This document shows, in pieces, positions 1 to 51,141 of a DNA stretch of 51,141 nucleotides (position 1 is its first letter; every line of letters begins with the position of its first letter). The position numbers were made by a program, and so were the translations under genes. The stretch spans positions 1 through 51,141 of the forward strand of contig CAMCZE010000001.1 of the NCBI GenBank assembly GCA_945885655.1, written 5' to 3'. The stretch comes from Bacteriovorax stolpii. GTDB lineage: Bacteria > Bdellovibrionota > Bacteriovoracia > Bacteriovoracales > Bacteriovoracaceae. A model generated the notes under the pieces. That model was not told where the DNA came from, searched no databases, and saw only the letters and a list, made by a program, of their open reading frames with translations.

Positions 1-18
1 AACAAATAAATCCACATA

Positions 19-1248
19 TTACACCTTCCAACGGAACTGGATGGTTTCCCAATTATGGCATTGTGGACAACGCCAAAAAATTTCATCTGAATTATATCCA
101 CACTGAGAGCAGTAATGTCTGGTAAGTGAACTATGAAGATTTTCTAAAAGACCCTTCGTATGAAACAGTGCTTCCTCAACCTTACCTACTTCAATAAGAA
201 TTTTTATGTATTCCACTTTCAGCACGTCACTTTGGCCATGAGTCTTCATCCAACCATCTAAGAGATCAAAAGCATCACCCGTTTTATGAAGATCTTTTAA
301 TAAACGGATCTTAGATAAAACGACTGACGGTGAACTCATAAGATCGTTATCATTGAGAGCTAAAAAATAATCTTTAAGCTGATGCAACCGACTCATATAT
401 TCATCTTTCTGCGGAAGTTTATTATTAAACACTTCCAAAGAAACAAAAATAAACGTGGCATACATTGGATGTTCTTTTAAAAGCTCTAACAGCACGCCGT
501 CGGCATCTTCCATATTGCCTTGAACTAAAAACAGACGAAGCCTTAAGATTTTTGCCGAAACAGAAGGTGCAAAACGAAAAGCATCCTCAAGTTCTTCAGC
601 ACAGGCCTTGAACTGGCCTTGTTCAAAAAGTGTCTTGGCCTTCTGAACAAGAATGTGAGAAATGGTTTCAGATTGATTTTCCTGACCAACTTTAGAAAGC
701 ATGATGCGGTAGTTGTAGGCCTGATCCCAATCTTCAATGTCTTCATAGATTCGACATAATGAATGAATCACATCTTTCTGATCACGATTGATCTTTAAAA
801 CATCTTTATAGGTTTCAATCGCCTTATCGATGAAACCACCTTTATCAAAATCTAAGGCCAGCTCTTTTAGGGCCTGAAGACGGGTTGATTCAGAGATATT
901 CTCGCGTGCAATAAGAGAACGGTGGATAGAGATGGCCTTTTCAATCTCTCCGTTTGAGCGAAAAAGACCGCCTAAAGCAAAATATGTTTCAATCGTTTCT
1001 CGATTAAGATCAACCGCATTCAAAAACTCTTTGATCGCTAAGTCTTTATTACCTTCAATAAGGTACTGAGTAGCGTTTAAAAAGATGCGAGACTGTGCCT
1101 CAAAAATAGAATTACGATATTTTTTAGAAAGTTTAACGGCCTTGTCACGCTCAATGACGTAATGGTACAGCAGAATCAAAGTAATCACTACCGCAACAAC
1201 TGTTAAAGCATGATTCTTCCCCCACTCTAAAAGAAAAGCGTAATCCAT
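19..1248 (-). CDS. lapB: Lipopolysaccharide assembly protein B (TM anchor, TPR repeats, C-terminal rubredoxin-like domain)
   Basis: N-terminal hydrophobic helix; LGGLFRSNGEIEKAISIHRSL TPR typical of LapB; C-terminal CSQCGY...WRCPQCHNWET metal-binding motif. Confidence 0.85.
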   Translation of the reverse strand: MDYAFLLEWGKNHALTVVAVVITLILLYHYVIERDKAVKLSKKYRNSIFEAQSRIFLNATQYLIEGNKDLAIKEFLNAVDLNRETIETYFALGGLFRSNGEIEKAISIHRSLIARENISESTRLQALKELALDFDKGGFIDKAIETYKDVLKINRDQKDVIHSLCRIYEDIEDWDQAYNYRIMLSKVGQENQSETISHILVQKAKTLFEQGQFKACAEELEDAFRFAPSVSAKILRLRLFLVQGNMEDADGVLLELLKEHPMYATFIFVSLEVFNNKLPQKDEYMSRLHQLKDYFLALNDNDLMSSPSVVLSKIRLLKDLHKTGDAFDLLDGWMKTHGQSDVLKVEYIKILIEVGKVEEALFHTKGLLENLHSSLTRHYCSQCGYNSDEIFWRCPQCHNWETIQFRWKV

Positions 1249-1255
1249 TTATTTC

Positions 1256-2191
1256 CTAGGGCCGATAAAGATAAGCAGGGCTCGTTTTAGCGGAAACCTT
1301 ATCTTTAATGAAGCTCAATGTGTCTTCTGTTTCTTGAAGAATATCAGTGATAGAAAATTTCTTGCGGGCAGGCTTCATATATCTTAAAGAAAACTTACCC
1401 TTGAGTTTAAGCTCTTTGTGAATTGCACGGCCCGCTTGCCATAAACTTCCCACCTCATCCACAAGGCCCAACTCTTTGGCCTCAAGACCATGAAATATCT
1501 GCCCTTGGGCCAATTCGGTAATGTCTTTTTTAAGACGCTTCCCTCGAACGGCCATGATATCGTCCATAAACTGTTTGTGAGTTCCTGCCAAAAGACTTGT
1601 TAGAAATTGTCTTTCTTCATCAGCCATGGCCCGACCAGGATTTCCAATATCTTTGTAACGTCCGGCCTTGATCGTTTCTTGTTTAAACTTACCCCATTTA
1701 AAAAGTTCCGATAAATCCATCATCTGCATGATCACGCCAATTGATCCAGTTAGAGTTCCAGCATTGGCATAAATTTTTCGAGTTGCTGCACCAATATAAT
1801 AACCACCACTGGCGGCCACAGAACCAAAACTTGAATAAATTGGTTTGTTTTTGTCGATTCGTCTTACCTCTTCATAAATCTCTTGAGTGGGGGCCACAGC
1901 ACCCCCCGGAGAATCAATACGAAGAATGATGGCCTTGATATCCTTATCCTCTTCAGCTTCAAGAAGCATCTCCACAACTTTTTTAGATTCTTTGATCTCG
2001 CCTTCAAGAGGGATCACAGCAATGGGTGAATTTTTTGAATCTAACAACCCACCGCCCAAACTTGTAGCTTGTTTCATTTGGGAGACAGTATAAAAGGCAA
2101 ACATAATGAAAATAAAAAACAGGACAGTCACAAGAATAAAAATTCCGACTATGCCTTTAGATCGTTCACGGCTCACAAGGACTCCTTCCAT
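1256..2191 (-). CDS. sppA: Signal peptide peptidase SppA, short (36K) S49 type
   Basis: RIDSPGG, VAASGGYY, TLTGSIGV, GRYKD and GLVDEVG motifs; N-terminal TM. A GTG at 2176 preceded by GGAAGGAG is a plausible true start. Confidence 0.9.
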   Translation of the reverse strand: MEGVLVSRERSKGIVGIFILVTVLFFIFIMFAFYTVSQMKQATSLGGGLLDSKNSPIAVIPLEGEIKESKKVVEMLLEAEEDKDIKAIILRIDSPGGAVAPTQEIYEEVRRIDKNKPIYSSFGSVAASGGYYIGAATRKIYANAGTLTGSIGVIMQMMDLSELFKWGKFKQETIKAGRYKDIGNPGRAMADEERQFLTSLLAGTHKQFMDDIMAVRGKRLKKDITELAQGQIFHGLEAKELGLVDEVGSLWQAGRAIHKELKLKGKFSLRYMKPARKKFSITDILQETEDTLSFIKDKVSAKTSPAYLYRP

Positions 2192-2252
2192 AAGATTCCA
2201 GAGCCTTAAGTATAACTATATAAGAATTAAAAAGGAAAGTTTAAGTCTTCAA

Positions 2253-3602
2253 TTAAAATGAATGGTTCATCCCTCTACAAACTTGTTCCATTTGACCGAT
2301 TTCTCCCAAAACTCGTTTATTGGGACCTAACAAACTACTACGTTTAAGTCGGTCATATTCTTTTGTATAGGTTTTTGAAACTGGATCGTTCTCTATTACG
2401 ATGAGCGTTTCGTCATTGGTGTCATTGGCCGCTGCTGACCAATTCTGAGATCCCATGATGACTGTTTTGTTATCAATGACAGCAAATTTATGATGAAGAA
2501 CATCACCCTTCGGAAGAAATGGCATCCCAGCTTCAGTTGCAGGATGCTTCCACACACGATTATCAGCTTCCAGGGTGCATTTTGAATTTAACATTTCAAG
2601 ACCTAACATATCTAAGATCTCGGAGTAGTTTCGATAAACAAATTTTGCCTCAACTAAAAAATCCAGGACCACACCATCATCATTCTTTTTTTCAAGCTCA
2701 TTACCGATTTTTTGATCAGAATAAACAAATAAGGCAGATTTAACCGAAGTTTCGGCCCGATGAAGATGCTGAGCAATGAGTCCGTTTACTGTTTGATCCC
2801 AACTATAGCGGGCAGATGTTGGTGAGAACTGAACTGTTATTGTCGTTGAGCCGACTTTAATTGTTTGGGGGCCTCGATAAGTTTTATTTGTCCCAAAATT
2901 TCCACGCTTTCCATTGCCCCAGAGTTGTTGAAATTCTCCATTAAAATGTTTGGCCAGCGAAGCTGACTTAACCACCATCAATGAATTGGGATTTCCACGA
3001 GAAGAGGAGGCCAACATATCTCCATGAACACAACTCATTGTGAAATTAGCACTACTTACTAAAGTCACTTTTTCATCGATGACCATAAACTTATGATGCA
3101 TAAGACCCGAACCACGGGAATCATCATAGGTATCATCTATGATGGGCACACCTGCATCACGAAGCATATATATGGCATCACGGCCCATAAGTTCTGATTT
3201 TTCAAATGTTCCATTTTGGTTTACATCAACAAAAGCTATAAGTTCGCTTAGTTTTGAAGCTTCATACTCATTATCAATTTTTTTGTCTTCTTGCTCAGTA
3301 ACGCTGAAATTATAATCGTGCTCAAGCACCACCCTTACATCTAAACCTGCTCTTTTTTTTGTGATCAGTGCCTGGGCAATTTGTGGTAAACGAAACTCTT
3401 GCACGGCAACAAACACACTCGTTTTGGCCGCATTTATATTCTCAACAATGACTTCTTCCAGATTATCTCCAGATCGGGTGATATTCCGATAAGGTTCCGT
3501 ATATGAAGAATTAGGATTGTGATTGAAATAGGAAGTAACATTCCCAAAACTTGGGGCAGAAACAAGGACCAGAACAAGAGCAAGGGTTCGAGTAAAAACC
3601 AT
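2253..3602 (-). CDS. Secreted phospholipase D-superfamily protein (two HKD motifs), likely a nuclease
   Basis: Signal peptide; MHHKFMVID...SSANFT and LHHKFAVID...GSQNWS motifs; EF-hand-like loop DVNQNGTFEKSE. Confidence 0.8.
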   Translation of the reverse strand: MVFTRTLALVLVLVSAPSFGNVTSYFNHNPNSSYTEPYRNITRSGDNLEEVIVENINAAKTSVFVAVQEFRLPQIAQALITKKRAGLDVRVVLEHDYNFSVTEQEDKKIDNEYEASKLSELIAFVDVNQNGTFEKSELMGRDAIYMLRDAGVPIIDDTYDDSRGSGLMHHKFMVIDEKVTLVSSANFTMSCVHGDMLASSSRGNPNSLMVVKSASLAKHFNGEFQQLWGNGKRGNFGTNKTYRGPQTIKVGSTTITVQFSPTSARYSWDQTVNGLIAQHLHRAETSVKSALFVYSDQKIGNELEKKNDDGVVLDFLVEAKFVYRNYSEILDMLGLEMLNSKCTLEADNRVWKHPATEAGMPFLPKGDVLHHKFAVIDNKTVIMGSQNWSAAANDTNDETLIVIENDPVSKTYTKEYDRLKRSSLLGPNKRVLGEIGQMEQVCRGMNHSF

Positions 3603-3871
3603 CTCTATGCGCCTTTATTAAATCACCTAATACCTGACTTTAATATTACTAATAACTCCAACCTTGTCATTGAACAAATTCTTACATCTTTATCTAGAAA
3701 ATAAGCTATGTTGTTGATACTACGATGGCTTTAAGACTCATATCTTAAAATGATGCTCAAAAGTGTTTTTTCGACCATCTTTTGCCTTATTATAATTTGA
3801 AAGGTTAACTGATCGATTTTTTTTAGGATTTCTTAAAAAATAGTTAAGAAGCTCAAGGTAGGTCATGGCTC

Positions 3872-5071
3872 ATGAAAATTCTAGTTCTCGCTTCAGATAA
3901 TCCCTCTCCACCAATAAATGGAACAAGAATACGAAATTTTCATCTCTGGCCTATTCTTAAAGCTCAGGGGCATGAAGTGAAACTCCTTTGTCTTACGAAA
4001 AATCCTCAAGACCTAAATCATCACTCCGATGACAAAGAATTTTTTCTTTTTACACGGAAGAACATCTTTAAAAGAATTTATATGAGACTGCTACACTCCT
4101 ATCACGAGTGGCCGGTATCAGATGATTTAACAAGAAGAGTTCAATCTCTTGTTTCCGAATGGCAACCTGACATTATACATGCTGAAGAATTTCGAATGGG
4201 CCAATACATACCTCGTAAGAATACACTTTCAGCTCAAACTTTAACTTCAGTTTGCGCACACAATGTCGAAAGTCAGCTCATTAAAAAGACTTTGGCCGCC
4301 CCTTTTCCATATGCCATTAAGTTTTTTAATCGTATCTACCAAATCACTTTAAAAAGGGCCGAACGAAAAGTTTTTCATAATGTCGACCTACGACTTACTT
4401 ACTCTGAGGTCGATAAGAATATCTATGCTTCTCTTTATCCAAAACTTACCTGGGTAAGTTCATCCAATGGAGTTCCTCTCATTAATTTAAATGAAAGCGA
4501 CTTAAAAACTCTGTGCACAAATAACATTCTATTTTTGGGTTCTCTTAACTATTTACCGAACATCGAAGGTCTTTATTGGTTTTTGGATCATATCTATCCC
4601 AACGTTAAACAAAATTGCAAACTCACTGTAGCGGGTTCAAATCCTCCTGAAAAAGTGAAAATAAGACTTAAAACAGAAGATGTGGAATTGATCGATACCC
4701 CTCTTGAACTAGGCCCTGTTTATCTGGAAAATGGCCTCCTTATAGTGCCGTTACTTAATGGTTCCGGAACCCGTGGAAAAATTCTTGAATCATTGATGTA
4801 TGCCAGACCGGTGCTAACGACGAGTCTTGGAGTAGAAGGTTTGCAAATAAATGCTGGGCAAGGAATCATCGTTGGTGATGGAATTGAAGGATATACTTCT
4901 GCTCTCAAAGATTGGTTAAATCTTAATTCTCAAGAACGACAAAAAATGGCCATGGCAGGAAGAGATCTCATTTTGAAAAAATATACTTGGCATCATGTGG
5001 CCTCGGATCTCATTAAATATTGGGAGAAAGGAGTTATGTCGAAGAGGACTCTTCAGCAGACAAAAAATTAA
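3872..5071 (+). CDS. Glycosyltransferase family 4
   Basis: PSPPINGTRIR N-terminus, AHNVES, FLGSLNYLPNIEGL, GSGTRGKILESL...TTSLGVEGL (GT-B, GT4 EX7E-type motif). Confidence 0.85.
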   Translation: MKILVLASDNPSPPINGTRIRNFHLWPILKAQGHEVKLLCLTKNPQDLNHHSDDKEFFLFTRKNIFKRIYMRLLHSYHEWPVSDDLTRRVQSLVSEWQPDIIHAEEFRMGQYIPRKNTLSAQTLTSVCAHNVESQLIKKTLAAPFPYAIKFFNRIYQITLKRAERKVFHNVDLRLTYSEVDKNIYASLYPKLTWVSSSNGVPLINLNESDLKTLCTNNILFLGSLNYLPNIEGLYWFLDHIYPNVKQNCKLTVAGSNPPEKVKIRLKTEDVELIDTPLELGPVYLENGLLIVPLLNGSGTRGKILESLMYARPVLTTSLGVEGLQINAGQGIIVGDGIEGYTSALKDWLNLNSQERQKMAMAGRDLILKKYTWHHVASDLIKYWEKGVMSKRTLQQTKN

Positions 5072-6479
5072 GCATTTTTGCCTTCATCGTGGAAAGATTC
5101 TGTTTTAAATCTTTATGAGAATTACCGTTAAGCACTCTATTAAATTTTAACACCGAAGCCTCAATTTGCCAAAAGCCATCAAGTATTTCAACGTTTGTAG
5201 CAGAAGCTTCATCTTTGGGTAATGTATCCTGGACGTGCTGTTTTTGCAGACCTATTATGTGTTTATACAGTTTAGAATCAAATTTAATCTTAGGTATAAT
5301 CAATTGTTTTTTTTCTGCCATGAACTTTAAATGCAACCACCATTTAACATATTCTTTATAAGTCGAAGACATATTCGAATTCTCTTTTAAGATTTGTAAG
5401 ACAGGTAATGCTTCATAAACAACCGTCTCATAAATCTCAAATTCTTCGGAGTTCATTGGCCCTAACTCTCCACCTTTTAAAATTCTTATCGATAACTTTA
5501 AAATAACATCCGGAAGTTCTTGGCCTGATTGTTTAAAAAAGATGAGACAACTTTTATGGATCGCCGAAAAATCGCTTAAGGGAAGTTCCGAACCTCGTCC
5601 AATTATGATACTAGGGGTTGAAGCAATATCGGCCAAGGCCTTCAAATAAAGATTATCTGTCACGACAATGGCACAATGGCCAATAAGATAAAGCTGGCCT
5701 TTATTTTGACATTTAACGAAATTAACTTCTCCGGAATTTAAATCTTTGAAGTAACTTAAAATTTGGCTTTCACCCTCAGGGTCCATGCTAAAAAAAAGAG
5801 GCATGAGATGAGGATCATTATCAAATTTTTTATACAGCTCGGCCAAAAAACCAAAATCGGTGACATTTTCGTTTTCTTTCATGTCAGCATCAATAAGTAC
5901 TATTTGTCTTTTTCCGCTTTTTTTGAAAAGACTTTCCATTTTTAAATTAAATTCACGATCCAATTTTTCTTCAAAATGAGATTTAACAGGAAGCTCATAA
6001 TAAATACCTGCGATATCTTTGTATAAATAGAGAAAATGGAAATAATTTTCATGCTGATCAGGGACATTCATGAGTAACAAAGAAGAAAGATTTGAATACT
6101 CAATGGTGGGATCATCAGCTTTAGAATATGGCCCTGAAATCGTTTTATAGTTTAAAAAGCATGTATAGATTGTGCCTAAGAGATTTGAGGACAAGTTCAC
6201 AACTAAATCCCATTTTACGTCAATGAAGGGCCCTAAATAGTTCCTCATCTTTTCTTCTATTTCCTCATTACTTAGACCTATTGTAGTTGAGAAAAATACG
6301 TCAACATCTAACAGAAGTACCTTTTCAAAAACTTCTACTGTATGAAAAAGTTCATTGGCGGCAGAGACAACGATTGATATTTGAGCAGAAGGGTATTTTT
6401 TTTTAAGTAACGCCCCTACGGTCGCAGAATAGGCACTTCGATGAGGGGGGTCAATATTAATAATGAGAATTCTTTTCAT
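5034..6479 (-). CDS. GT9 (heptosyltransferase)-like protein, catalytic motifs degenerate
   Basis: MKRILII...LLKKKYPSAQISIVV, WDLVVNL and IVVTDN...IASTPSIII follow the GT9 layout, but the GD and DSGxxH motifs are missing. Confidence 0.5.
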   Translation of the reverse strand: MKRILIINIDPPHRSAYSATVGALLKKKYPSAQISIVVSAANELFHTVEVFEKVLLLDVDVFFSTTIGLSNEEIEEKMRNYLGPFIDVKWDLVVNLSSNLLGTIYTCFLNYKTISGPYSKADDPTIEYSNLSSLLLMNVPDQHENYFHFLYLYKDIAGIYYELPVKSHFEEKLDREFNLKMESLFKKSGKRQIVLIDADMKENENVTDFGFLAELYKKFDNDPHLMPLFFSMDPEGESQILSYFKDLNSGEVNFVKCQNKGQLYLIGHCAIVVTDNLYLKALADIASTPSIIIGRGSELPLSDFSAIHKSCLIFFKQSGQELPDVILKLSIRILKGGELGPMNSEEFEIYETVVYEALPVLQILKENSNMSSTYKEYVKWWLHLKFMAEKKQLIIPKIKFDSKLYKHIIGLQKQHVQDTLPKDEASATNVEILDGFWQIEASVLKFNRVLNGNSHKDLKQNLSTMKAKMLNFLSAEESSST

Positions 6480-6563
6480 TTTTTTTGATCATTAATTAAG
6501 GAAACTTAAAGAAATTATTATTTAATTTATTATACAATAATAAGTTAGTTATAAAAAAATAAT

Positions 6564-7844
6564 TTGATTGTTATTTTTCCTGATTCACCTAAACTGATAT
6601 CTATGGCCGTCTTAGATAGATTAATCCTTTTTTTTAATCACTGTTTTGTGCAATTCAATCAGACAAAGTTTATTGTTTATTGTTTATTGATCTTTATAAG
6701 CTCACTTACGTTTTATTATTTGTTAATGTTATTCAAAACGAGCTGGTATGACCGAATTCCCAAGGTTATGCGACCATACATTCTCCTAAACGCTGAAAAA
6801 TCTGACACTCATGCCTTACAAATTGGTGGAATACCCTTCTCAATCATCTCTATGGTGGCCATCGCACTTCTTTTTTATTGGTTTCCATATCTTATCAATC
6901 CACAACAAAAAGATATTTTGCTCTATTCCATCTTTAGCTGGATAGGTAACCTTGCGTACGGGTATATAGATGACTTGTATGAAATAAGACCCATCGTAAA
7001 ACTAACTTTTCAGATTTTTTTAATTTCTGTTTTTAGTGTTTTTGCATCACAGATAGTCTACCCAGAGCAGGCAGCCTTTGCTTTTGTCGGTTTAGTATTT
7101 CTTTCCGTGGCGATCCTAAATGGATCAAATCTCATTGATGGTTTGGATACACTTTCTTATAAAGTTTCCTCCGTTATCTATTTGGCCTATATCATTCTCG
7201 CAGCTCCGGTTGTTAATCTTCCGACACTTTTCATAGCATTGGCCTGTTTTCTGATCATGAGTGGTTTTTACTTTTTTAATAAAGAACCATCTAAGATTCA
7301 TCTCGGAGAGGTCGGAGTAAGCTGTTTGGGATTCTCATACATTATTTTGGCCGTGCTAACTTTTTTGGATTATAGAAAGATAAATCCTCCCTTCTCAGCG
7401 CTAACCAAGGCCTTGTTGCCATGTGTGATTTTGTATGTTGAGATCTTTGTTAGTTTCTCCAGAAGAATATTAAACGGAAAATCTCCTTTTAAGGGTGACC
7501 GTAATCATATTCATCACATTCTCAACAACAGTTATCGTTTTTCAGCTTCTAACGCATCTTCTATCGTGGCCTTCTCATATTTTATTTTTATCATCACTGC
7601 CTTGTATCTGATGGATCGTTTCTCTTCTATCTTTTCTTTTTTCATACTCACTGGATTTTCTCTGATTTGGTCACTTGGCCTAGGTTGGAGAGAGTGGTTT
7701 AAAAACGACATTCAGGTCAATATTATGGATGGTCTTCTCGTTAAAAAAGACATCCGTATGATTTCATATGACAGCCTTGCCGATTTTAAAATTACAGTGA
7801 ATAAGGTAGTTAAAAATGAGCAAAAAAAAGATAATTCATTTTAG
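6564..7844 (+). CDS. WecA/MraY-family polyprenyl-phosphate HexNAc-1-P transferase (initiating enzyme)
   Basis: Multi-TM; QIGGI, GYIDD, NGSNLIDGLD, HLGEVG and SPFKGDRNHIHH (WecA-type HIHH). The ORF track starts at TTG; ATG at 6603 is the likelier start. Confidence 0.85.
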   Translation: MIVIFPDSPKLISMAVLDRLILFFNHCFVQFNQTKFIVYCLLIFISSLTFYYLLMLFKTSWYDRIPKVMRPYILLNAEKSDTHALQIGGIPFSIISMVAIALLFYWFPYLINPQQKDILLYSIFSWIGNLAYGYIDDLYEIRPIVKLTFQIFLISVFSVFASQIVYPEQAAFAFVGLVFLSVAILNGSNLIDGLDTLSYKVSSVIYLAYIILAAPVVNLPTLFIALACFLIMSGFYFFNKEPSKIHLGEVGVSCLGFSYIILAVLTFLDYRKINPPFSALTKALLPCVILYVEIFVSFSRRILNGKSPFKGDRNHIHHILNNSYRFSASNASSIVAFSYFIFIITALYLMDRFSSIFSFFILTGFSLIWSLGLGWREWFKNDIQVNIMDGLLVKKDIRMISYDSLADFKITVNKVVKNEQKKDNSF

Positions 7845-9029
7845 TTAATTGATTTGCCAAAATTTCCTAAGACCATCTGGCCATCTCTCTAGATTTATCC
7901 CAAACTGAGACATCGTCGTAAAAATAATTCTTTCGTACCCAAAGCCGACACATCCCGTAGTGGCCTGCACCTGTGTTGATAATTTCATGTTAAAAGGTGC
8001 TGAAAAATGTTTTCCATGATTATTTAAAGATCCAACGGCCACATAATTTCCACTGATGGGATTTAAAATTTTTATTTCAACTTTCGATTGTTCTGCAAAC
8101 TGAAAAAACTGAAGTGATTTGATCGAATTAGCAAAAAATGGGTCACTTGCAGTCATAATCTTAGAATTAAGTTGTGCGAGTTCGAGGTAATCTTCAAACC
8201 ATTTCTGGCATTTCTCTAGACGGCCCGTAACATACTGTTTATCTCCAAAGAAAATAAACTCCCTCATCGAAAATTCATGTAATCGTTCAAGAGTCGTAAT
8301 ATTTTTCTCTTCATTTCGAAAAGCTTTTCCAAAAACAGTCAATGTCTTAAAGTCTTCTGGTGCTAAAACTTTGTTTTCGAAAAGCTGGTAACTATTAAGA
8401 CAAATTGCCGAGCGGCACATCCCTTTTGGTGAACAAAGATGTTCCTGAAAATCGATATTTTTATCTTTCATTTTATGGGAAAATTCAGAAATCGAGTCGA
8501 GATCACTTTTAAGAAGAGAAATGAAGTTTGCAAATTGAGGCGTTTTTTGAAAAAAATTAATTTTCTTAAGGGTCTCAATCGTTGTCACAATAGGAAGAAC
8601 AACTTCTTGCGCCTCAAACTCTTTTGAAAACTCAAATAACTTTTGATCTAAAACTCTATAAAGTTTTAGAAATTGACCTGAAAGTGCATAATGTCCTGGA
8701 GAAACCTCAACAAGATCCCCCCTTTTTAATAATTCAGGGTAAATGTCCCCATTATTAGGGAAGGTACGATTCGATTTATCAAGAAGAGTATGAACCATTT
8801 CTCCATCTCTGCTGGGTTTGGCCATATCAATGAGCTTTTCCAGTTTTTGATTCACATCAGAAAATTCTCCAGTCTCAGTTAACGTTATTTGGATGGTGCC
8901 TTTAACTTCATCTATGTGAAACGCCTTGATCTTCTCACTCAGAAATGGAAGGTTATTCTGCAAAGCTTCCTTAGAATGTTGCTCAATTTTATAAGGTACA
9001 TTCACTTCATATTTTTTTTCATTAGACAT
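7845..9029 (-). CDS. Class II aminoacyl-tRNA synthetase paralog (atypical/methanogen-type SerRS-like); putative amino acid:[carrier protein] ligase
   Basis: Motif 2 FRNE...ERLHEFSMREF, motif 3 TGCVGFGYER, SAICLNSY; Cys/Glu/Cys Zn-ligand pattern; ASDPFF and SLNNH motifs; SD GGGAG before ATG; ACP gene 2.3 kb away. Confidence 0.8.
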   Translation of the reverse strand: MSNEKKYEVNVPYKIEQHSKEALQNNLPFLSEKIKAFHIDEVKGTIQITLTETGEFSDVNQKLEKLIDMAKPSRDGEMVHTLLDKSNRTFPNNGDIYPELLKRGDLVEVSPGHYALSGQFLKLYRVLDQKLFEFSKEFEAQEVVLPIVTTIETLKKINFFQKTPQFANFISLLKSDLDSISEFSHKMKDKNIDFQEHLCSPKGMCRSAICLNSYQLFENKVLAPEDFKTLTVFGKAFRNEEKNITTLERLHEFSMREFIFFGDKQYVTGRLEKCQKWFEDYLELAQLNSKIMTASDPFFANSIKSLQFFQFAEQSKVEIKILNPISGNYVAVGSLNNHGKHFSAPFNMKLSTQVQATTGCVGFGYERIIFTTMSQFGINLERWPDGLRKFWQIN

Positions 9030-9116
9030 GGTTTAACTCCCGCAAAACACAATCTTCAACTATAATTATTATATAAATTATAACCTTTAAAAAGAATCTC
9101 TCAAAGAGCAATCAGC
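9030..9116. promoter_or_regulatory. Divergent promoter region between the aaRS-like gene and the dltD/B/X/C-like operon
   Basis: 87-bp AT-rich gap. TATAAT at 9061-9066 on +; TATAAT on - at 9068-9073 and 9077-9082; no clear -35. Confidence 0.4.
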
Positions 9117-10055
9117 ATGTATAAAGTCTTCCTTGTCATTATCTTTATCGTTTTGGGATTTACTTCATTTGCCATAAGAATGTTGTCTAAAAATCAGTTC
9201 CCTAACTATCTCTACATGGACTCATTAAATCTCGATCACCACGCCTTATCACAAAGTGGTCATGAGCAAAATAAACTTATTTTTCTAGGAAGCTCTGGAG
9301 TTGCCGGGAGTAATGTTCCTTTGTTTTCTACTGTCTCCGATTTTTTTAATATTCATCAGAAAAAATATGAGTCTTATAACCTTGCCACTCTGCAGGGAAC
9401 AATGCCTGAGGTTTTGGTTTATTTTAAACAATCTCTCAACTATTCACCAAGTGCTGTCGTCCTAGGTTTGTCACCTGACACACTTCCCAAATTTTCCGTT
9501 TCTCCAGTCTCGGCCATTAATTTATCTTTTATCCAAGAAGACTTAGACCCGGAACTTACAACTTTCATCAAAGAGGAGTCCCGAAAAAAACTCTACTTAA
9601 ACGAGTTAACAGAAAAATTCTGGCCCCACTATCCTCCCCCTTTTCAACTCATTAAGCTGAAGAGCGCCCTCTATGAACTACGCGAAAGTCTTTATGGACC
9701 TTTAAGTAACAAAAATTTTACTGGGGCCCTACAACATAAATTGACTATGCCTGATGCTAACCACTTACAAATAAAAATAGTTTTACAAATAGCAAAAACA
9801 TGTCAAAAAAACGGGATTCCTTTTTTTATTTATTTTGAGCCAATGTTTGGTGCAGAAAAAGTTTATGGTCAGAATTTGAAGAAATATCAAGATCGCTTAA
9901 AAGAAATTTTAACTCAGCACCAAGTCGTGTCATTTGATTATACCAATCTCATCCAAGAAAAATCTCTTTTTTCTGACTACATACATTTAAAACCTAAAGG
10001 GTATGAACGGCTCGCTATCAAACTGTCTCAAGATCTAGAAGGAAACATGCCATGA
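9117..10055 (+). CDS. DltD/AlgX-like SGNH-fold acyltransferase, N-terminal membrane anchor
   Basis: N-terminal TM; block I FLGSS, block II YNLATLQG, block V FSDYIHL (DxxH); 4-bp ATGA overlap with the MBOAT gene. Confidence 0.75.
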   Translation: MYKVFLVIIFIVLGFTSFAIRMLSKNQFPNYLYMDSLNLDHHALSQSGHEQNKLIFLGSSGVAGSNVPLFSTVSDFFNIHQKKYESYNLATLQGTMPEVLVYFKQSLNYSPSAVVLGLSPDTLPKFSVSPVSAINLSFIQEDLDPELTTFIKEESRKKLYLNELTEKFWPHYPPPFQLIKLKSALYELRESLYGPLSNKNFTGALQHKLTMPDANHLQIKIVLQIAKTCQKNGIPFFIYFEPMFGAEKVYGQNLKKYQDRLKEILTQHQVVSFDYTNLIQEKSLFSDYIHLKPKGYERLAIKLSQDLEGNMP

Positions 10056-11266
10056 TCTCCTTCCAAAGCCATACTTATTACATATTTTCACTCATTGCCT
10101 TTTGTCTTTTTCAACTCATTCGAAAAAAAGATAAAAGCACACTCTTGTTTTTTATCAATCTTCTTTTTATTGGACTTTTTTTTTATTTTAGCAAAAAAAA
10201 TCTTCTCATTCTTTTAACCTACGTAAGTTTAAGTTACCTATCTATCTTTTTCAGTAGCAAACTCACATCAAAAAAAGTCTTCATTTTTTTTCAAATAACA
10301 CTCTCCCTGATCTTTTTATCTTTTTATAAGTATGACATTCTGAGAGATCCAATTTTGAGTCTTTTCCCAAATCTCCAGAATCTCACAGGGGTTATTGGTT
10401 TTGCAGGATTATCTTTCCTCAGTTTTAGGTCTCTGAGTGTTATGTTTGATACTCTCTATGGGTCTAGAAAAAAACCTCTTAATTTTATTCACTACACTAA
10501 TTTTCTCCTTTTTTTTCCTTGTTATCTTTCAGGCCCTTTGGATCGTTATGACCGTTTTGTAGGTGATCTAGAGAATACAGACACTCTAGACTCTCAAAGA
10601 ATTTATCAAGGATTATCCAGAATCGTTTTGGGTGCATTTAAAAAGGGAATACTTGCTGACATGCTCTATGACTTCTCATCAGATTCCATGAGTTTGATCG
10701 ACATGCAATCGATGTCAGTATCAAAAATTCTTCTATCTCATTACGTTTATGTTTTTGTCCTTTATTTTGACTTCTCTGGTTATAGCGACATTGCCATTGG
10801 TATCAGTAACCTTTTAGGGGTAAAAACTCCCGAGAATTTCAATAAACCTTACTTACAAAGGAATTTGCAAAACTTTTGGAATTCATGGCACATCAGTTTC
10901 CTTCACTGGTTAAGAGACTATATCTATATCCCCCTACAAAAAAAGATGATCCAGAAAGGTTTTAAAAACTTCGTTGCCATTGCTTGTTTTTCTTATTTTA
11001 CTGTTTTTATCATTGCCGGAATATGGCATGGAGGAACTCTACAATATTTTTTATATGGAGTTACTCATGGATTGGGACTGACTGTTTATCTTGTCTATAA
11101 AAAAATATTAGAAAAGAAACTCACACCTAGTCTTTTAAAATGGTACCGAAATAGTTCTCTTATAAAAGTTATGGCAACACTATTCACGCTTCATTACTTT
11201 TACCTAAGTTTGTTTTTTTTCATCCACAAGATGGAGCTTTTTTCTATTATCTGGAATAAATTATGA
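10052..11266 (+). CDS. MBOAT family acyltransferase, DltB/AlgI-like
   Basis: Multi-TM; GLSFLSFR, FFPCYLSGPLDRY, YFDFSGYSDIAIG, ENFNKPY, FWNSWHISF, GIWHG (catalytic His). Confidence 0.92.
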   Translation: MISFQSHTYYIFSLIAFCLFQLIRKKDKSTLLFFINLLFIGLFFYFSKKNLLILLTYVSLSYLSIFFSSKLTSKKVFIFFQITLSLIFLSFYKYDILRDPILSLFPNLQNLTGVIGFAGLSFLSFRSLSVMFDTLYGSRKKPLNFIHYTNFLLFFPCYLSGPLDRYDRFVGDLENTDTLDSQRIYQGLSRIVLGAFKKGILADMLYDFSSDSMSLIDMQSMSVSKILLSHYVYVFVLYFDFSGYSDIAIGISNLLGVKTPENFNKPYLQRNLQNFWNSWHISFLHWLRDYIYIPLQKKMIQKGFKNFVAIACFSYFTVFIIAGIWHGGTLQYFLYGVTHGLGLTVYLVYKKILEKKLTPSLLKWYRNSSLIKVMATLFTLHYFYLSLFFFIHKMELFSIIWNKL

Positions 11267-11370
11267 ATACTAAATACCAAGAGATGATAAAATTTGTAAT
11301 ATTACTCATTATGATCATGATCCTGATTTTTGTCGGAGATCATCAACATGGTTTTCAGTATGAATTTTAA
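11263..11370 (+). CDS. DltX-like 35-aa membrane micropeptide, not in the ORF track: MNTKYQEMIKFVILLIMIMILIFVGDHQHGFQYEF
   Basis: Translated by hand. ATG overlaps the MBOAT stop (ATGA); one hydrophobic helix; C-terminal FQYEF resembles the DltX FxYxxF motif; it fills the gap up to the ACP SD (AAGGA). Confidence 0.75.
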   Translation: MNTKYQEMIKFVILLIMIMILIFVGDHQHGFQYEF

Positions 11371-11379
11371 AGGATACAT

Positions 11380-11610
11380 ATGGATAAAAATCTAAAGATT
11401 ATTCAAGACACTTTTGCAACAGTATTTGGTGTTTCTCCATCAGATATCACCCTTGAAACCAGTATTGAAAACTTTAATGACTGGGATTCCATGAGACACC
11501 TAGAAATCATCACAAGTATTGAGGCCGCTTTCGGCATTCAATTCAATATGGGTGAAATCATCCATTTGAACTCTGTGGAAAAGATCCTTCAAACAATCCC
11601 CAGAACCTAA
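11380..11610 (+). CDS. Acyl/aminoacyl carrier protein (DltC-like role)
   Basis: 76 aa, acidic; WDSM phosphopantetheine site (Ser37); IEAAFGIQF helix; SD AAGGA. Confidence 0.9.
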   Translation: MDKNLKIIQDTFATVFGVSPSDITLETSIENFNDWDSMRHLEIITSIEAAFGIQFNMGEIIHLNSVEKILQTIPRT

Positions 11611-11801
11611 ATGAGATCAAAAAAAGACCAAAACAGGATCTATTTTCGTCCTCGGCATTAAGCCGGCCGTACTGCTAATGACTCTGATGTAAAATGATCT
11701 TAATACAGGATATAGACTGAGTTTCCCTTAAAGCGATCATTGCGTTTCATAAAAAAGCTTATAAAATAATCTTAGTTATTCTTTTCATTTTACCAGGGAC
11801 A

Positions 11802-12827
11802 ATGAGCTTGAAAGTTCTCTTCACCACATATTCAACTGCTTTTCAAAATCCAGGAGGAGGGGAAATAGTTTTATTAAAAACTCGTCAGGCCCTTCAGGAA
11901 AATGGAATAACTGTTGACCTATTTGATCCGTGGAACTCTAAGATTAAGAACTACGATATCGTACATGACTTTTCCTTACATAGCTGGAGGCAGTGGAGTG
12001 CTTTTAAGGCCTATGGCCCCAAACTAGCTGTCACACCTGTGGCCTGGCCTCATGTAAAGTTTCCTTATCCTCAAAAAGAAAAAATTAAACACTTTCTCCT
12101 AAAAACACTTAAACGAGACCATCCAGAATCAAGCTTAAGTGAGGCGCTAAAATTGCCAGATATATTTTTACCTACTACCGAATTAGAGTCTCAACGTCTT
12201 AAGAATCGTTACGCGGTCATGAAAAACTCTAGATGTAAAATCATCCCAAATGGAATTTCCCTCCCCCCCATAAATGATGATGCTCATAACTCATTTGTTG
12301 AGGCACATAAAATAAATGACTATCTTTTATATGTAGGGAGAATCACAAAGATAAAAAACATTGAGTTGATCATTGAGGCCGCAAAAAAAACGAACAAAGA
12401 TCTTTTTATCATTGGCGATGTAAATAAAGATGAACAAGATTATCTTACAAAGTTAAAAACTATCTCCAATCATCACATTCACTTCATTCCCTCCATGCCA
12501 CATAATTCAAAACTGCTCTTAGACGCATATCGAGGGGCCAAGGCCCTTATTGTTGCGAGTTTTTTTGAAACTTGTTCTTTAGTCGGCATGGAAGCAGGAG
12601 CTTTAGGGACACCTGTCATCATGACAGAAGAAGGGGCGACAAAAGAAATCTACAAAGATTATGTGACATACATAAATCCTCATCAAGAAACATCTTTGAT
12701 ACAGGCCATCGAAAAGAATTGGAACTCAAAACCTAGTGACCATTTAAAAAACCATGTCCTTAAGAATTATACATGGGATAAAATAGCTAAGAACTTAACT
12801 TCGGCCTATGAGGAAATTTTGAAGTGA
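11802..12827 (+). CDS. Glycosyltransferase family 4
   Basis: AFQNPGGGE, IIPNG, LYVGRITKIKN, SFFETCSLVGMEA. Confidence 0.88.
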   Translation: MSLKVLFTTYSTAFQNPGGGEIVLLKTRQALQENGITVDLFDPWNSKIKNYDIVHDFSLHSWRQWSAFKAYGPKLAVTPVAWPHVKFPYPQKEKIKHFLLKTLKRDHPESSLSEALKLPDIFLPTTELESQRLKNRYAVMKNSRCKIIPNGISLPPINDDAHNSFVEAHKINDYLLYVGRITKIKNIELIIEAAKKTNKDLFIIGDVNKDEQDYLTKLKTISNHHIHFIPSMPHNSKLLLDAYRGAKALIVASFFETCSLVGMEAGALGTPVIMTEEGATKEIYKDYVTYINPHQETSLIQAIEKNWNSKPSDHLKNHVLKNYTWDKIAKNLTSAYEEILK

Positions 12828-14122
12828 CGTTAAAACATGCCCATACACATATTTCTGCGATTTTAATTTCTACAACGATGCGTTCGGTTAGTCTTCTCAT
12901 GTCCGCCAATATCTTCAACGCAGGCATCGGTCTTATTTTATCTGTACTGACTCTACGTTATATCTCTCCGGATATCCTCGGTGTGATTTATCCCCTTATA
13001 TCAATATCTATGATCATTAACCAATTCGGAGATTGGGGAACATCCAACTCATTCATCAAACTTGCCAGCACCCACTATTCAGTAAATAGAGATAAGGCCT
13101 GGTCCTTCTTTCATGCGGCCTTAAAAATCAAACTTTATCTTTGTTTAGCAGTCTTACTCATTTGTGTCCCACTTTCTTCCCAGATCTCACGTTGGACATT
13201 TGCACATACAAAACATTCTGATCTTGTCACTCTCATCATCTTTGTAACTTCACTACAAATACTTTCATCTTTCACGACATCCACTTTACAAATTGAAGGG
13301 CGTTTTAAGACTCTCTCTTGGGTTAAAATTCTGCCCAACCTTCTTAAACTCACGTTTCTTGCCTTGATCATCTTTTTAGGACATATAACACTTATAAATG
13401 TTCTGATCGGGTTTTTGATAGTTCCTGTTATGTCATTTCTTATTTCAATCCCCTTCACTGACTTAAAAAAAATATTCAATCATGATGCTAAGAAAGAAGA
13501 TTTTCATGAACTCATTAAGGTCAGTCGCTGGATCGCATTATCCGCCATAGCCAATGCTTTCTTAAATCAGATGGACATTCTTATGATGACATCGATGGGG
13601 GGAAATGAAGAACTTGTAAGACTTTTAGGTGGGCAAAGGTTGGCCGGAATTTTTCCCATACTCTCGATGAGCCTTGTAACGGTGCTTCTTCCGAAAGTTT
13701 CAAGCATGGTTTCAAAGGCCGAACTTAATTTTTATTACCGAAAAACATTTCTTATCACAACTGTCTTTTGTTTATTTCTTTTATGTTTTCTTCCTCTATC
13801 AAAATGGATCATACCCTTTATTCTTGGATCAAAATATACATCATCCATTGACGTGTTTAATCTCCTAATGATTGCAAACCTTCTTGGTATTATGATTACT
13901 CCACTTAGTCTTGTGTTGTATAAGTTAAATAAAGAACCCATCTTTGTTTTGATGAATGTTGCCCAACTTATCATAACAATCATCGGAAACTGGATACTCA
14001 TACCTATCTATGGTGCCTATGCTTCTGCCATTATGGTCATTTTATGCAAAATAATCGCGTTTCTTTTCGTTTATTATCAACTCTGGAAAGAAGGCATTCT
14101 TTTTTATCACCATGAAAAATAA
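12824..14122 (+). CDS. Wzx-type oligosaccharide flippase (MOP superfamily)
   Basis: Many TM segments; FGDWGT, QMDILMM and LIPIYGAYASA motifs; GTG start overlapping the upstream stop. Confidence 0.8.
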   Translation: MTLKHAHTHISAILISTTMRSVSLLMSANIFNAGIGLILSVLTLRYISPDILGVIYPLISISMIINQFGDWGTSNSFIKLASTHYSVNRDKAWSFFHAALKIKLYLCLAVLLICVPLSSQISRWTFAHTKHSDLVTLIIFVTSLQILSSFTTSTLQIEGRFKTLSWVKILPNLLKLTFLALIIFLGHITLINVLIGFLIVPVMSFLISIPFTDLKKIFNHDAKKEDFHELIKVSRWIALSAIANAFLNQMDILMMTSMGGNEELVRLLGGQRLAGIFPILSMSLVTVLLPKVSSMVSKAELNFYYRKTFLITTVFCLFLLCFLPLSKWIIPFILGSKYTSSIDVFNLLMIANLLGIMITPLSLVLYKLNKEPIFVLMNVAQLIITIIGNWILIPIYGAYASAIMVILCKIIAFLFVYYQLWKEGILFYHHEK

Positions 14123-15302
14123 AGCAAAGATCCTTATAAGTGGCTCCTATGGAACAGGTAACGTTGGTGATGAGATCATTCTTCATTGCATATTAGATGA
14201 ATTAAAAGATTTCAATCTAACAGTTCTTTCTCAAGGTCCGGAATATACCAAAAAAAACTTTTCTGGAATTAGAGTTGTTGCTCAAACACCAAGTTGGGAA
14301 ATAAAACGAATCATCAAAGATATCGTGTTTTTTAACGTTAAACAGCTTAAAGGACGTTTTCTTTTTCTTAAAGAACTAGTTCGTGCAGACTACTTTTTTT
14401 TAGGGGGAGGAGGATTACTGGCCGAAATGGTACCAAGAGTTTTAAGGTACTATTGCCACCAGATCGTGTTGGCGCATTTTTTCCGGTGTAAAGTTGTTCT
14501 ATTAACCGTTGGAGTAGGCCCACTAAAAACAATACGAGGCAAGGACTTATTATCAAAGGTGATTAATAGAATTCCTTTTTTTATTTCAGTCCGGGATGAA
14601 TACTCTCAAAACAATTTAAAACAAATAGGTGTTACAAAAAAAATCTATACCGTGCCCGATCCTGCCTTTCTATTTAAATCAGAAAACAAATCATGTGCCA
14701 ATACAGTGGTTGTAAACTTTTATCGCACCTTTGACGATGCGACTTTATGGCCAGCTATGTCCTTTCGAAAAGATATTTTGATGAACTCCCTGGAGAAAAT
14801 CATTGAACATATCATCAATGAGCTTAAGTATAATGTTATTATTTTACCTTTTGGCTCTTCAAACGATAAAGATTTTGCACAAGAGACTTTACTTAAGATT
14901 GTAACAAGAAATCCATCACTCGCTCCTTCAATCTCCCTACACAATGGAATAAACTATTTAGACATTGCTGAGGTTCTTGCCTCGGCAAGATGGTCTATCA
15001 CAATGAGGTTTCATGCAGGTTTAATTTCTTTGGCCCATTTAAAACCTTCTGTGTGTATTGATCAGCAGTTTAAATCAGAACGTATGTTAAAAGAAATGAA
15101 CCTGGAAGAACTTCTTATCTGTTTGCCTGATGGATACCATAAAGAAGGTGATCACAATGTTGAATTTATGGAGCTCAAAAACAAAGTAACAGAAATGGAG
15201 AAAAACTATGATGATATTCAGCATAGAATCTCGCTCTACCAAAAAAAATCGAAAATAGAACTTACAGAATTTTGGAATACTTTAAGAAAAATGATAAAAT
15301 AG
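14112..15302 (+). CDS. Polysaccharide pyruvyltransferase (CsaB/WcaK-like)
   Basis: GSYGTGNVGDE, LGGGGLL, ISVRDEYS, VPDPAF, TMRFHA. Confidence 0.88.
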   Translation: MKNKAKILISGSYGTGNVGDEIILHCILDELKDFNLTVLSQGPEYTKKNFSGIRVVAQTPSWEIKRIIKDIVFFNVKQLKGRFLFLKELVRADYFFLGGGGLLAEMVPRVLRYYCHQIVLAHFFRCKVVLLTVGVGPLKTIRGKDLLSKVINRIPFFISVRDEYSQNNLKQIGVTKKIYTVPDPAFLFKSENKSCANTVVVNFYRTFDDATLWPAMSFRKDILMNSLEKIIEHIINELKYNVIILPFGSSNDKDFAQETLLKIVTRNPSLAPSISLHNGINYLDIAEVLASARWSITMRFHAGLISLAHLKPSVCIDQQFKSERMLKEMNLEELLICLPDGYHKEGDHNVEFMELKNKVTEMEKNYDDIQHRISLYQKKSKIELTEFWNTLRKMIK

Positions 15303-15309
15303 GGGCTTT

Positions 15310-16152
15310 ATGGATACAACTTGGCAACAAGTTTTAAAAGATGAAGGCATTACAAAGATTGAATGTCCCTTTTCTCTAGAAACAATTAAAAAATGGAATC
15401 AGATACTGGACCCCCATTTTAAAAAAATAGATTTTGAAGATCGATCTTATGCAACTATCGAAGACTTATTTGACCTAGGTATTTTTCAAGATTTTTTCTC
15501 CCAGGAAATGCGAATGATCCTAAGAGATATTATGCCTGACCCTACTATTCTTTGCCTACACGCCTATGAAATCAAAGGACAAAATGATAAAAATCATATC
15601 TTCTCCGAAGCCTTTGATGGTTGGCATAGAGATATCGCAGAATTGCCTGGGCTTCAGGTAAATGCTCCTAACTTCATAAGCCTTTTCATTTATCTTTCAG
15701 AGGTTAACGCCGGTGATGGAGAATTTGAAATCATCAAAAGAAGTTTTACAGGTCCTGCCATTAACGGTGAAAAAAGTCTTAAAGTGATTGGACAAGCTGG
15801 AACTACTTTTATTTGGAACCGGGCCCTCTTACATCGCGCGACCCCTAATACTTCTCCTACACGTCGTCGTGTGCTCAAACTTAGTATTCAACATAATTAT
15901 TTTCAAAACGAACACATTCATAGTCCAGAATTTATTCGTATAAGAAATTTGGTCAAAGACCCCTATCTTAGGTTCATCACAGGTGAAAAACATGCAACTT
16001 CGCCTGTGGCCCACCAAGCTCCCGTTACAGGACATTCCTTAATGAAGGTGATTCCTTTGATTTCAAACTCTCAAATTAATATTCGTTTTACTGAATTTCT
16101 GAAAGGACTGTGGTGGTTTATGAGAAAAAACAAAAGACCTTTTGGACCTTAA
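15310..16152 (+). CDS. Fe(II)/2-oxoglutarate dioxygenase, PhyH-like
   Basis: GWHRD (HxD), FIYLSEV...G, GQAGTTFIWN...LLHRA...N.S...RRVL facial-triad layout; SD AGGGG. Confidence 0.75.
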   Translation: MDTTWQQVLKDEGITKIECPFSLETIKKWNQILDPHFKKIDFEDRSYATIEDLFDLGIFQDFFSQEMRMILRDIMPDPTILCLHAYEIKGQNDKNHIFSEAFDGWHRDIAELPGLQVNAPNFISLFIYLSEVNAGDGEFEIIKRSFTGPAINGEKSLKVIGQAGTTFIWNRALLHRATPNTSPTRRRVLKLSIQHNYFQNEHIHSPEFIRIRNLVKDPYLRFITGEKHATSPVAHQAPVTGHSLMKVIPLISNSQINIRFTEFLKGLWWFMRKNKRPFGP

Positions 16153-16185
16153 TCAATTAGTTTTACTTAAAACATTTATGAAGGA

Positions 16186-17163
16186 ATGATCTTTCGGCGT
16201 AAAATAACAATAAACATTTCACCAGAAGTTAATATGTACTTGGCCATCATAATCCCGACTTGGAAACGAGTCAAAAAACTACAAAAATGTCTCGAAAGTT
16301 TGGAGACACAGGAAGTTTCACCTGAGCTTGTCATTATCACTGTCAGGAATGAGGATGAAGAAACATGTCAGTTCCTAAAAGAAAAAAAAGCTAAAACTCA
16401 TCTTAATCTTCAAATTATATTCTTAGACCAACCTGGAGTTATTTTTGCTGAAAATACTGCCATATCCTACGTCAAGAACTTACCCGAAGTTGAAGTTGTC
16501 ACTTTTATGGATGACGACGCAATTGCTTTTCCAGATTGGATAAGAAAAATAAAAGATTTTTTTTCTCACCACTCAAAGGCCGCCGCCTTAGGCGGACCAG
16601 ATATTATTGTCTCGGAATCATGGACTTACTATGAAAAACATGTTGAGAAGGTTGGCCTCATAACATTTGCAGGAAAGGTGATAGGAAACCATCATCATTC
16701 TTCAAAAGGTATACGTATCGTTGACACTCTAAAAGGTGTGAATATGTCCATTCGGAAAGATTTTCTTGAATTAATAGACTCGCGCTTACAAGGTGTGGAC
16801 CCGGCCAAAGGAAATGGTGTGTTCTGGGAACTAGATCTCTGTCTTAAAATTAAAAAGAAAATGGGCCATATTTATTTTGATCCCGGCCTAACCATTCATC
16901 ATGATAGTGACCATAAACATTTTATTCCCTTATCAGTTACGAGTAGTACATCTCATAACTTAGCGCTCATCTTTTTTGAACATTTTGAATGGAGAAGAAT
17001 AATTGTCTTTATATTTTATTCACTTTTTATTGGCCACTCCCACATTAAAGGAGTTTTAAAAACTGCTCATGAAGTTTTTAAAACTAAGAATTTATCTGCC
17101 ATTAAGGATTCAAACTACTCTATAAGAGGTTTTTTAAATGGAATCATCACCTGGTCTAAATAA
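16186..17163 (+). CDS. Glycosyltransferase family 2
   Basis: IIIPTWKR, FMDDDA (DxD), GVNMSIRK, WELDLC; likely start is ATG at 16234. Confidence 0.88.
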   Translation: MIFRRKITINISPEVNMYLAIIIPTWKRVKKLQKCLESLETQEVSPELVIITVRNEDEETCQFLKEKKAKTHLNLQIIFLDQPGVIFAENTAISYVKNLPEVEVVTFMDDDAIAFPDWIRKIKDFFSHHSKAAALGGPDIIVSESWTYYEKHVEKVGLITFAGKVIGNHHHSSKGIRIVDTLKGVNMSIRKDFLELIDSRLQGVDPAKGNGVFWELDLCLKIKKKMGHIYFDPGLTIHHDSDHKHFIPLSVTSSTSHNLALIFFEHFEWRRIIVFIFYSLFIGHSHIKGVLKTAHEVFKTKNLSAIKDSNYSIRGFLNGIITWSK

Positions 17164-18277
17164 ACGACCTAAAAAGATTCTCTACATTTCACCAAATGGA
17201 TATCTTGGGGGTGCAGAAAGAATTGTTTTCTCCTTAGTAAAAAATCATCATAAGACAGATTTTATTCCGACTATTCTTTTTTTTTCTAGAGGGGAATTCT
17301 CAGAAGCATGTGCTAAAGAAAATATTGATCACCTTATACTTCAAACGCGTTTCCGAATGAGGAATCCTTTGACATTTTTAAAGGCCATTTATGAAGTGAG
17401 GCAGATCATTAAGAGAGTCAAACCAGACGTCATTCATTCAACCATGGCCTACTCACACATCGTTATTTCTTTAGCTTCTTTCGGCATTACAATAAAAAAA
17501 ATATGGTTTCAACATGGGCCAGTAGGTATGCTGTTGGACAGGATCGCAAGTTTATTCAGTGTTGACGTGCTTCTATTTAATAGTTCCTACCTAAAAAAGT
17601 TACACTTCAAAACACTACCGCGCGTAAAAGTATATGTTAAAGATGCTATCATTAAGCTTGGCGTTGAATCCTATACAAATACGACAAAAATATTTGAAAA
17701 TGACAATTTAATACATTTTGGAATGGCGGGAAGAATTGCACCTTTAAAATGTTATGAACTCCTCATACAATCTCTTGCTGAGCTTCAGAAAGAACACGAA
17801 CTTAAACCCTTCATCGTTTCAATAGCTGGTTCAGCAAAGAATGCAGATGATCAAAAATATTTTATATTTCTTAAAGAACTAGTTCTACAGTATGGACTCA
17901 ACATGAATGTTCATTTTTTGGGGCACACCCCATCAATGGAACATTTTTATCAGTCTCTTGACGTTTTTATCCATACGTCTCCTACTCCTGAACCATTTGG
18001 TTTAGTCATGGCCGAGGCCATGTCAGCAGGCCGTCTTGTTATTGGACCGAATAATGGAGGTACAAAAGACTTTTTAATTGATGGGGTAACGGGAATTGTT
18101 TTGTATTATTCTCAAGAAAATTATATTCCAGTTATTAAAAACGCTATCCTGCCACTTCTAGCTAAAAAGTCTTTAGACAAACAGACTCTAAATGTACTTG
18201 CTAAAAATGGCCAAATTTTTATTCATAAAGAACATTCTATGGCGGAAATGACTCGAAGTATTGAAAGTTTCTATTAA
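17138..18277 (+). CDS. Glycosyltransferase family 4
   Basis: GGAER, WFQHG, AGRIAPLK, PEPFGLVMAEAM. Confidence 0.9.
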   Translation: MESSPGLNKRPKKILYISPNGYLGGAERIVFSLVKNHHKTDFIPTILFFSRGEFSEACAKENIDHLILQTRFRMRNPLTFLKAIYEVRQIIKRVKPDVIHSTMAYSHIVISLASFGITIKKIWFQHGPVGMLLDRIASLFSVDVLLFNSSYLKKLHFKTLPRVKVYVKDAIIKLGVESYTNTTKIFENDNLIHFGMAGRIAPLKCYELLIQSLAELQKEHELKPFIVSIAGSAKNADDQKYFIFLKELVLQYGLNMNVHFLGHTPSMEHFYQSLDVFIHTSPTPEPFGLVMAEAMSAGRLVIGPNNGGTKDFLIDGVTGIVLYYSQENYIPVIKNAILPLLAKKSLDKQTLNVLAKNGQIFIHKEHSMAEMTRSIESFY

Positions 18278-19416
18278 GATTGGAATAGAAATTTATCAAG
18301 CTCTTGCCCGGCCTTGCACCAAGAAACATCACCCAAAAGTTCAAGTCTTTTATTCCTTAATTCATTTTTATGAGTAAAGTTTTTAACTTTTACAGAATTT
18401 AAATCAACTTCTGATTCTTCAATAAAATACACTTCAGGCAGGTGTCTTATCAATTCACTAGCTCCAACTTCATTTTGTCTCGTGATAACCATGAGCCCCA
18501 TGGCCACTGCTTCGAATAAGACCAGCCCGAATGGTTCATAAAGCGTAGGAAATACAAAAACATCTGACAGAGAATAAAAGTCTTGAATTCGTTTAGTAAA
18601 TTGAATTGGAAAAACCTTAATTGTGTTGGGCCATACAACCGTCCTTCCCATTGAGGGACTTCCGACAACGATAAATTGTGCGCCAACACGTTTTTTTACT
18701 ATCTCTAAGGCTTTTTCAATTCCTTTACGTTCATACGCACCAACAAAAATAAAAATCGGTTCTTGCAAATTTAAACCGGAGAGAATCGGATATTCAATAG
18801 TTACCTTATCTAAAATTTTTCTTTTTTCGTCTGAATTCAAAACAAATCGATTAAGGTTAATGCCAGAATAAATCGTACGAGTCTGAATTCCTTTAAAGTT
18901 TTTGTTTAGATAATCTGTAAGAAATTGCGCAGGTGAAAAAAACTTTAAATTTCTTTTAGAGAATAGATAGCTCTCACAAGTTTCAAAATAGAAAAAGAGC
19001 ATTTTTTTATATAAAGTCCTGAGCCAAAAACCTTTTTCCATTTCAAGGCCTTTTTCAGTCCACTGCTTATGGATAAATTGAATACTTACTGCATCCACAT
19101 CTAGGCAGCAAATCCCTATGCCTATCTTGAAAAACCCTTTCTCTTGAAAGAACCTATTATAAATAAAAGTCCAAACTTGATAAAAAATGGCTTTTAGAAA
19201 GAATGGTTTCAATCCTTCAAATGGTACTTTTATTCTTTTTACTTTAAGGTTTAGATCGGGAAAAAGTTCTTCGGTTTTCATACACGTAAAATTAACCACT
19301 TCAATATCAGTAATCATTCTTTTTTTTGATTCAGGCAGATTTCGTATTAATTCAATCAAAGAATTACTGTGACCGACCTCAAGCCTGAGATCATGAACAT
19401 ATAGAGCGATCTTCAT
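18274..19416 (-). CDS. Glycosyltransferase family 4
   Basis: IYSGINL, FVGAYERKG, FPTLYEPFGLVLFEA. Confidence 0.88.
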   Translation of the reverse strand: MKIALYVHDLRLEVGHSNSLIELIRNLPESKKRMITDIEVVNFTCMKTEELFPDLNLKVKRIKVPFEGLKPFFLKAIFYQVWTFIYNRFFQEKGFFKIGIGICCLDVDAVSIQFIHKQWTEKGLEMEKGFWLRTLYKKMLFFYFETCESYLFSKRNLKFFSPAQFLTDYLNKNFKGIQTRTIYSGINLNRFVLNSDEKRKILDKVTIEYPILSGLNLQEPIFIFVGAYERKGIEKALEIVKKRVGAQFIVVGSPSMGRTVVWPNTIKVFPIQFTKRIQDFYSLSDVFVFPTLYEPFGLVLFEAVAMGLMVITRQNEVGASELIRHLPEVYFIEESEVDLNSVKVKNFTHKNELRNKRLELLGDVSWCKAGQELDKFLFQS

Positions 19417-19610
19417 CCTATACTTCCAAAAACTTCACTTAGTTTTTTAAACTCATTTTTTTTATGATTTTTGTTACCAATAATAGTCATACCCCAAGAG
19501 CATCTTTTTTTTTGCATTGTGGATAGAGGTGAAAAACAAAGGTCTCGAATTCTACAAACAAGTCTTTTAGTTTTAAAAAAAAGATTTTGTCTATGTATCT
19601 GTTTCAACAT
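19413..19610 (-). CDS. Small basic hypothetical protein (65 aa)
   Basis: SD AAGGGA before ATG; stop overlaps the next GT4 start (ATGA); fills the gap in a same-strand run; no family recognised. Confidence 0.4.
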   Translation of the reverse strand: MLKQIHRQNLFFKTKRLVCRIRDLCFSPLSTMQKKRCSWGMTIIGNKNHKKNEFKKLSEVFGSIG

Positions 19611-19629
19611 ATGTCCCTTACCATTTAAT

Positions 19630-20679
19630 TTATCTGGCCAATATTTTATTTCGTAAACTTAAAAATGGTTTTTCAATAGCACGATAACTTAACCAAGAAA
19701 GGATACAAGTCAGTGCAAAAAAAACAAAAACTTTAAATATCCAAGGACCTGTCAGCTCTGCTTTAATCAAGACTCGCATTAAAAGATTATTCCAAAGATA
19801 CATGCCAAAGGACCACTGAGCTATTCTGAAGGCCGGTGAATATAAATATGCATGTATTTTCAATGATTCGAAATATATTAAAAGACAACTAAACCCAACA
19901 GCGATAAGACTAAAACTGTATACTGTGGCGGCACCTAAAAGATATGGTCCATTAAAATAAAAGTTTAACATTAAAAGGAATAGACCAAATATCGCAACAG
20001 CTAATTTTAGATTTTTGCTCCATTGTCCCCAACTAGATTGTGTCTTTGCCAGAAAAACACCGAGCGAAAGACCATCAAGATGGGTATGAGTCGGAAAATC
20101 AATTAAATATGCAACCTGCTCCCTACTCAGAAAATTTAAACTTCCCGAACTCCATTCGACATATCTGCAAATGAAACTGACAGCGATAGGAATAAGCCAA
20201 ACATATGTTCTTTTTCCTAGTCCTAAGACAAAAACGAGAATGGGTAAAAATAAATAAAACTGCTCTTCAATGCAAAGTGACCAAGATTGAACAAAGTCTT
20301 TCAAATCGAAATAATTCTGAGCAAAAAAAAGATAACTAAAATTCCAACCAATAAAGGGATATCCTAAAAAGGGTTTAATAAATAAATAGACAAAAAGAAC
20401 AAAAAAATAAAGAGGGAAAGTTCGTAACCATCTTTTGATCCAAAAAATCTTTAAATTTTTGAATACACTTAAAGACAGTTCTGTATTAAATACCTGTCCT
20501 GCGATTAAAAAACCAGAGAGAACAAAAAAAAGATCTACACCTATCCAGCCATATTCAAAGATGTTACGAAGAAAAAAAACCTCATTTCCTAAGATTTCTA
20601 CAGAATGTAATAGCATCACGAAAACAATTGCAAACATTCGTAAAAGATCGAGGCCATGATTTCTATGGTTTATTAACAT
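19630..20679 (-). CDS. Acyltransferase family 3 (OafA-like O-acyltransferase)
   Basis: GLDLLR, GVDLFFVLSGFLI, KRWLRTFPLY, SWSLCIEEQFYL, SFGMYLW. Confidence 0.9.
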   Translation of the reverse strand: MLINHRNHGLDLLRMFAIVFVMLLHSVEILGNEVFFLRNIFEYGWIGVDLFFVLSGFLIAGQVFNTELSLSVFKNLKIFWIKRWLRTFPLYFFVLFVYLFIKPFLGYPFIGWNFSYLFFAQNYFDLKDFVQSWSLCIEEQFYLFLPILVFVLGLGKRTYVWLIPIAVSFICRYVEWSSGSLNFLSREQVAYLIDFPTHTHLDGLSLGVFLAKTQSSWGQWSKNLKLAVAIFGLFLLMLNFYFNGPYLLGAATVYSFSLIAVGFSCLLIYFESLKIHAYLYSPAFRIAQWSFGMYLWNNLLMRVLIKAELTGPWIFKVFVFFALTCILSWLSYRAIEKPFLSLRNKILAR

Positions 20680-21767
20680 AACTCATTAATGATTTTTTTA
20701 AGTGAACTGTTAAAATGGGCATAGGTTAAGTGCGAGTCGTAAAAAGTAACACATTCCTTAGACATTTGTTGACTTTTTTCTGGATCGTTAACAAAAAGAT
20801 GGAGTCGTTCTCGAAAAGAAACCTCGTCTTTTATGGAAAACTTATAACCTGTTTTTCCATCTTGAACTAAAAAAGAAACTCCAGTATCGATATCCGACGC
20901 TATCACAGGCAACCCTACTGAAAATGCCTCCACAATGGTCATTCCATAGGCTTCCGAACGATTCAGAGACGAAACGATAAGGGCACTATGGCTTGTCAGG
21001 AGTTTAAACTTTTTTTCTTCATTTATTTCCCCAACAAAAAAAACATTTTTTGGTGATTTGTTTTCTAATTTAGTTTTCAAGGGTCCATTTCCCACTATCG
21101 TTAGTTCATAAGGCATGTCTTTAAAACAATTAATTAAAAACTCAAATCCCTTGTATGGGACCATCCTTCCGATTGCTAAGAACTTACCTCGATATTTTTT
21201 ATCTCCAGAATTAACCTTACCTTCAAAATGATGATCAATACAGAATGGAATAATTTTCACTTTCCCACTAGGTAATTTTGATAAAATAGCCGATGATTGT
21301 TTTAGATTTTCGCTCGAGCATAAAAAATTATCGTACATACTGAGAGATCTTGAAAACCATAGATTATAAGCATCTCTCAAATGAATCTGGTTAATAATAT
21401 CACTGTGATAAATACCTAAAATCTTTGTTTGATTATTATTTAATTCTTTCGAAAACCATTTCAAAACCTCGTGAGAGAAAGGATTTGGTAAATGCACTAA
21501 AACAAAATCATAACGAGTGTCCCGAATTAATTTTCTAAGTTTTAGAAAATACTCCACCGAAAAAGAAGCGGAACCAATTTTAATATCTTCCTTTGTCTGA
21601 TAGACATCCTCTCCGTAAGTTCCTTTGTATCTTTTATTGCTTGCTCCAAATGTGAGGACCTCTACCTGATGCCCTTGTTCTATGAAAGCACGGCTAAAAA
21701 ATTCGGCCACGATCTCAACTCCACCATAAGTCGGAGGATAATATTTTGAAAGTTGAAGAATTTTCAA
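20673..21767 (-). CDS. Glycosyltransferase family 4
   Basis: KYYPPTYGGVE, HLPNP, YHSDI, GRMVPYKG, RSEAYGMTIVEA; TTG start with GGGTG SD. Confidence 0.9.
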   Translation of the reverse strand: MKILQLSKYYPPTYGGVEIVAEFFSRAFIEQGHQVEVLTFGASNKRYKGTYGEDVYQTKEDIKIGSASFSVEYFLKLRKLIRDTRYDFVLVHLPNPFSHEVLKWFSKELNNNQTKILGIYHSDIINQIHLRDAYNLWFSRSLSMYDNFLCSSENLKQSSAILSKLPSGKVKIIPFCIDHHFEGKVNSGDKKYRGKFLAIGRMVPYKGFEFLINCFKDMPYELTIVGNGPLKTKLENKSPKNVFFVGEINEEKKFKLLTSHSALIVSSLNRSEAYGMTIVEAFSVGLPVIASDIDTGVSFLVQDGKTGYKFSIKDEVSFRERLHLFVNDPEKSQQMSKECVTFYDSHLTYAHFNSSLKKIINELC

Positions 21768-21779
21768 ATTGTCACCCGT

Positions 21780-22316
21780 TTACTTTGAGTCTTCGATTCT
21801 TTTATAAAGAAGAACTGATGTCAGTATTGTCACAACAACTGATGTCAATCCGATATAAAAATTTCTATTTTCTATAAATCGATCTTTTTTTATGAAAATA
21901 GTGTCGCCTGGCTGCAATGCAAACTCATGAGCTTGAATGTCACCTCCAGCGCCCAAATTAAACTCTTTCCTTTTAATCTTACCTTCCACCTGTCTGTTCA
22001 CGATAACTTCCTCTAATTTGGCCGTACTACTACCACCACCGGCCAGAGAAAGTCCTTTAATGAGTCTCGTATCCACAGGGATAAAGTGAAGCCCAGGTCT
22101 TCCTACCTCTCCCCAGAAATGAACAGGCATCAAAGTTTTATTTTTGGAAGAGGGTGAATAAAAAATCGCTCCGGGAGATTTTCCGATTCCCTGAAGTTCA
22201 GTGGGAAACGCGAGATCATTGAGTTCTATTTGAGAAGCAAATGCTGAACAAGATTGAAGTATAAAAACTAAAGTCACCATCAAAGAAAAGAAATTCATGC
22301 ATTTGTAATTATTCAT
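21780..22316 (-). CDS. SLBB-domain polysaccharide export protein (minimal Wza/OPX-like)
   Basis: Signal peptide; VHFWGEVGRPG...GLSLAGG...LQPGDTIFI SLBB pattern; C-terminal hydrophobic helix. Confidence 0.7.
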   Translation of the reverse strand: MNNYKCMNFFSLMVTLVFILQSCSAFASQIELNDLAFPTELQGIGKSPGAIFYSPSSKNKTLMPVHFWGEVGRPGLHFIPVDTRLIKGLSLAGGGSSTAKLEEVIVNRQVEGKIKRKEFNLGAGGDIQAHEFALQPGDTIFIKKDRFIENRNFYIGLTSVVVTILTSVLLYKRIEDSK

Positions 22317-22488
22317 TTACAAATTTTAAAAGAATAAGAAATATTTAACAAATGAAATCTAGTGGCCTCTCGATTCCTGAGTATGGGAGTCAGCAATACC
22401 CCCAAGACAATTCTGAACTTAATTTAATCTCCTTCTAAGAAAACTAGGGTAAACTTTAAATACTATTTTTTTCTAAGGCCTAGTCACC

Positions 22489-22800
22489 ATGTTTCCTGCT
22501 CATATTCAATATTTCATGTCAACATACTTGGTTTTTGGCATTTTCCCATTAGATAAGGTTCTGCATCTTTTAGTAGGAATGTTTATCACTATCGTTATGA
22601 GACTTTTCAAATTTAGAATGCGCATGATCTTTTTAATTATCGCTGTAGTAGCATTAATAAAAGAGGCCATCGATTCTAGAATTATGACCAACACAATAGA
22701 AGAGAACATCTTAGATGCCATAGCAACTTTTAGTTACCCACTCTTACTTCATCTTGCCATAAAGGTAAAAAGTGCTCAAAGAAAAAAAATGATCAACTAA
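22489..22800 (+). CDS. Small membrane protein, VanZ-like
   Basis: DKVLH...KE...DAIAT pattern in a small hydrophobic protein. Confidence 0.5.
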   Translation: MFPAHIQYFMSTYLVFGIFPLDKVLHLLVGMFITIVMRLFKFRMRMIFLIIAVVALIKEAIDSRIMTNTIEENILDAIATFSYPLLLHLAIKVKSAQRKKMIN

Positions 22801-23899
22801 TTTTACGTTTAAGATCTATCCACCTTTTTTCAAAAAAGTGATAACTCATTCCTCCTAAAAATCCCGCAGTAAGTATGATGAATAAATAAAAAACAACTTG
22901 TACAATATCTTTATTCCATCCTGATAAAACTAAATCTGAGAAGAAGGGCCGAAAAAACTTTTGCAAAGGATTATGAATGAGATAAATACCATAACTATAA
23001 AGACCAATTGATCTCATGGCTCTTAATTCTAATATAGCTAGGATACTCTTCCCTCCACTCTCTGCTGGATGATGATGCCACCAAAGAACAAATCCCACGA
23101 GGCTTGTATAAAACAAGGACAAACTGGAATAGCCCATGCCTGCCCAGAGATAAAATGGAAGAACTGTTGATCCTGCATAAAAAATGATCGAAAGTATAAA
23201 GGTCACCATAAAAAACAAATGGCCAGTTGTTCGTTCACGAAATAAGAAAGATAACAAGACCCCCATCATAATCGTATCGAACCTTGTAATACTCATGACA
23301 TGAATTGCAACGGAATTCACTCCATAATAGGCAAGAAGTATACGGAGAAGTGGACACACTAAAACAATGGTCCAGGCCACCCTTTTCAGCCTAAAAACAT
23401 CAAAAAAGTACACGCATAATGACCAAAAGAGATAAAACTGTTCTTCAACACTAAGAGACCAACTCAGGTCAATCAAACCATGCTGAAAGTGTCCCCTCCA
23501 AGCAATGTAGTAGTTAGAAAGAAATGTCCAATATGGCCAAGCCGGCACGTCACGAAATTTTGATAATAAACTATGATTTAAATTCGGTAATATAAAAAAA
23601 GCAATAAAAAGAACGACAAAATACAAAGGGATGATTCTAAGAGCACGGGAAAGGTAAAATTTCTTAAAAAAAGAAGGATGCCCTTTGATTCTTAAGAGCA
23701 CTTCATTTATCAGGTAACCTGAGATGATAAAAAAAAGATCGACCCCACTATTAAAAAACTGAGAGAGATCATAAAGACTGCCTGCTTCTGTTAAAAAATG
23801 GGAATGATGGATGACGACAAAAATGATGGCCAGGGCCCTTAGGCCATCTAGCCCTTTAATATATGTCGATTTTTCTATCGGAATCTCAATCTTTCTCAC
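22793..23899 (-). CDS. Acyltransferase family 3 (OafA-like O-acyltransferase)
   Basis: GLDGLRALAI, GVDLFFIISGYLI, RALRIIPLY, SWSLSVEEQFYL, SYGIYLIH. Start moved to GTG at 23899 (SD AAGGATAGG) from the ORF-track 24001. Confidence 0.88.
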   Translation of the reverse strand: MRKIEIPIEKSTYIKGLDGLRALAIIFVVIHHSHFLTEAGSLYDLSQFFNSGVDLFFIISGYLINEVLLRIKGHPSFFKKFYLSRALRIIPLYFVVLFIAFFILPNLNHSLLSKFRDVPAWPYWTFLSNYYIAWRGHFQHGLIDLSWSLSVEEQFYLFWSLCVYFFDVFRLKRVAWTIVLVCPLLRILLAYYGVNSVAIHVMSITRFDTIMMGVLLSFLFRERTTGHLFFMVTFILSIIFYAGSTVLPFYLWAGMGYSSLSLFYTSLVGFVLWWHHHPAESGGKSILAILELRAMRSIGLYSYGIYLIHNPLQKFFRPFFSDLVLSGWNKDIVQVVFYLFIILTAGFLGGMSYHFFEKRWIDLKRKIS

Positions 23900-23932
23900 A
23901 CCTATCCTTTGAGGTTTGTTAAGATAGTCTTT

Positions 23933-25459
23933 ATGAATAATGTACAGACTAAATCTAACATATACTTTGAAAGTATTCTTATTGTTACATACGCTCTTCA
24001 TTATTTGTTAAACTTTCTATCTCATCCGTATGCCGCATTTTCAATATTGGCCATTACCGTATTAACATTTTCCTACGTTCTTCTGATGTCCCCATCTAAA
24101 GTCGTCATCGCTCTCATTTGTTATATTTTCATTGAAGGTCAAGGTAGAATATTATGGAACTATCATTCTTTTTTTCGAATCGCATTTGATCTCTACTGCT
24201 TTATTTTAGTCATTCGAATATTCAAAACGAAGAAAAAAACCTTGAGTGCCAAAATCGTCACGATGCCAATTATTGTGCTTTTTATTCTACATACACTTTG
24301 GATAGGACTTACCATCTTTAACCCGATGGGTGCGGCACCCATTTATTCATTTGCAGCAATCAAGTACTATACTATTCCTTTTTTACTTTTTTTTGCTTTG
24401 AGCTTAATCGATGAACTTAAGGATATTTCATATTTAAAGAGATTGAGCTTTTTTGTTGTGATAATGACATTCCTGACCTGTATTCTTTGTATTTATCAAA
24501 TGGTGCAAGGTGAAAATTCTATTTATGGTATGAGTGCAAATTACTACTCACTATTTAATAAACACAAAAACTTCACGGGTTACTTCTTTAGACCATGGGG
24601 AACTTCGCATGATGCTGGAGCTATGGCAGTTTTTCTTAATCTGTCTGTTGGTTTCATATTTATTTTCTTCTGGAAAAAAACAAAAACATGGAACATTGTC
24701 TCTCTTCTTTTAGTCATCACATTGAGTTGGTACACTCTTTTTATTTGTCAGGTAAGATCTGCATCCATCAAACATACAGCGATTATCTTAAGTATTATGG
24801 GAATCTTTTTCATTCGAGGATCAAAAAGAATACAAAAGGTACTCCTTGCAAGTAGCATAACTCTCGTCTTTTTATTCGCAGGTGTCTATTTTCAAAAAGA
24901 ATCCGTTTTTAAGAAGTTCACTGAAAACACGAATTTTGCACTTACTCGGTACATGAGTTTATTTGAACCAAACTTTAAACATAATCGAGCTTCTACTGAT
25001 ATCGTTTTAATGAGAATGAAAACACAAGTCAATTGGCCATTTGGATATGGACCCGGTATGGTAACCAATTTCCTACCTGGAATAACCACGAGAAGAAATG
25101 AGATGATTGGGGTAAATCTTGATCATCTCTGGAGTGGAGACAACTTTTTTTTATTTTCATTTCTTGAGTTAGGCCTTGGTGCTGTCTTATATATTTTACT
25201 TTTTCTAGCGATACCTTTGACACTAGGAGTACGTTGGTTAAAACTAGACCGCCAAAAGTACCCTACCCAATCAAGTCTCATCCTTATCGTTATATCCATA
25301 CAAGTCATAACCATTGTTGGGAATTGGGGTGCTGTTGGTTTAGCTTTTAATCCTGAATCATTTTTTTATTGGTTATGGTCTGCTATTGGAATTCAAAACT
25401 CATCTTCACAATACTTCGTACAATCTATTCCGCATCAAAACGAGGAGCATGTCCAATGA
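23933..25459 (+). CDS. Wzy-like polymerase / O-antigen ligase-type membrane protein
   Basis: Many TM segments; FRPWGTS, QVRSA, PFGYGPG and DNFF...LELGLG pattern of Wzy_C-like proteins. Start moved to ATG 23933 from TTG 23909. Confidence 0.65.
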   Translation: MNNVQTKSNIYFESILIVTYALHYLLNFLSHPYAAFSILAITVLTFSYVLLMSPSKVVIALICYIFIEGQGRILWNYHSFFRIAFDLYCFILVIRIFKTKKKTLSAKIVTMPIIVLFILHTLWIGLTIFNPMGAAPIYSFAAIKYYTIPFLLFFALSLIDELKDISYLKRLSFFVVIMTFLTCILCIYQMVQGENSIYGMSANYYSLFNKHKNFTGYFFRPWGTSHDAGAMAVFLNLSVGFIFIFFWKKTKTWNIVSLLLVITLSWYTLFICQVRSASIKHTAIILSIMGIFFIRGSKRIQKVLLASSITLVFLFAGVYFQKESVFKKFTENTNFALTRYMSLFEPNFKHNRASTDIVLMRMKTQVNWPFGYGPGMVTNFLPGITTRRNEMIGVNLDHLWSGDNFFLFSFLELGLGAVLYILLFLAIPLTLGVRWLKLDRQKYPTQSSLILIVISIQVITIVGNWGAVGLAFNPESFFYWLWSAIGIQNSSSQYFVQSIPHQNEEHVQ

Positions 25460-26933
25460 TATGTAAATCTTTATAGTATCTTTCTATTTCATTCACATCA
25501 AAAATCCGATCATCACAGAGAAATATAAAAACCAAAGACAAAAAAAGTAAAAAAACTAATCCAACAAACGAAAAGACAAAAATCTGCATTAATGAATTTT
25601 CTTTGAAGATATGAACACCCAAATCATAGGGCTCAAAATTAACTTCCGAACTTATGGCCGTCTTTTTTAAACGCATTGTGACCAAACGACTTTCAATAAG
25701 TTTTAAATATTCCATATCTGGTTTAAGTGCTAAAAATTCATTTTCAAGCTTCATTTTTTGAATATAAAGACCGTCTAATTCTTTTTTAGCAATATCAGTA
25801 TCCGATTGCAGTTTTTTAAGTTGTTGTGAGGATACCTTATGATCGAAAGCAATGCTTGACTGGCCATTAATTTGTTTATTTAAAAAAGTACCTTGCGCTC
25901 CAATAATTTTTGTATTGTTTCCTAGCTTTTTAAGTTCCTTCTCATTAAGTTTTAACTCTTCTGCAAGCTCAATTAAGATTTCATTATCCGTTGTAGTCCT
26001 CATGACATCCGGAATTGTTTTTATGGATGCGATATTTTGTCTAAGCTCATTAATTTTCTGATTAATCTTAGAATAACTTTCAAAACTCAACATTTCCAAA
26101 TTTTGCGTTTCAGCATTGGCCGCCTTATTACTTTCTTTAAGACTAATCTTTTGAAAATTATAAAGTTCCGATTCTTTACTAAGTCTTAAAAACAAATTTT
26201 GAACTTCGTTCTTTCTTTGTTCTATAGTTGCATTAAGAAATTCACTTTTTGCAATCCTCTCAAATCCACCCTTCAATTCAATTTCACTTCTAGTTTTAGA
26301 CGCTAAGCTTTGAACTTGTGTAATTTCCTTATCTAGAACATCGGTAGCATGTTTCATTCTCGTATCTTCCAACACTTTATGAAAGCTATCAATGATCTCA
26401 ATAGTCGTCTGAGAATTTTTTGTCATTACCGTCAGTATCATTCTTCCAGTACCAGGCTCAACACTGACAGAGTAGAGCGGTGCCAACAGACGAGGAAGAA
26501 GCTTTGATCTGCATGCCTCATCCTTACACCTTTGATATTCTTTCTCAAATGGAACATTTGGCGAAACAGGACTTTCAAAATTAAATTTTTTTATGTTTTT
26601 AGAATCTACTAACCTCTTCACCATATCTTTTACGAAAGAATAACTTGTTACGATGGCCTCGACGTCCTCTTCTTTAAGCTGCATTCCCCGAGTTTCCGTA
26701 ATTTGTTGTAAAAAGTTTTTATTATTTGCAGATTGAGCGACTTCATGATGAAAAACTTTAAAAAAAACTTTTTTCTGGTGAATTTCAGGTTGAATAAGAT
26801 AAAAATATGGAACAAACCCTAGAAGCATAAGGCAGATAAGAAAACTAACTTTTTTATAACGTAAAACCAATGATCCTAGCAACCTAAAATTAATCACTGT
26901 TACGTCATCTAATAGCAAACTAATCTTTTTCAT
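25425..26933 (-). CDS. Polysaccharide co-polymerase (Wzc/GumC-like) without a kinase domain
   Basis: TM, long coiled-coil periplasmic region, TM, then the DDRIFDVNEIE...IIGHAP juxtamembrane motif and stop. Confidence 0.75.
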   Translation of the reverse strand: MKKISLLLDDVTVINFRLLGSLVLRYKKVSFLICLMLLGFVPYFYLIQPEIHQKKVFFKVFHHEVAQSANNKNFLQQITETRGMQLKEEDVEAIVTSYSFVKDMVKRLVDSKNIKKFNFESPVSPNVPFEKEYQRCKDEACRSKLLPRLLAPLYSVSVEPGTGRMILTVMTKNSQTTIEIIDSFHKVLEDTRMKHATDVLDKEITQVQSLASKTRSEIELKGGFERIAKSEFLNATIEQRKNEVQNLFLRLSKESELYNFQKISLKESNKAANAETQNLEMLSFESYSKINQKINELRQNIASIKTIPDVMRTTTDNEILIELAEELKLNEKELKKLGNNTKIIGAQGTFLNKQINGQSSIAFDHKVSSQQLKKLQSDTDIAKKELDGLYIQKMKLENEFLALKPDMEYLKLIESRLVTMRLKKTAISSEVNFEPYDLGVHIFKENSLMQIFVFSFVGLVFLLFLSLVFIFLCDDRIFDVNEIERYYKDLHIIGHAPRFDAE

Positions 26934-26951
26934 AAGTTTAATCTATAAACA

Positions 26952-27665
26952 TTACTCTTTATGAGTAGAATCAAAAATGACTCCCTTAATATCAACGCCA
27001 TAACTGGAAAAATATTTTCGAACTTCATTAATATCAGTTGAGCTGGTGATCACAGGCGACACCACCAAGGTTACAGATTCCAAATGACCCATAATGTGAG
27101 AATAAATCATTTCAGTTCTTTTACTTGAATCAATAATGGGTGTGTCCCAAAGGATGACATCATAACTGTCAACCAGGGCCTTCATAACTGCCAAATGTCC
27201 ATGATTAACAATTGTTTGTTTTTTTAGATCAAGCAAACTAGAAAAGCAGAGAAAATCAAAATGATGATGAAAACTCTTAATGGTCATCTTTTTTCCATGA
27301 TGAACAATGTCTTTTTCCATTTTGCTTGAGATGAGCAGTTCTTCAAACATGCCCTTCTGAAGGCTATCAGAAACAATGAGTATCTTTAAATCAAAGAGAT
27401 GATCAAAGTACGAGGCCAATCCTAATACAGTTCGTTGTTGAGCAGCTTTATAGCTCATCGAAGAAAATGCAAAGGATTTAATCCCTTTTTTATAGTCTTC
27501 TAGATATGATCGGCCAATCTTGGTCAACTGATCTGGGTTATTCACCTTATAAAAAAAGAATGATTCTCCATTTTTTTTATTTTCGATCAATTTGAGATGT
27601 TTTTCTTTTTTGCTATTTGTATCACCAACAAAGGTCTGATCTTGATTTTTTAATATCGAATTCAT
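26952..27665 (-). CDS. BY-kinase (CpsD/Wze)-like protein, pseudokinase
   Basis: FAFSS...TVLGLA, KILIVSD, YDVILWDTP (Walker B), VTLVVS, IKGVIFD; no GK[ST] P-loop. Confidence 0.6.
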   Translation of the reverse strand: MNSILKNQDQTFVGDTNSKKEKHLKLIENKKNGESFFFYKVNNPDQLTKIGRSYLEDYKKGIKSFAFSSMSYKAAQQRTVLGLASYFDHLFDLKILIVSDSLQKGMFEELLISSKMEKDIVHHGKKMTIKSFHHHFDFLCFSSLLDLKKQTIVNHGHLAVMKALVDSYDVILWDTPIIDSSKRTEMIYSHIMGHLESVTLVVSPVITSSTDINEVRKYFSSYGVDIKGVIFDSTHKE

Positions 27666-28744
27666 AGACTACCTTTAGAAAATGTATAACCGTCGATGAC
27701 ACAGCCATTAAATTTTATATTGAAGTTTTTGAAATAAATTCTTAAATCCTCTATCTCTGTGAATGTATTATTTTTAAGACTGAGAGAAAAGGTGACGTTT
27801 TCAACAAGTTGTAAAATCTGAAAATAAACATCATACTTGGATCGTTTTTTAATAATATCTGGAAGATCATAGAAGATAATGTCATATTCTCCGGAAAGTA
27901 CTTTTAAAAAGTCATCTTTCCGTTGACCTTCAAACTCCTTCACTTTTCTTTCAATCTCCTCCACCTCTAAAAAACATAATCCATGGTGCTCACTTATTTT
28001 ATATGTCGTACCTTCTTCAGCCATCACGGTTTTCTGGTTCAATTCATTTGCCTTAAACTTCGAAAAATATGATTTGTCCATCTCTTGCGTAATAATCAAT
28101 ATTTTTAAGTTTTCAAAATAGTAAATGAATGAAGCAATCCCTAGTATAGACTTTTGCTGGGCCAGAGACTCTCGAGGACTTGAGAAGGAAAAATGCCTCG
28201 TCCCTTTTTTGTAACTTCTATAGAACTGATGTCCCAAATTAAAGATTTTTTTTGAATCCCCATCGCTGAAAAAAAAGTTTTTTCCTACTTCAGCATACTC
28301 TATAATGGCCTTCTCAGAATCCATACCTCTAAATGAAGCATAAGAAATGACTTTCTGAATCTGTTTCCCGAGGTCAACAACGGGGAGATGCACATTTTTT
28401 AACTTTATACCATGAGACTTCTTTTTTTTGTTTAACCTAAGTACATCATCTTTAAATTGATGTTCTTCTTTATTATCGTGAATAGACTGATTTACAGGAT
28501 AAACCTGGGCCTCGCCTGGTTGATTCAGATTTTTAAGAGTTAAGCTTTGAGGAGAAATATTTGAATGAGACACAATCTGACTAGAGCTTATATCATCGAC
28601 ATTGCCTTCGATCTCATTTTGTACGCTCATCATACTGTTTTGTGCCAAATCAAAAGTAAAAAACTCTAGATGTCCGCCTAAAAACTCTTCTTTTTTCCAA
28701 ACTGAAAAACTAGTTTTAGAATTAATAAGTTGTTTGGCCGCCAC
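27662..28744 (-). CDS. BY-kinase-like pseudokinase with N-terminal extension; paralog of 26952-27665
   Basis: FSFSS...AQQKSILGIA, KILIIT, YDIIFYDLP, FNGCVID; GTG start with SD AAGGA; 4-bp overlap with the next gene. Confidence 0.55.
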   Translation of the reverse strand: MAAKQLINSKTSFSVWKKEEFLGGHLEFFTFDLAQNSMMSVQNEIEGNVDDISSSQIVSHSNISPQSLTLKNLNQPGEAQVYPVNQSIHDNKEEHQFKDDVLRLNKKKKSHGIKLKNVHLPVVDLGKQIQKVISYASFRGMDSEKAIIEYAEVGKNFFFSDGDSKKIFNLGHQFYRSYKKGTRHFSFSSPRESLAQQKSILGIASFIYYFENLKILIITQEMDKSYFSKFKANELNQKTVMAEEGTTYKISEHHGLCFLEVEEIERKVKEFEGQRKDDFLKVLSGEYDIIFYDLPDIIKKRSKYDVYFQILQLVENVTFSLSLKNNTFTEIEDLRIYFKNFNIKFNGCVIDGYTFSKGSL

Positions 28745-28836
28745 AAAGGGATCCTTAAGAAAGGTTAATTAAAATCATATTACCAATAAGGAAGGCAAAG
28801 AAATACTATGGTAAAAATGGCCTTACATTTACGCTT

Positions 28837-30006
28837 TTACCCAATGAGATGGGAAATTTTTGCCGTGATTTCTGTTTCTATTTTTTGAACCATTAAAGAG
28901 GAACGTTTAATCATTTGATTTTTATAGTTCTCTTCAGAACTGATTTTTTTTATGGCCTGAAAAAGTCCAGAATAATCATAGGGAAAAAATTTCTCCCCTC
29001 TGCCTTCACTGATCAGCTCCATGGCACCACCAAGACCAGTAGAGATGACAGGAATACCTGATTTTTGCGCCTCAATGATTACCCTTCCAAAGGGTTCGAC
29101 CTTTAATGAAGGATGTATCAATAAATCTATTGTTGTATAGATATCAATAGGATCTTTATGTCCGGCCCAGAAAACGAAATCAATTCCTAACTTTGAATTT
29201 AAGGTAAGAAGATTTTTTTTATAACGTGAATGAGATCCCTCGGTCATATAAATATCATCACCAAAAAACGTTATCTTTTCTATTCCTAGATCCTTTAGTT
29301 CTTTTTCATAAAGGGCAACATTCAATAACATTGAATGTAATCCTTTCCATGGGGCCAACATAGAAACTATACCAATGTGCTTAATTTTTCCGATCGTTTT
29401 CTTTTCTGGAAGATCTCCAGGAAGATTATAAAGAGTTGTTGCGCGATCTATTGTTAAAAAACTATTAAGTTCTTTTGTTACAGATTCAGAATTGCCAATC
29501 ATTGAGAACTTTACATTAGTCTTAAACTTTGAATAAAAACTAAAAATGGAAGGCATGCATTTAAACATTGCTGGATGTGGATAATCCCTAAAATGCCAGA
29601 GGACATGTATCTTTCTCAGGACCAAAGGACCCATAAGAAAAAATGGGACGGAAGCTTTGATGCCGTTTACGTAAACGATTGTAAATGATTTAAATTTAAA
29701 AAAATAATACATGGAATAAAAAAACAGTAACGGTAACTTTATAAAAAAGATCAGATTCAAAAACACTTGTTTTCTAGAAATTTCATAAATAAATTTCGGA
29801 TACAAAACATCCTGGGAAGAAGAAAAACCTTTTCTGTTTAACATTTCATCTAGATTATGTTTTGACCTACCCAGGGTCGGAGTAAAAAAAAGAATCTCAG
29901 ACTTATCATTTAAGGTTGCAAGCTGTTCAATAAGACTTCTCTCTGCACCACCCAACTGCCCTGTGCTTAGAAGAACTGCCACCTTACTCATACGTATTTT
30001 TCTCAT
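28837..30006 (-). CDS. Glycosyltransferase family 4
   Basis: LGGAERSL, WHFRD, SMLAPWKG, HPSLKVEPFGRVIIEA. Confidence 0.88.
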   Translation of the reverse strand: MRKIRMSKVAVLLSTGQLGGAERSLIEQLATLNDKSEILFFTPTLGRSKHNLDEMLNRKGFSSSQDVLYPKFIYEISRKQVFLNLIFFIKLPLLFFYSMYYFFKFKSFTIVYVNGIKASVPFFLMGPLVLRKIHVLWHFRDYPHPAMFKCMPSIFSFYSKFKTNVKFSMIGNSESVTKELNSFLTIDRATTLYNLPGDLPEKKTIGKIKHIGIVSMLAPWKGLHSMLLNVALYEKELKDLGIEKITFFGDDIYMTEGSHSRYKKNLLTLNSKLGIDFVFWAGHKDPIDIYTTIDLLIHPSLKVEPFGRVIIEAQKSGIPVISTGLGGAMELISEGRGEKFFPYDYSGLFQAIKKISSEENYKNQMIKRSSLMVQKIETEITAKISHLIG

Positions 30007-31006
30007 TTAAAATCAATTTTTCAAATAATCTTCTCCAGTTATCCAGGCCGTGAGAATCCAGTGTGTGTCTGTAGCACATATCGGAGACTGTACGGTAATG
30101 ATCTTCATTCATGAGTTCATACCAAGCATTAACACGTTTATCTTCAAGATCTGCTAAAACCCATCCAGTCTCACCATCATGCACAGATTCAGGAAGCCCA
30201 CCACTAGCAAGAACAACACTTGGAGTAGCAAAACACCCTGCCTCTTGTACAATTTGTCCAAACCCCTCAAAAAATCCTTTACGTGAATGATCTAGTGAAA
30301 AAAGGATATTGAAGTGTGCCTCTGCTAGTAATTCATCCCTCTTTTTATTGTCAGGATTCAGGTGGGACGTAATATCAATATGATCAGAAGTAAATTTTTT
30401 ATCTGTGACAGTAATAAATTCAACGGGACGACCTGAGAGTTCTTGGATTTTCTCACAAAATCTTATCGCCCCTTTAAAGTTTTTATGGGGAACATCTCTG
30501 GCCACCGTAATGAATTTCAATGTGAGATCACTCCATTTCTTCTCGCAATATTTTTCATTTTTTGTGTCAACGGCCATGTGGAAAATGATATCTCGTGAGA
30601 AGTCTTCTTTTAGGCCTTTTTTAATCAATGTATTGAAGGTATATTCAGAAATAAAAATATTGTAAAAAGCTTCTTCAAATCTTCTTAATGCTTTTTTCTT
30701 CGTTAATTGTTTAAACACACGTTTGAGCAAATTTGGTGAATAAAAAAGAATCTCAGCGCCATTAACAAAATTGATGACCTTGGGATGAGAGATAGGCATG
30801 TACATATGAAAACCAGAATGAATATTTAAAACATAATCAAAACCAGCAAGTTTATTTTTAGGATACGAAAGAATCTCCCTATAACTTTTCCAATGAAAAA
30901 GTTCGTATTCAATTCCAAGCTCTTTAAGAACCTTCTCCACGTTTAATGTATGACTTGTTAACCCCCCTACCTGAGGCAAATAGTCAGGTGTAGTCAAAAG
31001 CAACAA
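29984..31006 (-). CDS. Glycosyltransferase family 4 (divergent)
   Basis: DYLPQVGGL, TVARDVPHKN, EGFGQIVQEA, SGGLPESV; TTG start after SD GAGGGG. Confidence 0.8.
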   Translation of the reverse strand: MLLLTTPDYLPQVGGLTSHTLNVEKVLKELGIEYELFHWKSYREILSYPKNKLAGFDYVLNIHSGFHMYMPISHPKVINFVNGAEILFYSPNLLKRVFKQLTKKKALRRFEEAFYNIFISEYTFNTLIKKGLKEDFSRDIIFHMAVDTKNEKYCEKKWSDLTLKFITVARDVPHKNFKGAIRFCEKIQELSGRPVEFITVTDKKFTSDHIDITSHLNPDNKKRDELLAEAHFNILFSLDHSRKGFFEGFGQIVQEAGCFATPSVVLASGGLPESVHDGETGWVLADLEDKRVNAWYELMNEDHYRTVSDMCYRHTLDSHGLDNWRRLFEKLILNEKNTYE

Positions 31007-31013
31007 ATAAACC

Positions 31014-31042
31014 CCCTCGTCATAAAAAATTATACACGAGGG
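31014..31042. promoter_or_regulatory. Inverted repeat CCCTCGT-N15-ACGAGGG overlapping a minus-strand TATAAT and the SD of the 31006 GT4
   Basis: Arms read at 31014-31020 and 31036-31042; ATTATA (TATAAT on -) at 31029-31034. Confidence 0.45.
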
Positions 31043-31073
31043 AATATTTTACGCCTTAATATTTTAAGTTCTA

Positions 31074-34000
31074 TTAACTGGCCTTGTCTTTTGAGTGGGA
31101 TTTTCTTTGATAAAGCTGATCGATAAGTTGACTAATACCAGATTGACCTTTTGCGTTTAAAACGTTCTGTTTTAAATCCGAACCTTCGTTCCTTGAGACC
31201 GCTTCGGGCCCTTTTGAAGCCTTCAGTTGGGGCATTCCATTAATTTCAGAACTTCCACTAGCATCCCTTGCTTGTAAGGAAGGAACTTTCTCATCAACTG
31301 ACAGTGCAGAAGAAGGCATTTTCTCCAATGATGAATTTCCCTCTGGTGGTGGAACCTCATTTTTAATTTTTGAAGATGACCTTGTTGTCTCTTGTTCCTG
31401 AGGTCGCCCTTTTATATCCTTTTCTTTTTTCTTCTCGTTTGCAAGAAGTTCTTCTGAGAGCAATGCTTTCTTTTTTTTCTCAACATCGTCTTTATCTAAT
31501 ATATCTTCATGAGAATTCTTGTTTTTTATTGAACCTACATCTTCAGGTTTTTCCGTTGATGGCGATAAATTTTTCTTTTTATCATTTTTATAAAGATCTT
31601 CCTCTGCACTGTTCTTAGGCCGTTCAGTGTTATTCTTTTTCTTTTGAAGAAGATCTATGACGTCAGCATTTTCCGTTTTATGTTCTGTTTTCTTGAGATT
31701 ATCAACGACGTCATTTTCAGTTACTTCTTTTTTCTTCTCGTTCAGTTTTTTAGACTCATGTTCTTGTTTTACGCGTGAAGGACTTACATCTAACAGATCC
31801 TCTGTATCCTTACCCTCTAACGAATTGCCCTTCTGCAAATTTTCATTTTTTCCGGAATTATTTTCTTTTCCTGTGTAATCGTGCCCATCGTTTCCAGACT
31901 GAGACCCTGTGAGATCATCTAAAAAATCTTCATCATTAACTTCAATTTTTTTTGTTTTTGATTCTGAAGTTGTAGTCGTTTCTTTAATGTTATCAAAATC
32001 ATCTTGCTCTTCATGGGCACTTTTTTTCTTTTTTTCTAGATTGGGTCGTGTCGTCTCGGAAGACTTTTCTTCTAGAGCACTCTCGATGATATTCTTATTA
32101 TTTTTGGCCTTTGCCAAAACATCGTCTTTTTTTATTTCATTTGGTGATGCTTCAGACTTCTTATTCTGGGCATTGGCCGCTTTATCACCCGATTTATAAT
32201 GTGTTGAGATATTCTCTGTCTTATGTTTGAGATCTAGTTTTTCATTTGATGCTACTTTTTCTTCTTTAATGGCACCTTGTAGATTTTTCGGTCCTTTAGA
32301 AGACAAAGGTTCTATTTCTTTGTCTTGATTCTTTTTATCATCATTTTGTTTTTTTAAATCCGCCTTCTCCTTAGACTCTTTCTCGTTAGCATTCTCTTGA
32401 GGATTATGACTATTGTAATGAGTTTTTATTTTTTCTGTTTTTTTATCTAAATCTAACTGACTACCTTCATTCACATCAGAAGTTGAATGAGACAAATTTT
32501 TCTGTTCTTTATTCTGTGACGAATTCTCTCCATTTTTCTTATCTTTAGGTGGTGCGGACTCATCATACGTATTATGCGCGGAATAATGGGACTTTAATTT
32601 TTCTGTCTGCTTTTCCTGAGCTAATAAATCTCCCTCGTGCAGCTTGTCTGTAGGCCGAGATTTCTTATCAAGAGATTCATCATTTTTTTGTTCTTTCGCT
32701 TCACCTGTATACTGGCCATTAATTTTTTCTGTCTTTTTTTTCTGCTCTAAAGGGTCATCTTTTTTTACATTTTCAGTTAATGCTTTTTTATCGTTTTGCT
32801 CACCAGTATTTAAATTTTTTGTACTTTCACTATTTTTTTTCTCTGCAGCTTTTTTTGCCTCTTCACTTTCGCTTTTGCCTTTATAAAATGCCTCTACTTC
32901 CTGATTACCCACATCTTGTGAAAGTAAATCCGCATCCTTTAATTTTTCTGAGGCCACACCATCTTGATTCGTTGATGTCTTCTCAGATTCCCCTACCTTA
33001 CCTTTCAAAGGACTCGAATCTTTTGAAACTTCCCCTTTCTGAGAGAGTTTTCCATCAGAAATATTTTGATCCCCTGGTTTCAGATCTAAAGATAATTTTT
33101 TATCATCAATTGATGACTTTGATCCTTCTCCACTTAAAGCTTTATTTTCAATATTCTCAGTCTTGCCATGCCCTTCAAGCCTATCTGCATTAAACCCATC
33201 TTTTTCCAATGTGTTTTTTTCAACAACATCCTTATCCTTCTTAAACAGCATTTCTTTGTCAAAACTCTTAACGATGATATCTTCTTTCGTTTCTGCATAC
33301 ATCGAATTTTTTGCTACATTAAGGAGCTTTGCTTTAAGATCCAGCCGGCTCACTCGCTGCTGCTTATCTTCATAATAAAGCTCAAACTCCCATCCAGATA
33401 TTAACCACCGGTTCTCTTTCCAAACAAATTCCGGCTTTTGATCGCCCTTAAAATACCAGAAACCTGGCCCGTCCAGAATCATGCTTTTAATTTCGGCCTT
33501 CAATTCAAACTTCCAGACTCCTCGCAGATTTGCATGTTCGACCCACGTTGCGGCATATGGGCTTGGCCCCATAAGTTTGATCATCCATTTATTCAGGATT
33601 TTTTTACAATCATTTTCATGGGTGATAAGCCAAATATCTTCTGGAGAATCGAGGGGCTCAGTCCAGTTAACCTTTAAACCGTCTTCAAGCTTTTTTTTCT
33701 GTAAGACCGCTGCGTCTTTATTTTTACTTAACTTATCCGTTGTTTCCTTACCATCAATTTTTTTCAACTGAGCATTGATGGATTTCATCAAAAACTCAAT
33801 CTTATACCTTAGTGCCCTTACGTTCGTATTAACTTCAATAATATCCAGGATGCCCAGTTTCGCGATCGATTTATCAAATTCACGATTTCGAGAAAAGTTT
33901 ATCACTGCAATTTTTAATACGAAATTATTCGACAACTTCTTATGCCATTTAATCAAAGACGCTATCTGTATCAGATCATTTTTTGTCGTCAAACTACAGA

Positions 34001-34220
34001 TAACTAAAGCACTTCTTTCTTTTTCAAGGTGATCGGCAAGATCAGTCACAGACAAGAATGCTTGTGATTGATAGGCCGATTTACTACCCAAGGCCTGATC
34101 AAGTCTTATCCATTCCTTATCAAAACAAAATTTTATAATTGATAGTTGGCCCACAAAACCTTCATTTTTATTATATGAGATACAAGAAATGATCGGTATA
34201 AGATTGCGGCAACTTAACAA
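31074..34220 (-). CDS. Large protein: globular N-terminal region plus a long Lys/Glu/Asn/Ser-rich low-complexity tail with repeats
   Basis: Open 1048 aa; Trp-rich domain followed by about 700 aa of charged sequence; GTG at 34154 is a plausible true start. Confidence 0.65.
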   Translation of the reverse strand: MLSCRNLIPIISCISYNKNEGFVGQLSIIKFCFDKEWIRLDQALGSKSAYQSQAFLSVTDLADHLEKERSALVICSLTTKNDLIQIASLIKWHKKLSNNFVLKIAVINFSRNREFDKSIAKLGILDIIEVNTNVRALRYKIEFLMKSINAQLKKIDGKETTDKLSKNKDAAVLQKKKLEDGLKVNWTEPLDSPEDIWLITHENDCKKILNKWMIKLMGPSPYAATWVEHANLRGVWKFELKAEIKSMILDGPGFWYFKGDQKPEFVWKENRWLISGWEFELYYEDKQQRVSRLDLKAKLLNVAKNSMYAETKEDIIVKSFDKEMLFKKDKDVVEKNTLEKDGFNADRLEGHGKTENIENKALSGEGSKSSIDDKKLSLDLKPGDQNISDGKLSQKGEVSKDSSPLKGKVGESEKTSTNQDGVASEKLKDADLLSQDVGNQEVEAFYKGKSESEEAKKAAEKKNSESTKNLNTGEQNDKKALTENVKKDDPLEQKKKTEKINGQYTGEAKEQKNDESLDKKSRPTDKLHEGDLLAQEKQTEKLKSHYSAHNTYDESAPPKDKKNGENSSQNKEQKNLSHSTSDVNEGSQLDLDKKTEKIKTHYNSHNPQENANEKESKEKADLKKQNDDKKNQDKEIEPLSSKGPKNLQGAIKEEKVASNEKLDLKHKTENISTHYKSGDKAANAQNKKSEASPNEIKKDDVLAKAKNNKNIIESALEEKSSETTRPNLEKKKKSAHEEQDDFDNIKETTTTSESKTKKIEVNDEDFLDDLTGSQSGNDGHDYTGKENNSGKNENLQKGNSLEGKDTEDLLDVSPSRVKQEHESKKLNEKKKEVTENDVVDNLKKTEHKTENADVIDLLQKKKNNTERPKNSAEEDLYKNDKKKNLSPSTEKPEDVGSIKNKNSHEDILDKDDVEKKKKALLSEELLANEKKKEKDIKGRPQEQETTRSSSKIKNEVPPPEGNSSLEKMPSSALSVDEKVPSLQARDASGSSEINGMPQLKASKGPEAVSRNEGSDLKQNVLNAKGQSGISQLIDQLYQRKSHSKDKAS
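32190..32950 (-). repeat. Degenerate protein-level repeat KTE[KN]IxxHY within the large protein
   Basis: KKTEKINGQY, KQTEKLKSHY, KKTEKIKTHY, HKTENISTHY and the related NQEVEAFY. Confidence 0.55.
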
Positions 34221-34329
34221 CCTGACAAGAACGGTAACCCATTCATTATTAAGTTTTCATCATTTAATTTTTAATAATCCCTTCCGACAAGGAATAAGTG
34301 GCCAATTAACGTGCTCACAGGAGGGCCGT

Positions 34330-34581
34330 ATGTTCAAAAATTTAATGCTTCTAGGTCTATTGAGTTGGATTAGTGTTTCAGAGGCAAAAGGCCCAGCTAT
34401 AGCCAAAGAGAATCTCAACGAATCAGAAAGCTATAAGATTGAAGAACCTGTCTCAGAACAGAAACCAGAAAGATCTGTGGCAGGTGCTAAAAAGAAAAAA
34501 GGCAAAGAAGTTGAATTTCATAAAAATGAAAATGCTACGGAGTCAGATTCTGACGTACGCTACTGGCAATACTCGGAATAA
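34330..34581 (+). CDS. Small secreted hypothetical protein (83 aa)
   Basis: SD AGGAGG before ATG 34330; signal peptide MFKNLMLLGLLSWISVSEA; ends VRYWQYSE. Confidence 0.7.
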   Translation: MFKNLMLLGLLSWISVSEAKGPAIAKENLNESESYKIEEPVSEQKPERSVAGAKKKKGKEVEFHKNENATESDSDVRYWQYSE

Positions 34582-35656
34582 CTTTAGGTTTATTGTCTTT
34601 ATCCCAAAGATTTAATTTTTCGAACTCACTCTTGAGTTGTCCGCATGCGGCCAGAATGTCGCTGCCTTTTGTTGTGCGAATAGTACAAGTGAATCCTCTT
34701 TTGATCATCTGATCCAAAAACCACATGATCTTCTCTTCAGAAGGACGTTTGTATTTTGATCCAGGAAATTCATTAAAAGGTATCAGATTGATTTTTGATT
34801 CTTTCGGATTAAGTAACTTTTCAAGTGCTACCACATCTTCCATAGTGTCGTTGATCCCGTCTGCTAAGAGATACTCATAGGTAATTCTTCTGTGGGCCTT
34901 TAGGGGGATCTTTTTGATTGCATTAAATAACCGTTCAAGGTCATAAACTTTATTGATGGGCATAAGTTCAGTACGAACATCATTACGAGCTGAATGCAGA
35001 GAAAGCGCAATATTCACTGGTGGAAAGTCGATGGCCAGTTTTTCAATGGCAGGAACAAGCCCTGAAGTGGAAAGAGTAATGCGTCTCTGACCGAGCGCCA
35101 ATCCTCTTTCTGCCATAAAAATCAAAGTCGCCTTTTTCATATTTTCATAATTATGAAGAGGCTCCCCTTGGCCCATATAGACAATATTGGTGAGCTTTTC
35201 GTCCATGGATACATTTTCATGTAGCCATTTTTGTATTGTTAAATACTGACCCACGACTTCACTGGCCTTCAAATGTCTTTTTAAACCCTGAGTGGCCGTA
35301 TGACAGAATGTACATCCAACAGCACAACCCACTTGGGAAGAAACACAAAGAGTGAGTCTCTCACGTGCAGGGATGGCCACCGTTTCAACGGTCTGACCAT
35401 CATTCATCTTCACTAAAAATTTTCGAGTGCCGTCTTTGGAGAGACCATTCCAAACAACTTTTAATAAACTGAAATCATAATTTTCGGTGAAAAATTCACG
35501 AGCGGCTTTTGAAACGTTGGACCACTCCTGAGGATTATGTACCCATTTCCTATAAACCCAATCAAACATCTGAGTGGCCCCAAACGGAGATAGTCCCTTC
35601 TCAGTGAGAAGCAACTTGAGTTCATCATAGGTGAGATCAAAAAATGAAGGTTTCAT
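34535..35656 (-). CDS. rlmN: Dual-specificity RNA methyltransferase RlmN (radical SAM)
   Basis: SSQVGCAVGCTFC (CxxxCxxC), MGQGEP, ITLSTSG, NLIPFN, AACGQL. Confidence 0.95.
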   Translation of the reverse strand: MKPSFFDLTYDELKLLLTEKGLSPFGATQMFDWVYRKWVHNPQEWSNVSKAAREFFTENYDFSLLKVVWNGLSKDGTRKFLVKMNDGQTVETVAIPARERLTLCVSSQVGCAVGCTFCHTATQGLKRHLKASEVVGQYLTIQKWLHENVSMDEKLTNIVYMGQGEPLHNYENMKKATLIFMAERGLALGQRRITLSTSGLVPAIEKLAIDFPPVNIALSLHSARNDVRTELMPINKVYDLERLFNAIKKIPLKAHRRITYEYLLADGINDTMEDVVALEKLLNPKESKINLIPFNEFPGSKYKRPSEEKIMWFLDQMIKRGFTCTIRTTKGSDILAACGQLKSEFEKLNLWDKDNKPKVIPSIASSVRQNLTP

Positions 35657-35695
35657 GGAACTTATAAGTAGTTGAAGCTATGTCATTTTGCAAGG

Positions 35696-36085
35696 TTATG
35701 TGAATAACTTTCCAAAGAAGTTCCGTTTTTTTGTGGCCGACTCATTGAGGACTAACTCCCCGAATTTAGTTAAAATGGTCTGATAACTTTCTAGATCCTT
35801 GGCCCCATCAATCCCAATATTATAATCCTGAACGGAAATAAGCCTGACCTCAGGGAGGTCAAGCTCCTGGCAAACACGAAGAGCAAAATGCTTTAGGTCA
35901 TCCAAATTAAGAAAAGAAACAGTTTTATGGTCAGCTTCCGGAATGGATTTAGAAAGCTCTTGAAGCATGTTCTGGTCTAAAAAACCCTCAGAAGAAAAGA
36001 AGTAAACAACCTTGTAACTTGCAGGCCTAAAAACTCCGTCCTGATTTTGCGAAGATTGAAAATGATAAATTAATGAGAGGCTCAT
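35696..36085 (-). CDS. Hypothetical protein
   Basis: 129-aa ORF with a 4-bp overlap to the upstream gene; amphipathic KKRNFFGKLFT C-terminus. Confidence 0.65.
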   Translation of the reverse strand: MSLSLIYHFQSSQNQDGVFRPASYKVVYFFSSEGFLDQNMLQELSKSIPEADHKTVSFLNLDDLKHFALRVCQELDLPEVRLISVQDYNIGIDGAKDLESYQTILTKFGELVLNESATKKRNFFGKLFT

Positions 36086-37797
36086 TTTGTTTCCTCATAG
36101 TGGCCAAAATCCAGAGCGATTTTACCATTTGGTAATAGCTCCACGTCCACTCCGTGTGGATTTGATTTTGCCTGAGCATGTTCTGGATCAATCAGTTTCA
36201 TGAAAGCAAAGTGCTGTTGCGTTTTTATTGTCACCGTTTTTTTGTAGCTTGTTGGATTATAAAGATTGATTCTTCTCACATCCAAATAGTTAAGCTCGTA
36301 AGGCGAAGTGGCCCGTATACGCCATAAAATAAATACATCTTGATCAAGCGTAAGTTCTGGCTGGTTCAGACTAAAATATTTAAATAGATGGTTCCAAAAT
36401 TTATAAGTGTTTTCATGGTTAAGAAGTTTATCTCCTTCGTAAGTGACAAGGCGTCCTTCTCCCAGCTCACAGATATTAATCATCGATACATAATTAATAG
36501 TCTGAAGTTTTAGATTATTTTCATGAAAAAAGACTTGTAGTCTTCTTTCTAATTCTACAGAAAGACCATTTTTATCTAATACGACTTTTTGCCCCATCAT
36601 GAACAGTTTAAGCATTTGCCCAAACCGAGTTCGATCCAAATGTTTCCCACTAAAAAACTTCACTCGTTGGTGATGGGACTCAATCCATTCAGTGGTAAAA
36701 TCAATATTGCACTGAAGGTTATACATCCAGCGATAGTGCTTATCGAGATAGGGTATAAGTCCAACTTGGGTAAAATAGCTATTATCCGAATCAATGATGT
36801 CCATAAGACTAAATGGCCTAAAGGCTTCATCCAGCTCTCCCCCATAACTTTGATACTTATATCTATGTGCAATGGCCTCACTTCCAAAATGTTCTTGCAG
36901 TACTTTAGGTAATAAATCTTTTTTTTCATCCATCGTAAGAAGACAGCTGCTCACCCATCTTTCATTGACATAAAGCTGAAAAAGATCTTCAAAAAACTTG
37001 GCCTGGGGTTTACCACCAGTCAGTGCTCTCTCAATGGTGTCCCGTGGACTTGAACCCAAAACTGAAATGGTTTGAACTCCCATCCATTGAGAGGCAAAAG
37101 TCTCAGCGGCAGCAGATTTAAAAAGCTCAAAACCTGACTCTGAAAAGATCTTTTTTAATTTTTCTTCTTCAGAAGTTTGAGTCAAATCTACACCTTGTGG
37201 AGAATTCTGTTTTAAATATCGAGAGAATCCCTGCTCAAATGCAAAAGAATAATCTTCAAAATAAGAAATACTTTCCTTACCTTCAGTGTAACAAAAATTA
37301 GCTCCCCAAATGGGGGCCTTGATTTTAACTTCTTGAAAAAAGTCCTTTAAGGCCGTCGCAAAATGCACAAAGGTCTGAAAAACTTTTGGCTCAAAATATG
37401 AAAACATTTTATTAAGTTTATTTTCATGATCCAGAGCGGCCAAATGGATACCATCCCTGGAAATACTTAATGTTTTTGCTGCAGAAACTGGAACTCCCCC
37501 ATTTGGTAAAAATGGAGCAGGGGTTAACGGTAAGATCCAGCAGAATTTTCGACCATGATGCGTCAAAAGCTGAGCTAAGCGTCCAAGATCTTTTTCTGGA
37601 TGATATTTACCAAAATCCCAAGTTGAGGCCATTTCAGCATGAAAGCCCCAATTGATTGGTATAAAAATAATTTGATGGGCAGGAAACTGCGTGATTCTGC
37701 TCTCCCATAGGGAAGCAGAGGTTTTCCAGTACAAAAACCACTGCTCGCCAGGACGAACAGTATCCAGCTTTTGACTAGTATCTTCCAAGTAACTCAT
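36082..37797 (-). CDS. Hypothetical protein with a degenerate GH35 beta-galactosidase-like N-terminus
   Basis: YWKT...LWESRI, IPINWGFH, WDFG...KDLGRL and NGGVP resemble GH35 N-terminal motifs; no ENEYG motif seen. Confidence 0.5.
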   Translation of the reverse strand: MSYLEDTSQKLDTVRPGEQWFLYWKTSASLWESRITQFPAHQIIFIPINWGFHAEMASTWDFGKYHPEKDLGRLAQLLTHHGRKFCWILPLTPAPFLPNGGVPVSAAKTLSISRDGIHLAALDHENKLNKMFSYFEPKVFQTFVHFATALKDFFQEVKIKAPIWGANFCYTEGKESISYFEDYSFAFEQGFSRYLKQNSPQGVDLTQTSEEEKLKKIFSESGFELFKSAAAETFASQWMGVQTISVLGSSPRDTIERALTGGKPQAKFFEDLFQLYVNERWVSSCLLTMDEKKDLLPKVLQEHFGSEAIAHRYKYQSYGGELDEAFRPFSLMDIIDSDNSYFTQVGLIPYLDKHYRWMYNLQCNIDFTTEWIESHHQRVKFFSGKHLDRTRFGQMLKLFMMGQKVVLDKNGLSVELERRLQVFFHENNLKLQTINYVSMINICELGEGRLVTYEGDKLLNHENTYKFWNHLFKYFSLNQPELTLDQDVFILWRIRATSPYELNYLDVRRINLYNPTSYKKTVTIKTQQHFAFMKLIDPEHAQAKSNPHGVDVELLPNGKIALDFGHYEETK

Positions 37798-37892
37798 ATC
37801 AGTTTATTTTAGCTTACATTTTCGTTATAAGAGTAGGAAAAATAATGGAACACGAAGCCTTTCCCTAAAACTGATTTTTCCGCTACACTTTT

Positions 37893-39062
37893 ATGTCTTT
37901 TAAAAGGATTCAGAATATGTGGTTTTTCACTCAAGAAGAAAAAGAAATTCAAAAAGTTTGTCGAGATTTTGCTCAAAACGAGTTGGCACCTGTTGCTGAA
38001 AAACATGACAACGAAGAAAGTTTCAACTTAAAAGCTTTCAAACACATGGGTGATTTGGGCCTATTAGGTATAACTGCTGATCCTGATTACGGGGGATCAG
38101 GAATGGGGGCCACCGCCGCCACTATCGTTATGGAAGAGTTTGGTAAGGCCTGCGCTGGCTCTACTCTTTCTTATCTTGCTCATACCATTCTTTGTGTGAA
38201 CAACTTAAATAATAATGGCTCTGATTTACAAAAATCAAAATACCTTCCTAAACTTATTTCCGGTGAGCATGTTGGTTGCATGGGCATGAGTGAACCAGAG
38301 TTTGGCTCTGATGCTGTAGGCATGCAAACGAAGGCCATACGTGAAGGTGATTTTTATTCCATCACAGGAAACAAAATGTGGATAACAAACGCTCAGTACG
38401 CTGACGTCGTTTATCTCTACACAAGAACTGGCCCAGGAAAAAAAGACCTCACTACTTTTATTGTTGAAAAAGGCACACCAGGTTTCACCGTTTCAAAAGA
38501 AATTCACAAGATGGGGATGAGATCATCACCTACGGGAGAACTTTCATTTCAAAAATGCCGAGTACCTGTCGGCAACCGCGTGGGCGAAGAAGGTGATTCT
38601 GCTCATCATATGATGAAAAATCTTGAGATCGAACGGATCACAATTGCCGGTATTTCTCTGGGTATTGCCGAGGCATGTGTGGCCCAATGTATTAAATACT
38701 CAGGAGAACGAAAACAATTCGGCAAAACTCTCGCTCATTATCAAATGATGCAAAAGATGATCGCCGAGATGTATGCCGAAACTGAAGCAATGAAACGTAT
38801 GCTTTATACTGTTTGTTACGAGTACGATCATGGAAATAAATCGAATCTACTAGCTTCATCGGTTAAACTTCAACTTCCCAAGATGGCGACAAAAATTGCC
38901 TTAGATGCCATCCAGCTTCATGGAGGATACGGTTATTCTCGAGAGTTCCCTGTGGAGCGCATGATGAGAGATAATAAACTTAATGAAATTGGTGCTGGAA
39001 CAAATGAAGTGATGATCTTGATTATTGCTAAGAACTTACTTAAAGAGGCCTTACATTCATGA
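37893..39062 (+). CDS. Acyl-CoA dehydrogenase, isovaleryl-CoA DH-like
   Basis: GMSEPEFGSD, KMWITNA, KMGMRSSPTGEL, LEIERI, HGGYGYS, EIGAGTNEV; likely start 37917. Confidence 0.88.
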   Translation: MSFKRIQNMWFFTQEEKEIQKVCRDFAQNELAPVAEKHDNEESFNLKAFKHMGDLGLLGITADPDYGGSGMGATAATIVMEEFGKACAGSTLSYLAHTILCVNNLNNNGSDLQKSKYLPKLISGEHVGCMGMSEPEFGSDAVGMQTKAIREGDFYSITGNKMWITNAQYADVVYLYTRTGPGKKDLTTFIVEKGTPGFTVSKEIHKMGMRSSPTGELSFQKCRVPVGNRVGEEGDSAHHMMKNLEIERITIAGISLGIAEACVAQCIKYSGERKQFGKTLAHYQMMQKMIAEMYAETEAMKRMLYTVCYEYDHGNKSNLLASSVKLQLPKMATKIALDAIQLHGGYGYSREFPVERMMRDNKLNEIGAGTNEVMILIIAKNLLKEALHS

Positions 39063-40198
39063 ATGAATTGCAAAAAGAATTATGTTTGGGTCTAAAAAAG
39101 TTTTGTCGTGACACCATCGAACCTCACATGGAGGAAGATGATCATGATGGTAAATTTCGAATGGATATTTTTCAAGGCTTAGGTAAATATGGGGTCACCG
39201 GAGTGACTCTCCCCGAAGAATTTGGTGGGGCGGGGCTTTCTTGTATTGACTACGTTTATGTCTTAGAAGAAATTGCAAAAGTATCTGTTCCCTACGCTGT
39301 GACAATTTCAGTTTCTAGTATGGTTCAAAGCATCTTAAATGAGTACGGCACTCAAGAGCAAAAACAGAAATATCTTCCTGCTCTTACTTCAGGTGAAGAA
39401 ATCGGAGCTTTTGCACTCTCTGAATCTCACGCTGGTTCCGATGCGGCCGGACTTAAAACCACTGCTAAAAAAACCGAAGGTGGATATCTACTCAATGGAA
39501 GTAAAATGTGGATCACTTCTGGTGGAATTGCAAAAACGTATATCGTAATGGCCAGAACTGGCGGAGAAGGCGCAAAAGGTGTCTCCGCTTTTATCTTAAG
39601 AGACGGGGATATCGGTTTTACTTACGGTAAAAAAGAGAAAAAAATGGGATGGAAAACATCTCCAACCCGTGAACTTATTTTTGAAAACTGTTTTGTGCCG
39701 GAAGGCAATCTTCTTTTATCTGAAGGCAGAGGTTTTACCGTTGCCATGGGTGGACTTGATCGCGGACGAGTTGCCATAGGGGCCATTGGAGTCGGTTGTT
39801 CTCAAAGGGCCCTAGATGAATCCATTAAATATGCACTTTCCCGTCAGCAATTCAAACAGTGCATCTTTGATTTCCAAGGTCTGCAGTTTATGCTCTCTGA
39901 TATGGCCACAGAAACGGAAGCTTCTCGCCTTCTTGTTCATGCGGCCGCAAAATCCATAGATGCTAAAAATACAAATTCTAAACTTTGTTCTATGGCAAAA
40001 CTTAAGGCCACAGATACGGCCATGAGTGTAACCACTGATGCCGTCCAGGTTTTAGGTGGAGTCGGTTATACTTCAGAATATCCTGTTGAACGTTTTATGA
40101 GAGATGCTAAGGTTCTTCAAATTGTCGAAGGTACAAATCAAATTCAACGAGTGGTGATCGCTCGCCACCTTAAAAAAGAGAATGAACATCATGCTTAA
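39059..40198 (+). CDS. Acyl-CoA dehydrogenase (short/branched-chain)
   Basis: ALSESHAGSD, KMWITSG, LDRGR, LGGVGYT, IVEGTNQIQR. Confidence 0.9.
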   Translation: MNELQKELCLGLKKFCRDTIEPHMEEDDHDGKFRMDIFQGLGKYGVTGVTLPEEFGGAGLSCIDYVYVLEEIAKVSVPYAVTISVSSMVQSILNEYGTQEQKQKYLPALTSGEEIGAFALSESHAGSDAAGLKTTAKKTEGGYLLNGSKMWITSGGIAKTYIVMARTGGEGAKGVSAFILRDGDIGFTYGKKEKKMGWKTSPTRELIFENCFVPEGNLLLSEGRGFTVAMGGLDRGRVAIGAIGVGCSQRALDESIKYALSRQQFKQCIFDFQGLQFMLSDMATETEASRLLVHAAAKSIDAKNTNSKLCSMAKLKATDTAMSVTTDAVQVLGGVGYTSEYPVERFMRDAKVLQIVEGTNQIQRVVIARHLKKENEHHA

Positions 40199-41429
40199 TT
40201 GGAATATTCGCTCTGAGCACAAACTTGAACATAATGAAAAAAACTTCAATGAAGCTGTTGAGATCTATCAAAAGACTCTCGCCTCTGCTGAGATCGGTTT
40301 TTTTCATCTACCACAAAACCGTGATCTCTTTGAACAAACGCAACAAATTTATGAAGCCTTTAAACATAAAAAATATTTTGTTCACATTGGTATTGGTGGA
40401 TCGGCTTTAGGGCCAGACATGCTTCTTAAGGCCCTTGGAAATAAAAGTGGTGTCGAATTTATTTTCCTCAACAATATTGATCCTGATGATCTTCATAGGC
40501 AGCTACGTAAGGTCAATATCAAAGAAGCATTAATCTACGTTGTTTCAAAATCTGGCACTACGGCAGAAACAGTTGCCGCCATGAGTATTCTTATGTCTGA
40601 GCTTAAAAAGGCCGGCATCAAAGAAGATCAATATAAAGATTATTTTGTATTCTGCACGGATCCAGTAAAAGGAGATCTGAGATCTCTGGCCAAAGACTGG
40701 AAAGTTAAAACCTTAAACATTCCTTCAAATATTGGGGGCCGGTTTTCCGTTCTTACTCCAGTAGGTTTTCTTCCTGCGATGTTTGCAGGGATAGATGTGG
40801 GTTCACTATTAGATGGAGCTGCTGACATTCAAAAATATCTTCACGATCCTAAAATAGGAGCAGATTTTTTTAAACTGGGTCTTTTCATTAAAGATCTTCA
40901 CGATCAAGGTATCCACCAGACCGTGATCATGCCATATTCCTCTCTTTTAAAAGAATTCTCAGCTTGGTTTGTGCAACTGTGGGCTGAAAGTTTAGGCAAA
41001 GACGGCAAAGGTCTTACCCCTGTTCCTGCATATGGAGCAACTGATCAACATTCTCAGATGCAACTTTTTATGGAGGGTCCAAAGGACAAGGTCCTTTTTT
41101 TAATCGAAGTGCAACAATTTGAGCATGATTTCCCACTAACTAATAATCTCGATGGTAGTAGCTTTAAAATGCTTTCAGTCCATACTTTGAGTCAGCTCAT
41201 GAAGGCCGAATTTGAAGGAACATTACAGGCCTTAAAAGAAAATCAAAGGCATGTTGTTCATCTTAAAATCCCCTTTCTTCAAGAAAAAACTCTCGGGCAA
41301 CTCATCCTATTCTCGGAATGTTTGACGGTTCTAGTTGGAAACCTCCTTAAAGTAGATCCTTTTAATCAGCCTGGTGTTGAGGCCGGAAAAAAATATGCTT
41401 ATGCATGGTTAAAAACTCTGAGTAAATGA
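40182..41429 (+). CDS. pgi: Glucose-6-phosphate isomerase
   Basis: GIGGSALG, SKSGTTAET, IGGRFSV, QLWAESLGK, DQHSQMQL, FNQPGVEAGK. Confidence 0.93.
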   Translation: MNIMLNWNIRSEHKLEHNEKNFNEAVEIYQKTLASAEIGFFHLPQNRDLFEQTQQIYEAFKHKKYFVHIGIGGSALGPDMLLKALGNKSGVEFIFLNNIDPDDLHRQLRKVNIKEALIYVVSKSGTTAETVAAMSILMSELKKAGIKEDQYKDYFVFCTDPVKGDLRSLAKDWKVKTLNIPSNIGGRFSVLTPVGFLPAMFAGIDVGSLLDGAADIQKYLHDPKIGADFFKLGLFIKDLHDQGIHQTVIMPYSSLLKEFSAWFVQLWAESLGKDGKGLTPVPAYGATDQHSQMQLFMEGPKDKVLFLIEVQQFEHDFPLTNNLDGSSFKMLSVHTLSQLMKAEFEGTLQALKENQRHVVHLKIPFLQEKTLGQLILFSECLTVLVGNLLKVDPFNQPGVEAGKKYAYAWLKTLSK

Positions 41430-41507
41430 CGATAAACAAATATCCGCGTCTTGCCCTAAACGCCCCTTGGGCCTAGAATGGATTGCATATCTATTTTCGG
41501 AGAATAA

Positions 41508-42419
41508 ATGAGCGACGATAACAACGCCACGGTCGTTATTACAGACATAAGAAAAGCCCTTGCTGCATCTGAAGATGAGGCAAAACAAAAGCCTGCCTGT
41601 CTTTTAGTTGTTGGCGGTGAACTCAATGGTTCTATTTTCAATCTTGAATCTGGGGATACTGTTGTAGGCCGAAACCCTGATTGCACCATCGCTTTAGACT
41701 TTCATGGGGTCTCTCGTAAACATTTCACTATTACTGTTGATGATTCCGATGCAACTGTTACAGATGCTGGGTCAGCTAATGGAACTTATTTAAATAATCT
41801 CAAACTCGATAAACCGACCCTGCTTAAGCGTGGAGATATACTTAAGATCGGATCTATTGCGATGAAGTATCTTCCTAAGGGAGATCCTGAAAGACTCACT
41901 TACGATAAACTCCACGAAGAGGCCAATACTGACGGTCTGACAAAATGTTATAATAAGATGTACTTTAACAACCAACTTGAAATGGAAGTTAAAAAAAGCA
42001 AAGTCACAGGCAAACCTCTAACTCTTATTATCTTTGATCTTGATCACTTTAAAAAGCTTAACGATAATTTCGGACACGATGCTGGTGACTACGTATTAAA
42101 AGAAAAAGCACGTCTCATCCGCGACAACGGTATCCGACAAGGTGATACTTTTGCTCGTTATGGTGGTGAAGAATTCTGCATCCTTCTTCCCAATACAAAC
42201 CTTAAACAAGGTTTTGAAATCGCCGAACGTTTACGTAAACTCGTTGAAAAACATGAATTCCTCTACGATGGTAAACGTCTCCCTGTGGCCGCCTCCATTG
42301 GAGTGGCCGACTACCGTCAAGGCGTGAATACAGGCACAGATCTTTTCAAACGTGCTGATTCCGCTGTTTATAAGTCAAAAGAGGGTGGTCGTAATCAGGT
42401 GAATTTTTACAAGGCATAA
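41508..42419 (+). CDS. FHA-GGDEF diguanylate cyclase (Bdellovibrio DgcB-like architecture)
   Basis: Thr-containing N-tail; FHA motifs VGR, VSRKH, SANGT; DLDHFK.LNDNFGH; RQGD I-site and RYGGEEF. Confidence 0.9.
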   Translation: MSDDNNATVVITDIRKALAASEDEAKQKPACLLVVGGELNGSIFNLESGDTVVGRNPDCTIALDFHGVSRKHFTITVDDSDATVTDAGSANGTYLNNLKLDKPTLLKRGDILKIGSIAMKYLPKGDPERLTYDKLHEEANTDGLTKCYNKMYFNNQLEMEVKKSKVTGKPLTLIIFDLDHFKKLNDNFGHDAGDYVLKEKARLIRDNGIRQGDTFARYGGEEFCILLPNTNLKQGFEIAERLRKLVEKHEFLYDGKRLPVAASIGVADYRQGVNTGTDLFKRADSAVYKSKEGGRNQVNFYKA

Positions 42420-43985
42420 ATGCTCTCCGCTCCTCCGCGCATTGATATTCTTCCTGAACACTTGATTGACCAGATAAAGGCCGGCGAGGTCATTGAACGT
42501 CCAGGGAATTTAATTAAAGAGATTCTAGAAAATGCTGTGGATGCTGGCTCCACCAAGATTGAACTTACATTAAAAAATAACGGCCTGGATCTCATAAGTC
42601 TTAAAGACAACGGACATGGGATGAGATTTGATGATCTGCCTTTGGCATTCTCACGTCATGCCACATCTAAAATTTCTCGATTTGAAGACCTATATCGCCT
42701 ACGCTCTTTTGGTTTCCGCGGAGAAGCCTTGGCCTCCATTGCTTCCATAGCTAAGATTCAGTGCCAATCCTTTATCAAGGATATCAGCGAAGGTTCTGAG
42801 ATCCGAATTGAAGGTGGACTCACGACTTTTCATGGAAAAAGAAAAAGTTCAACAGAACATGGAACAGAACTTGTGATTCAAGACCTTTTTTTTAATACAC
42901 CTGCACGACTTAAATTTATTCAGTCTCAACAGTCCGAAAAACAGTTCATCAAACGTGTTGTTTTCGCTTTTATTCTTTCTCATCCAGAAATCGAATTTCA
43001 TATTAAATTTGAAGATGATGAAAAAAATATTTTCCCAGTGTTTCCCACTCTTAAAGAACGTCTTGAAAATCTTGTGCCTAAATGTAAGGGCCACATTTTA
43101 TATGCTGAACGGTTTTATGAAAACTGTGAATTAGAGCTCTATCTCATTCCAGGACAAATTAAGACTCCCGTTAAATGGCAGAACGTCTTCATCAATAATC
43201 GATACGTCTTAGATAAACAGCTTCACCGGGTTTTGAGTAACGCCCTACTTTCTCATTTGGGTAATGACGATTACCATTATCTTGCTTTTATCAACTTGCC
43301 TCCTGACAGCATTGATGTGAATGTTCATCCGAATAAAACCATCATTAAATTTCTTGAAGCCTCAAAACTTCTAAGTCTTCTCACATCGACAGTGAAAGAA
43401 CTGCAAGCACCGAAAATAATGCCTTCCTCTCCTGCCATCCATGAATCAGAACATGAACCCCAGATACCTAATACACTTCTACAAGAGCGGCATGCTTACA
43501 ATATGGAAGGTCTTTTTTCTCCTCATCATCTTCCTGACAGAAAAGAGGGATTTTTCTGGATAGGACCATTTTTTATCAAAAATGATCTCGCTGTTTCAGC
43601 ATTAAAGCTTCTTGAGCACTACACACTCATTAAACTTGAGAATCCCTCACCGACAATTCCTTTGATGGTCAGTGAACCTTTTGCCGCTAAAGGCGTTGCT
43701 CAAGGGACTTTAGACAAACTTTTTCAAAGTGGAATGGAAATTGAATATCTTGGATCAGAAACTCTTGTTGTAAGATCCATACCGGAATGGATGAACGGAT
43801 TTCCTTTAAGGGATGTGGTGGAATGCCTTCTGCATGAAAAAAGTTTTTGTGACATTCAGATCAATCCGTTTGACTGGTCTGAAACAACCTGGAATGACAT
43901 GATTTCTTCTTTTGACCTGAATATTTTATTACAAAAGAAGATCGTCGTGGATATCAAAAAGACTCTTGCGGAAAAACTTAAATGA
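42420..43985 (+). CDS. mutL: DNA mismatch repair protein MutL (short, divergent C-terminus)
   Basis: IKAGEVIERP, ENAVDAG, DNGHG, HATSKI, FGFRGEALASI, DVNVHPNK; lies upstream of miaA. Confidence 0.88.
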   Translation: MLSAPPRIDILPEHLIDQIKAGEVIERPGNLIKEILENAVDAGSTKIELTLKNNGLDLISLKDNGHGMRFDDLPLAFSRHATSKISRFEDLYRLRSFGFRGEALASIASIAKIQCQSFIKDISEGSEIRIEGGLTTFHGKRKSSTEHGTELVIQDLFFNTPARLKFIQSQQSEKQFIKRVVFAFILSHPEIEFHIKFEDDEKNIFPVFPTLKERLENLVPKCKGHILYAERFYENCELELYLIPGQIKTPVKWQNVFINNRYVLDKQLHRVLSNALLSHLGNDDYHYLAFINLPPDSIDVNVHPNKTIIKFLEASKLLSLLTSTVKELQAPKIMPSSPAIHESEHEPQIPNTLLQERHAYNMEGLFSPHHLPDRKEGFFWIGPFFIKNDLAVSALKLLEHYTLIKLENPSPTIPLMVSEPFAAKGVAQGTLDKLFQSGMEIEYLGSETLVVRSIPEWMNGFPLRDVVECLLHEKSFCDIQINPFDWSETTWNDMISSFDLNILLQKKIVVDIKKTLAEKLK

Positions 43986-44926
43986 AAGTGATTGTAGTTT
44001 CTGGACCTACCGCCTCTGGTAAGACAAATATAAGTATTGAACTAGCTCTAAAATTTAATGCCGAGATTGTTAATTTTGATTCACTTCTTCTGTATAAAGA
44101 AATCACAATTGGTACTGCCAAGCCTACCCTGCTAGAACAACAAAACATCCCTCATCACATGTTGAATGTTAGAAGTATCTCAGACCCCATGAATGCGGCC
44201 GATTACGCTCGAGAAGCTTTACCCATCATCAACAGTCTTTTGCAGAAGAAAAAAAATGTTATTCTGGTGGGAGGAAGTGGCTTTTATCTGCAGGCCTTGA
44301 TTAAAGGCATGTATGTTTCTTCCACAACTCCTTCTGAGATCTCTAAAAAGTCTGATGATCTTTATAAAAATCAAGGTATCACTCCCTTTCTGGATTTTTT
44401 AAAAACTCATGATATAAAAAGTTTTGAAAGGTACCACGAAAATGATCATTACCGGATAAGACGGGCGGTTGAACATTTTTGGAGTCATGCCACTGCCTTA
44501 TCCTTAGTGAGAGAAGAAAAAGATCAGTCTAACCTCAAAAGTGAAGAGAACAATATTCATGGATGGGACTTGTGCCACATTTATCTTGATCTACCAAAAG
44601 AGGAGCATCTTTCCATTATCACAGAACGCACCCAAAAGATGCTTGAAGCTGGGCTCTATGAAGAAGTCTTAGGGCTTTTAAAACTAGGTTTTACAGGTGA
44701 AGAAAGGCCCTTACAGAGCATTGGTTATAAAGAAATGTTAGATTATAATAAGAAGATTTATAAAACCATCGATGAATGCAAAGAAAGAATCATCATCTCA
44801 ACCCGTCAGTTAGCAAAATCACAAAAAACATGGTTCAAACGTGATCAATCAAAGAAAAAATTCCACCCACTCCAGCAAAAAGAACTTCTATTTGCTGAAG
44901 TAAGTAGATTTTTAGGACTTCTTTAA
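43982..44926 (+). CDS. miaA: tRNA dimethylallyltransferase
   Basis: GPTASGKT, DSLLLY...IGTAKP, VGGSGFY, SIGYKE, TRQLAKSQKTWF. Confidence 0.95.
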   Translation: MKVIVVSGPTASGKTNISIELALKFNAEIVNFDSLLLYKEITIGTAKPTLLEQQNIPHHMLNVRSISDPMNAADYAREALPIINSLLQKKKNVILVGGSGFYLQALIKGMYVSSTTPSEISKKSDDLYKNQGITPFLDFLKTHDIKSFERYHENDHYRIRRAVEHFWSHATALSLVREEKDQSNLKSEENNIHGWDLCHIYLDLPKEEHLSIITERTQKMLEAGLYEEVLGLLKLGFTGEERPLQSIGYKEMLDYNKKIYKTIDECKERIIISTRQLAKSQKTWFKRDQSKKKFHPLQQKELLFAEVSRFLGLL

Positions 44927-45954
44927 GGTTCTGGAGTCAATGTACTGTTTATCGTATGAGGTAACTGAGGCATCGTTTGTTTCGGGAACTCTCCTGTCAA
45001 AGCATTCAAGAAAGCAACGATGTCATCAACTTGAGTTTCGTTAAGATCCATATCAAGTTGAGTTTTGGCCATAACTCTCACGGCTTCATGCAACGTTTTC
45101 ACTTTACCATTATGGAAATAAGGTGCGGTGATAGCGATGTTTCTCCAGGTAGGAACTCTCCAAAGATTTTTATCTTCAACATTTTTAGTTACTTCGTATC
45201 GGCCAAGATCTGATGTAATGTCATACATCTTGTCAAATTTCGAACCAGGAATCTGTGGAAACGGTTGATAGTTGCCTTCTCCCATTTTAAATCCATCCCC
45301 ACTAAAATTGTCTCCTGTGTGACATGAAGTGCAACCAATCTCATTAACCAGTTTCATTCCACGGATCTGCTGAATGCTCATCGCTTTTTTATTTCCTTTG
45401 ATATACTTATCAAAAGGAGAATTTGGCGTGATGAGAGTTCTCTCGTATGTCGCTATCGCCTTAGCAATATTATCAATACTGATAGACTTTTTATCCTTCG
45501 GGAAAACTTTTTTAAAAGCTTCCACATAACCTGGAATTTTTTCCAACCGTCCCACAACAAAATCATGAGATGTCATCCCCATCTCTACACCATTAATGAG
45601 TGGACCCTTTGCCTGATCCTCAAGAGTAGCTGCGCGACCATCCCAAAACTGAACGGTTTGAAAAGCTGAGTTCCAAACTGTTGGTGATCCACGTCCACCT
45701 CGTTGACCATGAACTCCTACCCCTACAGGTCTTCCGTCTCCACCGTGAGACATCACGTTGTGACAAGAATTACAAGATACTGTCCCATCCATTGATAAAC
45801 GCGGATCAAAAAAGAGCATTTTGCCCAACTCTATTTTGGCAGGAGTCATGAGATTGTCTTTGGGCTCTGGAACTTTTGTCGGCAATGGCTTAAAAGACCA
45901 AGCGTTAGAAGTGACCAGGGTCAAGACAGAAAATAAGATTTTTCTTAGGTGCAT
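44923..45954 (-). CDS. Di-heme cytochrome c peroxidase
   Basis: Signal peptide; LFFDPRLS, CNSCH and CTSCH, QFWDGRA, VPTWRNIAITAPYFHNG. Confidence 0.93.
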   Translation of the reverse strand: MHLRKILFSVLTLVTSNAWSFKPLPTKVPEPKDNLMTPAKIELGKMLFFDPRLSMDGTVSCNSCHNVMSHGGDGRPVGVGVHGQRGGRGSPTVWNSAFQTVQFWDGRAATLEDQAKGPLINGVEMGMTSHDFVVGRLEKIPGYVEAFKKVFPKDKKSISIDNIAKAIATYERTLITPNSPFDKYIKGNKKAMSIQQIRGMKLVNEIGCTSCHTGDNFSGDGFKMGEGNYQPFPQIPGSKFDKMYDITSDLGRYEVTKNVEDKNLWRVPTWRNIAITAPYFHNGKVKTLHEAVRVMAKTQLDMDLNETQVDDIVAFLNALTGEFPKQTMPQLPHTINSTLTPEP

Positions 45955-46025
45955 TTGGACTCCCTATTGAGTTAAACTACTCACTATATTTTAATGACTA
46001 TTTTCAAGCACGCAATCGACAATTT

Positions 46026-46889
46026 ATGATGCAATCTCACGATAAACTTAAGGTCATCGTTATTTCGGATGGTACCGGAGAGACGGCTTCGGCCATTACT
46101 CGAGCGGCCATGACTCAATTTCAAGAAAAAGAAATATTTTTCACCCGTTATAAGAATATCCGTTCTCGCGAACAAATTGATGCAATATTTCAAGAAGCTG
46201 CCATTCATCATGATATCGTTGTTTATACCATTGTTTCAGTTGAACTTCGGGCCTATATCGCAGAACTTTCTAAACGGGATCATGTTCGATCAGTAGATGT
46301 CATGGGCCCACTTTTAACGACTTTTTCAAACTTTTTTGAAGCTGAACCGAACTATCGCCCTGGTCTTCTTCACGCAGTGAATGATCAGTATTTTAAACGA
46401 GTCGCAGCGATTGAGTTTACCCTCAATCATGATGACGGTCGAAATATCAGCTCACTGGATGAGACTGATGTCGTTCTTGTCGGCATTTCCAGAACTTCTA
46501 AAACGCCCTTATCGATGTACCTATCCTTGGAAGGTATTAAAGTCGTAAATGTTCCGATCGTGATGGGTGTCACTTTACCTGAAAAACTTTTTCAAATCGA
46601 TCAACGTAAGATTTTTGGCCTCACCATTGATCCTGATGCACTTTTTCAAATCAGAAAGAATCGCCTCTCTCGTCTTGGGCTAACAAACGATGAGGGTGAT
46701 TACGCTGATATCGCAAAAGTTTCAGAAGAGATTGAATGGGCCAATAACATTTTTTCTGAAAATAAGCGGTGGCCTATTTTCAACGTAACCGGCAAAGCTC
46801 TTGAAGAAACAGCAGCTGAGATCATTAAACTTCTCAATATGAGAAAAGTTAATCGTTTCAAACAGTCTAAACGTTTTGCAGAAGAGTGA
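46026..46889 (+). CDS. PEP synthase / pyruvate phosphate dikinase regulatory kinase-pyrophosphorylase (PSRP, DUF299)
   Basis: ISDGTGETA, YFKRVAAIEF...HDDG, GISRTSKTPLS, ALEETA. Confidence 0.92.
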   Translation: MMQSHDKLKVIVISDGTGETASAITRAAMTQFQEKEIFFTRYKNIRSREQIDAIFQEAAIHHDIVVYTIVSVELRAYIAELSKRDHVRSVDVMGPLLTTFSNFFEAEPNYRPGLLHAVNDQYFKRVAAIEFTLNHDDGRNISSLDETDVVLVGISRTSKTPLSMYLSLEGIKVVNVPIVMGVTLPEKLFQIDQRKIFGLTIDPDALFQIRKNRLSRLGLTNDEGDYADIAKVSEEIEWANNIFSENKRWPIFNVTGKALEETAAEIIKLLNMRKVNRFKQSKRFAEE

Positions 46890-46908
46890 GATAAGTATTG
46901 GATCCTGA

Positions 46909-48861
46909 TTATTCTAAAAAATGTTTTTTATTTTCTTCAATTATAAATTCTACTTTTTTCTCGGTCCCTAAAATTGGATTCACAACTTTTGCTTGATAAG
47001 TTCCTTCTGGGATTTGCATGTCTTTGAAAGGTAAGGTGCGCTCAATAATTTCACCAGACTCTTCATAAATAAGTTTTGACCCAGCAGTATAGTTTTGAGA
47101 GGTTGTCATTACTCCGACACGAGCTTTTTGAAGCACCGGAATCGTTACAACTCTTGATGAGTCATTTTTAGAAAGTCCCACCTTCGCATTAAAGTTAAGG
47201 TAACCCGATTTTCTGATAGCAATATTTACTTCCTGATCTAAAGGAACTTTTAATGCCCCCACATACTCTACCTTTTCACCATTCAAATAAACTTCCATCG
47301 TGTAATCATAACCACTCAGGACAACTTTACCTTGGTGCTGAGTCGCCTCATCTACCTGCGCTGCTGATGAACCTCTTTTTCCAACTTTTGCCACTGAAGA
47401 GATCGCTCTCTCAGCTTTATCACCATGAATGATTTTTTTTAAATTAAGGCCTGTCATTTCTTCAACCATATCTGATTGAAAATATGCCACACCAGCTAAA
47501 GAAGCAGTGAGAACAATCATCAGCAAACTTCCTGACGATGAAGATTCCTCTTTCTCAGCTAATTCTTTTTTAGTAATAAATCGGCTATTCGTTGCGCCTT
47601 TTTTGGAGGATGACAAATTTCCAGGTTTCTGAGTTTTAATCCCAATTTTTGTATTTTGTGCAACAGCAGGAGAACCCTGTCTATTAAATTTTCTCGTCCC
47701 AGTGGCTTCCTTCTGATTCGTATCAATCTCAATCGGCTGAGAGGACTTATCATCAAGAGTCATTTCAAATTCACGGACCTTGATTCTTTCTTCAACTGGA
47801 ACATTATTCTGAATTCCTGCTTCTTTTTTACTTATTTTACCTGTACGGCTTTCTTCTTTTTTAAGATCTTCGATATAACCTTGAACATCTATTTTCCCGT
47901 ATTCAACAAACTTATTTTTATCGTTTGAAATCTCTACTTTGAAGAGCTCATCAGAAAAAGTTTGCAAGTCTGAAGCGTTAAATTCAGGGTATGTCGAATA
48001 TAAAAAACGAATCAAAGCACGGTTCATTTGATCGAGGTTATCATAACGGTGAGCTCTATCTTTAGAGAGGGCCTTCATCACAATCGCATCTAACTCTTTT
48101 GGTACTGATGGATTTATCTGAGAGGGAGGTACAATTTTACAGGCCTGAATCTGCTTTAGAACAGCAAGATCATTGTTTGCCTGAAAAAGTTTACGAGAAC
48201 AAAGAAGTTCCCACAATGTAATACCCACTGCAAATTCATCATAACGAGCATCTAACTCCAGTCCATCAAGATATTCAGGGGCAAGATAAGAGAGTTTCCC
48301 CTTAATTGTTCCCGCTTGAGTAGATTCGGAATTGGTGTTGGCCTTAGCAATACCAAAATCAATCACCTTCACAGCTCCATCATAAGTTAACATGATATTG
48401 TGAGGTGAAATATCTCGGTGAACAATGTTGTATGGCTTACCTGTTAATTTATCTGTAAAAGTATGAGCATAATGAAGGCCCAGACAAACCTGGGAGATGA
48501 TGTAACAAGAGATCTCAACAGGAAAAACAACCTTTCGTTCTTTTAATCGATCAAGATATTGTTTTAAGTTAGCACCATGGATGTACTCCATTGCTGTATA
48601 AAGTTGATTATTAGTTTTCCCGTAATCATATACTTGCATAATATTTGGATGAAGCATTCCAAATGTAATATTCAGCTCATCTTGGAACATACGAACAAAG
48701 GCTTCATCATTTGAAAATTGAGGCTGAACCATCTTAATAGCAACGACCTTATTGGCCTGTTCACCTAAATATCGGGCGCGACAGATCTTGGCCATTCCCC
48801 CATCAACGAGGTGGTCCAGAATCAAATACTTACCAAATCTTTGAAATTTTTTGTCGCTCAT
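46909..48861 (-). CDS. Membrane-anchored Hanks-type Ser/Thr protein kinase
   Basis: GGMAKI, VAIK, HPNI, HRDISPHN, DFGIAK, YLAPE; TM near residue 450; C-terminal PEGA-like beta region. Confidence 0.92.
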   Translation of the reverse strand: MSDKKFQRFGKYLILDHLVDGGMAKICRARYLGEQANKVVAIKMVQPQFSNDEAFVRMFQDELNITFGMLHPNIMQVYDYGKTNNQLYTAMEYIHGANLKQYLDRLKERKVVFPVEISCYIISQVCLGLHYAHTFTDKLTGKPYNIVHRDISPHNIMLTYDGAVKVIDFGIAKANTNSESTQAGTIKGKLSYLAPEYLDGLELDARYDEFAVGITLWELLCSRKLFQANNDLAVLKQIQACKIVPPSQINPSVPKELDAIVMKALSKDRAHRYDNLDQMNRALIRFLYSTYPEFNASDLQTFSDELFKVEISNDKNKFVEYGKIDVQGYIEDLKKEESRTGKISKKEAGIQNNVPVEERIKVREFEMTLDDKSSQPIEIDTNQKEATGTRKFNRQGSPAVAQNTKIGIKTQKPGNLSSSKKGATNSRFITKKELAEKEESSSSGSLLMIVLTASLAGVAYFQSDMVEEMTGLNLKKIIHGDKAERAISSVAKVGKRGSSAAQVDEATQHQGKVVLSGYDYTMEVYLNGEKVEYVGALKVPLDQEVNIAIRKSGYLNFNAKVGLSKNDSSRVVTIPVLQKARVGVMTTSQNYTAGSKLIYEESGEIIERTLPFKDMQIPEGTYQAKVVNPILGTEKKVEFIIEENKKHFLE

Positions 48862-48914
48862 AATGCCTCATGACTATATCGGATCATGGGAAATTATCTT
48901 GAGCGAAAACTCTT

Positions 48915-49445
48915 TTAAATATCGACTTCCAAGTATCCAAAACTTGGAAAGTTTATACCAAGCTTCGGAGTATCCATCCGAGTAGGCGCACGCTTACAAT
49001 AGCCTAAGATCTTGTAATTCATGATACGCCAATCAACGGCCGAAGGATGGGTTTTAAGATAGGAACCAAAACCATTTAAGACAACATCATCATAACCATT
49101 GAGCTTCATTTGTTCTCGAAAGTTAACGTGGGAAATTTTAGAAGGATCCGAGCTATAACTGACTGAAACGAGCAAGGATTCACATTTTGTGAAATACTCC
49201 ATTTCTGATGGTGAGAACCATTTTGAAAAAGGGGAATCAGGATCAGCTTTGTAAAGAAGGGTATCAAAATAGAGAGTCATGCCGTGATACCAACTCATTC
49301 TTTTAAAAGTGAGCGTATCATTCCAACTCTCTTTTTTAAAAACTCCGCCCTGGATATGAACCTTACCCGTAGTGGTTTGGTTATAACTTTGAGTATTCGC
49401 ACACCCAATAGCGAAAAGGAGGATGGGGAAAAGAATGGTTTTCAT
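48915..49445 (-). CDS. Hypothetical lipoprotein
   Basis: Start moved to ATG 49445 (SD AAGGAG, ATGA overlap); MKTILFPILLFAIGC lipobox. Confidence 0.7.
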   Translation of the reverse strand: MKTILFPILLFAIGCANTQSYNQTTTGKVHIQGGVFKKESWNDTLTFKRMSWYHGMTLYFDTLLYKADPDSPFSKWFSPSEMEYFTKCESLLVSVSYSSDPSKISHVNFREQMKLNGYDDVVLNGFGSYLKTHPSAVDWRIMNYKILGYCKRAPTRMDTPKLGINFPSFGYLEVDI

Positions 49446-50374
49446 GAATTCTCCTTGAGTCGCTTTTCTAGCCACTTTTTCATTGTTTCAAAAATGGACT
49501 GACGATCTATTTCATTCCATAGTTCATGATAGTGGTTTGGATATTGTATGATCTCAGTGATTCGTTTATCAATCCCATGAGCAAAAAGAGTTGTGCTTTC
49601 AGGATCAACGATTTTGTCCTTACCTGCGATCAAAAACAAGCTCGGTGTTCTAAGGTAGTATGAGAGGCCACGAATGCGGTCACAACCATCAATGACTTCT
49701 TTTGCCATTCTTACTGATATTGAGCGTGGAATAAGTGTATCGGTATCAAAATCATTGGCCCGGGCAGGATCTCGGGTAAGATCTGATCCGCCGTAGATCA
49801 TTGGCAAATGAACTCTAGAAATAAAAAGATTCAGTTTTTCTAAAAGTGGCACTGATGCCGGACCCAATACTAACTTTGCACGAATACAAGGGCTAGAAAA
49901 CATCATCCCATGCATAGGATAAGGCCATCCATAAGAAGAATCCAAAAAACACGTGAGTGTGATAAGTCCGCCTAGACTGTGTGCACAGATGAACGTTTTT
50001 GTTTCATCATTATTTTTTGTTTGAATGTACGATCCCACTTTCAAAAAATCTTCGACATAAGTTTTAAAACTCGGAACAAAAAGTCTCGGTCCACCACTCT
50101 TACCATGTCCAACATGGTCATATACTGTCACGGCAACTTCGTTATAACTTCTCAACCAGAAATCCACAAGCTCTTGGTGACGGCCAGAATGCTCCATTGC
50201 TCCATGTACGATCAAAAAATGAAGACGAGGCTTCCCTCTTGAAAAGTGTCTTACATAAAGAGATGACTCTCCATCAGATGATGGAATAAAATACTCTTCG
50301 GTCTCATAAGCAGAAATCGCTCGTGCCACTTTAGTTTTCTTGTAAGTATTTTTCGATGGAGCGTTTCGCCTCAT
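49442..50374 (-). CDS. Alpha/beta hydrolase, lysophospholipase/monoglyceride lipase-like
   Basis: VHGAMEHSGRH, DHVGHGKSGG, AHSLGG, GKDKIV, YHELWNE; likely start is GTG at 50329. Confidence 0.88.
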   Translation of the reverse strand: MRRNAPSKNTYKKTKVARAISAYETEEYFIPSSDGESSLYVRHFSRGKPRLHFLIVHGAMEHSGRHQELVDFWLRSYNEVAVTVYDHVGHGKSGGPRLFVPSFKTYVEDFLKVGSYIQTKNNDETKTFICAHSLGGLITLTCFLDSSYGWPYPMHGMMFSSPCIRAKLVLGPASVPLLEKLNLFISRVHLPMIYGGSDLTRDPARANDFDTDTLIPRSISVRMAKEVIDGCDRIRGLSYYLRTPSLFLIAGKDKIVDPESTTLFAHGIDKRITEIIQYPNHYHELWNEIDRQSIFETMKKWLEKRLKENS

Positions 50375-51116
50375 CTGTCAGGCCCTGGAAACGAAAAGAG
50401 AAACCTGAATTTCCTTCAAGTAACCGTACCACTACGCCAGAAGCTGTAAAATGATAATCTGTATTTTCAGGATGCACATTGATCGAAATCTTATCTCCGG
50501 CCAAACCTTTAAAATCATCAACAAGAACTTGAATGCCGCCAACAGAAATGTCTCGGCAGATTCCTTCAAATAGTTTTTTATTATTCTGAATAAAAAGTCT
50601 CGCTACAAAAGGTTTTCTTTGATTTACCCTTTTATCCACTTCTTTAATGATCGGAGGCATCTCAGCAAAGATTTCCTGATATTCAGGAAAATCGGCCAGG
50701 ATCTTCCAATTTTTTAGACCTTTATAATAAATAAATGATTTACCGTTGATTCTGTTCTCTTTAAAAAGTTGCTTAATTTGTTGTAAATTAAACGGTCCAT
50801 AATCATTAGAAATTCCTTCTCGATCAGATCCAATTCGTACATAAATCGAACGCTCGTTTCCAATTTCTTTAAGAGTAGGTTCTCGCTCCACTTTCGGCGA
50901 AGCTGCGAGGGGAAAATCTAATGATGGTGGTGATGCAATGTCGGCCAGGTTCTGAAGTTCTGAAACTTCTTTTATTTTTTTCCACGTTTCAAAACCTTTT
51001 TTCCAAACATGATCATCGTGCTTGAGTTCTTGCTTTTGTAACATCGACTCAATAACTTCGATGGCCACCGGACCGTGACGATTACCTTTTAAAACATAAT
51101 ACCAGTTGTCGGTCAT
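50331..51116 (-). CDS. Tandem GYF_2 (DUF4339)-like domains plus PilZ domain
   Basis: WYY...HGP...VWKKGFETW and YGPF...YKGLKNW repeats; PilZ RVNQR and DISVGG motifs; SD GAGG. Confidence 0.8.
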   Translation of the reverse strand: MTDNWYYVLKGNRHGPVAIEVIESMLQKQELKHDDHVWKKGFETWKKIKEVSELQNLADIASPPSLDFPLAASPKVEREPTLKEIGNERSIYVRIGSDREGISNDYGPFNLQQIKQLFKENRINGKSFIYYKGLKNWKILADFPEYQEIFAEMPPIIKEVDKRVNQRKPFVARLFIQNNKKLFEGICRDISVGGIQVLVDDFKGLAGDKISINVHPENTDYHFTASGVVVRLLEGNSGFSFRFQGLTDEAKRSIEKYLQEN

Positions 51117-51141
51117 AGAATCCTCAACCCATTGAAATGAT

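Follow-up and report, generated by a model that had tools for sequence, protein, structure and literature searches.

The cassette described here, found in Bacteriovorax stolpii, probably encodes a Dlt-type transmembrane relay. A SerRS-like ligase would load a carrier protein (ACP), and an MBOAT protein, a membrane peptide and an SGNH protein would pass the L-amino acid to an envelope polymer, probably the polysaccharide of the locus. What was observed directly is the set of genes with the folds and conserved residues of their products, the recurrence of the set in other genomes and one exchange of the loading enzyme. We refer to the 51,141-nucleotide stretch of DNA that was analysed as the window.

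An earlier sequence-only reading had proposed five open reading frames, with an 87-bp divergent gap and a set of motifs. All of these were borne out (Table 1), and we located GSS, DYIH, GIWHG and WDSM in the cassette proteins. The SGNH and MBOAT genes overlap as ATGA, as do the MBOAT and peptide genes, and 9 bp with an AGGA lie between the peptide and ACP genes. We regard the promoter in Table 1 as a consensus match only, because a scan at a looser threshold found 1 site and 1.3 are expected in shuffles. The cassette itself is more than a chance arrangement because the five genes recur jointly elsewhere and the six C-terminal residues of the peptide are conserved.

Table 1. Features of the cassette and its surroundings in the window.
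Feature	Position	Strand	Details
Ligase-like gene	7845-9029	-	394 aa
Intergenic gap, ligase to SGNH gene	9030-9116		87 bp, divergent
Sigma-70-like promoter consensus	9077..9104	-	TTGAGA-16-TATAAT, 11/12 matches, faces ligase gene
SGNH gene	9117-10055	+	312 aa
MBOAT gene	10052-11266	+	404 aa
Membrane peptide gene	11263-11370	+	35 aa
ACP gene	11380-11610	+	76 aa
GT4, Wzx-type flippase, polysaccharide pyruvyl-transferase-like and PhyH genes	11802..16152	+	Pfam
Putative Wzy gene	23909-25459		

The predicted membrane relay and its carrier

The SGNH protein has one N-terminal hydrophobic helix and a predicted catalytic set of Ser60, Asp287 and His290; G58, S60, D287 and H290 do not vary across the 14 aligned neighbours. 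Foldseek placed DltD structures at ranks 1-4 (E 7e-7 to 4e-6); GDSL hydrolases follow closely. Pfam gave GDSL matches only below threshold (E 0.04), and the score against TIGR04092 was only 16.6 bits. By sequence and predicted structure, it is a putative DltD-like, membrane-anchored Ser-Asp-His protein.

The MBOAT protein matched PF03062 in Pfam (E 2e-24) and scored 242 bits against TIGR04091, below the cut-off of 375; its sequence matches in the PDB were to DltB only. The predicted catalytic His326 is invariant (17/17). The protein has the length of DltB, with no fused C-terminal Tyr motif and no terminal FxYxxF, and in a quick tree with long branches it fell outside both the DltB clade and the FIYFxF clade.

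The peptide has a single transmembrane segment and ends in GFQYEF. Its predicted acyl shuttle is Tyr33, and the Tyr is invariant in 14 of 14 peptides, which were chosen by motif and position. Six genomes encode an identical GFQYEF even though 5 of its 6 codons carry synonymous changes. There was no Pfam or NCBIfam match to the peptide. Its FxYxF motif (FQYEF) is one residue short of the DltX motif FXYXXF, a six-residue form that is seen in distant cassettes (FIYEGF, FRYVGF, FVYANF). The ACP matched PF00550 (PP-binding, E 6e-8) and is of the WDSMxH type, with Ser37 as the predicted phosphopantetheine site; it reached 25% over 40 aa with DltC at best. Its gene is 2.35 kb from the ligase gene in the window, and the PPTase match in the genome was below the cut-off.

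The Dlt pathway D-alanylates teichoic acids, and PMC12148441 describes it as an acyl relay of DltA, DltC, DltB, DltX and DltD. The cassette resembles it in having a DltB-length MBOAT without a fused shuttle, a free single-pass Tyr peptide, a DltD-like SGNH protein and a dedicated carrier. It differs in having a class II synthetase paralog where Dlt has the ANL enzyme DltA, a predicted L- instead of D-amino acid and a Gram-negative host, as well as a WDSMxH carrier unlike DltC, the FxYxF motif and an MBOAT outside the DltB clade. The PatAB and AlgIJ O-acetyltransferases also combine MBOAT and SGNH proteins with a Tyr shuttle and an exported polymer in Gram-negatives, but their donor is acetyl-CoA and their Tyr motif is fused to the MBOAT, whereas the cassette has a free peptide and an ACP. 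Vibrio cholerae AlmEFG glycylates lipid A by way of a carrier protein, an ANL loader and a cytoplasmic-face acyltransferase. It shares with the proposed relay carrier-protein aminoacylation of a Gram-negative envelope component, but differs in its ANL loader and is not known to use an MBOAT, a peptide or an SGNH protein.

Homology, conserved residues and ACP fusions suggest that the ligase would use ATP at its Zn site to form aminoacyl-S-ACP, with an L-amino acid that is most likely alanine or serine. By the Dlt mechanism, His326 of the MBOAT would then move the acyl group from the ACP to Tyr33 of the peptide, and Ser60 of the SGNH protein would accept it and esterify the acceptor. The position of the cassette points to the locus glycan as the candidate acceptor.

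The SerRS-like putative ligase

The ligase-like protein matched PF00587 (tRNA-synt_2b) in Pfam (E 5e-10). It has a catalytic core at about residues 76-394 and a 70-aa N-terminal domain. Single-sequence NCBIfam scores were tied, with 125.7 bits for the aa:[carrier protein] ligase family NF005479 (cut-off 357) and 124.9 of 611 bits for type-2 SerRS (83.7 of 490 bits for a second type-2 SerRS family). The predicted structure (pLDDT 89.9) matched the ligase Bll0957 with a TM of 0.89 by target (2.9 A), and the structure search ranked type-2 SerRS first (Z 32.0 vs 30.1; rmsd 2.7 A, 314 aligned, residues 76-394). Conserved in the homologs are a Zn triad (C210 in 264/266, E/D257 in 265/266, C360 in 264/266) plus R238 (266/266), E240, R249 and R367. 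The triad corresponds to the Cys/Glu/Cys zinc site of a type-2 SerRS-like core, which holds the amino group, and the arginines to those of motifs 2 and 3; we take both to be ligand-binding.

The protein shares the motif MRE with Bll0957, where SerRS reads RIE. A profile of 114 ligase sequences gave Bll0957 243 bits, more than type-2 SerRS (206 and 142). None of the 114 sequences matched PF18490, the SerRS tRNA-binding domain. In 7 of 176 homologs an ACP of the same type as the cassette ACP is fused to the ligase, and Pfam confirms the fusion in P0065 and L113. The earlier proposal of a carrier-protein ligase distinct from the genome's SerRS was supported: by the MRE motif, the Zn triad, the fold and the 114-sequence profile, the paralog resembles the aa:[carrier protein] ligases and belongs to the type-2 SerRS lineage, and a canonical SerRS is encoded separately (contig C34, 543 bits), which rules out the paralog as the only SerRS of the genome.

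Compared with the Bll0957-type ligases (NF005479 / PRK07080), the fold, the triad, MRE and an adjacent carrier are alike. The cassette ligase differs in its score far below the family cut-off, in Gly362 (Ala in Bll0957), in its separate clade in the tree, and in its neighbours, which are MBOAT and SGNH genes where Bll0957 has acyl-CoA dehydrogenase and DUF1839. It also has the extra N-terminal domain, which is absent from the solved aa:CP ligases; sequence searches with this domain gave no usable match in the Atlas and Pfam, and coiled-coil noise only with a PDB profile. Methanogen-type (type-2) SerRS is the closest fold for residues 76-394 and has the Zn triad, but it is about 500 aa long, while the ligase-like protein has 394 aa, neither PF18490 nor RIE, and a canonical SerRS elsewhere in its genome.

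Pfam found no AMP-binding gene on this contig, as had been read from the window. The genome has three AMP-binding enzymes, of which one is FadD-like and the other two are acetate--CoA ligases. For DltA (TIGR01734), the best score was 63 bits against a cut-off of 560, with none in the cassette; no hidden DltA turned up in the assembly, and none of the three AMP-binding enzymes comes near that cut-off. A DltA could sit in the unassembled part because the genome is 85% complete.

Recurrence and exchange of the loader

Five other genomes of the family (G396, G440, G450, G505, G507) have the full GFQYEF cassette, with 31-56% identity for the individual genes. The ligase gene follows the ACP gene in G505 and G507, where all five genes form a single operon that lies in the homologous polysaccharide locus. 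The ACP gene is coupled to the MBOAT operon rather than to the ligase in G000, G396, G440 and G450.

In metagenomes, an MBOAT gene lies within 6 kb of the ligase in 23 of 78 loci, in 14 of the 30 loci with at least 8 kb, and in 17 of 46 clusters; a profile search found a carrier-protein gene at that distance in 47 of 78 loci. Only one of the 23 MBOAT-linked loci has an AMP-binding gene, which is an acetyl-CoA synthetase. In both trees the link arises on several branches, with 9 changes of state, and among the short ligases of the phylum an MBOAT is nearby in 1 of 11. MBOAT relays are not the only setting of the ligase family: the DNA seen around the close relatives L038 and L039 contains no MBOAT gene. 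Local profiles found no SGNH or peptide gene in the MBOAT-linked L053/L054/L059/L109 and L080. A scan of genome contigs with a single protein gave one true relative and a false match, L010, in a mraY/murD region.

The genome G066 (99% complete) is a natural loader swap. It has a sister MBOAT (97 SH-aLRT), an SGNH protein, an FQYNL peptide, an ACP and an ANL enzyme, and no ligase. The ANL enzyme is acyl-CoA-ligase-like, not of the amino-acid adenylation type. In support of the sequence-only reading, the neighbourhood survey has ligase homologs that co-occur with ACP, MBOAT, SGNH and Tyr peptide without DltA. Two objections raised by that reading itself, that the paralog might be the sole SerRS and that its homologs might not co-occur with these genes, both failed to hold.

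Acceptor, cargo and what the relay would mean

We used Pfam for the glycan context because our local GT profiles are insensitive. It identified a Wzx-type flippase (E 6e-12), a WecA/MraY-type transferase and GT2/GT4 genes in the locus, so the Wzx half of the proposed Wzx/Wzy setting stood; the gene we infer to be Wzy had no Pfam match. The cassette and the 11802..16152 genes form a block that is absent from four copies of the locus in the same genus (L157-L160), in which those genes had no matches. Among the close genomes, 3 of 6 have polysaccharide genes next to the cassette, as do 5 of 10 distant clusters with at least 8 kb of DNA. There were none in the DNA seen beside the cassettes of G396 (one side seen), G440, G450, L047, L051, L077/L083, L098 and G066; these genomes could have a glycan locus at another place. 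The earlier interpretation was supported in part: the ligase, the co-occurrence, the ACP fusions and the ANL sister stand behind it, and the glycan acceptor is weaker.

The same relay may serve another acceptor, such as lipid A, a membrane lipid, peptidoglycan or a periplasmic glucan, with the cassette tending toward variable envelope loci. In G440 and G450 the neighbours of the GFQYEF cassette are MscS, M14 peptidase and RimK-like genes, in G396 they are OmpA- and MCP-like genes, and L051/L065/L067 lie next to an FG-GAP protein and an MCP. However, in G000, G505 and G507 it occupies differing positions in the same polysaccharide locus, and with the glycan genes in half of those distant clusters we consider another acceptor unlikely.

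It is also improbable that the cargo is something other than a plain amino acid, either an aminoacyl-ACP that is first N-acetylated, sulfated or oxidised or a hydroxy or other small acid. GNAT genes adjoin the ligase in L047, the L053 group and L115, sulfotransferase genes are present in L094, L098 and L105, the G066 relay is fed by an acyl-CoA-ligase-like enzyme, and a PhyH gene lies inside the same strain-specific block. Against this, neither this cassette nor those of the five close genomes contain a tailoring gene, and the Zn triad, which presumably binds the amino group, is intact.

Very improbable is a tRNA role kept through the N-terminal domain, by charging tRNA or drawing on aminoacyl-tRNA, with the ACP loaded otherwise. 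The presence of that domain, the first rank of type-2 SerRS by structure and PF18490 in 17% of the members of one Atlas look-alike cluster are consistent with it, but the genome has its canonical SerRS, the domain has only about 70 aa where M. barkeri SerRS, matched from residue 165 onward, has about 165, none of the 114 profile members matches PF18490, and ACP is fused to some ligases. We give hardly any credence to an incidental adjacency, with the ligase and ACP in a cytoplasmic pathway (e.g. NDP-sugar aminoacylation) and the MBOAT-peptide-SGNH trio on acyl-CoA: ligase and ACP do occur without MBOAT by GT2, FkbH or formyltransferase genes (L038, L039, L111) and the ligase is divergent in the window, but the ACP-MBOAT coupling, the five-gene operons and the repeated ligase-MBOAT link argue against it.

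Returning to the Dlt-type relay, we found no description of the combination in the literature searched; one could exist in subscription articles or supplementary files, in particular those of the Schultz 2023 gene-cluster survey. MBOAT-SGNH pathways other than Dlt are described in PMC12148441 as having neither a carrier protein nor a DltX-like microprotein; contrary to this, the cassette encodes the two together, and its host is Gram-negative. We are evenly divided on a broader picture, in which carrier-fed MBOAT relays with a DltX-like peptide would be modular and widespread beyond Firmicute Dlt, with an interchangeable loader (SerRS-derived, ANL, perhaps FkbH), and a large unnamed branch of ~390-aa ligases would have been recruited several times, ester-linking plain or modified L-amino acids to Gram-negative glycans without tRNA. 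The G066 cassette is a natural control for loader exchange, and five small genes suit reconstitution in vitro. To our knowledge, the products of SerRS-like carrier-protein ligases are poorly defined, and the relay, if true, would give these orphan enzymes a concrete output. By analogy with Dlt, aminoacyl esters on surface glycans would alter their charge, and phage binding or sensitivity to antimicrobial peptides could shift.

The cassette and its relay parts

The five open reading frames, the 87-bp divergent gap and every motif quoted in the sequence-only reading are all present in the window. ATGA overlaps join the SGNH, MBOAT and peptide genes, and a 9-bp gap precedes the ACP gene. The GC content of the cassette (0.32–0.36) is close to that of the polysaccharide locus (0.35), while the flanks differ (0.39). 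The source genome is 2.9 Mb and 85% complete. The nearest named relative is a Bacteriovoracaceae genome (L009), apparently G396, from the same family as the window.

Features of the window and of fetched loci (G, surveyed genomes; L, fetched loci)
Feature	Position	Remark
Protein of 481 aa	window 5034-6479	no Pfam match; kept in 4/4 same-genus locus copies examined
SerRS-like ligase	window 7845-9029	minus strand; 394 aa
SGNH	window 9117-10055	
MBOAT	window 10052-11266	
35-aa peptide	window 11263-11370	C-terminus GFQYEF
ACP	window 11380-11610	
GT4, flippase, pyruvyl-transferase-like and PhyH genes	window 11802-16152	
Acyltransferase-3	window 19630-20679	
Acyltransferase-3	window 22793-24001	
Protein of 1048 aa	window 31074-34220	C-terminal region long, charged, low-complexity
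Cys-rich protein	L041:3770-4462	between ligase and ACP, MBOAT-linked; weak CxxCxxCC match
Cys-rich protein	L052:3837-4601	between ligase and ACP, MBOAT-linked
Cassette with DltX-like peptide	L051:8235-11952	C-terminus FIYEGF; behind large FG-GAP repeat protein, as in L065 and L067
ANL-type cassette (G066)	L141:5303-10225	ACP and ANL genes separated by an unannotated gene of 324 aa; RraA/HMG-aldolase-like gene downstream
FkbH, ACP and MaoC-like genes (G190)	L148:2912-8355	near SGNH-like gene and short MBOAT, in polysaccharide locus

The only PDB sequence matches of the MBOAT are DltB, and its His326 is invariant (17/17 aligned). A Foldseek search with the SGNH model gave DltD in the top four rows, with GDSL hydrolases close behind; G58, S60, D287 and H290 are invariant in all 14 aligned sequences. 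The Dlt route, as given in PMC12148441, runs from DltC to the Tyr of DltX (FXYXXF) and then to the Ser of DltD. The cassette peptide ends in FQYEF, one residue fewer than the DltX motif, whereas the true DltX of two plasmid operons ends in FIYNEF. Conservation of the Tyr among 14 compared peptides is partly built in, because they were chosen by motif and position, but synonymous changes in six genomes are an independent sign of selection on the peptide.

The ligase and its predicted cargo

A Pfam search found PF00587 in the ligase, and its scores for the amino acid:[ACP] ligase and type-2 SerRS families are equal, both far below cut-off. It is not the sole SerRS of the genome, since a separate canonical SerRS is encoded there; the remaining PF00587 matches are ThrRS, GlyRS and HisRS. 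The structure model (pLDDT 89.9) matches M. barkeri SerRS over residues 76–394 (Z 32.0) and Bll0957, a known amino acid:[carrier protein] ligase, over residues 94–394 (Z 30.1). A 114-sequence ligase profile favours Bll0957 (243 bits vs 206 for SerRS), and none of its 114 members has the SerRS tRNA-binding domain. The motif MRE is that of Bll0957, where SerRS has RIE. Across 266 ligase sequences, almost no variation is seen at C210, E257, C360 or the motif arginines. Gly362 stands at the position of an Ala that we take to limit Bll0957 to glycine, and Met255 is presumably at the position of the serine-reading Arg of SerRS, so our first guess for the cargo is L-Ala and our second L-Ser.

The family is big (170 clusters at 50% identity, E up to 1e-30), and a WDSxxH-type ACP is fused to the ligase in 7 of 176 homologues examined. 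Residues 1–70 form a confidently modelled beta-alpha-beta-beta-alpha domain, which had no match in domain, profile and protein-atlas sequence searches. Two homologues carry other fused domains, BtrH-like in P0144 and GNAT in P0156.

Recurrence and the loader slot

The ligase profile matches 15 of the 238 genomes of the class, and six carry the GFQYEF cassette (the window's own genome, G000, with G396, G440, G450, G505 and G507). In G418, ligase, ACP and MBOAT are accompanied by an SGNH-like gene of atypical form and possibly by a peptide. Ligase and ACP are fused in G402, where a PatA-type MBOAT lies 15 kb off, and the ligase locus of G531 is truncated at the end of its contig. Short ligase forms account for six of the 15, and the three such loci inspected lie in a biosynthetic cluster (G190, G074) or an ACP-dehydrogenase-like cluster (G511). 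All five cassette genes are co-oriented in G505 and G507, within the polysaccharide locus homologous to the window's; the neighbours are MscS, M14 peptidase and RimK-like genes in G440 and G450, and OmpA- and MCP-like genes in G396, where one side is cut off. The genus holds five other copies of the polysaccharide locus, of which four were examined: these share its backbone but gave no match to the ligase, SGNH, ACP or the genes at 11802-16152. At the edge of one of them (G476) lies an MBOAT that is longer and unrelated. Ten further loci (L025-L031, L033-L035) hold a cluster conserved in the phylum, with an AMP-binding enzyme, two ACP-like genes, a short 290-aa ligase, a reductase-like gene and an ABC exporter, which looks like an undescribed small-molecule pathway.

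In metagenomes, 231 stretches were confirmed; the best 80 were kept and gave 79 loci, or 78 after L037 was dropped as a 99% copy of the window. Within this sample, the predicted co-occurrence was borne out: an MBOAT lies within 6 kb of the ligase in 23/78 loci and an ACP, by our own profile, is present in 47/78. MBOAT linkage holds for 14 of 30 loci of at least 8 kb and, after clustering at 60% identity, for 17 of 46 clusters. An AMP-binding gene occurs in one of the 23 MBOAT-linked loci and is an acetyl-CoA synthetase. All five parts were found in L044 (apparently G440 itself), L051, L065, L094, L098, L101, L105, L110 and L115, while in L041 and L077/L083 ligase and ACP are paired with PatA-type MBOATs bearing a fused motif. 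For comparison, the MBOAT frequency in the family (122 matches over 151 genomes) would place one in about 0.3% of 13-kb windows, a lenient control because glycan loci are enriched. Short ligases have an MBOAT in 1 of 11 cases. Linkage shows 9 changes of state on the 56-row ligase tree, and the linked MBOATs spread over several clades of theirs; both are quick trees and kin among rows are not independent. A sulfotransferase-like gene adjoins ACP and ligase in L094, L098, L105, L110 and L112, and in L094, L098, L101 and L110 the MBOAT is extended by 170 aa at its N-terminus.

The placing of the ligase in the loader slot is best supported by a sister relay with an ANL enzyme and without the ligase. 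In G066 (99% complete), the MBOAT is sister to the window's MBOAT clade (97 SH-aLRT, quick tree), the SGNH is 26% identical to the window's, and an ACP, a peptide ending in FQYNL and an AMP-binding enzyme nearest acyl-CoA ligases complete the cassette; the ligase profile found nothing in this genome. Its cargo may differ from the window's. The FkbH set in G190 is a possible third loader type.

The acceptor and the overall reading

Ten clusters include an MBOAT-linked locus of at least 8 kb; glycan genes are present in five (the L053 group, L080, L094, L110, L115) and absent from five (L044, L047, L051, L077/L083, L098). A glycan acceptor, in the sequence-only reading the glycan encoded around the cassette, is thus likely in the case of the window, yet neither general nor proven. 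Other members of the ligase family serve plasmid biosynthetic clusters that have no MBOAT. The two acyltransferase-3 genes of the locus suggest that its glycan may bear further acyl groups via a second route.

We did not find a SerRS-like ligase with an MBOAT relay described in the literature, searched largely by abstract and by passages of PMC12148441, PMC5388404, 10.1101/2025.01.14.632903 and PMC13721041. The gene set is real and conserved, and varies the Dlt design in a new way. It is very probable that the ligase loads the neighbouring ACP for the MBOAT relay, and we consider the full reading, a ligase-fed relay with a plain L-amino acid as cargo and the locus glycan as acceptor, to be reasonably probable.
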